Positions 1 through 64,000 of a stretch of DNA of 64,000 bases are shown one piece after another. Source of the DNA: Candidatus Magasanikbacteria bacterium RIFCSPHIGHO2_01_FULL_33_34 (GTDB taxonomy: Bacteria > Patescibacteriota > Patescibacteriia > Magasanikbacterales > UBA922); NCBI GenBank assembly GCA_001782825.1, contig MFPS01000007.1, positions 148,487 to 212,486 of the forward strand, in the 5' to 3' direction. The notes beneath the pieces were generated by a model. The model had not been told where the DNA came from and searched no databases. It was given only the letters and a program-made list of their open reading frames with translations. Each line of letters opens with the position of its first letter. Position 1 is the first letter of the stretch. The position numbers and the translations under genes are program-made.

Positions 1-2874
1 AAATTCTGTTTCTATTGCAGTGCCATCAACATTTTCAATAGTAACTGGATCAGTTGTTACAGTAACATCCAGTTTACTATAAATTCTTTTGGTAATATCA
101 CTATCATCCATCGTACCCATCACATATCTATTGGATTTATTATCAAAAACTACTGCCACATTATCATTTGGTCCTTTTATAAGTACTTCTTGACCAAATC
201 CATTGGTTTTGTCATTTTCAATGAGCCATGCTGCGCGATTTAATTCCTTGGTAGTTATTTTGGTATAGTCCCCATCATGAGCTTGCACAATTTTGTCTAC
301 ACCTTTTATATGTTGATAAGCCTGCAAATGTTCTGGATTGGCATGCAAATCACGCTGTAAAACATGGGTAACACCCTCACCTTTATGAACCAAAGAATCA
401 TAATGTTCCTCTTTGAATTTCTCCGGTGTCATTTTTTCTACCACGGACTCAACACTTGTGGTAGCTGGAGTTGTATCATTAACTATCGGGGCTGTATCTG
501 GTGTAGTATCTGGAATCTTTATATTATCTTCTGGTATAGCCAATCTTCCAACACCAGCAACACTTTCATCTGGTGCATTGCCAAAATAATGTTCATATAA
601 ACTCATTACCCCAGAGCCACCTTTTCTGATCAATTTTCCTACCAAACCTGAAACAGCCACGACTCCGATTGCGCCAGCTACAACTTTTCTTTTCGTTCGC
701 CCAGATCGTAAATCTTTTAATTCTTTTTCCAATTCATCATCTGCCTTTTTCATACTACTATCCAAAAAAGCATTGCTATCTTTTTTTTCTATTGTTTCAT
801 CTACAACATACTCTTGAGCATGTCTTTTTTTATACTCAGTTTGAAGTAATTTATAATTTTCAAAATATTTACTTGTCTGTAATTTTACCCCATCCATAAC
901 TACTACACCTTCAATAGTCCTCATTCTCTTTGATATATCTTCATCAGACAATTTTTCTATTTCTTCTTTACTCATTGGTTTTAGTAATCCTTTTGATTCT
1001 TTTCTGGCTTTTGACAAATTATCCATAAAATCATAACTCAAACCACTGGACCCGACAAACCTAAAAGCGCCAGCTAAAGCAATACCAGCAAAACCAGCTA
1101 ATGTAGAGGCAGCAAATGCACCTGTTCTCACTGACAACATTCTAGTTACGGTCTTGCCAAACCAACTCATTTTTTCAATTTCTCTCTTGCCAAATTTTGT
1201 TTTACTAACAAGATTAGCCAAATTCAATTCACCAAGTTTCTTATAAAACGCCATGGCTTTTGCCCAACCTTTTTCTAATTTTGTGTCTTTTGTAATGTCT
1301 TCCACTTCTGCTTCTACAACGCTTATTTGTTCATCCAAAGCTTTTTCAATACTAGCTCCAACATACTCTGCCCTCGCCTCTCTATATTCTACTTCTGCTC
1401 TAGCAAAATTAGTTTCAATATCAGCTATTTTTTTTCTTGAAAAAATCCGACCAACTCTTGTAAAGGCATCATCCTTTGTTTCATATAATTTTTTTGCTTG
1501 TATATATGCTTTTCTTTTTTCTTCCAAATTTTCTTTGAGTTGATTTAATCTTTTGTATTCATCTATAACATCAGCAGAAATAATTCTATGAGATTGTGGC
1601 TCAACAAAAGTTTTTTCTGTATCTATATTGTCTTCTAATACAACCGGTTTGCCATCAGATATTTCATTTTCAGATGTTTTATTTTTAGATGTTTCCACTC
1701 CCAAAGATGGAGTTGGTTGAGTTTGTTCAAAAGGATTGATTGGATACTTATTTGTATCTACTTGTTCTTCAACTACTGCCATTGGTACTTCATCGCTATC
1801 TTTATCATCTACTCTTGAAGTAGGATAAACTCTTCTAGGAGGTTCTTCTGGTTCTACAAATTCTGGTACAGCGTCCACTTCTGGTGCAATTTCTTCCACA
1901 GACAATACATCCACATTAGGTATTGCAGTTCTTTGTGTATCTTCATTTATTTCACCATTTACTACCACAGATTCTGCATCTACTGGTAATTCAGTTCTAT
2001 CAGTTGCCTCATCTAATACTGATTGAGCAACTACTGGTTCAGCTTTATTAAATATTTCTTCATTTAAAATTTCTTTAACCTGTTTTTTTAATTCTTCTAA
2101 ACTTAATCTACTGGCACCCATAGCTAAACCAAGTAACTTCCTCTCTACAGTTTTGATTTTTTCAAATCCATATTTAACAATAAAATCAGCAGAAGTATTA
2201 TTTACAAACTCATTCAATATAATATCTGTAGCTTCCCTAGCATTTCCTGTTTCATTCCACACATTATCTATATATTTTTCAAACTGATCTGGTTGTTCTG
2301 GAAATGCTCTTGTAGAAGTTTTTATTTCTAAAGCTGATTCTGGTTCAACTGGGATTTCTACTTTATCAGTTTTATCAACAACATTTTGCTCTGAACCTTT
2401 TACTAAAATATTTTGATCAGGTAATTTACCTCTTAAACTTTCTAAAATAGCCTTATTTTTACTATTATCTCCTAATGTTACTGATAATTTTTTATCTTCA
2501 TTTGTATCACTCACCGCTTTTGGTTCTTCATCATCCAATAATAAATCACCATACTCATCTATTACAGTATTATATTTATCTTCAATAACTTTTAGTCTAT
2601 TTTGTAAATCCCCTAATCTTTTTTTAGCATTATCAATATCCGGATCTTCAAAACCTTTTATTTCTTCTAATAAATCAGACACTTCTTTCAATAAATTATC
2701 TAAATCTATTTTTTTCTCTCTGATATCCTTTCCATGTTCAGCGATAACACTCTCCATCTCTGCCTTTAGACCTAATAATTTTCCTTCTATAGGACGAACT
2801 TCAACATCAATAGGACTATTACCAACCTCTGTTGGCAAATCAATATTTGGTTTTTTTATATTGTCATCACTCAT
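1..2874 (-). CDS. Large (>957 aa, C-terminus beyond window) coiled-coil-rich hypothetical protein with two hydrophobic segments in its C-proximal half; third gene of a 3-gene minus-strand operon
   Basis: Manual translation of minus strand from ATG (rc of 2872-2874) gives an uninterrupted E/K-rich frame to position 1. Spot-checked codons at 2700-2760 are in frame (…AEMESVIAEHGKDIREKKIDL…). Absent from the ORF track because no stop falls inside the window. Confidence 0.55.
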   Translation of the reverse strand, partial: MSDDNIKKPNIDLPTEVGNSPIDVEVRPIEGKLLGLKAEMESVIAEHGKDIREKKIDLDNLLKEVSDLLEEIKGFEDPDIDNAKKRLGDLQNRLKVIEDKYNTVIDEYGDLLLDDEEPKAVSDTNEDKKLSVTLGDNSKNKAILESLRGKLPDQNILVKGSEQNVVDKTDKVEIPVEPESALEIKTSTRAFPEQPDQFEKYIDNVWNETGNAREATDIILNEFVNNTSADFIVKYGFEKIKTVERKLLGLAMGASRLSLEELKKQVKEILNEEIFNKAEPVVAQSVLDEATDRTELPVDAESVVVNGEINEDTQRTAIPNVDVLSVEEIAPEVDAVPEFVEPEEPPRRVYPTSRVDDKDSDEVPMAVVEEQVDTNKYPINPFEQTQPTPSLGVETSKNKTSENEISDGKPVVLEDNIDTEKTFVEPQSHRIISADVIDEYKRLNQLKENLEEKRKAYIQAKKLYETKDDAFTRVGRIFSRKKIADIETNFARAEVEYREARAEYVGASIEKALDEQISVVEAEVEDITKDTKLEKGWAKAMAFYKKLGELNLANLVSKTKFGKREIEKMSWFGKTVTRMLSVRTGAFAASTLAGFAGIALAGAFRFVGSSGLSYDFMDNLSKARKESKGLLKPMSKEEIEKLSDEDISKRMRTIEGVVVMDGVKLQTSKYFENYKLLQTEYKKRHAQEYVVDETIEKKDSNAFLDSSMKKADDELEKELKDLRSGRTKRKVVAGAIGVVAVSGLVGKLIRKGGSGVMSLYEHYFGNAPDESVAGVGRLAIPEDNIKIPDTTPDTAPIVNDTTPATTSVESVVEKMTPEKFKEEHYDSLVHKGEGVTHVLQRDLHANPEHLQAYQHIKGVDKIVQAHDGDYTKITTKELNRAAWLIENDKTNGFGQEVLIKGPNDNVAVVFDNKSNRYVMGTMDDSDITKRIYSKLDVTVTTDPVTIENVDGTAIETEF

Positions 2875-2875
2875 A

Positions 2876-3079
2876 TTATTGATGCTTATTAATTATGTCT
2901 TCTAAAATATTTTTTGTTTTTACTTTATCTACAATTTCTCTTACTTTATTTTTCAATTCTTTTCCTTCAATTTCCAAAAGCTCCAGCTCTTTATAAATTC
3001 TCTTATAAATGTCAGCAATTTCTTGCTGTTTGAATATCTCATCCTTGGTTAATGGTTTTGTTTTTTTGGCTGGTGACAT
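2876..3079 (-). CDS. Hypothetical 67-aa K/E-rich helical protein
   Basis: ORF track; 2-nt gap to downstream large ORF, same strand. Confidence 0.4.
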   Translation of the reverse strand: MSPAKKTKPLTKDEIFKQQEIADIYKRIYKELELLEIEGKELKNKVREIVDKVKTKNILEDIINKHQ

Positions 3080-3092
3080 AAAAATTTACCCC

Positions 3093-3404
3093 TTAAACAC
3101 CCAAACTAGCTGTATTAGCTTTCAATTCTTGTTTTAAATTATTGGTCTCTTCTTCAATCAGCCCAGCCATATCAATATTGTGTTTATCCAATATTGTTTG
3201 CACTACTCCATCATCATTATTATCAGTTGCTTCAACAAATTTTTCTTTTTCTTCTAATCCAAGCTTTTTTAAAATATTTAAAGCAATACGTTTTTGCACT
3301 AATTCTCCCATCTTTTTGAGCATGGCAATTTTTCTCTCGTCTGGCAATGATCCAATCCCAAGTACTTCAATTAAATTTTCATTTATTAAATCTTGATTTG
3401 TCAT
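3093..3404 (-). CDS. Hypothetical 103-aa acidic protein
   Basis: ORF track; first gene of the 3-gene operon; repeat element R1 sits 50 nt upstream. Confidence 0.45.
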   Translation of the reverse strand: MTNQDLINENLIEVLGIGSLPDERKIAMLKKMGELVQKRIALNILKKLGLEEKEKFVEATDNNDDGVVQTILDKHNIDMAGLIEEETNNLKQELKANTASLGV

Positions 3405-3455
3405 ATTGATTATAATTTTATTTGTAAAAATTAAAAGTGTTATTTACAATTAAGT

Positions 3456-3555
3456 ATTAATTCCAATTATTTATTTTTACTCATTCTCGCCTCGGCTCTG
3501 AGGGTGATGCCTGTTGAGGCATCAAATCCGTAAAAATAAATAATTGGAATTAATA
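3456..3555 (-). repeat. Nested palindromic intergenic element, copy R1 (subfamily A); core 3481-3529 in minus orientation
   Basis: Arms ttaattccaattatttatttttac / gtaaaaataaataattggaattaa enclose the core. Core reverse-complement: GGATTTGATGCCTCAACAGGCATCACCCTCAGAGCCGAGGCGAGAATGA. Outer flanks homologous to R3/R7. Confidence 0.8.
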
Positions 3556-3590
3556 TAATCATAATTTAAAATACATATATAACTTACATT

Positions 3591-4706
3591 TTATTTAATT
3601 AAAACTTTATTTTTGCCAATCTCTATATCAAATTCTTGTCCATCACGATAAACGGCTACATTAAACTTATCAGGCGACAACAAAACTTGTCTGGCCAAAT
3701 CTTCTGTTTTTAATGGTTGATTTTGAATCCTAGTTATTACATCTCCAACACCAATAGTACTAGAAGTAACTTTTGTATTTGATTTATCAACATAAAATCC
3801 AGATACTCGCTTGGTTAGCCCACCATAATTCACATAACCATTAACCATATATCCTGTCCACTCCACCGCTCGATAATCTGGCGCGCCAGATTGTAAAATT
3901 GATGCATATTGACTATCCACTAACCATCCATAAATCACCCTACCATCATTATCCACCATTCCCATCATCTCCCCTTTTTCATTTACCAATATATTACCAA
4001 CTTCAAAATCATCTTTGATTAAATAAAATAATTGTGGTTGCCATATTTTGTATTCCAAATTATTCAAAGCTAAATCTTTTTCAAAATTATATTGTTGATA
4101 TTCTGTCAAAGACACCCCCCATACTATTTCATTGTTACCAATATCATTCCAATTTGCAAAAGAAATAAATGGGAAACCATCACCATCAAACTTTATATAA
4201 GTTAAATTACTTACAGTGTCCACAAATACTTTTTCAATATTGTAAATTGTTCCTTGATAATCAACCCCTTCCCAAAACTTTTCATCCCCTTTGCGATAAT
4301 CTGGCACATAAGCCACTGCCCAACCATCTGAACTAAACATAACTGACTGATATTTGTTGGCAGAATCAGCATAAAATTGTTTGTTTATTTTATCCCGAGT
4401 ATCATATACATACCAAAGCCTCTTTTTAACACTATTTAATACTGATAAATCGACCTCAACTACTTCAGTATTATTTGTTTTTTGTGAACTAACTAAAGTG
4501 GGATCAGGGACAAATGAAGGCGCAAACCAAACCAAAGTAGATAAAGTCAAAGAAACACTAGACAAGCCAGCTACAAAAACCAAAAACAAAAGCCACCAAA
4601 CTGATTTGAAAGTTCTATGTGCCTGTAAATCACAGGCTTTAGCTGGCAAATGTGGTGGACTATTTTCCATAATATATAATATATTTAACAGATTACTATA
4701 CACCAA
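3591..4706 (-). CDS. Membrane-anchored protein with C-terminal PDZ domain (no recognisable Ser-protease catalytic motif)
   Basis: N-terminal TM segment; C-terminal TIGVGDVITRIQNQPLKTEDLARQVLL…VAVYRDGQEFDIEI is PDZ-like; GDSGG motif absent. Confidence 0.5.
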   Translation of the reverse strand: MVYSNLLNILYIMENSPPHLPAKACDLQAHRTFKSVWWLLFLVFVAGLSSVSLTLSTLVWFAPSFVPDPTLVSSQKTNNTEVVEVDLSVLNSVKKRLWYVYDTRDKINKQFYADSANKYQSVMFSSDGWAVAYVPDYRKGDEKFWEGVDYQGTIYNIEKVFVDTVSNLTYIKFDGDGFPFISFANWNDIGNNEIVWGVSLTEYQQYNFEKDLALNNLEYKIWQPQLFYLIKDDFEVGNILVNEKGEMMGMVDNDGRVIYGWLVDSQYASILQSGAPDYRAVEWTGYMVNGYVNYGGLTKRVSGFYVDKSNTKVTSSTIGVGDVITRIQNQPLKTEDLARQVLLSPDKFNVAVYRDGQEFDIEIGKNKVLIK

Positions 4707-4736
4707 ATATCAAATTTAATCAAGTCCAGAATAAAA

Positions 4737-5519
4737 TCATACCCATCTTACAAAAAATAATATCAGTATAATAAACATAATTGTATTAATCCCCAAAAAC
4801 CAAATTTGTTTTTTCCATATAACACCATTGGGACTAAAATGAAATCTAGTAAGCAATTGAAGAATATACCATAACCAAGTCAAGAAAAAACCTGAGACCA
4901 AATAACCAAACGGAAGAAAATGCATTACCCATATTAATTCTATCATTAAAAACCCAATTAAAAAAGCCCAAATTAACCATTGTTTGCGAACAAGTTGAAA
5001 ATACATCTTCCAAATCATTATTGAAATTGCTGAAAAAACTACACCACCAAAAATAGCCAATAACCAAAATGGAATATCTGGGAAAAATAAACTCAATGCA
5101 AAAATTGTAGAGATTATGGCAAATGCATCAAATGACCAGATAACCACCATTATTCTACGATAAGGCTTTTGTTCTATTTGCAAAAAACTATCCTCACTAA
5201 AAAGTGCTTGAAACAACAGCAATACAACAAAACCAATCAAAAAAGTAAAAAATGGTTTAAGAAATGGCCACTCAACAATACTCACCAGACTCAAAAAAGA
5301 AAAAATTGTAATCAAAATTATAGGCAAAAGAGTTTGTTTCTTTTTATTTATTTTTCTTATTCTCCATTCAAAAAATACAATCAAAAAAATCCATAATGGT
5401 ACCAAAATAAAAAAAACTAATCTACTTTGATATTTGGTAATAAAAAAAAGAAAAAAACTACTAAAAATGGCTGGAGTAATTGAAATTATATTTTTTAATT
5501 GCTTTGACATAATTATCAA
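4737..5519 (-). CDS. Polytopic integral membrane protein, unknown function
   Basis: ORF track; at least 6 hydrophobic helices; 4-nt overlap with upstream gene. Confidence 0.5.
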   Translation of the reverse strand: MIIMSKQLKNIISITPAIFSSFFLFFITKYQSRLVFFILVPLWIFLIVFFEWRIRKINKKKQTLLPIILITIFSFLSLVSIVEWPFLKPFFTFLIGFVVLLLFQALFSEDSFLQIEQKPYRRIMVVIWSFDAFAIISTIFALSLFFPDIPFWLLAIFGGVVFSAISIMIWKMYFQLVRKQWLIWAFLIGFLMIELIWVMHFLPFGYLVSGFFLTWLWYILQLLTRFHFSPNGVIWKKQIWFLGINTIMFIILILFFVRWV

Positions 5520-5968
5520 GTCTTCGCAAGATTTTCAATAATCTTTTGATTTTCATCTTTTAATTCTATAATTGCTGAAATAACTTTTGCTTTTAATTCT
5601 TGTTCACTCAAATCTGATTGCTCTAACAATCTATTAACTTCCAACATTTTCTGCAAATGCAAATCCATCAGATCATTTGGTACAAAAAAATCAAAAAAAC
5701 TATTTTCTGATATTAATACTATATCTTCTCTGCTTTCAACTTCCTCCAATCTAGCAATAATTCTTTCCATAGTTTTCTTGTATGAAGTAGTTATTTCCTC
5801 TTGGCTTCGCAATACTTTCACTTCTACATCTGTCTCTGAAGCCTTTTGGCCAGCATTTTTTGTGTCATTTAATTTGTTAAAGACAATCAACCCCAATACC
5901 AAAATTATAACCAAAATAACTGCAACTAAACCAATTTTTTGTTTTGAATTATACCTTGCCAAAAACAT
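5516..5968 (-). CDS. Single-pass membrane-anchored hypothetical protein
   Basis: ORF track; N-terminal TM (LVAVILVIILVLGLIVF). Confidence 0.45.
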   Translation of the reverse strand: MFLARYNSKQKIGLVAVILVIILVLGLIVFNKLNDTKNAGQKASETDVEVKVLRSQEEITTSYKKTMERIIARLEEVESREDIVLISENSFFDFFVPNDLMDLHLQKMLEVNRLLEQSDLSEQELKAKVISAIIELKDENQKIIENLAKT

Positions 5969-6053
5969 AAAAAAATGATAAAAATATACTAATTAATCTA
6001 CAAATAGTGTACACTATTAATGACATTTAATCAATTTGATATAATGCGCAGAT

Positions 6054-6500
6054 ATGCCAGTCTATTCAGTAAACAAAAAAGCCAAATTTGACTTCGAGCT
6101 CTTGGAGACTTTTGAGGCTGGCTTGATATTGAATGGGATTGAAGTAAAATCAATTAGAAGTGGCCAAGCCAGCTTAAAAGGCGCTTTTGTAACTTTTCAT
6201 AACGAGGCTGCTTTTATTACAAATTTTCACATTCCAAAGTACAAATTTTCTGGTAAAGTAGAAAATTATGAACCAGAACGTAGCCGAAAACTCTTATTAA
6301 ATCGCAAAGAAATCAGTTATTTAAGAGGAAAATCACAAGAAAAGGGCTTGACAATTGTCCCTATTTCACTGTATACTAAAGGTCGTCATATAAAAGTAGA
6401 ATTAGCCGTAGCTAGAGGTAAGAAAAAATATGACAAAAGAGAAGCTATCAAGAAAAAAGACTTAAAGCGAGAGCTAAGTCACAAGATAAAAGAAGGATAG
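6054..6500 (+). CDS. smpB: SsrA-binding protein SmpB
   Basis: Full-length SmpB-like sequence (…LILNGIEVKSIRSGQASLKGAFV…); tmRNA gene immediately downstream. Confidence 0.9.
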   Translation: MPVYSVNKKAKFDFELLETFEAGLILNGIEVKSIRSGQASLKGAFVTFHNEAAFITNFHIPKYKFSGKVENYEPERSRKLLLNRKEISYLRGKSQEKGLTIVPISLYTKGRHIKVELAVARGKKKYDKREAIKKKDLKRELSHKIKEG

Positions 6501-6518
6501 TTGCACCTTACAATAAAT

Positions 6519-6926
6519 GGGGATGACAGGCTTCGATAGTCGGAGTCGTTATCTAAATGGGCATATCGAGCTTGCATATCTCGTAAAACTAGGCAAACTT
6601 TTACGTGCAAACGTATTAAGCCGTGCAAAGAACGCACTTGCTCGCGCATTTGCTGTTCCTTCATTGGCTCCTGTTGTTGCTTAAATTCAACAACCATCAC
6701 TCCCCTCATACTCGATAAGGGAATCGTGGTGTAAATCATCGAGCGTAAAAATATGTTCCTTCCGCGTGCATATTTTGACAATATAGCGGATATACCTTTA
6801 GGATAATTTTTGCTGTTTTTAATCTAAAGATTAAATCTCGTTTCGGCGAGACAAAAATCAGCTAATTATGTAGAACATTTATTTAACCCGATATAGACCC
6901 GAGTTCAATTCTCGGCATCTCCACCA
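6519..6926 (+). ncRNA. ssrA: tmRNA (ssrA)
   Basis: 5' GGGGATG pairs with 3' CATCTCC-A-CCA, including the G3·U70 wobble. T-arm cccgag/TTCAATT/ctcgg. Internal tag ORF ends …SLAPVVA-TAA. Canonical position after smpB. Confidence 0.85.
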
Positions 6927-7018
6927 AAAATGCAAACCAGTAAACTATGTTAAGCTAAATAGTCAGACCCGAGTTTCAGCCAAAGGCTAACATCTCCACT
7001 TAGTAATCAAATTCATTT

Positions 7019-7570
7019 ATGCGAATTTCACGCAAAAAAAGACCAGACAAACCACTCATACCTCATTACAACCTAAATGAGCGTATTAAGGTTGAAAAAC
7101 TTCGTCTTTTGGATGCTGAAGGAAAAAATATTGGTGTATTCTCCACTCCTGAAGCAATTGCGCTTGCCCAAGAACAAGAACTTGATTTGGTAGAAATTAA
7201 TCCAAAAGCTGATCCACCAGTTGCCAAATTAATTGATTTTGCCAAATTCAAATATCAAAAAGAAAAAGAAATACGAAAACAAAAAAGTAGTTCTCATGTA
7301 AGCGATATCAAAGGTGTACGATTGTCTATCAGAATTAGCGAACATGATATGAATATACGCTTAACCCAAGCCGTAAAATTTATTGAACGTGGAGATAAAG
7401 TCAAACCTGAAATACTCCTAAAAGGCAGAGAAAATGCTAGACCAGAGTTTGCCTTTGATGTCATCAAAAAATTCTTTACATTATTAAATGAAAAAATAAA
7501 AGTTAAATACGAACAAGATCCTACAAAACAAGGCAATAAAATTACTTCCATCATCATAAAACTGACTTAA
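7019..7570 (+). CDS. infC: Translation initiation factor IF-3
   Basis: IF3 N- and C-domain motifs (…INERIKVEKLRLLDAEGKNIGV…, …RLSIRISEHDMNIRLTQAVKFIERGDKVK…); true start may be a non-AUG codon nearby. Confidence 0.9.
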   Translation: MRISRKKRPDKPLIPHYNLNERIKVEKLRLLDAEGKNIGVFSTPEAIALAQEQELDLVEINPKADPPVAKLIDFAKFKYQKEKEIRKQKSSSHVSDIKGVRLSIRISEHDMNIRLTQAVKFIERGDKVKPEILLKGRENARPEFAFDVIKKFFTLLNEKIKVKYEQDPTKQGNKITSIIIKLT

Positions 7571-7667
7571 ACTAAATAAAAAATTTATTATCATTAAATC
7601 TTTTTTATTAACTTGACAAAAATCACATTATAGTATAGACTATCACCCATTGAATAATAATACATAT

Positions 7668-7874
7668 ATGCCAAAATTAAAAACACATAAAGCAACGGCT
7701 AAAAGATTTCAAATAAAAAAAAGTAAAAAAGGAATCACAATCCTAAAACGCAATGATGGACAAGACCATTTCAACTCTAGAGAAAGTGGTAAAACAAAAA
7801 GAAATAAAAAAACAGACAATACCATGTCTAGAACAATGAAAAAAACTATTCTAAGAGCAATGCCACATAATTAA
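7668..7874 (+). CDS. rpmI: Ribosomal protein L35
   Basis: MPKLKTHKATAKRFQIKKSKKG… matches bL35 N-terminus; start moved to the internal MPKLK codon of the track ORF. Confidence 0.8.
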   Translation: MPKLKTHKATAKRFQIKKSKKGITILKRNDGQDHFNSRESGKTKRNKKTDNTMSRTMKKTILRAMPHN

Positions 7875-7987
7875 CCAGTTCATAGCCAATAGTTCATAGC
7901 CAATAAATTCAATATAACGATTTTGGGTTAATGAACACAAAAATAACTTCTATTGGCTCCGAACTATAAACTAAGAACTATAATAAT

Positions 7988-8332
7988 ATGCCAAGAGTAA
8001 AAAGAGGCGTTGGACACGTCAAAAAAAGACGTAATCTGATGAAAAGAGTAAAAGGTTTTGAAGCTGGTAGAAAAAATCTTATCAAACTTGCAAAAACTGC
8101 TGACACAAAAGCTGGGGCTCACGCATTTAGAGACAGACGTCGTAAAAAAGGAGAATTTCGTCGTGTATGGCAAATACGAATAAACGCTGCTGTCCGTGAG
8201 TTTGGATTAAACTACAGTAAATTTATCGGTGGATTGAAAACCAAAAACATAAAATTAGACAGAAAAGTTCTAGCAGAAATCGCCGCAACAGAACCAAAAG
8301 TCTTCAAAAAAATCGTAGAACTTGTAAAATAA
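7988..8332 (+). CDS. rplT: Ribosomal protein L20
   Basis: MPRVKRGVGHVKKRRNLMKRVKGF…FRDRRRKK… is canonical bL20; infC-rpmI-rplT order conserved. Confidence 0.95.
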   Translation: MPRVKRGVGHVKKRRNLMKRVKGFEAGRKNLIKLAKTADTKAGAHAFRDRRRKKGEFRRVWQIRINAAVREFGLNYSKFIGGLKTKNIKLDRKVLAEIAATEPKVFKKIVELVK

Positions 8333-8340
8333 CTTAAATC

Positions 8341-8420
8341 AAGACCCTCAGAATGTTTGGCGGAAGCCGGAGCCCCCCCTCCTTGGCTCCAGTCGCTACT
8401 GCCGAACATTTTGAGGGTCT
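8341..8420 (+). terminator. Long imperfect hairpin (~22-bp outer stem) with nested GC-rich hairpin, immediately after rplT; candidate terminator or attenuator
   Basis: aagaccctcagaatgtttggcgg … ccgaacattttgagggtctt followed by a T-run; inner ggagccccccctccttggctcc. Confidence 0.5.
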
Positions 8421-8447
8421 TTTTTATTTTTACAAATTTACAATAAA

Positions 8448-8547
8448 ATTAAAATATGATTCATTCTGAACGGATTTGTTTGGCACAACAGCCAAACACC
8501 TCGGAGCCCAAGGCGATAATGAGTGAAGAATGAATCATATTTTAATT
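8448..8547 (+). repeat. Nested palindromic intergenic element, copy R2 (divergent subfamily C); core 8472-8522
   Basis: Arms aattaaaatatgattcattc / gaatgaatcatattttaatt. Core GGATTTGTTTGGCACAACAGCCAAACACCTCGGAGCCCAAGGCGATAATGA. Apical hairpin GTTTGGC/GCCAAAC carries compensatory changes relative to GGTTGCC/GGCAACC of subfamily B. Confidence 0.8.
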
Positions 8548-8580
8548 TGTTGTAACATACATGATATAATTGTAATCACT

Positions 8581-9057
8581 ATGTTAAGAAAATTTGTCCA
8601 AAAATTAAACTATAATAGAAGCAACAGCATAACCAAAATAAAATTCAAAATATCGCCTGAAGCTAAAAGACTAGCTAAAAAATTATTTGAAAATAAATCT
8701 GAAAAATATAGACAAAATATTGGTGATGAGTTATTGGATGAACTAGCTGATATGGCAAAAATCGATATTGTTAACCTCAAGATATCCGACAAAAATCAAT
8801 ATCACAAAAAAAGAAATGGACGAGTATCATCCAAACAATATGGTTATTACAAACCCGGTAGCAAATACATCTACATACACAATAGAACTGCTGTCAGAGG
8901 TCAAATATTAGCTAATAAGACCTTCCTAGACACACTTCTACACGAATGGATGCATCATTATGATTTCTGTAAATTACATTTAAACTCAATCCATACAGCT
9001 GGATTTTATGCCAGACTCAAAGATCTCAAAACAAAACTGGGCTGGCTAGAATTATAG
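8581..9057 (+). CDS. Hypothetical protein with SprT-like HExxH zinc-metallopeptidase-like motif (HEWMHH…H)
   Basis: Track ORF 8530-9057; its first 17 codons lie inside repeat R2, so start moved to MLRKF (8581); motif TLLHEWMHHYDFCKLHLNSIHTAGFY. Confidence 0.4.
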   Translation: MLRKFVQKLNYNRSNSITKIKFKISPEAKRLAKKLFENKSEKYRQNIGDELLDELADMAKIDIVNLKISDKNQYHKKRNGRVSSKQYGYYKPGSKYIYIHNRTAVRGQILANKTFLDTLLHEWMHHYDFCKLHLNSIHTAGFYARLKDLKTKLGWLEL

Positions 9058-9083
9058 CCAAAGTCTCTTTATTACAAACGGGG

Positions 9084-9112
9084 TTGACAACTATCCTAAA
9101 ATCTTGTATTAT
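9084..9112 (+). promoter_or_regulatory. Near-consensus sigma70-type promoter TTGACA-N17-TATTAT upstream of a 43-aa basic ORF and tRNA-Asp
   Basis: TTGACA at 9084-9089, 17-nt spacer, TATTAT at 9107-9112. Confidence 0.5.
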
Positions 9113-9276
9113 ATTGCTATTACTAATCAAATTATATGGGTGTAAGAAAAAAAAATAGAAACCTTTGGAAAGCTGAGCGCAAGGTACAAATCAAAAAAAT
9201 TAGTGCCAAACGTTTAAAAAAATCTCTAAAACTAAAGGCTAAAGAAAAAGCTACTGCTTAATGTAGTAGTTATTAC

Positions 9277-9351
9277 GGACCGGTAGTTCAACTGGTTAGA
9301 GCACTGCCCTGTCACGGCAGAAGTTGCGAGTTCGAGTCTCGTCCGGTCCGC
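9277..9351 (+). tRNA. tRNA-Asp (anticodon GTC)
   Basis: GGACCGG acceptor, D-arm TAGTTCAACTGGTTAGAGC, anticodon loop CTGTCAC, T-arm GCGAG/TTCGAGT/CTCGT; no encoded CCA. Confidence 0.9.
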
Positions 9352-9478
9352 AAAAATTAATTGATCTTCTGTTAAAAGTTAATTTTAAATTATTTATTTA
9401 TCAATACAAATAATCACTTTGCTCTTGTTTTTTATATATATTTATGATTTAATTGTTTTCAAGAAAGGATACTATCTG

Positions 9479-9970
9479 ATGAAAACTCGTAAAGAATCAA
9501 GTCTTGATAAATTCAGTCGTACTATGGACATGCACCATTGGGTTGGTGAAGAAGAGTGTCCAGTGTGCAAATACGACAAAAAAGGTACAACTCACCCAAT
9601 GACATGTAACGACTGTGGCATTCGTCGTACTGCCTGTGCTGAACAAAGTTGTTACCACTATTGGATCTATGACTGGCCAGATGGCACTCAAGAACTAATT
9701 CCACCATGCGGAAATAAACAACCAGACCCAAAAGTAGCAATGTTTGGCATTGTTCGAATCTGTGCCCATTGTAATCACTGTCTTGAAACTGACTACGAGG
9801 GAGGTACAGGTACCTGTCACTATCTAGCAATGGAACTAGCAAGAAAGCCACCCTCTAAACAACCTAGTAATCCTAACTACAGACGTGCCTTGGAGTTAAT
9901 AGCCGAAAGAACTATTCTTCACAAAAACGCTGGTACAAAAGAATATAAAGTTGTAATTCGAAAACTATAA
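9479..9970 (+). CDS. Cys-rich hypothetical protein (12 Cys; CPVC, CNDCG, CAHCNHC clusters), GC-elevated
   Basis: Track ORF 9419-9970; start at MKTRK (9479) has an AGGA ribosome-binding site 9 nt upstream; GC ~42% against a ~30% background. Confidence 0.5.
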   Translation: MKTRKESSLDKFSRTMDMHHWVGEEECPVCKYDKKGTTHPMTCNDCGIRRTACAEQSCYHYWIYDWPDGTQELIPPCGNKQPDPKVAMFGIVRICAHCNHCLETDYEGGTGTCHYLAMELARKPPSKQPSNPNYRRALELIAERTILHKNAGTKEYKVVIRKL

Positions 9971-10119
9971 TACAACCAAGGCACCTGCGAAGAATCTGTT
10001 CGCCTGCCTATTTTATTTCTGAACTATATTTGGAAATAAAATAAGGAGTATAATGCGAACAGTTTTTTTGTTTTTAAAATAAAACTATTAAAAACAAAAA
10101 ATCACCAAATATTTGATGA

Positions 10120-10162
10120 TTTTTTGTTTTTGCCTGTAGCTATTCAAAGCTACAGGCTTATT
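10120..10162. terminator. Bidirectional rho-independent terminator between convergent genes
   Basis: gcctgtagc-tattcaaa-gctacaggc with a U-run on both sides. Confidence 0.55.
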
Positions 10163-10184
10163 GGAATGAATATATTCCTCCTCA

Positions 10185-10586
10185 TTATTTATTGAAGTCT
10201 ACTACATGTTGATGTATGTCTTCTTCAGACTTTTTTTGAGAATTATCCTTATTATGTTTTCTTCGCTTCCCCTTGCCTTTTTCTAAACTAGGAAACATAC
10301 TATTTATCTTGGATTTAATCTCCTGTGCTTTATTACTCTCAACAAACACGTAAAAAATCTGAATATACTTATTACCCCTGACCTTTACCTCCAAACCAGA
10401 TCTAGTTTCATTGCAAATTACACTCCCCTGCGAAACTGATTTGATTGATGATATTATACCAATAGAAATTCCTTTGACACCATCAAGTGTCTTCAGAAAA
10501 TCTACCACTGGACCAGATGCATCAATGATGGTAGTATGTCTACCCCTGAACTTATCACCACTACGATGATTCTTCTTACTCATCAA
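10185..10586 (-). CDS. Hypothetical 133-aa protein, GC-elevated islet
   Basis: ORF track; 9 nt downstream of the 10596-11126 gene (2-gene operon); no motif recognised. Confidence 0.45.
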   Translation of the reverse strand: MMSKKNHRSGDKFRGRHTTIIDASGPVVDFLKTLDGVKGISIGIISSIKSVSQGSVICNETRSGLEVKVRGNKYIQIFYVFVESNKAQEIKSKINSMFPSLEKGKGKRRKHNKDNSQKKSEEDIHQHVVDFNK

Positions 10587-10595
10587 ACTACCCCT

Positions 10596-11126
10596 CTAGC
10601 GACGACTCAGTACTTCGTCCCAAGTAGACTCGTAGTAAGGACCCATGACATTTGATTCCCAAACAAGACCATACTTAGTCCAAAACTGAATTGATTCACT
10701 AAACTCATCCCTGTTATACCCAGGACGACTAAATGCAAAATTGGTAGGCTCTTTAGGAGTATTAGCTCCTACGTATCCAGTAATCAAAAACCACTGAATT
10801 CCACGTTTTACAGCAACTAGAGTAAACAATGAACTATTAAGCTTCACACCACCAACAACCACGTGTGTTGGCTTATCACGACCAATACGAACAGCAAAGG
10901 TATGTGGTCGATCTGGAAACCTTTCTACAAGTGAACTTTGGCCAATAATCTGACCAAAATTAATCTCACCTGCGTGAAATATTTTACCGTAAGGTAGCCT
11001 TGTTCTTTTAGCTGCCTCTTCGAGCAACCCTCCTGCTTCTGGATGAGCACGAAGATGTTCTACAGTATCATCATTAAGATGAATAATATTACCACACAAT
11101 GTTCTGAGTTCACGTGGAACAAGCAT
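10596..11126 (-). CDS. Hypothetical 176-aa protein, GC-elevated islet
   Basis: ORF track; strong GGAGG ribosome-binding site 7 nt before ATG; GC ~42%; no motif recognised. Confidence 0.5.
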   Translation of the reverse strand: MLVPRELRTLCGNIIHLNDDTVEHLRAHPEAGGLLEEAAKRTRLPYGKIFHAGEINFGQIIGQSSLVERFPDRPHTFAVRIGRDKPTHVVVGGVKLNSSLFTLVAVKRGIQWFLITGYVGANTPKEPTNFAFSRPGYNRDEFSESIQFWTKYGLVWESNVMGPYYESTWDEVLSRR

Positions 11127-11309
11127 GATATGCCTCCATTGAGCTTTTGAATGTCTATGGTTTTCGCCTTACTTATACTGACAAGGCTCATCAGTCCGTA
11201 ACTCTTACGGAGAACCATAAACTTTTAATTTTCTCAATATAAAAATATACTACAAAACTATACTTTTGTCAATAATGCCCAAAAACAAAAAGAGCGACCA
11301 ATTGCTCTT

Positions 11310-11666
11310 TTACTCCTTTCTATTTTTTGGAAAATCTTTTTCTGCTTGTTCAATAATAACTACAAATATTTCAAATTGTGCTTTAGTAAGTCCCTTTGCT
11401 TGAAGTATTTCCATATATGCTTCCATAAATTCAATAATTTTTTGCCTCAAAATTCTAAAATCTTTTTTTTCAACAATCTCACGAACTGAGATAAACCGTT
11501 TCTGAATACTTTCAATATCCTCCAATGATACTTTTTCACCATGCACCGAATCAACTATTGCTAATTCCAAAAGACTCTTAAACTCTACCAAACTTCCAAA
11601 CTTATTTAAAAGATCAACTATCTCACCTCTCAAAATATTCAAATTATGCGCAGAATTTTTTTCCAT
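11310..11666 (-). CDS. Hypothetical ~118-aa helical protein
   Basis: ORF track (start alternatives at 11687 or 11666); followed by hairpin terminator aagagcgaccaattgctctt. Confidence 0.4.
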   Translation of the reverse strand: MEKNSAHNLNILRGEIVDLLNKFGSLVEFKSLLELAIVDSVHGEKVSLEDIESIQKRFISVREIVEKKDFRILRQKIIEFMEAYMEILQAKGLTKAQFEIFVVIIEQAEKDFPKNRKE

Positions 11667-11723
11667 AAACACCCCTCCTTTACCCAAAGATATACTACAA
11701 TATCACCGCTGTCAACCAAAACA

Positions 11724-11748
11724 AAAGAGCGACTTCAAGTCGCTCATC
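11724..11748 (-). terminator. Rho-independent terminator of the 11752-12360 gene
   Basis: gagcgacttgaagtcgctc + TTTTGTTTT on minus strand. Confidence 0.5.
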
Positions 11749-11751
11749 CCA

Positions 11752-12360
11752 TTATTTGTCCCCATTTCTTTTGAATGGTATTATTTCTGCCAATTTTTTA
11801 TCTGAATCTATTTCTTTTTTTATTTCTACATCTCTTGAAAAAATTATTTTCAATTCAGTAGTATCAATTTCTGCAGAATCAACCGGATATTTGTGTTGCC
11901 TACTACCACATCCATAACCAGGTGTAGTCACCCAAACATCACTATGCTGATGAAAAGATCTTATAAAAATATGCTCCAAAACTAATAAATTTCGCATTCC
12001 TGAACGAATATCAATAGCTGGGTCACTATGATGTTCTTTGAAAAAATCGACCATATTAGAAACATCATCTCTATGAACAATATACAAATATTGAACCTTT
12101 TTAGTACCTTCTGAAAAATCAACTACCATCAAAACACAATACTTCAAATGATCCAGGCTAGAAACATTATATGTAGTCTCACAATGCCACTGAGGTATTT
12201 CTTTTTTTATTGGTTTTATTGATTTAGTAGGATATTTGTCATTTCCCTTTATTATTGGTTTAATGAAATCTTCAATAAACCACCCAAATACTACAATCCC
12301 CAACACCATCAAAGGTATCAAAAAATAATCAGCATAATTCATAATACCCTCCTTATACAC
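11752..12360 (-). CDS. N-terminally membrane-anchored hypothetical protein (several His/Asp clusters)
   Basis: ORF track; TM FLIPLMVLGIVVFGWFI; no confident family. Confidence 0.45.
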   Translation of the reverse strand: MYKEGIMNYADYFLIPLMVLGIVVFGWFIEDFIKPIIKGNDKYPTKSIKPIKKEIPQWHCETTYNVSSLDHLKYCVLMVVDFSEGTKKVQYLYIVHRDDVSNMVDFFKEHHSDPAIDIRSGMRNLLVLEHIFIRSFHQHSDVWVTTPGYGCGSRQHKYPVDSAEIDTTELKIIFSRDVEIKKEIDSDKKLAEIIPFKRNGDK

Positions 12361-12389
12361 ACTAAATCACTAAAATATTATCTTGTCAA

Positions 12390-12420
12390 CCAAAAAAGCA
12401 GTTCATCAAACTGCTTTTAA
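12390..12420 (-). terminator. Rho-independent terminator of ppsA
   Basis: aaaagcagtttgatgaactgctttttt on minus strand directly after the stop. Confidence 0.55.
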
Positions 12421-12421
12421 T

Positions 12422-15400
12422 TTATTCTAAATCATCTGAATCACATACTTCCCAATACTGCGGTACATCACATGGCGTCGCAAAGGCTTCACATTCACTA
12501 TCTTTATTTTTTCTGGCATAAGCAATCATTTGTATGCAAACTTTTTTATCACGCACATCCCAATGATTTAATTCTCTATCTGGCAAAGCATTCTCATCAT
12601 CGGACTCAAAACTGAAACTTTCTAACATTCTTACAAATTTTTCAGAATTACTATTTATTTCCAAAATTGATCCGTCATCCATTTCAACTTCAACCACACT
12701 TATTTTGGCATCATTATCAGAAAATAAAACTTCATATGAAAATGCTGGCATATTATCAAGTTTTATACTTTGTTTGTCTAATTGTCTGACTGGATGATCA
12801 ACCAATTGCATAAATACACTTACATACTCACCAGTTTCTGAATTTTTGGCAGATACGCCATTTTTCCAATGTTCTACTGACCAAGTTGATGGATAATCCA
12901 TTGAAAATTTTGCAAATGAACTTTCACTCAATTTGCTCATTTTGTTTTCAAATTCTTCTTCTTTGGCTTCAAGCGCTCTTAGATTGTCTTCTCTGGCTTG
13001 TGCAGTGAATTTTTCTCTCAATTCAACTGGACTGATCTCACTCATTTTACTATCAAGTACTTTATTGTAGCCAGTTACATCAGTACAGCCAGCACCCAGA
13101 CTAATCAAACCAGCGCCCATAATACCTACCAAAACTACAATCCCAAGATGTTTTTTGCTAGTTTTACTACCAGTTTTACCAAGAGTTTTTTCTGTATAAG
13201 CTATCTTTTCTCGAGCAGACACAACTGTATCAGGATTCAAGGATATACTATCAATTCCCTCGCGTACCAAAAATTCTGCAAATTCTGGATAATCACTCGG
13301 TGCTTGTCCACAAATACCAATTTTTTTCTTGTATTTGTGAGCAACATGAATAACATTTCTAATCAAAGATTTTACAGCCTCATCATTTTCATTATATACA
13401 TGACTTACCAAAGCTGAATCTCTGTCAACTCCAAGTGTCAACTGAGTTAAATCATTGGATCCAATACTAAAACCATCAAAAATTTTGGCAAATTCTTCTG
13501 CCAAAATTACATTGGCAGGAATCTCGCACATCACATATACTTGCAAACCATTTTCGCCTTGCTTTAAACCAAATTCTGCCATAGTATTCAAAACTTTTTT
13601 ACCTTCTTCTGGAGTGCGACAAAACGGAACCATAGTAATTACATTGTCTAATCCCCATTCATCTCTTACTTTTTTGATTGCTTCACATTCCAACTTGAAA
13701 GCTGGTTTATATTCTTTTGAATAATAACGACTTGCTCCTCGCCAACCAATCATTGGATTTTGTTCTTTTGGTTCAAATTCTGTACCCCCAACCAAAGTAG
13801 CATATTCATTGGTTTTAAAATCACTAAATCTAATAATTACATCATTTGGATAAGCTGATGCCGCAATTCTACCTATTCCTTCAGCCAACTTGTCTACACA
13901 ATAATCAGTCTTTTTTTTGTATGCACGGGTAATACTAGCTATTTTCTTTTTAGCGACTTTGTCTTTTAATTTATTAAAATGAACTAAAGCAAGTGGATGA
14001 ATACGAATAAAATTTGTAAAAATAAATTCCTCTCGAGCAAGCCCAACACCATCATTTGGCAAAAATGACATAGCAAAAGCATTGTCCGGATCACCTACAT
14101 TCATCATTATTTTAGTTTTTGTCTTTTTTATATTTTTTATTTCAATTTTTTTAACCTCAAAAGGTAAAATTGTATTATATATATGACCTTCATCACCCTC
14201 AGCACAGCTGACAGTCACTGATTGATTATTTTTTAATAATTTTCTTACATTTGAGGCGCCTACAATTGCTGGTACACCTAACTCACGCGATACAATAGCC
14301 GCATGAGAAGTTTTACCACCTTGTTCAGTTACAATTGCAGAAGCAATACGCATAATCGGCTCCCAATCTGGATCAGTTATTCTAGTGACCAAAATTTCAC
14401 CTTTCTTAAATTTATTCATGTCTTTTGGATCTTCAATAATCCTCACTTTACCAGTACCAATTTTCTGACCAACACCAATACCAGTTGCAAGTAATTTACC
14501 TTTTTTCTTTAAAATATATTCCTCTACTACTGCATGATTTGATCTAGCTTTGACAGTTTCGGGTCGTGCCTGCACAATAAATAATTTTCCTGTCTGACCA
14601 TCCTTGGCCCACTCCAAATCTTGTGGCTTGCCATAATGTTCAGCAATTTGTACTGCCCATTTAGACAATTGAATAATTTCTTTGTCTGATATACAAAATT
14701 TATTTCTATCAGCTAACTTTACATTTTCTTGTATAGTACCTCCACCACTTTTTTTGTATACCAATTTTACATCCTTTGTACCCACTATCCGACTAATAAT
14801 AGACGCTTTACCTTTTTTTAAACCTTCTTTAAAAATATAAAATTGATCTGGTGTTACTCTACCTTTTACAACATATTCACCCAAACCATACGAAGCAGTT
14901 AATAATACCACCCCATCAAATCCAGACTCCGTATCTAATGAAAACATTACACCACTAGTAGCCAAATCCGATCGTACCATTTCTTGGACAGCTACAGACA
15001 ATGCCACATTCAAATGATCATAACCATGACCTTCACGATAAGAAATAGCTCTATTTGTAAACAAAGAGGCCACACAATCTTTAACTGCTTTCAATAACTG
15101 TTTGTTACCCACTACATTCAAATAAGTCTCTTGTTGACCAGCAAAACTAGCATCTGGCAAATCCTCTGCAGTAGCACTAGATCGTACAGCCACAGCTACT
15201 CCTGTTTTAGTATTTCCAGATAATTTTTTGTAAGCTTCCAATATTTCCTTCTCAATTTCTTTGGGGAATGTCGCTTCCAAAATCATTTCACGCACTTTTT
15301 TACCTACTCTTTCCAATTCTACTACATTTGTAACATCCAACCCTTTGATAGCAGTTTTTATATTCTTATCCAGACCTGTGCTTTTCAAAAAACTCCAATA

Positions 15401-15580
15401 GGCTGAACTAGTCAAGGCATATCCATTGGGAATACTCACACCCTTTGACGTCAGTTTTGAATACATTTCTCCCAAAGATGCATTTTTGCCACCAACAAGA
15501 GGCACATCTTTTATAGATATTTCATCAAACCAAAGAATATTTTTCTCTGTTCTTTTTTGAGTATTATTTTTAACTACCAT
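12422..15580 (-). CDS. ppsA: Phosphoenolpyruvate synthase (PEP-utilising enzyme family) fused to a C-terminal transmembrane helix plus ~240-aa extra domain
   Basis: N-terminal PPDK/PpsA ATP-grasp region, central phospho-His motif (GGKTSHAAIVSRELGVPAIVG), C-terminal PEP-binding TIM barrel (…GSNDLTQLTLGVDRDS…). Then HLGIVVLVGIMGAGLISLGAG (TM) and an acidic 240-aa tail. Confidence 0.85.
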   Translation of the reverse strand: MVVKNNTQKRTEKNILWFDEISIKDVPLVGGKNASLGEMYSKLTSKGVSIPNGYALTSSAYWSFLKSTGLDKNIKTAIKGLDVTNVVELERVGKKVREMILEATFPKEIEKEILEAYKKLSGNTKTGVAVAVRSSATAEDLPDASFAGQQETYLNVVGNKQLLKAVKDCVASLFTNRAISYREGHGYDHLNVALSVAVQEMVRSDLATSGVMFSLDTESGFDGVVLLTASYGLGEYVVKGRVTPDQFYIFKEGLKKGKASIISRIVGTKDVKLVYKKSGGGTIQENVKLADRNKFCISDKEIIQLSKWAVQIAEHYGKPQDLEWAKDGQTGKLFIVQARPETVKARSNHAVVEEYILKKKGKLLATGIGVGQKIGTGKVRIIEDPKDMNKFKKGEILVTRITDPDWEPIMRIASAIVTEQGGKTSHAAIVSRELGVPAIVGASNVRKLLKNNQSVTVSCAEGDEGHIYNTILPFEVKKIEIKNIKKTKTKIMMNVGDPDNAFAMSFLPNDGVGLAREEFIFTNFIRIHPLALVHFNKLKDKVAKKKIASITRAYKKKTDYCVDKLAEGIGRIAASAYPNDVIIRFSDFKTNEYATLVGGTEFEPKEQNPMIGWRGASRYYSKEYKPAFKLECEAIKKVRDEWGLDNVITMVPFCRTPEEGKKVLNTMAEFGLKQGENGLQVYVMCEIPANVILAEEFAKIFDGFSIGSNDLTQLTLGVDRDSALVSHVYNENDEAVKSLIRNVIHVAHKYKKKIGICGQAPSDYPEFAEFLVREGIDSISLNPDTVVSAREKIAYTEKTLGKTGSKTSKKHLGIVVLVGIMGAGLISLGAGCTDVTGYNKVLDSKMSEISPVELREKFTAQAREDNLRALEAKEEEFENKMSKLSESSFAKFSMDYPSTWSVEHWKNGVSAKNSETGEYVSVFMQLVDHPVRQLDKQSIKLDNMPAFSYEVLFSDNDAKISVVEVEMDDGSILEINSNSEKFVRMLESFSFESDDENALPDRELNHWDVRDKKVCIQMIAYARKNKDSECEAFATPCDVPQYWEVCDSDDLE

Positions 15581-15630
15581 GTACTTAAAAAATATTTTAA
15601 AATAACTTTTTACTATATATAGTATACCAC

Positions 15631-15660
15631 ATTTTTCAATCTATTGAAAAAGTTAGACAA
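15631..15660 (-). promoter_or_regulatory. Candidate extended -10 promoter (TGgTATACT) for ppsA
   Basis: rc of 15631-15641 = TGTGGTATACT, ~45 nt upstream of the ppsA start. Confidence 0.3.
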
Positions 15661-15675
15661 AACATAGTCAATAAT

Positions 15676-17109
15676 CTAGACTTCTCTTACCTCCAACAAA
15701 TTAATATGTCCAGCCTCACCAATCGGTTCACCAGCTACAATAATAATTTTGTCTTTTTTCTTTAAGATTTTTTTCTTATGTAATAATTCTATAGATTTTT
15801 TTGACATCTCTTCTATAGAACTAAATTCACCATACTTATATGGTCTAACCCCCCATGACAAATTCAATTGACGATTCACAATTTCAGTACGAGTCAAAAT
15901 CACAATTTTTGTATCTGGCCTATAACTACTCAACAGTCTACCCGTATCTCCTGATACTGAAGCTGATAAAATCAATTTTGCCTCTATACCCTCTGCAAGC
16001 ATTCTAGACAATCCACTGATAATATCATCAACGTCTTTACTCAAATTACTATATTTTTTTGTAGGCAAATTATCATATTCAGATCTTTCAGCTTCTTCAA
16101 TAATATTACTCATAACAGCAACGGCCAAATCTGGATAATGTCCAATAGCTGTTTCAGCCGAAAGCATTACCGCATCAGCGCTATCAATCACAGCATTAGC
16201 CACATCAGAAACTTCTGCTCGTGTTGGATCAGGACTATATTTCATTGATTCAAGCATTTGTGTTGCGACTATCACCGGTTTTTCTTTCTTTATACACTGA
16301 GCAATTATTTTCTTTTGAATCATCGGTACCTTTTGAATTGGAATTTCAATACCCAAGTCTCCACGAGCAATCATGATTGCATCTGACACATCTATAATAC
16401 TTTCAATATTCTCAACCGCCTCATGTCTTTCAATTTTTGAAATTATTCTAATTTTATTTTTTTTGCTTATTTTTAATTTTTTTTGATGTTTATTTATTAA
16501 TCTAGATAAAGCTTTAACATCTTTACTACTATTTACAAAAGACAAGGCAATAAAATCTACTTTTTGTTCAATCCCAAAACACACATCCTCTCTGTCCTTT
16601 TTTGTCAAAGAAGTTAAATTCAACTTTGTATCGGGAATATTCATCCCCTTATGCGATGTCAAAAGTCCGCCTGTTTTAACTTTACAAATAATTTTTGACC
16701 CTTGTATAGAAATAACTTTTGTTTCAATATGTCCATCATTCAAAAAAATCCTCTCATTTTTTTTGACAAAATTATGCAATGGATAATCAATCGTTATCTG
16801 ATTACCGACACATTCTTTTATTAAATAATTAAAAATAATTTTCTGTCCACTACTCAACTCAATACCCTCTGTTGGTAATTCACCCACCCTAATCTTTGGT
16901 CCTTGTAAATCTTGTATAATTGCAATCGGTTCACCACTAGCTTTCTCAAGTCTTCTTACTCTTTTGATTACATTCAAATATTCATCATGATTGCCATGTG
17001 AAAAATTTAAACGAACAACATTCATCCCATTTTTTTGCATTTTTTCCAAAACTTCATACTTGTCTGATGCTGGTCCTATTGTACACACAATTTTAGTACT
17101 TTTTTCCAT
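15676..17109 (-). CDS. pyk: Pyruvate kinase
   Basis: MEKSTKIVCTIGPASDKYEVLEKMQKNGMNVVRLNFSHGNHDEY… canonical PK N-terminus, full length. Confidence 0.9.
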   Translation of the reverse strand: MEKSTKIVCTIGPASDKYEVLEKMQKNGMNVVRLNFSHGNHDEYLNVIKRVRRLEKASGEPIAIIQDLQGPKIRVGELPTEGIELSSGQKIIFNYLIKECVGNQITIDYPLHNFVKKNERIFLNDGHIETKVISIQGSKIICKVKTGGLLTSHKGMNIPDTKLNLTSLTKKDREDVCFGIEQKVDFIALSFVNSSKDVKALSRLINKHQKKLKISKKNKIRIISKIERHEAVENIESIIDVSDAIMIARGDLGIEIPIQKVPMIQKKIIAQCIKKEKPVIVATQMLESMKYSPDPTRAEVSDVANAVIDSADAVMLSAETAIGHYPDLAVAVMSNIIEEAERSEYDNLPTKKYSNLSKDVDDIISGLSRMLAEGIEAKLILSASVSGDTGRLLSSYRPDTKIVILTRTEIVNRQLNLSWGVRPYKYGEFSSIEEMSKKSIELLHKKKILKKKDKIIIVAGEPIGEAGHINLLEVREV

Positions 17110-17145
17110 AATTACAAATCAATATTTATTTAAAATAACTATATC

Positions 17146-17601
17146 CTATTTGTTTATCATTCCCTTAACTTGTTCCAATTGTTCTGCTGTAAGATTTGAT
17201 ACGCTATCTAAACCAAAACCTTCTCGAAGTATATTGCCTAGATTCATATTTCCAGGTGCAGTACCAAAAATATTCTGTATTTGAGCTGTATATTGTTCTA
17301 TAATTGCTGGTAAATATATAATAGCCAAAACTATTGGGGCTACAATGAGTAATAATTTAACATAATTCACAAACACCATCATATTCAACCTACTTTTTAT
17401 TTTTTTATTCTGCGCATAAATAGCTTTTGACCATTTGATATTTTTTTCAATCAGCTCTTCAAGCGAATCCTTTTTTGCGATCACAACTGGCTCATTTTTT
17501 TTATCAGTCTTTTTTTTCTTTTTATTTTCTTCTGGTGGAATATTTATCTCAATATCCATTGGTTCAGGCAAACCCTCATCAGATATTTTTTCATCTATCA
17601 T
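17146..17601 (-). CDS. Hypothetical protein with one TM helix
   Basis: ORF track; K-rich N-terminus, TM LLLIVAPIVLAIIYLPAII. Confidence 0.4.
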   Translation of the reverse strand: MIDEKISDEGLPEPMDIEINIPPEENKKKKKTDKKNEPVVIAKKDSLEELIEKNIKWSKAIYAQNKKIKSRLNMMVFVNYVKLLLIVAPIVLAIIYLPAIIEQYTAQIQNIFGTAPGNMNLGNILREGFGLDSVSNLTAEQLEQVKGMINK

Positions 17602-17616
17602 ATATTTATTATTAAT

Positions 17617-18078
17617 TTACTTATTTTTTCCACTTCCTAATGATTTTATTTCTGTACTAAATTTATCAACATCCTGAAATGACCTGTAAATAGAAGCAAA
17701 CCTAATATAAGCAATTTTATCAAACTTCTTCAAATGCTTCATAACAATCTCTCCAATTTCTTCACTAGTTATCTCGCGTTTTTTCTTCTTTTGTAAATCT
17801 CTTTCAATAGTTGATATTAACTTATCAAACTTTTCTTCAGTATATGGCCTTTTGGCAAGAGACTGTAAAATACCTTTACTAATTTTCTTTCTATCATATG
17901 ACTCTCTATTTCCATTTCGTTTTACTATCACTATATCCAAAAGCTCCATTTCCTCAACAGTTGAAAATCTATAATTACATTTCTCACACTCTCGCCTCCG
18001 TCTAATCGCCACCCCATCTTGAGCAAGTCTAGAATCAATCACTTTTGTATTTTTTGAATTACAAGTAGGACAATACAT
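17617..18078 (-). CDS. nrdR: Transcriptional repressor NrdR (zinc ribbon + ATP-cone)
   Basis: MYCPTCNSKNTKVIDSR…CEKCNYRFSTVE… then ATP-cone. Confidence 0.85.
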   Translation of the reverse strand: MYCPTCNSKNTKVIDSRLAQDGVAIRRRRECEKCNYRFSTVEEMELLDIVIVKRNGNRESYDRKKISKGILQSLAKRPYTEEKFDKLISTIERDLQKKKKREITSEEIGEIVMKHLKKFDKIAYIRFASIYRSFQDVDKFSTEIKSLGSGKNK

Positions 18079-18100
18079 ATTTATATAATTTCATGTTAAG

Positions 18101-18262
18101 TTGTAAGAATTGAAAACGTTATTTATAATTAAGCATTATTTCCAATTATTTGTTTTTACGGATTTGAGGCCCCAACAGGCATCACCCTCGGAGCCGAAGC
18201 GAGAATGAGTAAAAATAAATAATTGGAAAAAATGCGGTCATGATTGAAAGTATAAACAATAC
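18101..18262 (+). repeat. Nested palindromic intergenic element, copy R3 (subfamily A) with outer flanks; inner insert 18133-18232, core 18160-18208 in plus orientation
   Basis: Core GGATTTGAGGCCCCAACAGGCATCACCCTCGGAGCCGAAGCGAGAATGA. The outer 35+33-nt flanks recur contiguously, without the 100-nt insert, at 23945-24010. Confidence 0.8.
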
Positions 18263-18362
18263 TACTATATATTACAGTTAAGCTATTTTAACATTTTATA
18301 AATAAAAATAAAAGACCATAAAAGTCTCTTATTTAATTTGTTTTAAATTATATAAACAATAA

Positions 18363-19595
18363 TTATAATCCCATTTTCTTTCTGATAAATGCTGGTATTT
18401 CCAAATCATCTTGATCAATATCCTCATCTTGTTTTTTTTCTTGCTGTCTACTTTCAATAATATCATCATGAATTATTTCCAATGGTTTTTTTTCAAAAGC
18501 ATCAATAAAATCATCTTCATCTTCTTTTTCTACAACCTTTACATTATTTTTCTTGGTAAAAATACTTGATGGATAAAAAGATTTCTTATTATTATATGGA
18601 GTATTAATATCAATATTGTCCGGCATAGTAGCTTTTCTTTCTCTGTCTTCAAAACCAGTCGCTATCACTGTTACCCGAACATCATCACCCAAACTCTCAT
18701 CTATAACTGTTCCAAAAATTACCCTTACATTTTTATCAGTATTCTCAGTGATAATTTCAGCCGCATCAGACACTTCCTGCATACCCAAATTTGAACCACC
18801 AGATATAGTAAATAATATCCCCTTGGCGCCTTCAATTGATAATTCCAAAAGTGGACTTGATATAGCAGACTTCGCTGCGTCAATTGCTCTATTCTCTCCA
18901 GTACCATGACCAATACCCATCAAAGCTGAACCAGTATCAGACATAATAGATTTAACATCCGCAAAATCAACATTGATCAAACCTGGTACAGTTATCAATT
19001 CAGAAATTCCTTGAACACCTTGCCTCAATACATCATCAACAATCTTGAAAGCTTCAAGCAAAGAAGTTTTCTTGTCAATTATTTGTAACACTCTATCATT
19101 TGGAATAGTAATAATTGTATCAACTTTTCTGGCCAACTCTTCATAAGCTCGATCAGAAATCGCTTTTCTTTGTGGACCTTCAAATCCAAATGGTTTTGTA
19201 ACTACAGCTACAGTCAATGCTCCGACTTCTCGTGCAATTTCAGCAATTACCGGACTAGCCCCAGAACCAGTACCACCACCCAAACCACAAGTAATAAAAA
19301 CCATATTTGAATCTTTTAATGATTCACGAATTTCATTTCTAGATTCTTCAGCACTTCTCTTGCCCATCTCTGGATCCATACCGGCACCAAGACCACGAGT
19401 AACTGTTTTACCAATATGAAGCTTACTTTCAGCACTATTGTGATGCAAAGCTTGTACATCTGTATTCATAGCAACAAAATCTACTCCACGTATATTGGTT
19501 TTTACCATTCTATCAACCGCAGAACCACCTGATCCCCCAACCCCAACAACTTTAATTTTTGCAAATGTCTCAATATCTGGTTTTATTTGTGGCAT
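18363..19595 (-). CDS. ftsZ: Cell division GTPase FtsZ
   Basis: Tubulin signature GGGTGSG (…CGLGGGTGSGASPVIAEI…), full length, acidic C-tail. Confidence 0.95.
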   Translation of the reverse strand: MPQIKPDIETFAKIKVVGVGGSGGSAVDRMVKTNIRGVDFVAMNTDVQALHHNSAESKLHIGKTVTRGLGAGMDPEMGKRSAEESRNEIRESLKDSNMVFITCGLGGGTGSGASPVIAEIAREVGALTVAVVTKPFGFEGPQRKAISDRAYEELARKVDTIITIPNDRVLQIIDKKTSLLEAFKIVDDVLRQGVQGISELITVPGLINVDFADVKSIMSDTGSALMGIGHGTGENRAIDAAKSAISSPLLELSIEGAKGILFTISGGSNLGMQEVSDAAEIITENTDKNVRVIFGTVIDESLGDDVRVTVIATGFEDRERKATMPDNIDINTPYNNKKSFYPSSIFTKKNNVKVVEKEDEDDFIDAFEKKPLEIIHDDIIESRQQEKKQDEDIDQDDLEIPAFIRKKMGL

Positions 19596-19797
19596 ATATT
19601 ATTGATCTAAAATTTGAGTCAATGAAGTATGTATTGAACAAATTTAGTGTTCAAATTTATCTAATTTAAGGTAAAAAACTTCATATCCTTAGTTTATAAC
19701 TAACAAACATTACTGTCAAGAAGAAATATATAGTAACTATGTTAATAAATAAAAAAAGTCCACTTAGACTTTAATAAAAAAATAATTAATAAACAAA

Positions 19798-21057
19798 TTA
19801 AGGGATCAGCCACTTCCCTACTTTTCTAAAAATTAACCAAATTTTGTTGGTCACACCTGATACAATTGACTTTCTTGAATATGACTTATAATTAACATTG
19901 CTACCCCATTTTACAAGACCAACCGCTCCAGCAAAAGTAAGTTCATTTGATTTGGGGGTTATGCTTACCACATCAATCGGATAACCAATAGAAACCGGCA
20001 ATCTAAGCGTACCCCTACCAATATCAACCAAACCTTTTATATTAGCTCCACCACCTGTCAAAATTGCACCGGCTGGCAAAAGACCACTCCGCCCTATGGA
20101 GTGTAATTCACTATCTATCTTTTCTAAAATTTCTACAACTCTAGCATTGATTATTTGAGAAACAAGATACAAAGATACATCTTCACTTTCTCCACTACTA
20201 TTTGTAATTGTTATTTTATCACGTTTATTTATTAATTTTGGATTACAATTTCCATACTTAACTTTTATTTTTTCTGCCATATCAATAGATATGCGCAAAC
20301 CCAAGGACAAATCATGAGTAATATGCTCTGATCCAATTGGTAAAATAGAAGTATGCATTATATCCCCCTCCTCATATACAATAATACTAGTTGTCGAACC
20401 ACCAATACTTGCAACCACGACTCCTAAATCTCTCTGTCTCTTGGTTGTAACAACCTCTCCAACAGCAACTATTGTCAAAACTACATCGTCTATATTTATG
20501 CCAGCGCGATATATAGTCCTATTAACATTTTTTAATTGTGATGAAAGACCATGAATAATTTGAGTATTTACCTCAAGTCGCATACCAGTCATACCAACCG
20601 GATCCTTAATCCCAGACTGACCATCTACAACAAAATTTCGCGGAATGACATGCATTACTTCATAATTTAATGGCGGAGCTACAATTTGGGCAGATTCAAT
20701 TACCCTTAGCATATCATCAGAAGAAATTTCCCCATCAGTTTTTGATACAGAAATCACTCCTCTACTTTCTTGAGATTTCATATCTACACCACCAATACCA
20801 ACCCACGAATGTTCAATATGTAGGCCAATCAATTTTTGAATTTGTTCTAATGCATGAGAAACTGATGAAATAGCCTCTTCTATGCTACTTATAGCCCCTC
20901 TATATATTCCAGTCGCAGGCACCTCTACAGCTCCTATGATTTGTAATTCTTGATTACCTTTTGTATCACTTGAACACTCACCAACTACAACTCTAATAGA
21001 AGTTGATCCAATATCAATACCTGTAATTAATTCACTTTTTCTTTTCCTATTAATCAT
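19798..21057 (-). CDS. ftsA: Cell division protein FtsA (actin-like ATPase)
   Basis: GIDIGSTSIRVVVGE… and C-terminal actin-fold motifs; immediately upstream of ftsZ. Confidence 0.9.
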   Translation of the reverse strand: MINRKRKSELITGIDIGSTSIRVVVGECSSDTKGNQELQIIGAVEVPATGIYRGAISSIEEAISSVSHALEQIQKLIGLHIEHSWVGIGGVDMKSQESRGVISVSKTDGEISSDDMLRVIESAQIVAPPLNYEVMHVIPRNFVVDGQSGIKDPVGMTGMRLEVNTQIIHGLSSQLKNVNRTIYRAGINIDDVVLTIVAVGEVVTTKRQRDLGVVVASIGGSTTSIIVYEEGDIMHTSILPIGSEHITHDLSLGLRISIDMAEKIKVKYGNCNPKLINKRDKITITNSSGESEDVSLYLVSQIINARVVEILEKIDSELHSIGRSGLLPAGAILTGGGANIKGLVDIGRGTLRLPVSIGYPIDVVSITPKSNELTFAGAVGLVKWGSNVNYKSYSRKSIVSGVTNKIWLIFRKVGKWLIP

Positions 21058-21422
21058 AAAATAAACAGATCAACTATATAAGGTAGAAAAATTATTATTC
21101 CAATAAATAATGCAAAAATTGAAGCTAAAAGCACCATTGATGCCATTATATCTTTTACCACAGCAACATGCAAATGCATTCTTGGCTTGACAATATCCAA
21201 AAATTTTTCAATCGCCGTATTCAATAGCTCTAACACCAAAACTAACAAAATTAATAATAAAACTACCACCATTTCCCCTCTTGTCAAATGTAATAATAAC
21301 ATTATTATAACAATAATAAATGATACAAAAATCTGAATTCTAAAATTCTGCTCATGAATATAAACATGTTTTATACCACTATATGCATCTTTTACACTTC
21401 TTAACATTCTTTTATAATCCAT
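21054..21422 (-). CDS. dgkA: Diacylglycerol / undecaprenol kinase (DgkA family)
   Basis: Three TM helices and the ELLNTAIE motif. Confidence 0.8.
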   Translation of the reverse strand: MDYKRMLRSVKDAYSGIKHVYIHEQNFRIQIFVSFIIVIIMLLLHLTRGEMVVVLLLILLVLVLELLNTAIEKFLDIVKPRMHLHVAVVKDIMASMVLLASIFALFIGIIIFLPYIVDLFIL

Positions 21423-21437
21423 AACAAAATAATTAAT

Positions 21438-21869
21438 CTACTTCATCAATAATTTTTTTATTAATTTTTCCTGTAAGCCAAACATATTTTCTTCTTGTTT
21501 TTTTGTTACATGGTCATATCCATTTAAATGCAAAATACCATGTACTAACACTCTAGTAAATTCTTCTTTATATGGAATAGATTGTTTTTTTGCTTGCCTT
21601 TCTACTTGATCAATACTTATAAATATATCCCCAAAATCCTTACTATCAAATACTTTGCCCTCTTGCATTGCAAAAGCTATAACATCAGTAGTCTTATTAA
21701 TACCTCTATAATCTCTATTAATCATTTTCATTCTACGATCTCCAACAAAATTTACACTAATTTCACTATTTATTTTATTTAATTGCCTAAACGTTGTTTC
21801 AATTACAAGTTCAACATACTTTTTAGACAATTTAATAGACCTAACTGACTGGTAGATATTATAAACCAT
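21438..21869 (-). CDS. ybeY: rRNA maturation endoribonuclease YbeY
   Basis: TDVIAFA… and HGILHLNGYDH zinc-binding motif. Confidence 0.85.
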   Translation of the reverse strand: MVYNIYQSVRSIKLSKKYVELVIETTFRQLNKINSEISVNFVGDRRMKMINRDYRGINKTTDVIAFAMQEGKVFDSKDFGDIFISIDQVERQAKKQSIPYKEEFTRVLVHGILHLNGYDHVTKKQEENMFGLQEKLIKKLLMK

Positions 21870-21880
21870 AAATTTATTAA

Positions 21881-22975
21881 TTAAGGTAAAGTTCCAGTAG
21901 TAGAAACTTGGGGCAATTCTTTTTGTCCAGGCAAATCAACAAATACTGCGCTCGGGCGGAAACTCTGATACATCAATTGCATTACATGTCTATATGGCAC
22001 ATCTACTGCATTTCCAGAAGCTTGATATATCATCACAAATACTGAATTTTCATTAGTAAAATAAGCAGTCAAACTATCATTTCTCTTATAACCACTAACT
22101 ACAAATCTATTATTAAATGATGACAAATCAGAAAAACTCTGCCCTTCTATATTCTTGGCAAACCAACTAATAAAATTCTCTTCTGGCATTTTTTTAAATG
22201 ATCTAATCTCAATAAAATCCCCTGTGATTGAACTAAAAATTACATGGTTATTTTCCGTATCAACCCCTGCTACATCCCACACAGTTGGATAATATACCCG
22301 ATACTGCCAGTTTGGATTGATATATTCCCTGACTAAACCAGAATCAATAATTTTAACTGGTGCAAATCCTTTTGGATTATACAAATTAAAAACCTCTTGT
22401 CCATCATAATATCCATCTTTGTCACTATCCCAAATTCCACTATCAGTCCCAAATATTTCTTCTTCTTGATCTGTCAGTGAATCAATATCAATATCAGCGC
22501 TATCTCTCAATAAAATATTTGGAAATACAATCGTATTTTGAAAATCTTTAATTTCTGGTATTGTAACTTCTTCAACAGGTTCTGGAATTTCAACAATTTC
22601 TGGCTCTTTTACAACTGGTTTAGGTACTTCAACCTTTTTTTCTGGTGCTGGTGGCACTACTTTCACAACCTTATTCTCACTATTATCAGACACTTGCCTA
22701 AAATAATAAAAAGAAACACCACCAATAAATAAACATAATATAATTACAGAAATAATTATAATTTTCTTTTTTGAAATAATTGGCAAAGATGTATTTTTAT
22801 TTTTTATTTTCAAATTATTTTGTTTTGTATTTGTAGATATTTTTTTATTTTGTTCATGATAAATAAGTGGATCTTTGCCACCATAAAAAATATCTGGTAT
22901 TACATTAACCTTAATATTTAATTTGTCTTCATCTTTTTTTTTGTCTTTTTTTTTATTATTTTTATTCCAAAACAT
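21881..22975 (-). CDS. Type II (N-in) single-pass membrane protein with Pro-rich linker and TSP3-like Ca-binding motif in the ectodomain
   Basis: K-rich N-terminus, TM IIISVIILCLFIGGVSFYYF, PPAPEKKVEVPKPVVKEPE linker, DSDKDGYYDGQEVFNLYNP motif. Confidence 0.5.
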   Translation of the reverse strand: MFWNKNNKKKDKKKDEDKLNIKVNVIPDIFYGGKDPLIYHEQNKKISTNTKQNNLKIKNKNTSLPIISKKKIIIISVIILCLFIGGVSFYYFRQVSDNSENKVVKVVPPAPEKKVEVPKPVVKEPEIVEIPEPVEEVTIPEIKDFQNTIVFPNILLRDSADIDIDSLTDQEEEIFGTDSGIWDSDKDGYYDGQEVFNLYNPKGFAPVKIIDSGLVREYINPNWQYRVYYPTVWDVAGVDTENNHVIFSSITGDFIEIRSFKKMPEENFISWFAKNIEGQSFSDLSSFNNRFVVSGYKRNDSLTAYFTNENSVFVMIYQASGNAVDVPYRHVMQLMYQSFRPSAVFVDLPGQKELPQVSTTGTLP

Positions 22976-23053
22976 ACATAAATGACTATAGACAATATTA
23001 AATATAATTTACACTACTCATAAATTCTTAAAATAGATTTTACCTTAGGTATA

Positions 23054-23920
23054 TTACTGACCCAAATCAAATATTCTTCCTGGACCTATTGGACTATACC
23101 CATTTTTTACTTCCGCGCCATCTGGAAAACCATCGCCATCGGTATCTGATTTGAGAGGATTACTTTTCCAAACCAAAACTTCGTCACCATCTCCCAAGCC
23201 ATCGTGATCACTATCCCAATTATCAGGATTCAAACCTATTTCCAATTCAATATCATCACTCAAATTATCAGAATCAGTATCAACTGGTTCACCAAATAAT
23301 ACTTCATCTTCCATTATCCTATCCTCTATTCCATCTTGTCCACTGTCTATCATTGAGTCATTAGGATCAACTATATCATCCATAAATATAGCCTCATCAT
23401 TTATATCAGTTACTTCCATTTTTTCATCTTTTGTATCGACTGAATCAAAATCACTTACTTCATCAACTAACGGCGCTGGTGTATCACCTTTGACAAACAA
23501 AGAATAAACCAACCAACTTCCTCCACCTAATATTGCAAACCCAACCAAAATAATAAAAAAAATCATCAGATTTTTTGCAAGCCCCGGACCTTTTATTTTA
23601 TTTAAATCTTCTTTACTTCCTGGCATTATATGTAATTTTGGCTCTTTCGCAAAAATATCCTCACCAAGTGGTGGATTAGTAATTATAGCCCCACTAGTAG
23701 ATTGAGGAATATTTTGTTTAGTTTGTAATTTTCCAACACCTACAGCTGTTTGTATAGGCATAGACGTTGATTTTGGTGATGGAATAGAACTTAATAAATC
23801 AGAAGAATTATCTTTAGCCACTGGAATATCCTCATCAGTACCAGCAAAAATATCTTCAGCTTTACCAACTGGTAAATTAGAAGGTATTTGATTATTGTTT
23901 ATTGGTTGATCATCAAACAT
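23054..23920 (-). CDS. Single-pass membrane protein with acidic ectodomain and C-terminal TSP3-like repeats ending NGYSPIGPG
   Basis: TM LMIFFIILVGFAILGGGSWLVY; DSDHDGLGDGDE…SDTDGDGFPDGAEVKNGYSPIGPGRIFDLGQ. Confidence 0.5.
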   Translation of the reverse strand: MFDDQPINNNQIPSNLPVGKAEDIFAGTDEDIPVAKDNSSDLLSSIPSPKSTSMPIQTAVGVGKLQTKQNIPQSTSGAIITNPPLGEDIFAKEPKLHIMPGSKEDLNKIKGPGLAKNLMIFFIILVGFAILGGGSWLVYSLFVKGDTPAPLVDEVSDFDSVDTKDEKMEVTDINDEAIFMDDIVDPNDSMIDSGQDGIEDRIMEDEVLFGEPVDTDSDNLSDDIELEIGLNPDNWDSDHDGLGDGDEVLVWKSNPLKSDTDGDGFPDGAEVKNGYSPIGPGRIFDLGQ

Positions 23921-23944
23921 ATTTCAAAATTTTAATTTACAATC

Positions 23945-24010
23945 TTAATTGTAAGAATTTAAAACATCATTTATAATTAATGCGATCGTGATTGAAAGTA
24001 TAAACAATGC
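23945..24010. repeat. Apparent empty-site paralogue of the R3 flanks (outer repeat without the inner insert and core)
   Basis: TTGTAAGAATTtAAAACaTcATTTATAATTAA|TGCGaTCgTGATTGAAAGTATAAACAATgCTA, ~90% identical to 18101-18132 plus 18233-18262. Confidence 0.6.
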
Positions 24011-24074
24011 TATTTTATCTTACAAATTAATTAACACTATTCATACACTATTATATAAAATTATTAACAATATT

Positions 24075-24638
24075 TCAAATCTTTCCTGAACCTAAAGGGT
24101 TATATCCATTAGTAATTTCATAACCATCCGAAAAGCCATCCCCATCTGTATCAGATTTAGTCGGGTCAGTTTTATATTCTTCCACTTCTAATTTATCCGA
24201 TATACCATCCCAATCAGTATCAAATTCTGTATTACTTATACCTAATCTTTCTTCTTCAATATCCAAAACACCATCATTATCCAAATCATCATCTTCCAAT
24301 CTCAAAGAGGTAACTCCTATATTTTGTTTTTGTACTTTTTCAATTGGCTTTTTAACTTCCACTTCTACGCTCGTATCCTCTGTCTCACTTATTTTTTTAA
24401 TATCTTTTTTTACAAAAATATTAGTAAAAAAAATTAAATATACTAATATACTTATCAAAATAATGATACCACTAATAATCAAAATCATTTTAAATTTTGA
24501 TTTTCTTTGTGGATAGTCAAGTTCATTGCTATATACATTTTGATCCACTATTTTATTGTCATCTTGATATTCATTCATCTTATATTTAATTAAATTATTA
24601 TAAATATTATGGTTCAATATATGGCGGATCAACCACAT
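24075..24638 (-). CDS. Single-pass membrane protein with TSP3-like Ca-binding repeats ending NGYNPLGSG
   Basis: TM MILIISGIIILISILVYLIFF; DDDLDNDGVLDIEEE…TDWDGISD…SDTDGDGFSDGYEITNGYNPLGSGKI; start overlaps the giant gene's 3' end by 32 nt. Confidence 0.5.
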   Translation of the reverse strand: MWLIRHILNHNIYNNLIKYKMNEYQDDNKIVDQNVYSNELDYPQRKSKFKMILIISGIIILISILVYLIFFTNIFVKKDIKKISETEDTSVEVEVKKPIEKVQKQNIGVTSLRLEDDDLDNDGVLDIEEERLGISNTEFDTDWDGISDKLEVEEYKTDPTKSDTDGDGFSDGYEITNGYNPLGSGKI

Positions 24639-27600
24639 CTATTACACAACGACAGTCTACATTACAAGTTTCAAGCGCATAACAACCAGCATTTGATCCA
24701 TCACATTCTTCACCTGGTGGTTGTATAATTCCATCACCACAATAAGCTGGTGGAAGTATAATCAAAGGCCCACATTCACAATTTGAATAACACTCTTCAA
24801 AGAAACCACAATTTAATGAACTACCATCACATTCCTCATTTGCTTCTCTACTACCATTACCACACACTGCATAGCCATCACAAGTATTAAGACAATTATT
24901 TTGACCTGGAATTGCTGGATCACATATCTCACTTCCATCAATCCTACCATCACCACAAATAGACAATTCACCAATAACTCCACCCGTCTGAATCTGTTCA
25001 GCACTAGTAGCAATTCTATTTAACGGCAATATCTCATAATCACCAGAAGTTGCATCTCTATCTATATTAAACAAATGCCAATATCTCGCTGCAGGATTTG
25101 AACTCTTTAGAGCATCTTCTATAACATAAGTAATATCTGGTCTAAATACAGTCCGGAAAGATTCTGCTCCGGCTGGAGTTTCTCTATATTCATAAACATA
25201 AACTTCCAAATCACTATCATCAAAATATGCCATCGGTACCCCACCGGCCACACTTTGTGCTTCTACAAATACTGCATACGGCCCATAATTCAATAAAGAA
25301 TTTGGCGCAGTATTGAGTGGTATATTTATGGTCATTGATTGTATAAAAGTATCTTCACCCTCATTGATATCATGCATATAAAAACCTTCATTACCAAGCC
25401 CCAATGGCCAAACTGTACAACTTCTGGTTGTATTTGCAAAATTATAGTCAGGAATCCAATAACCACCAACCAGTTCTGTACCGATACAGATCTGTTTTGG
25501 TGTTGCCATATTTCTTTGCATAAACCTATCAGTTCCACCCAAAGTATCATCAGCTGACAAAATACCTAAACCAAAATCTGTACCACCAAATTCTTGTGAT
25601 TCTTCTCTTGTCCATTTAAGCACAACCCTAATTTGTCCTTCTGGTAAAGCAGGAGAAACAATAAAATCATTCACAACAGTATTTAATTCATTATTAACAT
25701 CATAACTATATACAAATTCTGATTCTGGTGATGTTTCTAGACAATTTTCAGTTCCAGCTTGAGGTGTCAAACACATATAATAACTACCATTACAAGCATT
25801 GTCAGCGATAATGCCATTCAATATATCTGTTTCACCCCATGGATAAAATATATTACTAGGTACATACATAACATCAACCAAATCAGGTCCTGCATAAAAT
25901 TGCACTCTATTATTTACAAGAAGTGAACTACCACTATTAGTCAAAAAATATGGTCCATTAGGCTCTGTATAATCTCTAAAATAAAACTTTGCAAACAATC
26001 CATTAGGGTCTGTACCCCATTGCCCACCAGAATAATGCAAACTAATCATCGGATTTAATATTCTCAAACTAGGATCAATGCCACCGCTTGTTAGTCTCTT
26101 ACTTCCACACTGTATACAATTATTATATAAAAATCCACAACTATTTCTACACTCATAATTACCAGTCAAAGTAGTATAAGTCCCATTCTCTAAAGAATAA
26201 TTACCACTTCGTCTGCTACATTGATCTAATTCAAATGTGCCAGAATTTGTCACAATATAAGGATTTGGACAATTTGCACCAACACAATTAGGTCTAACAT
26301 ACTCACAAACCTCAGTTCTAGAACAAAAATTATCAACACAATACCCAGAATTACAATCTGTGTTAGCAGTACAATAACCAAGTGGTTGACAAAAACCTGC
26401 TGGGCTACAATAATTAGAATCACAATCAGCCACTTGAGTAGCAACAGTACACGGATCATTAATATTTCCACTACCACCATAATCTACCAATGAAATAACA
26501 TCAATATTCTCATTACCACAATAAGCATTTGGTTCAATATAAAGTACCTCTCTACAATCCCATGAACAAAAGTTACAGCCTTGGTTGTAACCAGGGACAC
26601 ACTGGACACCATTTATACCATCACCTCTATCACATACTTCACCAGCATCAATATTACTATTACCACAATTACCTAAATCAGGCGTAACATTATCTACAGG
26701 CGCAGAAGCTTCATTTCTACAATTATTTGCACAACCATCTCCGCTAATATTGTTACCATCATCACATTCTTCGGCTGAAGTACATACTCCTGCACTACAA
26801 TTATTTGAAAAACATTGACTATTATTTAAGCAGATTGCACCACTATTACCAGTATGCAAAATTCCATCACCACAACGAGGACCTAATTGTTTACAATTTG
26901 CTGAACAACTATTAGAAGGTAGAGCAAATGTTGGTGGTGTTAAATATGCACCATTGTTAGCTCCTATATCACAATATTCAACTGGTGAACAAACATTCAT
27001 AGCCAAACAATTTCTATTTGTTCCACAACTTGTAACACAAGCATTAGGATTACCGGTACAATTTACATTATTAAATGCGCAATAACTATTTACAACATTA
27101 TCACCACAAAAACTGGCACTAAAAGTACACATAGCCGAACAATTTCCAGGTGTACCATTTAATGCCCCATCATCACATTGTTCTAATCCATCTACCCTAC
27201 CATTACCACACAAAATATCAACATCACAGCCACTATCCTGCCAATTACACGAACTATTACAAACTCTAGCTAAAGTACCCGAAATAGGTACACCATTCAC
27301 ATCTACTGCACAAGCATTTAATGTGTCAACCAATTGGCCAGGAGGATCACACTGTTCAGTACCATTTACAATCCCATTACCACAAGAACCAGACAAAGGT
27401 GATTCTGTACTTCCAGACACACCACACATAGAACCAATCTGAAAATGACTAACATCTATAAATGAACCCAAATCAGACAATCCAAAATATTCTGGACGCC
27501 CATAAATCATATAATCATTTGCTACATCAGGTCTATACTCTAATACTGATGAAACTGCTGGACAAATAAATCTACTATTCACTTCATCCCAACAGGTCTG

Positions 27601-30600
27601 ACTATCTACAGTCACACATACCTCCCCAGCACCAGCACAATCAACATCTGTTGAACAGAGTTGTTCAACTCCATCAACCAGACTACCTGGAACATGACAA
27701 TAATTACAAGTTGTCCAACGATTTATCGGATCAATTCCTACCCCACCACCAATTTCTTGACCCAAATTACCCCAAGATGGCCACAATGAACGAGTTCTAC
27801 CTGGTATATATGTACCAGCACGCAACTGTGGCGCTTCTGAACCAAAATCAACATATCCATTCATGGCTACTTGCGCATTGCGAATAGTAATGAATCTTGA
27901 CCAATCTCTTCTCATCTTTGTCTGATCTGCAGAACACATACCAGTTCCACCACCCAAAGGATTACCCAATAAATCCCTACAATCAAAATCAGTACTACAA
28001 GAAATATCTACCGCATTTTCACAAAACAAATCATTTGAAATATTAGAATTAAATTCCAATGAATTAATCAATTGTTCAAAAACATCATAAGTATTTTGTT
28101 GTGCATTTTCATTTATACTAAATACAAATATATTATTGTATAGCTCACCTAATCCAGGTCTATTAGCTGCCGATATATAATAATTACTACCATTAGTCAT
28201 AGCTTCATAACCATCAACTGAAATTTGATTGAATCCAGTTGGTTCACCAATTTTTCTCCTAAACCATTGAGTTAATGTTTCCTTTTCTAAAATAGTTGGT
28301 GCACTGTCTGTTAGAAAAACTTGCAAACCAATCACATCATCATTTACAGAATTGAAGAATAAAAAGCGTTTCAAATTTTCAGCATCTGGTAAACCAGAAG
28401 CTATATTAAATACAAATGGTCTTAAGTATGGCAAATCGTCTACTACATTACCAACCAAACCACTGTCGGCACAATAACTCATTTCAAAATTAAAGAAATC
28501 TCCATTTACATTACTCGTTCCAAGCATAGTTGAACCATCAAATATTCCAGCAGTCGTACCATCATTATTTCCAACTTCATCTTCAAATGGGAAATAATCT
28601 CTTGGTGGCCAAGGGTTTTCACAAAAAAATGAAACTAATTCGGCTGTGCCTGTAAAGGTTTGTCCAACTTGACTATCTACCAAATCTGTATCCACCAAAA
28701 CAGTTGCATGCGCACCAGCAGTTCTAGAACCCTCAAGTTCTGTAGAAGCTATAATTCTATTTGGGATATTTCCTGTAGTTATTATATCTGGATCAATTGT
28801 AAATAAAGTATCAGCTGATGGAGTCCAAAACCATTCCCAATCATATACACCCGGAATAGGACTAATCAATTGTCCACTGGTTGATTCAACAACAGCTGTA
28901 AAATTATAATCAGTATTTGGTGTATCATAAAAATAACCAGCAGGAATAACATTAATACTATTAATCTTACAAACATCATCTCCAGTTCTGAACATAAAAC
29001 TATCGTCTATTTCTCCAGTTCTAGCCACAACATTATTTAATGGACTTCTAATACCTACACCACGAACATCTTTTATACCATTATTACCCCCTTTTAATAG
29101 CACTGTATAATAAGCATTTTGTTCAAGTAAATTATTGAGATAAAAATCAACTCTACTCTCTATTACATTGCCATCAACATCAGTGGTTTTATTTACCAAT
29201 GGTAAACCACTAAATAAATTCTGTCTGCACCAAGAACCAACAGTAGCGACATTTGTAATAGAAGCTTTAGCCTGACCACCAGTAGCCCAAGTAAAAAAGC
29301 GTTTTATTGTGTTCCAAATATTTATAAAAATAGAATCACTTTTTTTATTATTATTTTCATATGCCAAAGTCCCATCAATATCAGAAGTAATATCTACACA
29401 ATCAACTGGTGGGGCTACCTCATAACCTCTTGCTATCCAAACATTATTCAACAAAGTTGTTTCATTGATATTACCATCAAAAGTCACTGATACTAATGAA
29501 TTCAAACAAACCACATTTGGATCCAATATACCAGCACCATCATAAGGATATTCATCTACTCGTTCTGGTCTATCATAACAACAAGAATTTGATCCTACAC
29601 CCAAAGTATTATTAACATTACCGCGACAATCATTATGATTATTAGCCAAATCTGGTTGTTCATACTCAGTAAAACCACAAGCCAAAGCATAATCTGCCTC
29701 ATCAGATAATTGAGTTTGTTGCGCAGGAATTAAATCTGCTAATTCACCACGAACTCGCACAATATTTGACTCTATCAATGTACTCATCAATTGTGTTCCA
29801 GGATCCAGCAATAACCTAGTGCCAACTGATCTTACAGATTGAACAGGATTTTGACCTGGTATGGCAAAACCAGCCATTTCTGCAACGGTATATTCACACC
29901 AACCATACTCTCCATCACCAACAACACCATCTCCACAAAGTGATGGAATAGTATATCTATCAATTGAAGACCCGTGTAAAGTACAATCTGGTTTACAACC
30001 TTCTTGTGTATTAGGATCACAATAAAATGGAGCTGGAATAACTGAATCACAAATATTTTGTAATAAACAATTTGAAGAACAAAGATTATCAAAATCAGCT
30101 ACAAATATTCCTGGAATTACAGTCCCATTATCACTAGCTGGGACTCCAAAATCTCCATCAAATAAATGAAATTGTCCACCAATTATTTCACACTCTTCTC
30201 CAAATTCTAATTCTCCATTTCCACATTGGCTAACCGCTTGTCTACATTCATCAGTATCCTGCCAAGCTGATCTATCATCACACCATTCTTGTACCAAACC
30301 AGTTCCAATATGTAAACAATTACTAGTACAAGTCCTACCAAGCACCTCTCCATTCAATCCTGGTTCACAATCCTCACCAACTGTAACTTCTGAACCATCA
30401 CAAATAGGTTGACCAGTTGAAGCTTCCTCAATATCTCTAGTTGAACCAATATGTAAACAAGTATTAGAACATCCAACTCGTGTTGATGATGTTAATCCTG
30501 GATCACATTCTTCACCCAAATTTGTTTCTAAAATACTATTTCCACAAGTTGCATTAGTGTTTCCCGGTCGCAAACAATTGATAGAACAAGAGTCACCAGC

Positions 30601-39439: not shown

Positions 39440-40084
39440 TTATTTTAAATTATATACTGGAGCTTCAAATAATGTGATTTTATTAATCGGCCAACCTCTA
39501 AACCATGTTTTACCTACTATCACATCTTTTTTTATTGGGCCAAACCTTCTTGAATCATAACTAGCATTACGATTATCCCCCATTACAAAATATTCATCTG
39601 GTCCTAATGTAATTGTTCTTTGACCTGGGGTAGATTTATTATCCAAATATACTTCATCCAATAATAAACCTTGAGAATTTTCATTATTGTAAATAATCAC
39701 TTTGTTATCTTCTACTTTTACTCGTTCACCAGGTAAACCAATTATTCTTTTTAGATAATAATCTTTTTCTATAGTTGGCGCACGAAATACAATTACTTCA
39801 CCTCTTTTTGGCTCAGTAAATCTATAACTTATTTCATCAATTATAAGATAATCTTTCTCGTGATAAGTGGGATCCATTGACTGACCCTCTACATTGAAAG
39901 GTTTAAAAATAAAATACCTAACAACACCAATTGTAATACCAGCCAACACGGCAATCTTGACTAATTCTAAAAAAACCAAGACAGCATTTGATAGCCAACT
40001 TTTTTCTGTAGCACTCACATTTTCTGCTTCATCTTTTGTAAGCTTTTCTGTTAAATCGCTATTTTTTTTATCTTCATCTTGCAT
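39440..40084 (-). CDS. lepB: Signal peptidase I
   Basis: TM anchor; boxes GQSMDPTY, GEVIVFRAP, YLKRIIGLPGERV, YFVMGDNRNASYDSR. Confidence 0.85.
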   Translation of the reverse strand: MQDEDKKNSDLTEKLTKDEAENVSATEKSWLSNAVLVFLELVKIAVLAGITIGVVRYFIFKPFNVEGQSMDPTYHEKDYLIIDEISYRFTEPKRGEVIVFRAPTIEKDYYLKRIIGLPGERVKVEDNKVIIYNNENSQGLLLDEVYLDNKSTPGQRTITLGPDEYFVMGDNRNASYDSRRFGPIKKDVIVGKTWFRGWPINKITLFEAPVYNLK

Positions 40085-40240
40085 AATTTTTTATGACTAT
40101 AATCTCCATTATATTACAAAAAATGATAAAAAGCAAACCTATTATTTAATCTAATTTTAAGTATTTTATTACTAGATTTGTTCAATATAATTCCGAACTA
40201 CCGGAAAATAGGTTTACCTCTAATCACCACCCAGACAAAG

Positions 40241-40315
40241 TGGACCCAAGAGGATTCGAACCTCTGACCTCTACAATGTCAATGTAGCACTCTAACCAAC
40301 TGAGCTATGAGTCCA
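40241..40315 (-). tRNA. tRNA-Val (anticodon GAC)
   Basis: rc folds as a cloverleaf; anticodon arm ctaca-TTGACAT-tgtag. Confidence 0.85.
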
Positions 40316-40334
40316 TTTATATAAAGAATTCCTG

Positions 40335-40409
40335 TGGGCGACCCGGGAATCGAACCTGGGACCTCAACATTATCAGTGTTGCGCTCTAACCATCTGAGCT
40401 AGTCGCCCA
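40335..40409 (-). tRNA. tRNA-Ile (anticodon GAT)
   Basis: rc: tgggcgactagctcagatggttagagcgcaacaCTGATAAtgttg…ggttcgattcccgggtcgccca. Confidence 0.85.
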
Positions 40410-40595
40410 TTATTATGTCAATGTAGCCATCATTATATACAAAATAAAATATTTTGTCAACTCAATCACCCTCCTATTTTAAGACAAACAAAAATTTAAT
40501 AATTATACTTTTTACGAATTTAATTGTTACAATAAATAATCAACTTATAACCAAAACAAAATTTATATTTACCAACAGAAACAAAGTAAAAAGTA

Positions 40596-40630
40596 TACAA
40601 AAAAATTCACCCCAGATTTCTCTGGAGTGA
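40596..40630 (-). terminator. Rho-independent terminator after the KH-protein gene
   Basis: tcactccagagaaatctggggtga + U-run on minus strand. Confidence 0.5.
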
Positions 40631-40642
40631 ATTATTTAACTT

Positions 40643-40963
40643 TTATATTGTTAAGTTATCAACTGCACTGGTATCAATTTCATCTCTTGACTCCTGTCGT
40701 CTAGGAGCTGGACGACCGCCTTCTGGTTCGTTAATTTTTAGGTTAACGCGTGCATTGTTTTTGGCTCCAACAATCTTCAAAAGAGTGCGGATAGCACGAG
40801 CGGTTTGACCTTGACGACCGATAACGTATCCCATATCACTTGGATTCAAATCCAATGTAATAAGAACACCTCGTTCGTCAACAGTGCGAGAAACCTTAAC
40901 GTCATCTGGGTTGTTTACAATTGCTTTGACAACGTATTCAACAAACTGTTGATCAAATTCCAT
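40643..40963 (-). CDS. KH-domain RNA-binding protein (YlqC/UPF0109 family)
   Basis: …VIGRQGQTARAIRTLLK… GxxG KH core; classical rpsP neighbourhood. Confidence 0.8.
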   Translation of the reverse strand: MEFDQQFVEYVVKAIVNNPDDVKVSRTVDERGVLITLDLNPSDMGYVIGRQGQTARAIRTLLKIVGAKNNARVNLKINEPEGGRPAPRRQESRDEIDTSAVDNLTI

Positions 40964-41104
40964 AGTTTCTTGCTTTACTTTGAATTACTGAACTGTCGAC
41001 TTGCTGAACCCCGAACCGGGAAGCCAGTTCTTGTAAAAACATTATATCACAATTATAAAAAAGGTCAATATTAAACAGAAAAGCCCACAAATGCAGGCTA
41101 TGAT

Positions 41105-41632
41105 TCAAGCAGGTTCATGAGCATGAACTAGCTTAGTTACTTTTTTTTCTTGAGGTGGCGGAGTGTTTGGAGTTTTTGCAATATAAACTAATAACAAGAA
41201 TGAAAAAAATGTTATGTTGTGAGAATAAATATAAAAATTACTCTGTACATCAATACCAAAAAAAATCACTTCACTTATATGAAAAATACAAAAAATTTTT
41301 ATAATGCTATCAAATTTTATAAGATTCAAATCACTTCTAAAATAGACTGTATTACTATTTTCATCCTTAACATCATCATAATAATTTATATGTTGGACAA
41401 TTAAAGAACAAAATAACCACAGTACACCTAGACAAACCTGTACTACATGACCTTGTTGGAAATCATAAATTATCATACCAATAAGTCCAATAATAAAAAG
41501 GCTTGTAATTATATATTTTATAATGGATTTCCTCAATCCAAACATTCGCATTAAAAAGAACATTACTGAATCTACACCTTTTTGAATTAATTGATCAATC
41601 CATACAAATGGAGAAGCAATCAAATCTCGCAT
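41105..41632 (-). CDS. Integral membrane protein, unknown function
   Basis: ORF track; 4-5 hydrophobic helices. Confidence 0.45.
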   Translation of the reverse strand: MRDLIASPFVWIDQLIQKGVDSVMFFLMRMFGLRKSIIKYIITSLFIIGLIGMIIYDFQQGHVVQVCLGVLWLFCSLIVQHINYYDDVKDENSNTVYFRSDLNLIKFDSIIKIFCIFHISEVIFFGIDVQSNFYIYSHNITFFSFLLLVYIAKTPNTPPPQEKKVTKLVHAHEPA

Positions 41633-41769
41633 TTTAAACCCCCTAGAATTTGTCTACAAAACTGTAGATACAGCAAAATATATACTATTTTTGTTAATTT
41701 GTCAATAAATAATAAAGAGAATTAGGTATTTAATTACCCAATTAAAATAAACCTATCAAAGTATAAAAA

Positions 41770-41802
41770 CAAAAAAACTTATTTTAAAATAAGTTTTTTT
41801 GG
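41770..41802. terminator. Palindromic terminator downstream of rpsP
   Basis: aaaaaaacttattttaaaataagttttttt. Confidence 0.5.
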
Positions 41803-41817
41803 TATTTTTTGATGTTT

Positions 41818-42309
41818 TTATTCTTTCACTTCCTTTGTTTCCTCAACTGGAGTTTCCACTACCTCTGGTTTTTCTGCTTCAGCTTGTTTAGCAGCTTCTG
41901 CCTCTTCCTTTGCTTTAGCTACAGCTTCTGCTTTAGCAACTTTTTCAGCTTCTGCTTTTTCTTTAGCTGCTGCTTCTCTCTTTTCTTTTTCTTCTGCGTC
42001 AGCAACTTTCTTTGTTTCTAGTTTTCCTTTGCGTTTTTGACTCAAAAATACTGACTTCTCTTTATCACCCTTAATAATACCTTCATTGATCAATAAATTA
42101 TTAACACTAGCTGAAGGTTGCGCTCCGACTGATATCCAATATTTGATTCTCTCAACATTCAAATTAACTACTTTGGGTGTAACCACTGGATTGTATGTAC
42201 CCAAATGCTCCAAAGTACCAGCTTGTGTATCTTTGGTTTTTTCAGATACCATCAGGCGGTAACTTGGATTTTTTTTCTTTCCAAGACGCTGTAAACGTAA
42301 AACTAACAT
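41818..42309 (-). CDS. rpsP: Ribosomal protein S16 with Ala/Lys/Glu-rich C-terminal tail
   Basis: MLVLRLQRLGKKKNPSYRLMV… = bS16 N-terminus (start moved inward from the track's 42393); ~90-aa AEKAK repeats at C-terminus. Confidence 0.85.
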   Translation of the reverse strand: MLVLRLQRLGKKKNPSYRLMVSEKTKDTQAGTLEHLGTYNPVVTPKVVNLNVERIKYWISVGAQPSASVNNLLINEGIIKGDKEKSVFLSQKRKGKLETKKVADAEEKEKREAAAKEKAEAEKVAKAEAVAKAKEEAEAAKQAEAEKPEVVETPVEETKEVKE

Positions 42310-42459
42310 AACTAAATATTTTAATATATAAATTCTTGAATGACGATGCCACCCTAGATACTGAGTAGCGAGAGCGTCAATACTATAACCCAAACAAGAT
42401 AATTTGTCAAGTAACTATATATTTGTTAAACTTGGATTTAATAATATAACTTTAAATAT

Positions 42460-42951
42460 ATGAATGATTCTGTCTACAAACGCCCAACTTGGGATGAATA
42501 TTTTATGGAAGTAACACGAGCCGTGGCCAAAAGAGCTACTTGCGACCGAGGACGATCTGGATGCGTCATCTCCCGCGACAAACAAATTATGGTAACTGGA
42601 TATGTCGGTTCACCAAAAGGCTTGCCTCATTGTGATGAAATTGGGCATCAGATGAAATCAACTACCCACGAAGATGGTCATATTTCCCAACATTGTGTCC
42701 GTACCGCCCATGCAGAACAAAATGCTATAGTCCAAGCCGCCAAACTCGGTATCAGCATAAATGATGGCACACTGTATTGCAAAATGACCCCATGCGCTAT
42801 CTGCGCCAAAATGATCATAAACGCCGGAATTAAACGAATTGTTTGTGAAAAAAGATATCATGCCGGCAGTGAAAGTGAAGAAATGTTCAAACAAGTCGGA
42901 ATTTTTTTAGAATTTTTTGATGAAAATATAGAACAATATGACAAACAATAA
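42460..42951 (+). CDS. dCMP deaminase (cytidine/deoxycytidylate deaminase family)
   Basis: HAEQNAI and PCAICAKMI zinc-binding motifs. Confidence 0.85.
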   Translation: MNDSVYKRPTWDEYFMEVTRAVAKRATCDRGRSGCVISRDKQIMVTGYVGSPKGLPHCDEIGHQMKSTTHEDGHISQHCVRTAHAEQNAIVQAAKLGISINDGTLYCKMTPCAICAKMIINAGIKRIVCEKRYHAGSESEEMFKQVGIFLEFFDENIEQYDKQ

Positions 42952-43507
42952 ACCTGAAAAAAACATTCTTGGTTTTGTAGGCCTGCTTGCTAGTGGCAAA
43001 GGTACTGCTGCCAAATATTTGGAAGAAAAATATTATGCTGATACTTTTAGGTTTTCTACTATGTTACGAGACTTGTGCAATAGAATATATATTGAACAAT
43101 CACGCGACAACTTGATAAAAATGTCTGAAATTATTCGGGGTACATTTGGTGAAGATACTATGGCAAAAGTAATGGCAGAAGACGCAAAAAATGCAAAATC
43201 TAACATTACTATAGTTGAAGGAATCCGTCGCATGGCTGATATTGAACACTTATCAAAATTACCAAATTTTATATTAATTGAAATTTTTGCAAACCCTAAA
43301 ACTCGTTATGAGCGCTTAATCAAACGCGGAGAAAACTCAGATGATAATAATAAAACTTATGAAGAATTTCTAGAAGATCACAAACGATCAACTGAAATGA
43401 GTATCCCAGAAGTCGCTAAGAACGCCACTGAAAAAATTGACAACAATGGCAGTATAGAAGATTTACACCAACAACTAGATAATCTAGTAAAAAAATATGC
43501 AAGTTAA
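42938..43507 (+). CDS. P-loop nucleoside/(d)NMP kinase family protein
   Basis: Walker A GLLASGKGT; small kinase fold size; embedded between the dCMP deaminase and dut genes. Confidence 0.55.
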   Translation: MTNNKPEKNILGFVGLLASGKGTAAKYLEEKYYADTFRFSTMLRDLCNRIYIEQSRDNLIKMSEIIRGTFGEDTMAKVMAEDAKNAKSNITIVEGIRRMADIEHLSKLPNFILIEIFANPKTRYERLIKRGENSDDNNKTYEEFLEDHKRSTEMSIPEVAKNATEKIDNNGSIEDLHQQLDNLVKKYAS

Positions 43508-43925
43508 AATCAAGCGCATAGACAAATCACTCCCCTTGCCCACATACCAAACTAATGGAGCCGTTGCTTTTGATTTATATACTCGTATTGACGAAATAAT
43601 TCTCGCGGGTGAAACCAAAATGTTGCCAACAAACTTGATAATACAAACTCCAAATGGATATATGCTAATGATAGCCTCTCGCTCTAGCCTAGCCCAAAAA
43701 AAAGGTTTGAAAATGGCCAATGGTGTTGGTATAATAGACCAAGACTATTGTGGAGAAGATGATGAAATAAAATTATTAGTGCACAACTACACTAACAATG
43801 ATGTAGCTGTTAAAAAAGGCGAAAGACTTGGCCAAGGTGTATTTGTAAAAATAGAAAAAAGCGAATGGGAAGAAATTGAAAAAATAAATAATGAAAATCG
43901 CGGTGGATTTGGATCAACAGATTAA
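43497..43925 (+). CDS. dut: dUTP diphosphatase
   Basis: dUTPase motifs incl. C-terminal RGGFGSTD. Confidence 0.9.
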   Translation: MQVKIKRIDKSLPLPTYQTNGAVAFDLYTRIDEIILAGETKMLPTNLIIQTPNGYMLMIASRSSLAQKKGLKMANGVGIIDQDYCGEDDEIKLLVHNYTNNDVAVKKGERLGQGVFVKIEKSEWEEIEKINNENRGGFGSTD

Positions 43926-43936
43926 ATATTAATATT

Positions 43937-44746
43937 ATGGAAAAAGAAAAATTTCAACCAAACCCAATTCAAAATCTACTAATGAAAGTTATGAGTGAAA
44001 TGAGAAATAATCCTGGTTTATTTCAAGAAATGAAACAAGCAAAAAGAAGTGAAAAATTTTATTCAGAACCACTAGAGCAAAAAGATGAAACAAAAAGAAG
44101 TAAAGATACAGTAGGATTAACCCATGCAATAAATACACACAACATAACAAAAGAACTGACTGATATAGACTTAAAAAATAATAAGTTAGACGAAACACAA
44201 AGTTTTAGATTACGAATTACTGCTCTTATACATGACATGGGTGAACTTAGTCCAAAAGGTGATATTGATTACAATGAAAAATCAAGTACAGATACAAAAG
44301 AAGAAATAGAATACTTTGAAAAAAATATACAAAATCTATTTCCAAACCTATTAAAAACAGAAATTGAAAATATTTTGGAAATATATAAAGAAAATATTCA
44401 TTACAAAGATAAAGGAGAAAATACACAAGAAGCTAAATACTTTAATATGGTTGAATTTGTAGGAGCTCTAATGCACGCTCTGGAAGAATTTGATGAAAAA
44501 AGAGACAATATGAAATGGAGACGATTCTGTGATGATTATCTATATAATATAGCAGAAAAAATAGAAAATATAATAAATAATTATCCTGCAGCAAAACAAT
44601 ATCTATCCAATCACAAAAATAAATTACAAAAAATGATAAATTGGGCAGAAAAAGAAATAAAAGAAAATCCAAAACACAAAGAAATGGAAAAATTGACAGA
44701 TGAAAAAATAATTACTTGGAAAAATATTTTAAAAAAAATATCTTAA
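43937..44746 (+). CDS. HD-domain phosphohydrolase (possible 5'-deoxynucleotidase)
   Basis: H…HD motif (LTHAINTHNI … ALIHDMGE). Confidence 0.5.
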   Translation: MEKEKFQPNPIQNLLMKVMSEMRNNPGLFQEMKQAKRSEKFYSEPLEQKDETKRSKDTVGLTHAINTHNITKELTDIDLKNNKLDETQSFRLRITALIHDMGELSPKGDIDYNEKSSTDTKEEIEYFEKNIQNLFPNLLKTEIENILEIYKENIHYKDKGENTQEAKYFNMVEFVGALMHALEEFDEKRDNMKWRRFCDDYLYNIAEKIENIINNYPAAKQYLSNHKNKLQKMINWAEKEIKENPKHKEMEKLTDEKIITWKNILKKIS

Positions 44747-44857
44747 TTTATACAAAAAAATGTATATTTATAAAAAATTAAAAATAAGTTAATAATATAA
44801 ATAATTAAAATTAATAAATTAACAAAAATTTTATTTAATTAATCTAAGCAAAAAAAT

Positions 44858-45103
44858 ATGAAACGGCCACATATAGAAGGAAAACTTCCTGGTGTAAATG
44901 AAGGTGGAAACCCACCACCAATTAAACCAGGCGAAACTATAGAAGACGCAGCCAAAAGACTTGGAATCAAAACAAAGACTGACTTAGAACAAGAAGAATG
45001 GGAAAAAGTAGAGCATGAAGCACGTAGACAATTAGCTAATGGTACAGATACAGAAATCCATTTAATAGATATAGAGGATATAGAAGATACACCTAGAGAA
45101 TAA
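44858..45103 (+). CDS. Hypothetical 81-aa acidic protein
   Basis: ORF track only. Confidence 0.3.
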   Translation: MKRPHIEGKLPGVNEGGNPPPIKPGETIEDAAKRLGIKTKTDLEQEEWEKVEHEARRQLANGTDTEIHLIDIEDIEDTPRE

Positions 45104-45132
45104 CAAGTATAAATAACTAAGTCTAATACAAT

Positions 45133-46005
45133 ATGCAAGCATATCTAGATATTGTAAAAAAAGTATTAAATGAAGGCATAAAAAAAGATGATAGAACTGG
45201 AACAGGTACGCTCGCAATTGCAGGGGCGATGTTTGAGCATGATATGTCCAAAGGTTTCCCATTGATTACTACCAAAAAAATGCCTTACAAAGTAATCGCT
45301 TCTGAACTTGAATTTTTTATAAAAGGATTGACTGACAAAAAATGGCTACAAGAAAACAAAAATCATATTTGGGATGAATGGGCCAACCCCAAAAAAGCTC
45401 CTTATGGCCATGATATAGAATCAAAAAATAAAATGGCAGAAGAACGAGATTTAGGACCAATCTATGGTTTCCAATGGCGCCACTTCAATGCACCATATTA
45501 CAATTATGATACTGACTATCGCAACCAAGGAGTGGATCAATTACAAAAAGTAATAAATACTCTCAAAGAAAATCCTACTGACAGAAGAATGATAGTTTGT
45601 GCATGGAATCCTACTATGATGGACCAAATGGCTTTGCCACCATGTCATTATTCTTTTCAAGTTACCGTCCTTGACGGAAAAATTAATTTACTTTGGAATC
45701 AAAGATCAGTTGATGTAATGTTAGGACTCCCCTTCAATATTGCTAGCTATGCAACCATGCTTCATCTACTTGCCAAAGAAACCAAGCTTGGTGAAGGAAA
45801 ATTGGTTGGATTTTTGGCAGATGTCCATATATATTCCAATCATATTGAAGGCGCACATGAACAAATTACTCGTGACCCAAACAAATTTCCACTTCCTAAA
45901 CTTGTAACCGAAAATTTTACTAATATTTTTGATTGGCAATGTCAGAATAGTAAAATAGTTGGATATGAAAGCTACCCAAAAATATCATTTGATATAGCAA
46001 TTTAA
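45133..46005 (+). CDS. thyA: Thymidylate synthase (ThyA)
   Basis: Canonical ThyA sequence incl. active-site PPCH (…ALPPCHYSFQ…). Confidence 0.95.
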   Translation: MQAYLDIVKKVLNEGIKKDDRTGTGTLAIAGAMFEHDMSKGFPLITTKKMPYKVIASELEFFIKGLTDKKWLQENKNHIWDEWANPKKAPYGHDIESKNKMAEERDLGPIYGFQWRHFNAPYYNYDTDYRNQGVDQLQKVINTLKENPTDRRMIVCAWNPTMMDQMALPPCHYSFQVTVLDGKINLLWNQRSVDVMLGLPFNIASYATMLHLLAKETKLGEGKLVGFLADVHIYSNHIEGAHEQITRDPNKFPLPKLVTENFTNIFDWQCQNSKIVGYESYPKISFDIAI

Positions 46006-46031
46006 GCATTTCAAATTAAAAACTAACCAAT

Positions 46032-46538
46032 ATGCCCTTCTCTCTTATAAGTGCGATTGCAAAAAATAACTGCATTGGCAAAAACAATAAACTTCCTTGG
46101 AATATCCCCGAAGATTTAGAGCATTTCAAACAATTAACTCTCGGCAAAAATTGTATTATGGGCCAAGCAACCTTTGAATCAATCTTGGGTTATCTTGGCA
46201 AACCACTACCAGGCAGGCAAACAGTCGTATTAACTTTAAACAAAGACTATACTGTACCTAAGGGCGTAAAGATATTTCATTCAATTGAAGATGCTTGGGA
46301 AACTCTCAAAGATGAAGATAATTTTGTCTGTGGTGGAGCAACAATTTACAAATTAACCATAGACAAAGTTGATACTCTATATATTACTCATGTTCATATG
46401 GAAGTTGATGGTGATGCATTTTTTCCAGAAATTGATAAAAATATTTGGCAAGAAGTAGAAAGAGAAGATCATGAAAAATTTTCATTTGTAACCTATAAAA
46501 AAGTTCATAGTTCAGAGCCAATAGCCAATAATTCATAA
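46032..46538 (+). CDS. folA: Dihydrofolate reductase
   Basis: ISAIAKNNCIGKNNKLPWNIPEDLEHFKQLT… DHFR signature. Confidence 0.9.
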   Translation: MPFSLISAIAKNNCIGKNNKLPWNIPEDLEHFKQLTLGKNCIMGQATFESILGYLGKPLPGRQTVVLTLNKDYTVPKGVKIFHSIEDAWETLKDEDNFVCGGATIYKLTIDKVDTLYITHVHMEVDGDAFFPEIDKNIWQEVEREDHEKFSFVTYKKVHSSEPIANNS

Positions 46539-46903
46539 TCAATCAGATTATTAATACATACAGAGAACTCATCGTATGGCAAAAATCAATAGAATTAGTA
46601 ATAGAAATTTATAAATTAACAAACTTATTCCCTACAGAAGAAAAATTTGGTTTAATTTCACAAATGAAAAGATGTTCAATTTCAATACCATCAAATATAG
46701 CAGAGGGATATGCAAGAAAAAATAAAAAAGAAAATGCTCATTTTATAAATATATCATTTGGTTCTGCAACAGAACTTGAAACACAAATTATTATTTCTAA
46801 AAAATTAAATTTTATTAACAACAATCAATGGGAAAAAGTAGATCAACTTTTGCTTGAAGTTTTACGGATGTTATATAAATACCGACAAGCACTTTATACT
46901 TAA
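46535..46903 (+). CDS. Four-helix-bundle protein (23S rRNA intervening-sequence protein family); no canonical ATG at the conserved N-terminus
   Basis: In-frame …YRELIVWQKSIELVIEIYKLTNLFPTEEKFGLISQMKRCSISIPSNIAEGYARK… matches the family; only ATA/ATC/ATT codons between the upstream TAA (46529) and the conserved VWQK. Confidence 0.55.
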   Translation: MINQIINTYRELIVWQKSIELVIEIYKLTNLFPTEEKFGLISQMKRCSISIPSNIAEGYARKNKKENAHFINISFGSATELETQIIISKKLNFINNNQWEKVDQLLLEVLRMLYKYRQALYT

Positions 46904-46928
46904 TTCTATTGGCTATGAACTACCAACT

Positions 46929-47615
46929 ATGAACTACAAAAAAGGATTATTCATAATGCTTGAAGGAACAGATGGTTCTGGAAAAACCACTCAAACCCAA
47001 TTATTACTTGATCATATAAAAAAAGAAGGTAAAAAAGTAAAAGAAATAAGCTTCCCCCAATATGGCACACCTAGTGCCTCAATGGTAGAAAAATATTTGA
47101 ATGGCGAATTTGGTACAGCTGAAGAAGTCGGGCCATACCGTGCTTCTATTTTTTATGCAATTGATAGATATGCCCATAGTCAACAAATAAAAAAATGGTT
47201 GGAAGAAGGTTATATTGTAATCGCCAATAGATATGTCGGATCAAATATGGGACATCAAGGTGGCAAAATAAAAAATGAAATAGAAAGAAAAAAATACTTT
47301 GAATGGAATTATAATCTTGAATACAATATATTTGGGATATCCAAGCCTGATATAAATATTATACTGCATGTTACACCAGAAATCTCACAACAACTTGTCG
47401 ACAAAAAAGAGACAAGAGACTATATAAAAACTGACAAAAAAAGAGATATACACGAAGATGACCTCAACCATCTTAGAGATGCTGAACTGGCATATTTACA
47501 AATAGCCAAATCCTTTCCAGAATTTCACCTAGTAGAATGCGTTGAAAAAAATGAAATATTACCATCTGAAACTATTCACAAAAAAATATGGGGATACATA
47601 CAAAAATTTATATAA
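46929..47615 (+). CDS. tmk: Thymidylate kinase
   Basis: MLEGTDGSGKTTQ P-loop, DRY motif; start placed at MNYKK. Confidence 0.85.
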   Translation: MNYKKGLFIMLEGTDGSGKTTQTQLLLDHIKKEGKKVKEISFPQYGTPSASMVEKYLNGEFGTAEEVGPYRASIFYAIDRYAHSQQIKKWLEEGYIVIANRYVGSNMGHQGGKIKNEIERKKYFEWNYNLEYNIFGISKPDINIILHVTPEISQQLVDKKETRDYIKTDKKRDIHEDDLNHLRDAELAYLQIAKSFPEFHLVECVEKNEILPSETIHKKIWGYIQKFI

Positions 47616-47653
47616 ACATGCTATAATGAAAATATATTTATTAATTTACTCAT

Positions 47654-48436
47654 ATGCTTATCTCAGCCCAGGATTTGGTCAAAAAAAGCGCCAATCTATA
47701 TAAAGACAATTTTAACTTATTTTTCAAACTTGCTTTCTTGGTTACAATACCTTCAATCATCACAACATCATTGGTAGGAGCCTTAACAGCAATATTTGGT
47801 CGACAATCCCAAGAATTTTTTGTAACTGTCATTTATGGATTATTTTTTATAATACTTTTTATAATTTCATATGTTATTGGCATTTGGTTCTCAATCGTCA
47901 AAGTAAGAATTATTGCCGCAAGATATGAAAATAAAGACATTGCATCAATCAGCAGTTATATTCATTCCGACAAAAAATTAATTTTACCAGTCATCGCAGC
48001 CTCCATACTAGCTGGAATTGCCATAATTGGTGGTTTTATATTATTTATTGTTCCTGGTATAATTTTTTCTGTATGGTTTGCTTTTGTAATGTACGCTGTA
48101 GCCATAGACAATAAAGAATCAGTAGACTCTCTCAGTTACAGTAAAAGTCTATCCAAAGGAAGATGGCTTGCTGTTTTATGGAGAATATTAGTCCCTATAT
48201 CATTTTTCTTAGTTGGAACCTATTTAATGCAAACTCCTCTTTCAATAGTTTTAAATACATTTGATTCTGTAATTATAATAACACTTGTTGCTATTGCATC
48301 ATTCCTAATAAATATATTATTTACCCCATTTCTAGTAGCTTCACAAGTAATTTTATATTCCAATCTTAAAAATACCATGGCTACAGAAAATTCTATTTCC
48401 GTACCAAACACCACAACTGACGAGCCTCCTTTTTAA
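47654..48436 (+). CDS. Polytopic membrane protein, unknown function
   Basis: ORF track; ~6 TM helices. Confidence 0.5.
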   Translation: MLISAQDLVKKSANLYKDNFNLFFKLAFLVTIPSIITTSLVGALTAIFGRQSQEFFVTVIYGLFFIILFIISYVIGIWFSIVKVRIIAARYENKDIASISSYIHSDKKLILPVIAASILAGIAIIGGFILFIVPGIIFSVWFAFVMYAVAIDNKESVDSLSYSKSLSKGRWLAVLWRILVPISFFLVGTYLMQTPLSIVLNTFDSVIIITLVAIASFLINILFTPFLVASQVILYSNLKNTMATENSISVPNTTTDEPPF

Positions 48437-48560
48437 TTGAATAGGCCCTATAATTTCTTTGAAAACCCTTTAATACAGGGCTTTTCATTTTTTAGCTTAA
48501 ATGATAACATATAGATAAATGCATAAAATAAATTAATTATAAAATATTTAACAAACAGAA

Positions 48561-48680
48561 TAATTAATAATTAGAGATTATTATGAGCGGATTTGGTTGC
48601 CACAACAGGCAACCACCTCGGAGCCATAGCGAGAATCCTGCCGGCAGGCAGGGAGCGAATGATAATCTCTAATTATTAAT
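48561..48680 (+). repeat. Nested palindromic intergenic element, copy R4 (subfamily B) carrying an extra CCTGCCGGCAGGCAGG palindrome
   Basis: aattaataattagagattattat-GAGCGGATTTGGTTGCCACAACAGGCAACCACCTCGGAGCCATAGCGAGAAT[CCTGCCGGCAGGCAGG]GAGCGAATGA-taatctctaattattaatt. Confidence 0.85.
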
Positions 48681-48733
48681 TTCTATTTCAGATTATAAAT
48701 TAATTAATACTCCTCATAAATGAATAATAATCT

Positions 48734-50290
48734 ATGCCAAAATATCAAGCAATAATTGGAATGGAAGTACATGTTGAATTCAAAACCAAAAGTAAAATGT
48801 TTTGTGCTTGCAAAAATGATCCTGAATTAAAAGAACCAAATATTAATATCTGTGAAATTTGTCTTGGTCACCCTGGAACTTTGCCCACAGCCAATAAACA
48901 GGCCATAGAATGGACTGTGCTAGTTGGCAAAGCCCTCAATTGCAACATAAGAGAACTTTCCAAATTTGACCGCAAGCATTATTTTTATCCAGATTTACCA
49001 AAAGCCTATCAAATTTCTCAATATGATGAGCCAATTGCAGAAAACGGTTATATCAATATAGATTTAAAACTCGAAGACAATCCACGCTCAGAAGTTAAAA
49101 TTGGAATTACCAGAGCTCATCTTGAAGAAGACACCGCCAAACTAACCCACAGCACCGATGGCAGTACTTTGGTTGATTTTAATCGTGCTGGTACTCCCCT
49201 ATTAGAAATAGTAACTGATCCTGATTTCCAAACAGGGCTAGAAGCAAAAACATATTGTCAAGAATTGCGCACTCTAATGCGATTTTTAGGAGTAAGTAAT
49301 GCTGATATGGAAAAGGGACAAATGAGATGTGAAGCCAATATTTCTGTTCAAGAAGCTGGCTGTTTTGAAATAAAAGACGGAATTGTCAAAACTATTGGTA
49401 ATTACAAACTTAATAATAAAGTAGAAGTAAAAAATATCAATTCATTCAAAGCAGTAGAAAAAGCCATCAATTATGAAATCCAAAGACAAACTGAAATGAT
49501 TGAAAAAGGCGAAGAATGGCCACAACAAACTCGCGGTTGGGATGAAAACAATAACCAAACCGTACTTCAAAGAATAAAAGAAAATGCTGCTGATTACAGA
49601 TACTTTCCAGAACCAGACATTCCACCATTTCACCCAAATAGACTTACAAAAAATTACACAATGCCAGAACTTCCCCAAGCAAGACGAGCCAGATTTCACA
49701 ATGAATACGGTCTTTCATATTCTGATGCAAAAATTCTAACTACTGACAAAGATTGGGCTGATTTCACTGATGCCACTATGTCTGAGCTTTATGAATGGCT
49801 CCACTCTTTACCAGAAAACACAAAAATAGAAGAACAACAAATTATTGAAGGTAATAAAAACAGACTCGCCAAATTATGTGGTAGCTGGATCACCAGTAAG
49901 CTAATGGGTATTATGTCTGAAAAATCAGTTCATATAAAAGTACTCAAAATCAGTCCAGAAAATTTTGCAGAATTGATTATTTTGATTTATTCAAAAAAAT
50001 TAAGCCCAACCAATGCTCTCCAAGTATTGTCAGAAATGATTGATAGTAATGTCAATATGGATCCAACTCACATAATGGAAGACAAAGGTTATGGCCAAGT
50101 TTCTGACATTAATCAACTTGAAAAAATAATAGATGAAGTAATAACTAGCAATCCAAATCAAGTAACTCAATTTATTAATGGAAAAGATACTATAATAAAA
50201 TTTCTTATTGGTATGGTTATGAAAGCAACAGAAGGCTCAGCTGATCCAAACATTACCGAAGAATTATTACGAAAAAAACTATCAAATTGA
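48734..50290 (+). CDS. gatB: Asp-tRNA(Asn)/Glu-tRNA(Gln) amidotransferase subunit B
   Basis: Full-length GatB (MPKYQAIIGMEVHVEFKTKSKMFC…), C-terminal YqeY-like domain. Confidence 0.95.
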   Translation: MPKYQAIIGMEVHVEFKTKSKMFCACKNDPELKEPNINICEICLGHPGTLPTANKQAIEWTVLVGKALNCNIRELSKFDRKHYFYPDLPKAYQISQYDEPIAENGYINIDLKLEDNPRSEVKIGITRAHLEEDTAKLTHSTDGSTLVDFNRAGTPLLEIVTDPDFQTGLEAKTYCQELRTLMRFLGVSNADMEKGQMRCEANISVQEAGCFEIKDGIVKTIGNYKLNNKVEVKNINSFKAVEKAINYEIQRQTEMIEKGEEWPQQTRGWDENNNQTVLQRIKENAADYRYFPEPDIPPFHPNRLTKNYTMPELPQARRARFHNEYGLSYSDAKILTTDKDWADFTDATMSELYEWLHSLPENTKIEEQQIIEGNKNRLAKLCGSWITSKLMGIMSEKSVHIKVLKISPENFAELIILIYSKKLSPTNALQVLSEMIDSNVNMDPTHIMEDKGYGQVSDINQLEKIIDEVITSNPNQVTQFINGKDTIIKFLIGMVMKATEGSADPNITEELLRKKLSN

Positions 50291-50306
50291 AAACATTTTT
50301 AATTAA

Positions 50307-50411
50307 ATAATTAATGATTAAAGATTATTATGAGCGGATTTGGTTGCCACAACAGGCAACCACCTCGGAGTCAAAGCGAGAATGAGAGAATAATAATCTT
50401 TAATCATTAAT
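50307..50411 (+). repeat. Nested palindromic intergenic element, copy R5 (subfamily B)
   Basis: aattaatgattaaagattattat-GAGCGGATTTGGTTGCCACAACAGGCAACCACCTCGGAGTCAAAGCGAGAATGA-gagaataataatctttaatcattaatt; shares 25 nt of right-hand extension with R4. Confidence 0.85.
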
Positions 50412-50573
50412 TTCTATTTCAGATTATAAATTAATCCACAGCTATACAGTTGCATCAATTACAATATACTGATAAACTGAATCAAACTATGAAAAAATTA
50501 AAATTACAGACAATTGATTATAAACAATATTAGAGACTTACCATCCCGAAAGGGGTGGTATTTTTTTGAAAAT

Positions 50574-51650
50574 ATGGAATTTATAGAATCACAACTTATA
50601 CTCAAAAAAGGTATAACTTTCAAAGGCCTGTCTCCTTCTAATCAAAAAGAAATATATTATGGTGAAGTAGTATTTACCACTGGAATGACTGGCTATATAG
50701 AGACACTCACCGACCCATCATATGCTGGCGAAATTATTACTTTCACCTACCCCCTCATTGGTAACTACGGCGTTCCCGAAAAAAAATATTGGGAATCAGA
50801 AAAAATACACGTCAGTGGCATAATTGTCAGTGAAGCCTGTACTAATTGGGATCATATAAACGGCAAATCTTCTCTCCTCAATTGGCTAGAATCCCAAAAA
50901 GTACCAATAATGACCAATGTTGATACCAGAGAACTTACCAAACAATTGCGTGAATATGGAGTAATGCCTGGGGCAATATTACCTACAAATTATTCTTCTA
51001 ATTCTCAAAATAAAAAATTAAATTATACAAATTTAAGTGATCAAAATCTTATACCAGAAGTTTCTACAAAAATAAAAAATATATATAATCAAAAAAAATC
51101 CAACAACAAAACTATAATCGTAGTAGATTGTGGAATAAAAAATAATATTTTGCGTTCACTTAAAGAACTTCCATTGACAATTCACCATGTGCCATACAAT
51201 TATGATTATACCCAAGAAAAATTTGATGCTGTTTTTCTATCAAATGGTCCAGGCGATCCAAAAGTTTGTATAGAAACAATCGCCATATTAAAAAAAGCTA
51301 TGAAATTAGAAAAACCAATTTTTGGTATTTGTCTTGGCTCGCAAATATTAGCTCTAGCTGCTGGCGCTGACACTTACAAATTAAAATATGGTCATCGTGG
51401 ACAAAACCAACCTTGTCGTGAAGAAAAAACTGGCAAGTGTTTTATTACCAGCCAAAATCATGGTTATGCAGTTGATGAAAAAACCATACCAAAAGATTGG
51501 TATATAAATTTTAGAAATTTAAATGATAATTCTGTTGAAGGAATTAGTCACAAAACTTTACCATTTTTTTCTGTCCAATTTCACCCTGAAGCTTCCCCTG
51601 GTCCAACTGATACAAAATGGTTATTTGAAAAATTTTACGATTTGATATGA
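50574..51650 (+). CDS. carA: Carbamoyl-phosphate synthase small (glutaminase) subunit
   Basis: …GEVVFTTGMTGYIETLTDPSYAGEI… and the class-I glutamine amidotransferase catalytic Cys motif (…GICLGSQIL…); start ambiguous (50514 or 50574). Confidence 0.85.
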   Translation: MEFIESQLILKKGITFKGLSPSNQKEIYYGEVVFTTGMTGYIETLTDPSYAGEIITFTYPLIGNYGVPEKKYWESEKIHVSGIIVSEACTNWDHINGKSSLLNWLESQKVPIMTNVDTRELTKQLREYGVMPGAILPTNYSSNSQNKKLNYTNLSDQNLIPEVSTKIKNIYNQKKSNNKTIIVVDCGIKNNILRSLKELPLTIHHVPYNYDYTQEKFDAVFLSNGPGDPKVCIETIAILKKAMKLEKPIFGICLGSQILALAAGADTYKLKYGHRGQNQPCREEKTGKCFITSQNHGYAVDEKTIPKDWYINFRNLNDNSVEGISHKTLPFFSVQFHPEASPGPTDTKWLFEKFYDLI

Positions 51651-54600
51651 ATAAACTAAATATAAAAAAAGTTCTACTTCTTGGTTCAGGCGGACTACGC
51701 ATTGGACAAGCTGGCGAATTTGATTATTCTGGTTCACAAGCAATCAAAGCTTTAAAAGAAGAAGGTATACATACTGTTCTTATCAATCCAAATATCGCCA
51801 CCATTCAAACTGATGGACAAGGTTTTAGTAAATCAAAAAAAGCCGCCGATACTGTATACTTACAACCATTAAATGTTCAAACTGTTACTAAAATTATTGA
51901 AAAAGAAAAACCTGATGCAATTTTTTTGAGTTTTGGTGGCCAAACTGCTTTAAATCTTGGCTTAGAACTAGATGAAATTGGTATATTTAAAAAATATAAT
52001 GTCAAAGTGCTGGGTACACCTATAAAAACCATCCGTCTCACAGAAGATCGTGAATTATTCAAACAAGCTCTCAAAGAAATTGATGTAAAAACAGCTAGAA
52101 GTATTGCTACTGATAATATTACTGAAGCAATATCTGCAGCAAAAAAAATTGGCTACCCTATAATGATGCGCTCTGGCTATTCTCTTGGCGGACTAGGTTC
52201 TGGCCTCATCAAAACAGAAGAAGAACTTAAAATACGCGCTAATGAAGCTTTGCACCAAGCACCACAAATTTTGATTGAAGAATACCTTGGGGGTTGGAAA
52301 GAAGTAGAATATGAAATAGTGCGCGATTCAGCTGACAATGTAGTAACTGTGTGCAATATGGAAAACATGGATCCAATGGGAATCCACACAGGCGAAAGTA
52401 TAGTAGTGGCACCATCACAAACTCTCAACAATCACGAATATCATCTCTTGAGAGAAATTGCTATTAAAACTGCTAGTCATATTGGAATCATCGGTGAATG
52501 TAATATCCAATATGCCCTCAATCCAGAAAATGGCGATTATCGGGTAATTGAAATCAATGCCAGACTATCACGATCTAGCGCCCTTGCCTCCAAAGCAACC
52601 GGCTATCCATTGGCCTTTATAGCTGCCAAACTTGGAATTAATATTCGCTTGGATGAAATCAAAAATTCAGTCACCCAAAAAACCTCAGCTTTCTTTGAAC
52701 CAGCCCTTGATTATTTGGTTATCAAAATACCAAAATGGGATATAAACAAATTCAAAAATGCTGAACAACATATTGGTTCAGAAATGAAAAGCGTCGGTGA
52801 GGTCATGGCAATTGGACGATCTTTTCCAGAAACACTGCAAAAAGCTGTGCGTATGTTGAATATAGGCACACAAGGCCTAAATGATTATCCTTATAAAATA
52901 GAAAATTTAAAAGATGAAATAGAAAATCCAACTTTCCGCAGATTATTTGCTATTTATCAATATTTTAAAAAAGGAGCTACTGTAAATGAAATATTTAAAC
53001 TATCCAAAATTAATCCTTGGTTTTTGCATCATATTTACTCAATTGCACAGATGGAAAAAAATATAACAAAAAATAATTTAGATAAAACAACTCTACAACA
53101 AGCTAAACAATTTGGATTCTCTGATAAAACTATAGCTAAACTTAAAAATACCACTGAAAAAGAAATTCGTGCCAAAAGAATTAATCTCAATATTAAACCA
53201 ATAATAAAACAAATTGACACTTTGGCGGGAGAATTTCCAGCCAAAACTAATTATTTATATACGACTTATAATGGGCAATACCATGATATTTTGCGATCAA
53301 AAAAGAAACCAATTATTGTAATTGGTTCTGGCCCATATTGTATTGGATCTTCAGTAGAATTTGATTGGTGCGCAGTAAATACTGCTAGGACTTTAAAAAA
53401 ACTAAAAGAATCAACTATTATTATAAACTCAAATCCAGAAACAGTTTCAACTGATTATGATGAGTCAGATAGATTATACTTTGAAGAACTAACGGCTGAA
53501 AGAATTGCAGACATTGCTGATTTTGAAAATACCAAAGGTATTATTGTATCGGTTGGTGGACAAATACCAAATAATATAGCCCTACCTCTCAGTAAAGCCG
53601 GCTACCCAATCTTGGGTACAAATGCTACTTCCATTGACCAAGCAGAAGATAGACAAAAATTTTCTTCACTTTTAAATAAATTAAATATTGATCAACCAAC
53701 TTGGGAAGAAGTCAGTACATTATCCAAAGCACGCTCATTTGCTGAACGTATTGGTTATCCTGTTTTAGTCCGTCCATCATATGTTCTATCTGGCGCAGCT
53801 ATGAATGTCATATATGATGAATCTGAACTAAAAAATTATCTGGCAAATTCAGCCACAGTATCACCCGACCACCCAGCTGTACTATCCAAATTTATCCAAA
53901 ATGCCAAAGAACTTGAAGTTGATGGCGTAGCTAAACAAGGGCAAATTATCATAGAAGCAATTACAGAACATGTAGAAAATGCTGGTGTACATTCTGGTGA
54001 CGCTACCATAATCCTTCCACCCCAAAGACTATATTTGGAAACCATCCGCCGTGCCAAAAAACTTACCGCCAAAATAGTAAAAGCCTTAAATATTACTGGC
54101 CCATTCAATATTCAATTCATTGCCAAAGATAATTGGTTAAAAATAATTGAATGCAATGTCCGCGCTTCACGCTCCTTCCCTTTTGTATCCAAAGTAACAA
54201 ACAACAATTTTATTGAAATAATGACAGAAGTTATTTTAAACAAACACAAATCAAAAACCTATCAAACTCTTGAACTTGATTATGTCGGCGTAAAAACCCC
54301 ACAATTTTCCTATAGTCGCCTCAAAGGTTCTGACCCTGTTGCCCATGTAGAAATGGCTTCTACCGGTGAAGTAGCCTGTATCGGTGACAATTACTTAGAA
54401 GCCTTTTTTACCTCATGGTTATCAACTGAACAATCAATTTCTGGCAAACGTATTCTTTTGAGTATTGGGGACGAGAAAAAAAATAAATTAATTAATCTGA
54501 TACAAGCACTTGATGAACAAAATTGGGAAATATTTGCAACTGAAGGTACACATAAATATTTAGCAGAATATGGCATTGCTTCAACTTTTTTACACAAAGC

Positions 54601-54850
54601 AAGCGTTGATGCTTCACCAAATATTACTGACACAATTGAAAACAAAAAAATTGATCTTATCTTAAATATTCCTCGTAGCAACGGCACAAGCAATAAAACC
54701 GATGGTTTCAAAATTCGACGACTGGCTATTGATCATCAAATCCCTCTAATTACCAATCTACAAATTGCCCAACTTTTTCTACGCTCTATCACAGAATTAA
54801 AATTAGAAAATGTTCCAGTAAAATCTTGGCAAGAATTTATAAAAAATTAA
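51647..54850 (+). CDS. carB: Carbamoyl-phosphate synthase large subunit
   Basis: 1067 aa, duplicated ATP-grasp halves, MGS-like C-domain. Confidence 0.95.
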   Translation: MNKLNIKKVLLLGSGGLRIGQAGEFDYSGSQAIKALKEEGIHTVLINPNIATIQTDGQGFSKSKKAADTVYLQPLNVQTVTKIIEKEKPDAIFLSFGGQTALNLGLELDEIGIFKKYNVKVLGTPIKTIRLTEDRELFKQALKEIDVKTARSIATDNITEAISAAKKIGYPIMMRSGYSLGGLGSGLIKTEEELKIRANEALHQAPQILIEEYLGGWKEVEYEIVRDSADNVVTVCNMENMDPMGIHTGESIVVAPSQTLNNHEYHLLREIAIKTASHIGIIGECNIQYALNPENGDYRVIEINARLSRSSALASKATGYPLAFIAAKLGINIRLDEIKNSVTQKTSAFFEPALDYLVIKIPKWDINKFKNAEQHIGSEMKSVGEVMAIGRSFPETLQKAVRMLNIGTQGLNDYPYKIENLKDEIENPTFRRLFAIYQYFKKGATVNEIFKLSKINPWFLHHIYSIAQMEKNITKNNLDKTTLQQAKQFGFSDKTIAKLKNTTEKEIRAKRINLNIKPIIKQIDTLAGEFPAKTNYLYTTYNGQYHDILRSKKKPIIVIGSGPYCIGSSVEFDWCAVNTARTLKKLKESTIIINSNPETVSTDYDESDRLYFEELTAERIADIADFENTKGIIVSVGGQIPNNIALPLSKAGYPILGTNATSIDQAEDRQKFSSLLNKLNIDQPTWEEVSTLSKARSFAERIGYPVLVRPSYVLSGAAMNVIYDESELKNYLANSATVSPDHPAVLSKFIQNAKELEVDGVAKQGQIIIEAITEHVENAGVHSGDATIILPPQRLYLETIRRAKKLTAKIVKALNITGPFNIQFIAKDNWLKIIECNVRASRSFPFVSKVTNNNFIEIMTEVILNKHKSKTYQTLELDYVGVKTPQFSYSRLKGSDPVAHVEMASTGEVACIGDNYLEAFFTSWLSTEQSISGKRILLSIGDEKKNKLINLIQALDEQNWEIFATEGTHKYLAEYGIASTFLHKASVDASPNITDTIENKKIDLILNIPRSNGTSNKTDGFKIRRLAIDHQIPLITNLQIAQLFLRSITELKLENVPVKSWQEFIKN

Positions 54851-54861
54851 ATCATCATACT

Positions 54862-55785
54862 ATGCCCACTGAATTTAAAAATAGAGATATAATCTCAATC
54901 ACAGATTTATCAAAATCAGATATTCTCCATATATTAAAAGTAGCAGAAGATCTAAAAAAGAAACCCAGACCAGATTTATTAAAAGGAAATATTATGGCAA
55001 GTTGTTTTTTTGAAAATTCAACTCGCACTCGCCTATCATTTGAAACTGCTATGCTCCGACTAGGTGGTAATGTAACTGGATTTTCCAATGCAGATGTAAC
55101 TTCAATAAAAAAGGGGGAAACCTTATATGACACCATAAAAATAATTGGACAATATGTAGATGTAATCGCGCTACGACACCCGCTTGAAGGCGCAGCCAAA
55201 TTAGCCTCTGAAGCAACTGATAAACCTATTATAAACGGTGGAGATGGTGCCAATCAACATCCAACTCAAACTCTATTAGATTTATTTACAATAAGAGAAT
55301 GCCAAAAAAAATTAACTGATCTCAAAATAGCTCTTGTCGGCGATTTAAAATATGGTCGTACCGTCCACTCACTTGCTCAAGCACTTGTCCACTTTGGTGT
55401 ACGACTTTATTTGATTGCGCCAAATGTATTACAAATGCCAAACCATATTCTAGACACATTAAAACTCTCCGGTATAAAATTCTCTATGCATGAAAATATG
55501 GAATCAATCATAAATAAAGTAGACATTATATATATGACTAGAATCCAAGAAGAAAGATTTACTGATAAGATTGAATATGAACGTTTAAAAGACTCATTTA
55601 TTCTAAAAACTGAACACTTAAAAAAGGTCCAGAATTCTATGCGAATCATGCATCCTTTGCCTAGGGTAAATGAAATTAGCCCTGATGTAGACAAAACTAA
55701 ACATGCCTATTATTTTGAACAAGCTAAAAATGGACTTTTTGTTAGACAAGCTATACTTGGTTTACTTCTTGGAAAATTAAATTAA
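54862..55785 (+). CDS. pyrB: Aspartate carbamoyltransferase catalytic subunit
   Basis: STRTRLSFE carbamoyl-phosphate motif, HPLP motif; start moved to the MPTEF codon after the carB stop. Confidence 0.9.
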   Translation: MPTEFKNRDIISITDLSKSDILHILKVAEDLKKKPRPDLLKGNIMASCFFENSTRTRLSFETAMLRLGGNVTGFSNADVTSIKKGETLYDTIKIIGQYVDVIALRHPLEGAAKLASEATDKPIINGGDGANQHPTQTLLDLFTIRECQKKLTDLKIALVGDLKYGRTVHSLAQALVHFGVRLYLIAPNVLQMPNHILDTLKLSGIKFSMHENMESIINKVDIIYMTRIQEERFTDKIEYERLKDSFILKTEHLKKVQNSMRIMHPLPRVNEISPDVDKTKHAYYFEQAKNGLFVRQAILGLLLGKLN

Positions 55786-55791
55786 AAAAAT

Positions 55792-56265
55792 ATGACCATA
55801 CAAAATAAAAAATTATTAGTATCAGCCATCAAAGATGGCACTGTAATTGATCGGATTGAATCAGGAAATGCTCTTAAAGTTATACATTTTCTTAATATAA
55901 TAGATAGTGAAAAAATTATTACCGTTGGACTAAATCTTCCAAGCAAAGTTATGGGAAAAAAAGATTTAGTAAAAATAGAAAATCTAGAATTAACAACAAA
56001 ACAAATAAATGATCTTGCAATTTTGGCTCCTAATGCTACTATTAATATAATAAAAAAATATAAAGTAATAAAAAAATTTAAAGCTGAAATTCCAGATTAT
56101 ATTCACAATATAGTTACCTGTCCTAACCCAAAGTGTATAACAAACAATGAAAATATTATTACCAAATTTGATATCATAAACAAAAAAAATCCCATAAAAA
56201 TAAAATGTAATTATTGTGAAAAAATTTTTGAACAAAATGATATACTAAATTATAAACACACTTAA
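55792..56265 (+). CDS. pyrI: Aspartate carbamoyltransferase regulatory subunit
   Basis: N-terminal allosteric domain + C-terminal 4-Cys zinc domain (CPNPKC…CNYCEK). Confidence 0.85.
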   Translation: MTIQNKKLLVSAIKDGTVIDRIESGNALKVIHFLNIIDSEKIITVGLNLPSKVMGKKDLVKIENLELTTKQINDLAILAPNATINIIKKYKVIKKFKAEIPDYIHNIVTCPNPKCITNNENIITKFDIINKKNPIKIKCNYCEKIFEQNDILNYKHT

Positions 56266-56266
56266 T

Positions 56267-57460
56267 GTGAAAATAAAAACTTTTGATAACCAAACTATTG
56301 ACTTACCAATAGAAGAAAACATATCTCAAAAAAATATTATTGCTTTACCAGGACTCATTGATCCTCATGTACATTTTCGTATACCTGGGGGAGAACACAA
56401 AGAAACTTGGGAAACTGGCGCCCAAGCTGCCATCGCTGGTGGTGTCTGTACAGTCCTTGATATGCCAAATAACAACCCTTCAATAACCGATGAAAAAACT
56501 TTTTTAGAAAAAAAAGAAATAATAAAAAAACAATTAAAAAATACAGACATAAATCTAAACTATTTTTTATACTTAGGAGCAACTGAAAATAATATAAATG
56601 AAATAAAAAAACTAAAAAATGAAATAGTGGCAGTAAAAATGTTTATGGGATCAAGCACTGGCAATCTTTTGGTGGCAGATCTTGAAAAACAAAAAGAGAT
56701 TTTTAAAATATGCGGTGAATTAAATATACCCCTAGCAGTCCATGCTGAAAATGAAGCCATGATTATTGAAAATACACAGAAGCTATCAGACTCAATCAAT
56801 AATATTACTACTCATTCCAAGATTCGCTCACGAGAAGTAGCCGAGTCTGCTGTAAAACAAGCAATTAAACTCGCAGAAATTTATAAAACTAAATTATATA
56901 TACTCCACTGTAGCACAAAAGAAGAAATGGACTTAATAAGACTTGCCAAACAAAAAAATATTGATGTCTCAGCTGAAGCTTGCCCACACCACCTATTTTT
57001 AAATGATACAGCGTATGAAAAATTTGGCAGTAAAGTACAAATGAATCCACCTATACGTACTAGCACAGACAATGAAGCATTGTGGACCGCCCTTATTGAT
57101 GGCACTATTGATACCATTGGAAGTGACCACGCTCCTCATTTATTATCTGAAAAAGCAAATCCTTATCCTAATTCCCCTTCTGGAATACCCGGTATAGAAA
57201 CCACTCTGCCACTTTTATTAAATGCTTATAATCAAGACAAAATAAAACTGGAAAAAATTGTTGAACTGACAAACACAAATGCCAAAAAAATATTTAACCT
57301 AAAAATAACTGACAGTTGGGTAATAGTTGATTTGGATTTAGAAAAAGAAATAAAAAATGAAAATTTAAAAACTAAATGTGGCTGGTCCCCTTTTGCTGGA
57401 CAACTCATCAAAGGCTGGCCAATCTATACAGTATTAAACAATAAAATATATAAATTATAG
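56267..57460 (+). CDS. pyrC: Dihydroorotase
   Basis: LPGLIDPHVHFR metal-binding motif, amidohydrolase fold. Confidence 0.85.
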   Translation: MKIKTFDNQTIDLPIEENISQKNIIALPGLIDPHVHFRIPGGEHKETWETGAQAAIAGGVCTVLDMPNNNPSITDEKTFLEKKEIIKKQLKNTDINLNYFLYLGATENNINEIKKLKNEIVAVKMFMGSSTGNLLVADLEKQKEIFKICGELNIPLAVHAENEAMIIENTQKLSDSINNITTHSKIRSREVAESAVKQAIKLAEIYKTKLYILHCSTKEEMDLIRLAKQKNIDVSAEACPHHLFLNDTAYEKFGSKVQMNPPIRTSTDNEALWTALIDGTIDTIGSDHAPHLLSEKANPYPNSPSGIPGIETTLPLLLNAYNQDKIKLEKIVELTNTNAKKIFNLKITDSWVIVDLDLEKEIKNENLKTKCGWSPFAGQLIKGWPIYTVLNNKIYKL

Positions 57461-57507
57461 TAAAAATATAATAGTATTGTTTACACTTTTACAACGACCG
57501 CATTATT

Positions 57508-57625
57508 TTCAATTATTTATTTTTACTCCCTGCCTGCCGGCAGGCAGGATTCTCGCTTTGGCTCCGAGGGTGATGCCTGTTGAGGCCTCAAATCCGTAAA
57601 AATAAATAAACAAATTAATGCTTAA
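57508..57625 (-). repeat. Nested palindromic intergenic element, copy R7 (subfamily A, core in minus orientation) with the extra CCTGCC(TGCC)GGCAGGCAGG palindrome
   Basis: rc core GGATTTGAGGCCTCAACAGGCATCACCCTCGGAGCCAAAGCGAGAAT[CCTGCCTGCCGGCAGGCAGG]GA; arms aattatttatttttac / gtaaaaataaataa; outer flanks homologous to R3. Confidence 0.8.
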
Positions 57626-57673
57626 TTATAAATAACACTTTTAATTGTTATACCTTGCATAAAATAATATATT

Positions 57674-58735
57674 ATGATTAACACCCCATTTTACGACCCA
57701 ACAAAATCCTATGAAGAAAATTACTCAGATGGACCTTTTGGTGCATTTGCTGACAATGAAATATATCAAAACCAAGGTGAGCCAAACTATGATTATCACA
57801 ATCACAAAGTCTATTCACCTTTCGGTATTCCAGCTGGTCCAATTATAAATAGTAATTTTGCCAAAAGCGCCTTTGAAAAAGGATTTGATTTAGTTGTTTA
57901 TAAAACTGTCCGCACTGGTATTTTTCCCTGCCACCCTCACCCAAATATAATGGCCATACATATTGATAAAATAACTCCTGAAATAATGGCTGGCAAAATA
58001 ACCGCTGACACCAACTACACTGAACCGCTAACCATAACAAATTCTTTTGGCGTACCATCCAAAGATCCAGATGAATGGCAAATAGATATAAAAAAAGCTA
58101 TTAGTTATGCAAAGACTGGACAAATGTTAATAGCTGGCTTTATGGGCACAGTAAAAGAAAATCAAACCCAAGAAGAATTTATAAAAGATTATGCTTTGGC
58201 AGCGCGACTAACCAAAGAAACTGGCGCAAAAGTATTGGAGGCAAATCTATCTTGTCCAAATATTGGAAATGAAGGTCTTGTCTGCTACAACATTGATATT
58301 ACTCACAAAGTCTGCAAAGCTATACGAGATGAAATCGGCAATACACCACTTGCTATAAAACTTGGTTATTTTAATAATGATAATGAATTAAAAAAAATAG
58401 CTGAAATTGCCCATAATTATGTTGATGAAGTAATAGCCATAAATACTCTACCCTCAACTATTGTCGACAAATATGGTAATCAAGCTTTGAAAGGTCAGAA
58501 CCGAGTAAAAAGTGGTATATGTGGAGCCGGCATCAAATGGGCTGGACTTGATATGGTCAAAAGACTCAAAAAAATACGAGACGAAAATAATTATAAATTC
58601 TCCATCACTGGAGTAGGTGGAGTAATGAATAAAGAAGATTTCAAAGAATACCAAAATATTGGAGCAGAAATAGTCATGTCTGCAACTGGCGCTATGTGGG
58701 ATCCATACTTAGCTCAAAAAATTAAATCAATTTAA
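57674..58735 (+). CDS. pyrD: Dihydroorotate dehydrogenase (class 1-like, Cys active-site base) with ~50-aa N-terminal extension
   Basis: NLSCPN active site, GxGGV FMN-binding motifs. Confidence 0.8.
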   Translation: MINTPFYDPTKSYEENYSDGPFGAFADNEIYQNQGEPNYDYHNHKVYSPFGIPAGPIINSNFAKSAFEKGFDLVVYKTVRTGIFPCHPHPNIMAIHIDKITPEIMAGKITADTNYTEPLTITNSFGVPSKDPDEWQIDIKKAISYAKTGQMLIAGFMGTVKENQTQEEFIKDYALAARLTKETGAKVLEANLSCPNIGNEGLVCYNIDITHKVCKAIRDEIGNTPLAIKLGYFNNDNELKKIAEIAHNYVDEVIAINTLPSTIVDKYGNQALKGQNRVKSGICGAGIKWAGLDMVKRLKKIRDENNYKFSITGVGGVMNKEDFKEYQNIGAEIVMSATGAMWDPYLAQKIKSI

Positions 58736-58788
58736 TAAATAATTTAAATCAATTATAAAATACTTAAATTATTTATTTTTAACAATAC

Positions 58789-58891
58789 AATTAATAATTA
58801 GAGATTATTATGAGCGGATTTGGTTGTCACAACAGGCAACCACCTCGGAGCCACAGCGAGAATGAGCGAATGATAATCTCTAATTATTAAT
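58789..58891 (+). repeat. Nested palindromic intergenic element, copy R6 (subfamily B)
   Basis: Identical arms to R4; core GAGCGGATTTGGTTGTCACAACAGGCAACCACCTCGGAGCCACAGCGAGAATGA (apical stem C-to-T gives a G·U wobble). Confidence 0.85.
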
Positions 58892-58905
58892 TTAACAAAT
58901 TTATT

Positions 58906-59511
58906 ATGAATTCAGACTTAGATCAATTAATCTTAGACCTCTATGATATTGAGGCTATCAAATTTGGCGAATTTGAATTAAAAAGTGGCTTAATATCACC
59001 AATATACATGGACATCCGTCTAATAGTTTCATATCCAAAAATACTAAAATCAATTGCAAAAATAATGTGGAGTAAAGTATGTAAAATTGAATTTGATATA
59101 ATCTGTGGAGTGCCATACACTGCCCTACCAATCGCAACTGTTATGTCTACCCAAAATAACAAACCAATGATAATGCGAAGAAAAGAAGTAAAAAAATATG
59201 GAACAAAAAAAATAATAGAAGGTAAATTTGAAAGTAAACAAACATGTCTTGTAGTTGAAGATCTCGTCACTAGTGGCTCCAGTATTTTTGAAACCATTGA
59301 ACCAATTGAAGACGTCGGATTGATTGTAAAAGATATTATTATTCTAATTGATCGTGAACAAGGTGGAAAAAATCATATTGAAAACAAAGGCTACAAACTA
59401 CACAGCATAGCAAAAATATCTGAAATCTTGAAAGTATTAAAAAAATATGAAAAAATAGATACAAATACTTTCAACAAAGTAAATAAATTTATTAAAGAAA
59501 ACCAAGTATAA
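58906..59511 (+). CDS. pyrE: Orotate phosphoribosyltransferase
   Basis: PRPP-binding VVEDLVTSGSS motif. Confidence 0.85.
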   Translation: MNSDLDQLILDLYDIEAIKFGEFELKSGLISPIYMDIRLIVSYPKILKSIAKIMWSKVCKIEFDIICGVPYTALPIATVMSTQNNKPMIMRRKEVKKYGTKKIIEGKFESKQTCLVVEDLVTSGSSIFETIEPIEDVGLIVKDIIILIDREQGGKNHIENKGYKLHSIAKISEILKVLKKYEKIDTNTFNKVNKFIKENQV

Positions 59512-59512
59512 T

Positions 59513-60283
59513 ATGTTAACCTACTCAAAAAGAATAGCTTATACCACAAACCCAACTGCACAAAAACTTTTTGAAATAATAGAAGAAAAAAAAACCAATC
59601 TCTGTCTATCAATTGATGTTACTACCAAAAGCGAACTATTATTATTTGCTGATTTAATTGGCCCACAAATCTGCCTTTTAAAAACTCATATAGATATAAT
59701 CGAAGATTTTGATTTTGAAACTATAAGCCAACTACAAAGGCTTTCAGAAAAGCATAATTTTTTATTATTTGAAGATAGAAAATTTGCTGATATTGGTAAT
59801 ACTGTGGCTTATCAATACCAAGACGGGATATACCATATTGCCGACTGGGCACACATAACAAATGCCCATTGTATCGCTGGCCCAGGCACAATAGAAGGAC
59901 TCAAAATAAATGGTATGCACAAAGGCAGAGGATTATTATTGATAGCGCAAATGTCATCAAAAGATAATCTGACCACCAAAGAATATACCCAAAACACAAT
60001 AGAGCTAGCCAAAAATAATCAAGATTTTGTAATAGGATTCATATCAATGAAAAAGCTTGACGATAACCCTGGTTTTATTCATATGACACCCGGTGTCAAA
60101 CTAGACACAGGCTCGGATAATTTAGGACAACAATACAATACTCCTGAATCAGTAATTTATGAAAACGAATCAGACATAATTATTGTCGGCAGAGGAATAA
60201 TAGAATCTACAAACCCAAAACAAGAAGCAGAAAATTACAAAATTGCTGGATGGAATGCTTATACCAGAAGATTAGAAAAATAA
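59513..60283 (+). CDS. pyrF: Orotidine-5'-phosphate decarboxylase (long, URA3-like type)
   Basis: DxK…KFADIGNTV motif. Confidence 0.85.
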   Translation: MLTYSKRIAYTTNPTAQKLFEIIEEKKTNLCLSIDVTTKSELLLFADLIGPQICLLKTHIDIIEDFDFETISQLQRLSEKHNFLLFEDRKFADIGNTVAYQYQDGIYHIADWAHITNAHCIAGPGTIEGLKINGMHKGRGLLLIAQMSSKDNLTTKEYTQNTIELAKNNQDFVIGFISMKKLDDNPGFIHMTPGVKLDTGSDNLGQQYNTPESVIYENESDIIIVGRGIIESTNPKQEAENYKIAGWNAYTRRLEK

Positions 60284-60300
60284 AATAGACTCAAGACATT

Positions 60301-61233
60301 TTATTTTAAAAATTTTTGAACCAAACTCTCAGCTTCTTCATAATTTTTACACCAATTTATATCACGATCTTTCCTAAACCATGTAAGCTGGCGCTTGGCG
60401 TATTGTTTAGTTTCTTTTTTTAATTTTTCCACAACTTGCTCAATAGTAATAATACCCTCAAAATATTCTTTGAACTGCTTATAACCAATTCCACTCATAC
60501 TTGGCAAATTCCAATTATATTTTTTGTCCAACAAACATTTTACTTCTGCTTCCAAACCACCCTCTATCATTTTATCAACTCTATTATCTATTTTTTCATA
60601 TAACTCTTGTTTATCAATATCAATGCCAATTTTAAGACAATCAAACAATTGCTCACCTTTAATTTTTTGTTTTGAAAAAGGCTCTCCACTCAATATTGAA
60701 ACTTCAAGTGCCCGAATAACCCTTCTTTTATTATTCTTATCAATCTTGTCTGCACTGACTTTATCAATTGATAACAATAATTCATGCAATTGATCTACAC
60801 TTTTTTCCATCAAACTATTTCTCAATTTATTATTAGCCAAAACCATTGGTACTCTAAAATTCTCAATCAAAGTTGATATATATAACCCAGTACCACCAAC
60901 CACTATAGGATATCTTTTATTTTTGTAAGATAATTTAATATACTTAAAAGCTTTGTCTCTAAAATTTGGTGCCGTAAATTGTTTCCCCGGATCCAAAAAA
61001 TCAATAAGATGATGTGGAATGTCTTCTACAAAAAAAGTCTTGCGAAGCCCCACTCTTCGCCATTCACCATTACCTTTGGCCGTACCAATATTCATTTTTT
61101 TGTAAACCTGTCTAGAATCTGCTGAAATAATTTCTCCATTAATTTTTTTGGCCAACCTCAAACTCCAACCTGTTTTACCTGAAGCTGTCGGCCCAACTAT
61201 TACAATCAATTTTTGTTTATTTTTGCTTACCAT
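60301..61233 (-). CDS. miaA: tRNA dimethylallyltransferase
   Basis: GPTASGKT P-loop, SADSRQVYK motif. Confidence 0.9.
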   Translation of the reverse strand: MVSKNKQKLIVIVGPTASGKTGWSLRLAKKINGEIISADSRQVYKKMNIGTAKGNGEWRRVGLRKTFFVEDIPHHLIDFLDPGKQFTAPNFRDKAFKYIKLSYKNKRYPIVVGGTGLYISTLIENFRVPMVLANNKLRNSLMEKSVDQLHELLLSIDKVSADKIDKNNKRRVIRALEVSILSGEPFSKQKIKGEQLFDCLKIGIDIDKQELYEKIDNRVDKMIEGGLEAEVKCLLDKKYNWNLPSMSGIGYKQFKEYFEGIITIEQVVEKLKKETKQYAKRQLTWFRKDRDINWCKNYEEAESLVQKFLK

Positions 61234-61380
61234 ATATAATTATTGATTCTATATTATATATGCAAATAAATATAAAATCAAGACCTTGACATATACCACA
61301 AAATAATGTATAAATATAGCTATTAATAACGGTGGGACCATAATCACAAATATGGGCTAGCACCACTAAACTATTCATTT

Positions 61381-62058
61381 ATGTCAAAAAGAATGGACCA
61401 GCTAAATACAAAGGTAAGCAAAACAAAAGTCTACACTTTGGAAGAAGCTATAAAACTTGTCAAAGAAACAAGTACAGTAAAATTCGATGCATCAGTCGAA
61501 GCACATATAAAACTTGGAATTAATACAAAAAAGAGTGACCAACAGCTAAGGTCAACCGTAGCCTTACCTCACGGAACTGGTAAAACTAAAACTGTGGCAG
61601 CATTCGTTGGCGCTAATGACGAAAAAACTGCCAAAGAAGCTGGAGCAGATTTCGTATACAATGAAGAAGACATTAAAAAAATAAAAGATACCGGTAAAAT
61701 AGAATTTGAAATTGCAGTAGCCACACCAGATATGATGCCAAAATTGGCTGTAGCCGCTAAAGTCCTCGGACCAAAAGGCCTAATGCCAAATCCAAAAACA
61801 GAAACAGTTGGACCAGATATAACCAAACTAATCACTGCCTTAAAAAAAGGCAAAGCAGCTTTTAAAAATGACGATGCTGGTATTGTCCACATAGCCATTG
61901 GTAAAGTAAGTTTTGATGAAGCGAAGCTAATAGATAACTTTAATGCATTGATTGAAGCTCTCAAAAAAGCCAAACCAACTGCAGCCAAAGGTGTATTTAT
62001 ACAATCAATCCATCTGACTAGTAGTATGGGCCCTGGAATCAAAGTTGAAGTCCAATAA
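61381..62058 (+). CDS. rplA: Ribosomal protein L1
   Basis: Full-length uL1 (…KFDASVEAHIKLGIN…VALPHGTGK…). Confidence 0.9.
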   Translation: MSKRMDQLNTKVSKTKVYTLEEAIKLVKETSTVKFDASVEAHIKLGINTKKSDQQLRSTVALPHGTGKTKTVAAFVGANDEKTAKEAGADFVYNEEDIKKIKDTGKIEFEIAVATPDMMPKLAVAAKVLGPKGLMPNPKTETVGPDITKLITALKKGKAAFKNDDAGIVHIAIGKVSFDEAKLIDNFNALIEALKKAKPTAAKGVFIQSIHLTSSMGPGIKVEVQ

Positions 62059-62075
62059 AATACAAAAAATAAATT

Positions 62076-62110
62076 AAAAAACTCCTCACAAAATTATGAG
62101 GAGTTTTTAA
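62076..62110. terminator. Bidirectional rho-independent terminator between rplA and the convergent small gene
   Basis: aaaaactcctcacaaaattatgaggagttttt. Confidence 0.6.
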
Positions 62111-62118
62111 TTATTTTA

Positions 62119-62385
62119 TTATAATTCTACAATGCAAAAACCATCATCTCCAATATAATAATCGTACACTAATGGATGTTTTTTTATCAATTCGATTATT
62201 ACTTTTTTTAATATACCCTCACCTACACCGTAAACAACTTTTACATACTTCTCTTTATTTTTTGCATAATAATATAATTCCTTTTCAAATTGTTCTTCTG
62301 CTTCACTTATACCAGAAGACTTATGCAAATCAATTGTTAAAATATTGTCACCATTAGACATTGTCCAAAATAATGTTTCATTCAT
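62119..62385 (-). CDS. Small Smr-like domain protein (…IDLHKSSGISEAE…)
   Basis: ORF track; weak resemblance to the Smr LDLHG motif. Confidence 0.35.
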   Translation of the reverse strand: MNETLFWTMSNGDNILTIDLHKSSGISEAEEQFEKELYYYAKNKEKYVKVVYGVGEGILKKVIIELIKKHPLVYDYYIGDDGFCIVEL

Positions 62386-62456
62386 ATATACTATATAATA
62401 TACTACAAACTAATCAATGGTTAATGGTCAATTGTAAAATGTTAATAGTCGTAATG

Positions 62457-62540
62457 TGCCGAAGGCGGGACTCGAACCCGCACGCTGTGAAGCACCTGCT
62501 CCTAAGGCAGGCGTGTATACCAATTTCACCACTTCGGCAT
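62457..62540 (-). tRNA. tRNA-Leu (anticodon TAG), long variable arm
   Basis: rc: gccgaag-tg-gtgaaattggtatacac-gcctgcCTTAGGAgcagg-tgcttcacagcgtg-cgggttcgagtcccg-ccttcggc-a. Confidence 0.85.
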
Positions 62541-62623
62541 ATAAAATACTCCCCATATTTAACCATATTATTGCCCACCAGTCAAGGATTAAAAAACCCT
62601 GCTTACGCAGGATTTACTTAATT

Positions 62624-62980
62624 TTATTTTTTATCTTCTACTTTTTCTTCTATATTCTTTCTTTTGACTTCTTTTAATTTTCTTTTATGATTTCTCAAAT
62701 ATAATGGTTTTGATTGCCTTACTGCCATTTCTCTTACCAATTCAATCTTGGCCACAACTGGAGAATGTAATGGAAATATTTTCTCAACGCCATAACCTTT
62801 TGCGTCTTTTCTAACTGTAACTGTAGCTCCCTTTTCTTTGCCATGTTTTACAGCCAATACAATCCCTTCAAAAAGCTGTATACGCTCTTTTTCTTCACCT
62901 TTGGCATTAATTTCTTTGATCAATTGGTGAACTTTTACGATCATTCCCGGCTTTAAAGAAAAACGAATATCTTCTGACAT
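62624..62980 (-). CDS. rplS: Ribosomal protein L19
   Basis: …PGMIVKVHQLIKE…ERIQLFEGIVLAVKHGKEKGATVTVRK… bL19 pattern. Confidence 0.9.
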   Translation of the reverse strand: MSEDIRFSLKPGMIVKVHQLIKEINAKGEEKERIQLFEGIVLAVKHGKEKGATVTVRKDAKGYGVEKIFPLHSPVVAKIELVREMAVRQSKPLYLRNHKRKLKEVKRKNIEEKVEDKK

Positions 62981-63063
62981 ATTTTATATATTTAATTGAG
63001 AGGTTGAGCAAGTTAACTCAACATCATAGTATTACTAATAGTGGCAATATATTACTATATTGC

Positions 63064-63633
63064 TCATTTTTTGTCAACCTTATTTATAATTTTCTCTATT
63101 TCTTTAACAGCCATATCAAGATAACCCTCTTTATTGACCACCTTATAATCATACTTATTGGCCATTTTAATTTCTTTTTTTGCTATCTTAAGCCTTTTTT
63201 TAAGCTCACTTTCTTCAACCCCACCCCGTTCTCTTATTCTATTTTCCAAAACATCAATACTATCTGGCAACAAAAATATAGACAAATGATCAACTCCACT
63301 TTTTTTCAAGTTTGCCCTACCATTAACATCAATATTAGTAAAAACTAATCTATTATTCGCCAATGTTTTTGCTAATATTTCTTTTTCAATCCCATAATAA
63401 TTACCATTAAAATTATTATATTCTACCAATTCATTATTTTTTATTTTTTTTTCAAAACTTTCTTTTGATATAAAATTATAATTTATACCAGACACGTCCC
63501 CAGGCCTCTTGTCACGAGTAGTAGTAGTCAAAAGTTTTACTGAACCTGAAAAAATATTCATTAATTTTGCTATAATTGTATCTTTTCCTCCACCAGAGGG
63601 AGATGAAATAACCACAAAAATACTTTTTGACAT
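63064..63633 (-). CDS. gmk: Guanylate kinase
   Basis: P-loop SSPSGGGKDT, GMP-binding region. Confidence 0.85.
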   Translation of the reverse strand: MSKSIFVVISSPSGGGKDTIIAKLMNIFSGSVKLLTTTTRDKRPGDVSGINYNFISKESFEKKIKNNELVEYNNFNGNYYGIEKEILAKTLANNRLVFTNIDVNGRANLKKSGVDHLSIFLLPDSIDVLENRIRERGGVEESELKKRLKIAKKEIKMANKYDYKVVNKEGYLDMAVKEIEKIINKVDKK

Positions 63634-63634
63634 A

Positions 63635-64000
63635 TTAATTTAATTCTTTAATAAAATCTTTTAATTTTTTGGGTAAATTACTATTATAACAAACTTTCTT
63701 ACCTTGCAAATCTTCAAAACACAATTCGCTAGCGTGCAAAAATATTCTACCTAATTTTTCATCCTTTTTTCTATTCAGTTTTTTATTAAAATGCAAACTA
63801 TCCCCAACAACTGGATGAGCGTATGCCAACATATGAACTCTAATCTGATGAGTTCTACCAGTATGAATTTTAACTTTTAATAAAGAAAACCTAGTATATT
63901 CTTTTTCAACCCAATACTCAGTCAATGCTTCACGACCCTCTTGTTCTTTACCAACATTTTTTACCTTGAAATTATCTATTTTTGGTCGTGCAACCATTTT
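63635..64000 (-). CDS. RluA-family pseudouridine synthase, C-terminal part (N-terminus beyond window)
   Basis: HTGRTHQIRVHMLAYAHPVVGDSLH catalytic-region motif; frame open to the window edge. Confidence 0.7.
   Translation of the reverse strand, partial: KMVARPKIDNFKVKNVGKEQEGREALTEYWVEKEYTRFSLLKVKIHTGRTHQIRVHMLAYAHPVVGDSLHFNKKLNRKKDEKLGRIFLHASELCFEDLQGKKVCYNSNLPKKLKDFIKELN

Follow-up and report, generated by a model that had tools for sequence, protein, structure and literature searches.

The bacterial repeats that most resemble those analysed here are short palindromic elements of intergenic DNA. A classical MITE is small (50-500 bp) and non-coding, and its signature is the combination of terminal inverted repeats with target duplications (PMC10969869). 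The Correia/NEMIS elements of Neisseria share many properties with the family described below: they are ~100-150 bp long, non-coding and present in many intergenic copies at ~1 per 8-10 kb, they form a long hairpin over the whole element, lie near gene starts and carry promoter-like motifs, and they are proposed to act at the RNA level via RNase III (PMC2229807). They differ in having conserved 26-bp terminal inverted repeats of their own and TA duplications, whereas our family has arms that differ wholly between subfamilies, a conserved apex and no duplication for its B- and C-type units. The REP/BIME/REPIN sequences, mobilised by RAYT (Y1/HUH) transposases, provide a second parallel as short intergenic palindromes of similar density and mosaic organisation (PMC3116915, PMC3333891, PMC1525189), in which the hairpin is the recognised structure, no target duplication is made and other mobile elements find landing pads. 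REPs, however, are 20-40 nt long with a conserved 5' GTAG-type tetranucleotide, and the arms of REPINs are conserved REPs around a variable loop; our family is the reverse, with variable arms, a conserved apex and a core hairpin preceded by CGGATTTG. Insertion of IS1397, ISKpn1 and IS110-family elements into REP sequences is a known route to nested palindromes (PMC1525189, PMC12288879), but these are full, transposase-encoding elements, whereas all layers here are tiny and non-coding (77, ~52, ~51 and 20 nt). Pneumococcal BOX elements and enterobacterial BIMEs are likewise built of interchangeable modules with stem-loops and are co-transcribed with their neighbours (PMC3049150), although the BOX modules are unrelated in sequence and it is the end modules, boxA and boxC, that are conserved and the middle that varies.

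The repeats in our 64-kb window (the whole stretch of DNA analysed, from the genome of a small groundwater bacterium, Candidatus Magasanikbacteria) are a new lineage-specific family of this familiar kind, the mobile palindromic repeats of bacteria, with an unusual nested, 'Russian-doll' architecture. The first-pass annotation had claimed a family of seven copies, and a covariance model of the cores retrieves each of the seven at the positions first given (66.5-81.5 bits each, E 1e-18 to 1e-23), with no further match in the window at E<=10. The copies are as follows:

3455..3555, minus strand: R1, subfamily A; core 3480-3530; arms pair 25/25
8446..8548, plus strand: R2, subfamily C; core 8471-8523
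18133..18235, plus strand: R3, subfamily A; core 18159-18209
48562..48681, plus strand: R4, subfamily B, the focal copy; arms 48562-48587 and 48656-48681; core 48588-48655; covariance-model score 73.5 bits
50309..50412, plus strand: R5, subfamily B; core 50335-50386; covariance-model score 81.5 bits
57500..57622, minus strand: R7, subfamily A; core 57526-57596; chimeric arms
58789..58892, plus strand: R6, subfamily B; core 58815-58866; U.G pair in core hairpin P2

Neighbouring genes allowed the sequence to be extended by 6.9 kb leftward and 9.6 kb rightward, to 80.5 kb in total, and an eighth copy, R8, lies ~9 kb past the right end of the window (core at 549-599 of locus L023). The resulting density of 8 copies in 80.5 kb (~1 per 10 kb), which had been described as very high, is comparable to that of REP or Correia elements elsewhere and so is not exceptional. 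A count of the 11-mer ACCTCGGAGCC with <=2 mismatches gives 9 occurrences against 2.26 expected, and none of 100 shuffles gets to 9. Once a 16- or 20-nt GC palindrome is removed from R4 and R7, unit length is 101-104 bp in all copies (101-123 bp with the insert included), and like MITEs the family is small (within 50-500 bp), non-coding, multicopy and dispersed. Every copy has the same GC-rich centre, as had been proposed: the cores of 51-53 nt are 53-63% GC, between arms of 25-26 bp that are 8-19% GC, in a genome of ~33% GC. Our best explanation, to which we give about an even chance, is that the copies are a lineage-specific, non-coding, mosaic palindromic repeat of MITE/REP kind that was multiplied as DNA in this genome.

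All eight copies are intergenic. Called genes fill ~87% of the 21.6-kb locus L003 (summed from the gene table), which suggests that chance would hardly place 8/8 copies in spacers. R1 is found upstream of a DUF5663 gene, and R2 follows the rplT terminator hairpin (8341-8421), ahead of the next gene. R3 is in the ftsZ/nrdR spacer, R4 between a DUF7847 gene (past its terminator) and gatB, R7 in the spacer from the pyrC stop to the pyrD start, and R8 in the one that separates a TrmB-family gene from a HAD hydrolase gene. R5 begins ~16-18 nt past the gatB stop, with a terminator-like hairpin at 50539-50560 downstream of it, and the right arm of R6 stops 13 nt ahead of the pyrE start codon. The window also encodes families typical of the Candidate Phyla Radiation (CPR), DUF5663 and the PF18895 pilin. 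Pfam searches of the window ORFs revealed no transposase, HUH/Y1 protein (RAYT, TnpA) or recombinase, with no RAYT gene seen in the 64 kb, and the genes called in the 16.5-kb flanks include no transposase family. The B-type copies also share partial outer flanks without clear duplications, one of which is common to R4 and R5:

48682..48704 and 50413-50435, plus strand: outer flank TTCTATTTCAGATTATAAATTAAT, beyond the right arm

Large, stable intergenic hairpins (-31 to -57 kcal/mol for the whole elements), with TTTCTATTTC after R4 and R5, might be taken for unusual intrinsic terminators, possibly bidirectional, or for attenuators. We consider this very unlikely: a consensus terminator scan does not call the elements, most copies are without a T tract, the arms are only 8-19% GC and the apex exceeds 50 nt, separate canonical terminators stand beside R2, R4 and R5, and R6 sits inside an operon, 13 nt before the pyrE start codon.

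The core reads, in order, CGGATTTG, a 6-7-bp hairpin with the loop NCAACA, and CACCTCRGAGYC-NN(N)-RGCGAKAATGAG, with identity of 77-85% between subfamilies. It contains the hairpin P2 (6-7 bp), a second, weak hairpin of 4 bp, P3, and a 2x2 purine internal loop that never varies, formed by 5'-CGGAUU opposite 5'-AAUGAG; the loops are invariant across subfamilies. In the predicted fold the arms form one long helix that continues through the purine loop into a junction bearing P2 and P3, and by inspection the B- and C-type units have two extra Watson-Crick pairs (G-C in B, A-U in C) and a second tandem G.A/A.G. P2 is a supported helix: among eight distinct sequences, both sides change at four of its seven pairs (GC/UA, GC/UA, AU/UA and CG/GC/UA/UG). 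The proposed structure pairs 95.5% of cells against 84.8% in column shuffles, of which 0/500 match the observed value, and shifting the 3' partners cuts pairing to 30-46%. P3 has breaks but no covariation, and the AU pairs beneath it, three in number, are invariant; we offer the remainder of the core fold as a modelled proposal. A search for a local origin of the core in the tmRNA, tRNAs or other sequence found only chance matches of <=14 nt.

These properties bring in the main rival to multiplication as DNA, namely that the core is a functional structured RNA, either a small three-way-junction RNA or a cis-acting mRNA element, with the arms as an RNase III processing stem. On that account, repetition would reflect recruitment at many operons (the pyrimidine cluster, nrdR) and not selfish spread. 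We hold both the functional RNA and its recruitment only tentatively, as a minority possibility in each case. The GC-rich island in AT-rich arms, the covariation of P2 with loops and purine internal loop invariant across subfamilies, and the location of four of the eight copies within or beside the gatB-pyr cluster, with one upstream of nrdR, all fit such a role, as do sense cores that are more stable than shuffles in three of the four tested (z -2.2 to -2.8). Sense transcription is possible for all copies, five of which are co-directional with their flanking genes, and at three stem mismatches the sense strand has G.U (an R3 arm, an R4/R6 arm and R6 P2). Other observations weigh against this account. 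Orientation to the downstream gene is mixed, with 5 sense and 3 antisense copies, P3 lacks covariation, and antisense cores fold about equally well. Moreover, three wobble events favour the sense strand and two the antisense strand, and R1 and R2 can form a different central helix whose wobbles are on the antisense strand only; because the wobbles are split and antisense cores fold about as well, the call of a functional strand is ambiguous.

Both orientations and ambiguous wobble evidence would also fit a reading of the elements as double-stranded or cruciform DNA sites for a host protein in nucleoid organisation, regulation or replication, the core binding the protein and the arms extruding. 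The near-perfect, AT-rich palindromic arms should extrude easily, and REP/BIME elements are known as protein-binding sites (PMC2817692). We nonetheless regard this as unlikely, as the core is asymmetric, its conserved non-Watson-Crick purine internal loop makes little sense in duplex DNA, inspection finds no recognisable IHF-type motif common to all subfamilies, and the proposal is without a known candidate binding protein.

A further reading is that the core encodes a micropeptide. ATG-initiated ORFs of 25-42 codons run across several copies: small ORFs cover R1, R3, R4, R5, R7 and R8, an ATG frame can be read by eye in R2 and R6, one such ORF is annotated as a gene in a public assembly (L020, 9843-9938), and by inspection the core substitutions of subfamily B fall at third codon positions. 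Because P2 differs in length by 1 nt between subfamilies, though, the conserved nucleotides are read in different frames and give unrelated peptides. This frame shift largely refutes a coding role, which we judge extremely improbable, and an all-frame protein search of the core found no relatives. The terminator, DNA-site and micropeptide readings are all weaker than that of a functional RNA.

The arms behave differently from the core. In R4 an AT-rich arm (AATTAATAATTAGAGATTATTAT) and its reverse complement flank the GC-rich centre. Within a copy, the left and right arms pair at 88-100% of positions (69% in R7), while the left arm of one subfamily pairs with the right arm of another at 31-65%, the background for their composition, which bears out the claim that arms differ between subfamilies. 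The arms had also been described as perfectly complementary, and this holds for R1 (25/25 paired) and R8 (26/26) but not for the other A- and B-type copies: R5 has 23 paired positions after 3 unpaired, R4 has 23 standard pairs in 26 positions, one being G.T, R6 has one G.T, R3 has one G.T and one mismatch, and the arms of R7 pair for only 13 bp and then diverge. Because the left arm of R7 pairs at a fraction of 0.92 with the right arm of R8, and the left arm of R3 at 0.96 with the right arm of R7, R7 is a recombinant with an R8-type left arm and an R3-type right arm.

Of the proposed architecture of a conserved apex on a covarying basal stem, the conserved apex stands, as do the compensation inside subfamilies and the covariation of P2. 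Both arm differences between R5 and R4 are compensated on the opposite arm, and R8 and R1 show about ten arm differences, every one mirrored. Between subfamilies, however, the arms are unrelated. Since cores differ by only ~15-23% while arms are unrelated in register, and relatives are without the family, slow compensatory drift of the arms is unlikely, and exchange of modules would fit the diversity of arms better. Simple module swapping does not explain why arm length is alike (25-26 bp) despite unrelated arm sequences. Nor is there an arms-only, core-less palindrome in the 80.5 kb, and this makes it less likely that the core inserts on its own into palindromes already in place.

The A-type copies are embedded in a further layer. 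All four (R1, R3, R7 and R8), together with one core-less site, share flanks that form a larger imperfect palindrome, O, of 77 bp, with ends TTGTAAGAATT...TCTTACAA and terminal inverted repeats TTGTAAGA...TCTTACAA. Within the window it occurs at four sites:

3422..3589, plus strand: O shell around R1; termini TTGTAAAA...CTTACAT; direct repeat TTTAT
18101..18277, plus strand: O shell around R3; direct repeat TTAAG
23949..24025, plus strand: empty O copy of 77 bp, without arms or core; flanks CTTAA/ATTAA
57461..57653, minus strand: degenerate O shell around R7, between the pyrC stop and the pyrD start; ends approximate

Direct repeats of 5 bp bound O, perfectly in R1 (TTTAT), R3 (TTAAG) and R8 (ATAAT) and at 4/5 bases in the empty copy (CTTAA/ATTAA). 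The end motif TTGTAA-N16-18-TAYAMT is found at O ends only and nowhere else in the 80.5 kb, and the 103-bp unit at the centre of O has one orientation in R3, R7 and R8 and is inverted in R1. The O shell is a classical MITE, and the A-type units are cargo at its centre. The earlier contrast of the family with classical MITEs misses the central position of all four A-type copies in O, and because these copies are embedded in this larger outer element the 162-bp extent originally given to R3 is real. Terminal inverted repeats conserved in sequence are found only in the O shell and not in the 103-bp units across A, B and C, and we observed no consistent target-site duplication for B- and C-type units or for the bare core.

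In all five cases O shares the orientation of a gene whose start codon is 13-45 nt downstream, and both ends of O look like inward-facing sigma-70 promoters. The left motif of O points into R3 and R8 (TTGTAA-N17-TATAAT) and, in degenerate form, into R7, so that these three copies, too, could be transcribed in sense. Promoter-consensus matches occur at chance level in this AT-rich DNA, however, which counts against such use, and we therefore treat the O-end promoters as a lead only.

PATEs, which derive from IS200/IS605, have subterminal hairpins at both ends and insert 3' of a fixed tetra- or pentanucleotide, without inverted termini or duplication. The core has two hairpins and no duplication, is preceded by TTAC in subfamily A and by GAGC and GAAC in B and C, and no TnpA was seen.

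The innermost layer accounts for the additional length of R4 and R7, which both carry CCTGCC(TGCC)GGCAGGCAGG at the same point of the core, GAAT^GAG:

48637..48652, no strand: P4, 16-nt form CCTGCCGGCAGGCAGG, in the R4 core; absent from the otherwise near-identical R5 and R6 cores
57529..57548, no strand: P4, full 20-nt perfect palindrome CCTGCCTGCCGGCAGGCAGG, in R7 at the same core position as in R4

This GC hairpin is, to judge from its occurrences, an independent element, P4, which is found at one core site in one A-type copy (R7) and one B-type copy (R4) and nowhere outside cores in the 80.5 kb. It recurs exactly in a relative (L018), where it forms the tip of a CCAGGAT...ATCCTGG hairpin in the spacer that follows pyrD, and with one mismatch upstream of gatB in another (L026). 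A scan of IMG/VR found the exact 20-mer in 35 DNA stretches on contigs of roughly 30 datasets, 38-68% GC, some of which hold 3-6 copies. In one (L052), P4 occupies the variable-arm position of a tRNA-Met that is still called by ARAGORN; its other contexts in viral contigs are short tandem-repeat tracts, flanking 7-14-nt direct repeats and flanks that extend the palindrome. The exact 20-mer is absent among the PLSDB and GenBank phage matches listed and was not found in a literature search. P4 is probably more than an artefact, since variants of it exist: R4 holds the 16-nt form, L026 a point variant and L028 a degenerate neighbour. The mobile GC clusters of yeast mitochondria are comparable as small GC-rich palindromic inserts in AT-rich intergenic DNA, some of which lie inside RNA genes, as P4 does in the tRNA variable arm, but they belong to a eukaryotic organelle and are unrelated in sequence.

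The covariance search that had been proposed recovered the window copies and, with its filters switched off, found no core in the 76.6 kb available from five relatives, whose GatB identity is 71-82%: the best match scored 11 bits, whereas ~7 copies would be expected at the density of the window. The O shell is also absent from these 76.6 kb. That relatives lack the element while retaining the same genes counts against a functional RNA recruited to them. The DUF7847-gatB spacer is 297 nt here and 72-144 nt in the orthologous L014 and L018, in keeping with a lineage-restricted repeat. An identical GatB protein is encoded on MFPW01000009.1 (assembly GCA_001782875.1) and in many other assemblies of the same population, once on a contig of >1 Mb, and seven assemblies that cover the gatB-pyr part are 99.8-100% identical at the element sites. 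Because all the available assemblies are near-identical at the elements, recent mobility finds no support in insertion differences between strains.

Exact-pattern scans for the core returned 2 chance matches, in coding DNA, among GTDB species representatives, 4 chance matches in JGI metagenomes and 0 matches for two patterns in IMG/VR; since these collections did not return the genome's own copies, their silence speaks for other species only. Searches of GenBank phages and PLSDB plasmids by blastn with the core found nothing. The Rfam comparison, which had also been proposed, matched no known family: a gathering-threshold scan of the window found only the tmRNA and 4 tRNAs, and in E-value scans R4, R1 and R2 matched nothing but miRNA-precursor hairpins, below threshold and on both strands. 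No hammerhead, twister, pistol or hatchet ribozyme, PyrR site or riboswitch reached its gathering threshold, and the functional-RNA account, in particular, is left without an Rfam family.

Taken together, similar cores on unrelated arms, the chimeric R7, the inverted R1 core in O and P4 in two subfamilies indicate modularity, and we infer that the core is a separable, selected structural module. Under multiplication as DNA, the O shell, with its terminal inverted repeats and 5-bp duplications, is the part that a DDE-type transposase would move, with the A-type units riding inside. The core would have been joined to at least four unrelated arm sets through insertion or recombination at palindrome centres, giving a putative nesting in which O contains arms, arms contain the core and the core contains P4, and insertion sequences that target REP palindromes are a precedent (PMC1525189). 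Arm complementarity may be kept because the element recurrently folds back during replication, transposition or repair, a state in which one arm could be copied or corrected from the other, and conservation of the core may reflect a structured, cis-acting role, either in propagation or in some effect on the host. As a likely side effect, a transcribed element would fold into a long AT-rich duplex capped by the structured tip. Such an RNA would be a natural substrate for RNase III and would affect how neighbouring mRNAs are processed or how stable they are, as with Correia elements, the interaction of Correia RNA hairpins with RNase III being the precedent (PMC2229807).

A bolder version of these ideas, which we regard as doubtful but worth stating, is that the 51-nt core and, separately, P4 home to hairpin centres or tips and so build nested palindromes, P4 being an ultra-small element found verbatim in CPR bacteria and in many unrelated viral contigs and present even in a tRNA, as an extra arm; or, alternatively, that the core is a new structured small RNA freed from host transcripts by RNase III cleavage of the arms.

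Genomes of the Candidate Phyla Radiation are usually called streamlined and repeat-poor. In this genome, tiny non-coding palindromic elements form at least three layers; together they may total ~1-2% of its DNA, and they occupy promoters, 5' UTRs and intercistronic spacers of the core genes gatB, carA, pyrD, pyrE and nrdR. The elements matter for annotation, since ORFs that span them get called as genes in public assemblies, and for physiology, as long hairpins within operons could alter operon expression in organisms that are unculturable. As a 20-nt palindrome found verbatim in CPR bacteria and in dozens of viral contigs that differ widely in GC, P4 may be a more general phenomenon. Finally, a conserved structured tip on swappable arms reverses the usual logic of MITEs and REPINs, and this reversed architecture suggests either targeting of hairpin centres or a selected RNA module.

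The 20-nt perfect palindrome CCTGCCTGCCGGCAGGCAGG (P4), inserted in full in the core of one window copy of the ~103-bp repeat and in a 16-nt form in another, is an independent element. Its positions in the window and in two related genomes are as follows.

57529-57548: P4, 20-nt form, in repeat copy R7
48637-48652: P4, 16-nt form, in repeat copy R4
L018 16316-16335: P4 in a locus of the related complete genome GCA_965231005.1
L026 192-211: P4 in a locus of a second related genome

Both related genomes carry P4 away from the repeat core, and the exact 20-mer recurs in 35 viral-contig stretches of IMG/VR (L028-L062) with GC contents of 38-68%, some of these contigs holding 3-6 copies each. Frequent settings are hairpin tips or positions flanked by 7-14-nt direct repeats, and one copy is harboured by the variable arm of a tRNA-Met (L052 2284-2303). 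Searches of PLSDB plasmids and GenBank phages gave no exact 20-mer among the matches listed, and P4 is mentioned nowhere in the literature searched.

A second arrangement in the window involves a protein-coding gene.

46502-46935: segment bracketed by ~30-nt inverted repeats made of AGTTCATAG and GCCAATAG motifs
46664-46903: PF05635 gene ("23S rRNA intervening-sequence protein", bAvd-like), inside this segment
7870-7985: the same inverted repeats without the gene, upstream of rplT

Together, the bracketed gene and the gene-less copy look like another small mobile cassette with its MITE, a small non-coding mobile element. In four relatives, the genes for DHFR and thymidylate kinase have no PF05635 gene between them.

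Several copies of the ~103-bp repeat are traversed by ORFs of 28-42 codons, at least one of which is annotated as a gene in a public assembly (L020 9843-9938, corresponding to R1); these ORFs are probably annotation artefacts. Three copies (R5, R7 and R6) lie within a carA-carB-pyrB-pyrI-pyrC-pyrD-pyrE-pyrF block (50514-60283), with R4 just upstream of gatB. This block separates gatB from miaA only in the window genome; in three relatives (L014, L016 and L027), miaA and then miaB directly follow gatB.

Other features of the window are listed here.

6519-6926, 9277-9350, 40241-40408 and 62457-62538: tmRNA and four tRNA genes
8341-8421: long hairpin, 27-nt arms, 85% complementary, then a T run
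24607-35106: ORF of 3499 codons; its internal repeats are families D2 and D8 of the repeat scan

The tmRNA (118 bits) adjoins smpB, and no Rfam family other than the tmRNA and these tRNAs scored above gathering score in the window. The hairpin, directly after rplT and immediately upstream of R2, is probably the infC-rpmI-rplT terminator. The 3499-codon ORF has two TSP3-repeat proteins and a Big_5/T4SS-pilin protein as neighbours, apparently forming a giant surface-protein locus of the kind typical in CPR bacteria.

The related complete genome represented by L018 has long intergenic palindromic elements of its own (L018 3346-3479 and 6783-6894), with arms of 34-43 nt and unrelated centres, which suggests that palindromes in spacers may be a common feature of the clade.

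Follow-up and report, generated by a model that had tools for sequence, protein, structure and literature searches.

Among the small repeats described in bacterial genomes, the Correia (NEMIS) elements of Neisseria carry inverted repeats of ~26 bp that fold as a long hairpin in read-through RNA, are accompanied by target-site duplications and can have promoter-like ends. ERIC (IRU) elements are imperfect palindromes of similar size found in transcribed intergenic regions, including those within operons, and their variants arise by internal insertion at fixed sites. The Rickettsia palindromic elements (RPEs) are palindromic repeats of ~100-150 bp residing in a small, AT-rich, reduced genome, and we know of no enzyme that mobilises them. 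In ordinary MITEs, it is the terminal repeats that form the conserved part of the element. Finally, for the hairpin-forming REPINs, compensatory changes across the hairpin have been reported (PMC3116915).

We analysed a window of 64 kb (the whole stretch of DNA presented above, ~32% GC) from Candidatus Magasanikbacteria, an uncultivated groundwater bacterium of the CPR (Patescibacteria), a group with tiny genomes. With its flanks, the region examined amounts to ~80 kb in all, i.e. ~7% of the ~1.17 Mb genome. The core pattern GGATTTGN{6,8}CAACAGN7CCTCNGAG has seven matches in the window, compared with none expected, and a covariance model built from the copies recovered exactly the same seven. 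No diverged copies were detected by this model in the window or in the first 11.6 kb of the flanks. An eighth copy, R8, was located ~9 kb beyond the right-hand end of the window, flanked by a TrmB-family gene on one side and, on the other, by a HAD hydrolase gene, which it precedes. The copies, referred to as hairpin modules, are 103-123 nt in length and fall into three subtypes: type A (R1, R3, R7 and R8), type B (R4, R5 and R6) and R2, which stands alone. All eight are intergenic, five in sense and three in antisense orientation relative to transcription, and are dispersed over the ~80 kb together with five units of a second repeat, F (Table 1). We consider it probable that these copies represent a small, non-coding, non-autonomous, MITE-like mobile element that has spread through the intergenic DNA of one Magasanikbacteria genome.

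Table 1 Hairpin modules, F units and P4 palindromes. Positions are those of the window unless another scaffold is named.
Feature	Position	Strand	Description
F1 carrying R1	3424..3587	-	164 bp; 9-bp target-site duplication 9/9
R1	3454..3556	-	type-A hairpin module, perfect 26-bp stem; upstream of 103-aa DUF5663 gene
R2	8445..8549	+	divergent hairpin module, 26 stem positions including tandem G.A/A.G pairs
F3 carrying R3	18103..18275	-	173 bp; target-site duplication 7/9, 18094-18102 and 18276-18284
R3	18133..18235	+	type-A hairpin module, between ftsZ and nrdR; antisense to both
F0, without hairpin module	23951..24023	-	73 bp; target-site duplication 7/9, 23942-23950 and 24024-24032
R4	48562..48681	+	type-B hairpin module, 27-position stem including tandem G.A/A.G; upstream of gatB
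P4 in R4	48637-48652		16-nt version of palindrome
R5	50309..50412	+	type-B hairpin module, between gatB and carA
F7 carrying R7	57460..57653	+	194 bp; no detectable target-site duplication (1/9)
R7	57500..57622	-	type-A hairpin module, between pyrC and pyrD: outer stem, conserved core and optional palindrome P4
P4 in R7	57529..57548		perfect 20-nt GC palindrome CCTGCCTGCCGGCAGGCAGG, between GAGAAT and GAG of core
R6	58789..58892	+	type-B hairpin module, between pyrD and pyrE; end 13 nt before pyrE ATG
F8 carrying R8	484-654 of scaffold L029, outside window		target-site duplication 8/9
R8	523-625 of scaffold L029, outside window		type A, perfect 26-bp stem

Each copy consists of an AT-rich outer stem of 26-27 positions enclosing a conserved, asymmetric core of 49-69 nt. 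The cores have a GC content of 51-62%, compared with ~32% for the window. They contain an inner hairpin (P2) of 6-7 bp with the loop NCAACA, a conserved CACC(C)TCGGAGCCNAAGCGAGAATGAG stretch and an optional GC palindrome (P4), which is perfect and occupies the identical core position in R4 (type B) and R7 (type A). The outer arms can barely be aligned across subtypes; what is retained is their pairing and their length. When the stems are placed in register without gaps, pairing is seen in 93% of cells, but only in ~40% if the partners are slid; both sides have changed in 14 of the 20 stem pairs. Six arm substitutions separate R5 from R4 within type B, and four of these make up two compensated pairs (P ~0.0015 by simulation), the same two double substitutions being compensated relative to R6 as well. 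Compared with R1 and R3, the R8 arms show one indel and several differing positions, and the 26-bp stem is still perfect. In R7, where the stem is imperfect, the 5' arm is of the R8 kind and the 3' arm of the R3 kind, which explains the imperfect pairing. The inner hairpin also covaries: R2 shows two compensatory changes in P2 relative to type B, and R8 a compensatory change from C-G to U-A. Stem complementarity and length appear to be actively maintained, which suggests that a folded single strand, of DNA or RNA, matters for the propagation or the tolerance of the element.

Such conservation of structure could also mean that the hairpin module is a functional structured RNA, either a site acting in cis on processing or stability or a small RNA, with a copy number that reflects its function and a core folded into a three- or four-way junction that is catalytic or is recognised by a protein. 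A conserved core sequence combined with covarying stems argues in this direction, and so does the inner pair at columns 41-50, which occurs as CG, GC, UA or UG. At stem positions 3-4, counted from the core, type B and R2 keep tandem G.A/A.G pairs, the optional hairpin is found at one fixed site, folding of the modules as RNA yields z-scores of -4 to -9, and the only departures from Watson-Crick pairing in the stems are G.U pairs on the sense strand. However, DNA inverted repeats yield the same covariation signal. Three of the eight copies are antisense to their flanking genes, and the strand asymmetry of folding energy, compared in order to distinguish selection at the RNA level from selection at the DNA level, revealed no consistently favoured strand. 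A proposed third helix (CUCG/CGAG) shows zero covariation among the copies. Rfam 15 gave no match at gathering thresholds over the window, and only chance-level snoRNA and miRNA matches at E values up to 10 over 57470-58920, the region of R7 and R6. Moreover, copies of the same subtype are 91-97% identical, non-pairing flanks included, which, together with the target-site duplications described below, is the signature of recent transposition. Thus, we judge a functional RNA to be an unlikely explanation for the copies.

Specific candidates were rejected as well. By eye, a hammerhead was dismissed because the antisense CUGUUGAG lacks the essential A6 and no GAAA is present. A riboswitch was rejected since the copies are nearly identical including their flanks, occur in both orientations and are associated with target-site duplications. 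A conserved small peptide was also rejected: the longest ORFs are 26-40 aa, their frames differ and no ORF is common to the subtypes. A six-frame translation of a chimeric element query found no match in the protein database.

The type-A modules are part of a larger unit. BLAST of the module flanks showed that both flanks of R3 recur side by side at 23949-24024 without a module, and four of four type-A modules occupy the identical point of this second repeat, F. Alignment of the five F copies defines ends GTAAG...CTTAC and unit lengths of 73-194 bp; an HMM of F over the 80 kb found no copies beyond these five. In F1, the target-site duplication reads ATTTTATTT and is located at 3415-3423 and 3588-3596. 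In the AT-rich flanks, the background probability of a match of at least 7/9 is 0.012 and that of a match of at least 8/9 is 0.0023. Four matches of 7/9 to 9/9 at homologous boundaries are far beyond chance and indicate that F is a transposed unit with 9-bp target-site duplications. Judging from these boundary sequences, type-A units have demonstrably transposed. In the model that we propose, the type-A module, which sits in the middle of a unit of 164-194 bp ending in GTAAG...CTTAC, came in with this unit, which would have been inserted by a putative transposase making 9-bp staggered cuts, the duplications themselves being directly observed. With lengths below ~300 bp, the type-A units correspond to the working definition of a MITE, a cognate transposase excepted. 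Their outer terminal inverted repeats, GTAAG/CTTAC, are short (4-7 bp) and qualify only weakly as the terminal repeats of a MITE. To our knowledge, there is no parent insertion sequence for these units, and no transposase gene, Y1 included, was found among the called genes of the ~80 kb.

The unit that carries no module, F0, is located upstream of a 288-aa gene and reads CGCATTA and ATTATAAAT on the two sides of the module site. When the stretch of F7 that follows CGCATTA and ends in GCTTA, directly before ATTAT, is removed, the F0 sequence is obtained exactly. F0 may represent either an F unit left empty or a product of deletion. In F1, the R1 core is flipped relative to the F arms when compared with R3, R7 and R8, which could reflect either an inversion between the 26-bp arms or an independent insertion of a module at the same F site.

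These last two observations bear on another possibility, namely that the module is separate from the transposon that carries it and that its core is recognised as a folded single strand, or that a new functional RNA motif of the CPR rides on mobile DNA. An HUH/Y1 transposase or a reverse transcriptase would be possible recognisers, and the 26-27 bp arms would be regenerated or selected for complementarity and fixed length. Such a module could insert at the centre of other palindromes in either orientation, which would account for R1 being flipped in F and for F0 as an empty site. We hold either version to be improbable.

For type B and R2, no consistent termini or target-site duplications were found. 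A 12-nt direct repeat, ATAAATTAATTA, surrounds R4 at 48528-48539 and 48695-48706, 22 nt and 13 nt from the stem, respectively; its right-hand copy is common to R4 and R5 and may therefore belong to the element rather than to a target duplication. More generally, R4 and R5 have in common a right-hand extension of 23 nt (50413-50435 at R5). An 8-nt repeat around R6 was rejected as a target-site duplication: it would include the native pyrE start and was judged coincidental.

Returning to the MITE-like element that we favour, its spread by transposition is supported by several lines of evidence. Firstly, seven copies are present where none is expected, with an eighth outside the window, in both orientations and with no shared ORF. 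Secondly, four of the five units have target-site duplications (9/9, 8/9, 7/9 and 7/9), and a 73-bp paralogue exists without the module. Thirdly, the cores are GC-rich, the stems covary, the spacer between pyrC and pyrD is filled by an insertion and two scaffolds break inside R7. Counting against it are the absence of a transposase in the ~80 kb, the ~100% identity of the sampled populations and the lack of consistent ends for R2 and type B. The pattern of conservation counts against it too: simple cut-and-paste does not account for a conserved core with long arms that vary at constant length.

We conclude that the elements form a new family within the MITE/ERIC-like class of small, mobile, palindromic repeats. 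The sequence-only reading had likened them to the ERIC and BIME elements of enterobacteria, which is correct as to kind, a small palindromic intergenic repeat, and does not extend to a sequence relationship with E. coli repeats: blastn against phages, plasmids and 5,426 complete E. coli genomes returned no match. The insertion of P4 resembles the fixed-site internal insertions of ERIC. In contrast to ERIC and BIME/REP, the core here is asymmetric instead of palindromic, a 35-nt REP unit headed by GTAG is lacking, and the host is a member of the CPR. With Correia/NEMIS, the elements have in common a size of ~100-190 bp, the absence of coding capacity, many intergenic copies in either orientation, inverted repeats of ~26 bp and, in the type-A units, target-site duplications. 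They differ in that no sequence similarity is found, the duplication is 9 bp and not TA, the long inverted repeats are internal and flanked by arms of 30-40 nt ending in GTAAG/CTTAC, and these inverted repeats vary by subtype around a conserved core. As in REPINs, the repeat forms a hairpin of which the pairing ability and length matter, suggesting a folded single-stranded intermediate. However, a REPIN is made of two conserved terminal REP sequences and a variable spacer, whereas in the present repeat conservation lies in the centre and variation in the arms; REPINs lack target-site duplications, type-A units have 9-bp ones, and no RAYT gene is present in the ~80 kb. Lastly, RPEs are comparable in size and in their occurrence in a small, AT-rich genome, but they also insert in frame into protein-coding genes, unlike the eight copies here, which are all intergenic, and there is no sequence relationship between the two.

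We also searched for the elements beyond the region. The exact core had four, four and zero matches in GTDB representatives, JGI metagenomes and IMG/VR, respectively, all of them chance matches without the hairpin or the 3' core; the source genome seems to be outside this set. No description of small repeats in CPR bacteria was found in the literature. In a protein index, identical copies of the PyrD protein of the window are present on 17 contigs, including MFPW01000009.1 (GCA_001782875.1). The window is matched at 99.9-100% identity by contigs from other samples, and no insertion polymorphism was seen among the sampled populations. In two metagenome scaffolds from other samples, the first base falls within P4 of R7 (window 57528), and the R7 element appears to break metagenome assemblies. 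The nearest relatives of PyrD are 66% identical and lack synteny, and their loci show neither a conserved operon context nor the element.

We then considered the position of the copies relative to genes. The neighbours listed for R3, R4, R5, R7 and R6 in Table 1 are those named in the sequence-only reading and hold. For R2, a SprT-like gene had been named; the neighbour is an ORF of 158/175 aa with only sub-threshold zincin-like matches, and this assignment is not established. All copies had been placed 15-100 nt upstream of a start codon. All are indeed upstream, at measured distances of 49, 31, 54, 52, 161, 51 and 13 nt for R1-R5, R7 and R6, R5 falling outside the range if one counts to the called carA start (50574). 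As a signal, this placement carries little: with the elements removed, 94% of intergenic bases are upstream of a start codon, and the probability that all seven copies are is ~0.65. The median distance to the start codon is 51 nt, compared with 53 nt to the preceding stop codon. Among the 62 intergenic regions of the window, 56 separate co-directional genes, three are divergent and three convergent. Upstream placement is what insertion into the little non-coding DNA on offer in a gene-dense, mostly co-directional genome would give. It had also been suggested that genes next to the elements rely on them in place of a Shine-Dalgarno sequence, a proposal that loses its basis since only 7 of the 58 window genes have this motif, making its lack beside the elements uninformative.

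A special link to nucleotide metabolism, for which four of the seven downstream genes had been cited, finds no support either. The window is unusually rich in genes of that class, which make up about 16 of its 58 (dCMP deaminase, kinase, dut, thyA, folA, tmk, carAB, pyrBICDEF, gmk and nrdR), and the probability of at least 4/7 is ~0.1, with copies that are clustered and not independent. The association with start codons and with nucleotide metabolism is at chance level. As was claimed, the pyr operon is interrupted by two copies, between pyrC and pyrD and between pyrD and pyrE. The pyrC-pyrD spacer of 213 nt consists of the F7::R7 unit and the 20 nt that separate it from the pyrD ATG, the unit starting at the G of the pyrC stop codon, and the remaining pyr junctions overlap or are at most 11 nt apart. 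Since this spacer is nearly all F7::R7, the "split operon" is a transposon insertion. Nothing here makes the element a regulator of nucleotide metabolism.

With regard to the gene content itself, a compact dNTP/thymidylate cluster at 42460-47615 (dCMP deaminase, kinase, dut, thyA, folA and tmk) adjoins the complete pyr operon. The CPR group is generally described as being without nucleotide biosynthesis, and this arrangement thus seems notable. Between folA and tmk, at 46550-46903, lies a 117-aa gene of the 23S_rRNA_IVP/bAvd-like family (E = 3e-39). One member of the bAvd family serves diversity-generating retroelements as their accessory protein. We saw no gene for a reverse transcriptase in the 80 kb.

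Do the copies affect the genes beside them? It had been proposed that they act as internal terminators or attenuators, which would tune the nucleotide-metabolism operons. The interruption of the pyr operon by two copies, the presence of another between gatB and carA and the stability of the long hairpins would suit this role. However, five terminator-like sites were found in 47.6-59.6 kb, where 7.0 are expected from shuffles, and none is on R4, R5, R7 or R6, the four copies located there; none is found around F0 and R8 either. The stem bases are AT-rich, and the type-B stem is followed by a U-rich stretch and not by a clean U-run. R7 and R6 are oriented in opposite directions within one operon, a conventional hairpin with seven T's is already present 4 nt before carA, and the enrichment in nucleotide-metabolism genes is not significant given the gene content of the window. 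We therefore regard a role as terminators or attenuators as highly improbable. The hairpin before carA (50539-50570, TACCATCCCGAAAGGGGTGGTA), located 4 nt before the called carA start, is independent of R5; it may terminate gatB or serve as an attenuator in a pyr leader.

A second proposal, that the elements are mobile promoter modules, finds weak support in the outer arm of the type-A units and nothing comparable in type B and R2. The outer arm would be a portable promoter and 5'-UTR, and insertions would rewire expression, including by an internal promoter in the pyr operon. All five F units are oriented alike toward the downstream gene (the DUF5663 gene, nrdR, pyrD, the HAD hydrolase gene and the 288-aa gene). 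In the direction of the gene, a scan detected TTGTAA-17-TATACT in F0 and F8, and by eye, CTGTAA-17-TATACT is seen in F3 and a weaker version in F7. In four copies, the proximal end of the unit is 12-23 nt from the ATG, as opposed to ~45 nt at R8. The 5/5 orientation corresponds to only P ~0.06, however, and promoter-like hexamers are common in AT-rich DNA (86 in 12 kb compared with 60 expected). Each F arm has a TTGTAA-17-TATAMT promoter-like motif, the pair facing each other, so that the opposite arm has an equally good motif facing the other way. A portable promoter is thus a possibility that we entertain tentatively and lean against. A sigma-54 promoter was also considered and rejected by eye: TGGCAC is present solely in R2 and lacks a TTGC partner.

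In the transposition model, any effect on neighbouring genes would be a side effect, possibly through cutting of the read-through stem by RNase III or through a promoter in the outer arm. A double-stranded RNA stem of 26-27 bp in a read-through transcript would be a plausible candidate substrate for RNase III. Insertions could break operon transcripts or add promoters. With about one miniature-transposon copy per 10 kb in the region and a pyrC-pyrD junction filled by one of them, the tiny genomes of the CPR appear to be still reshaped by selfish DNA. The combination of a conserved core and covarying arms of constant length also provides a clean natural test case for the structure-dependent maintenance of repeats.

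Three further features of the window were observed. At 24607-37151, two giant surface-type proteins of 3499 aa and 679 aa are encoded next to each other and share an N-terminal domain of ~136 aa (51% identical) of the T4SS_pilin type (PF18895). Searches for paralogue loci in the same genome by this pilin domain gave matches in other organisms only, and the fetched loci were without the element. At 9479-12342, strong Shine-Dalgarno sequences (AAGGAGG, GGAGG) precede five consecutive small genes of unknown function, and this region may be a foreign island. Lastly, a long, GC-rich hairpin of 70 nt followed by a T-run lies at 8344-8420, immediately behind rplT and ahead of R2, and probably serves as the operon terminator, its size being unusually large.
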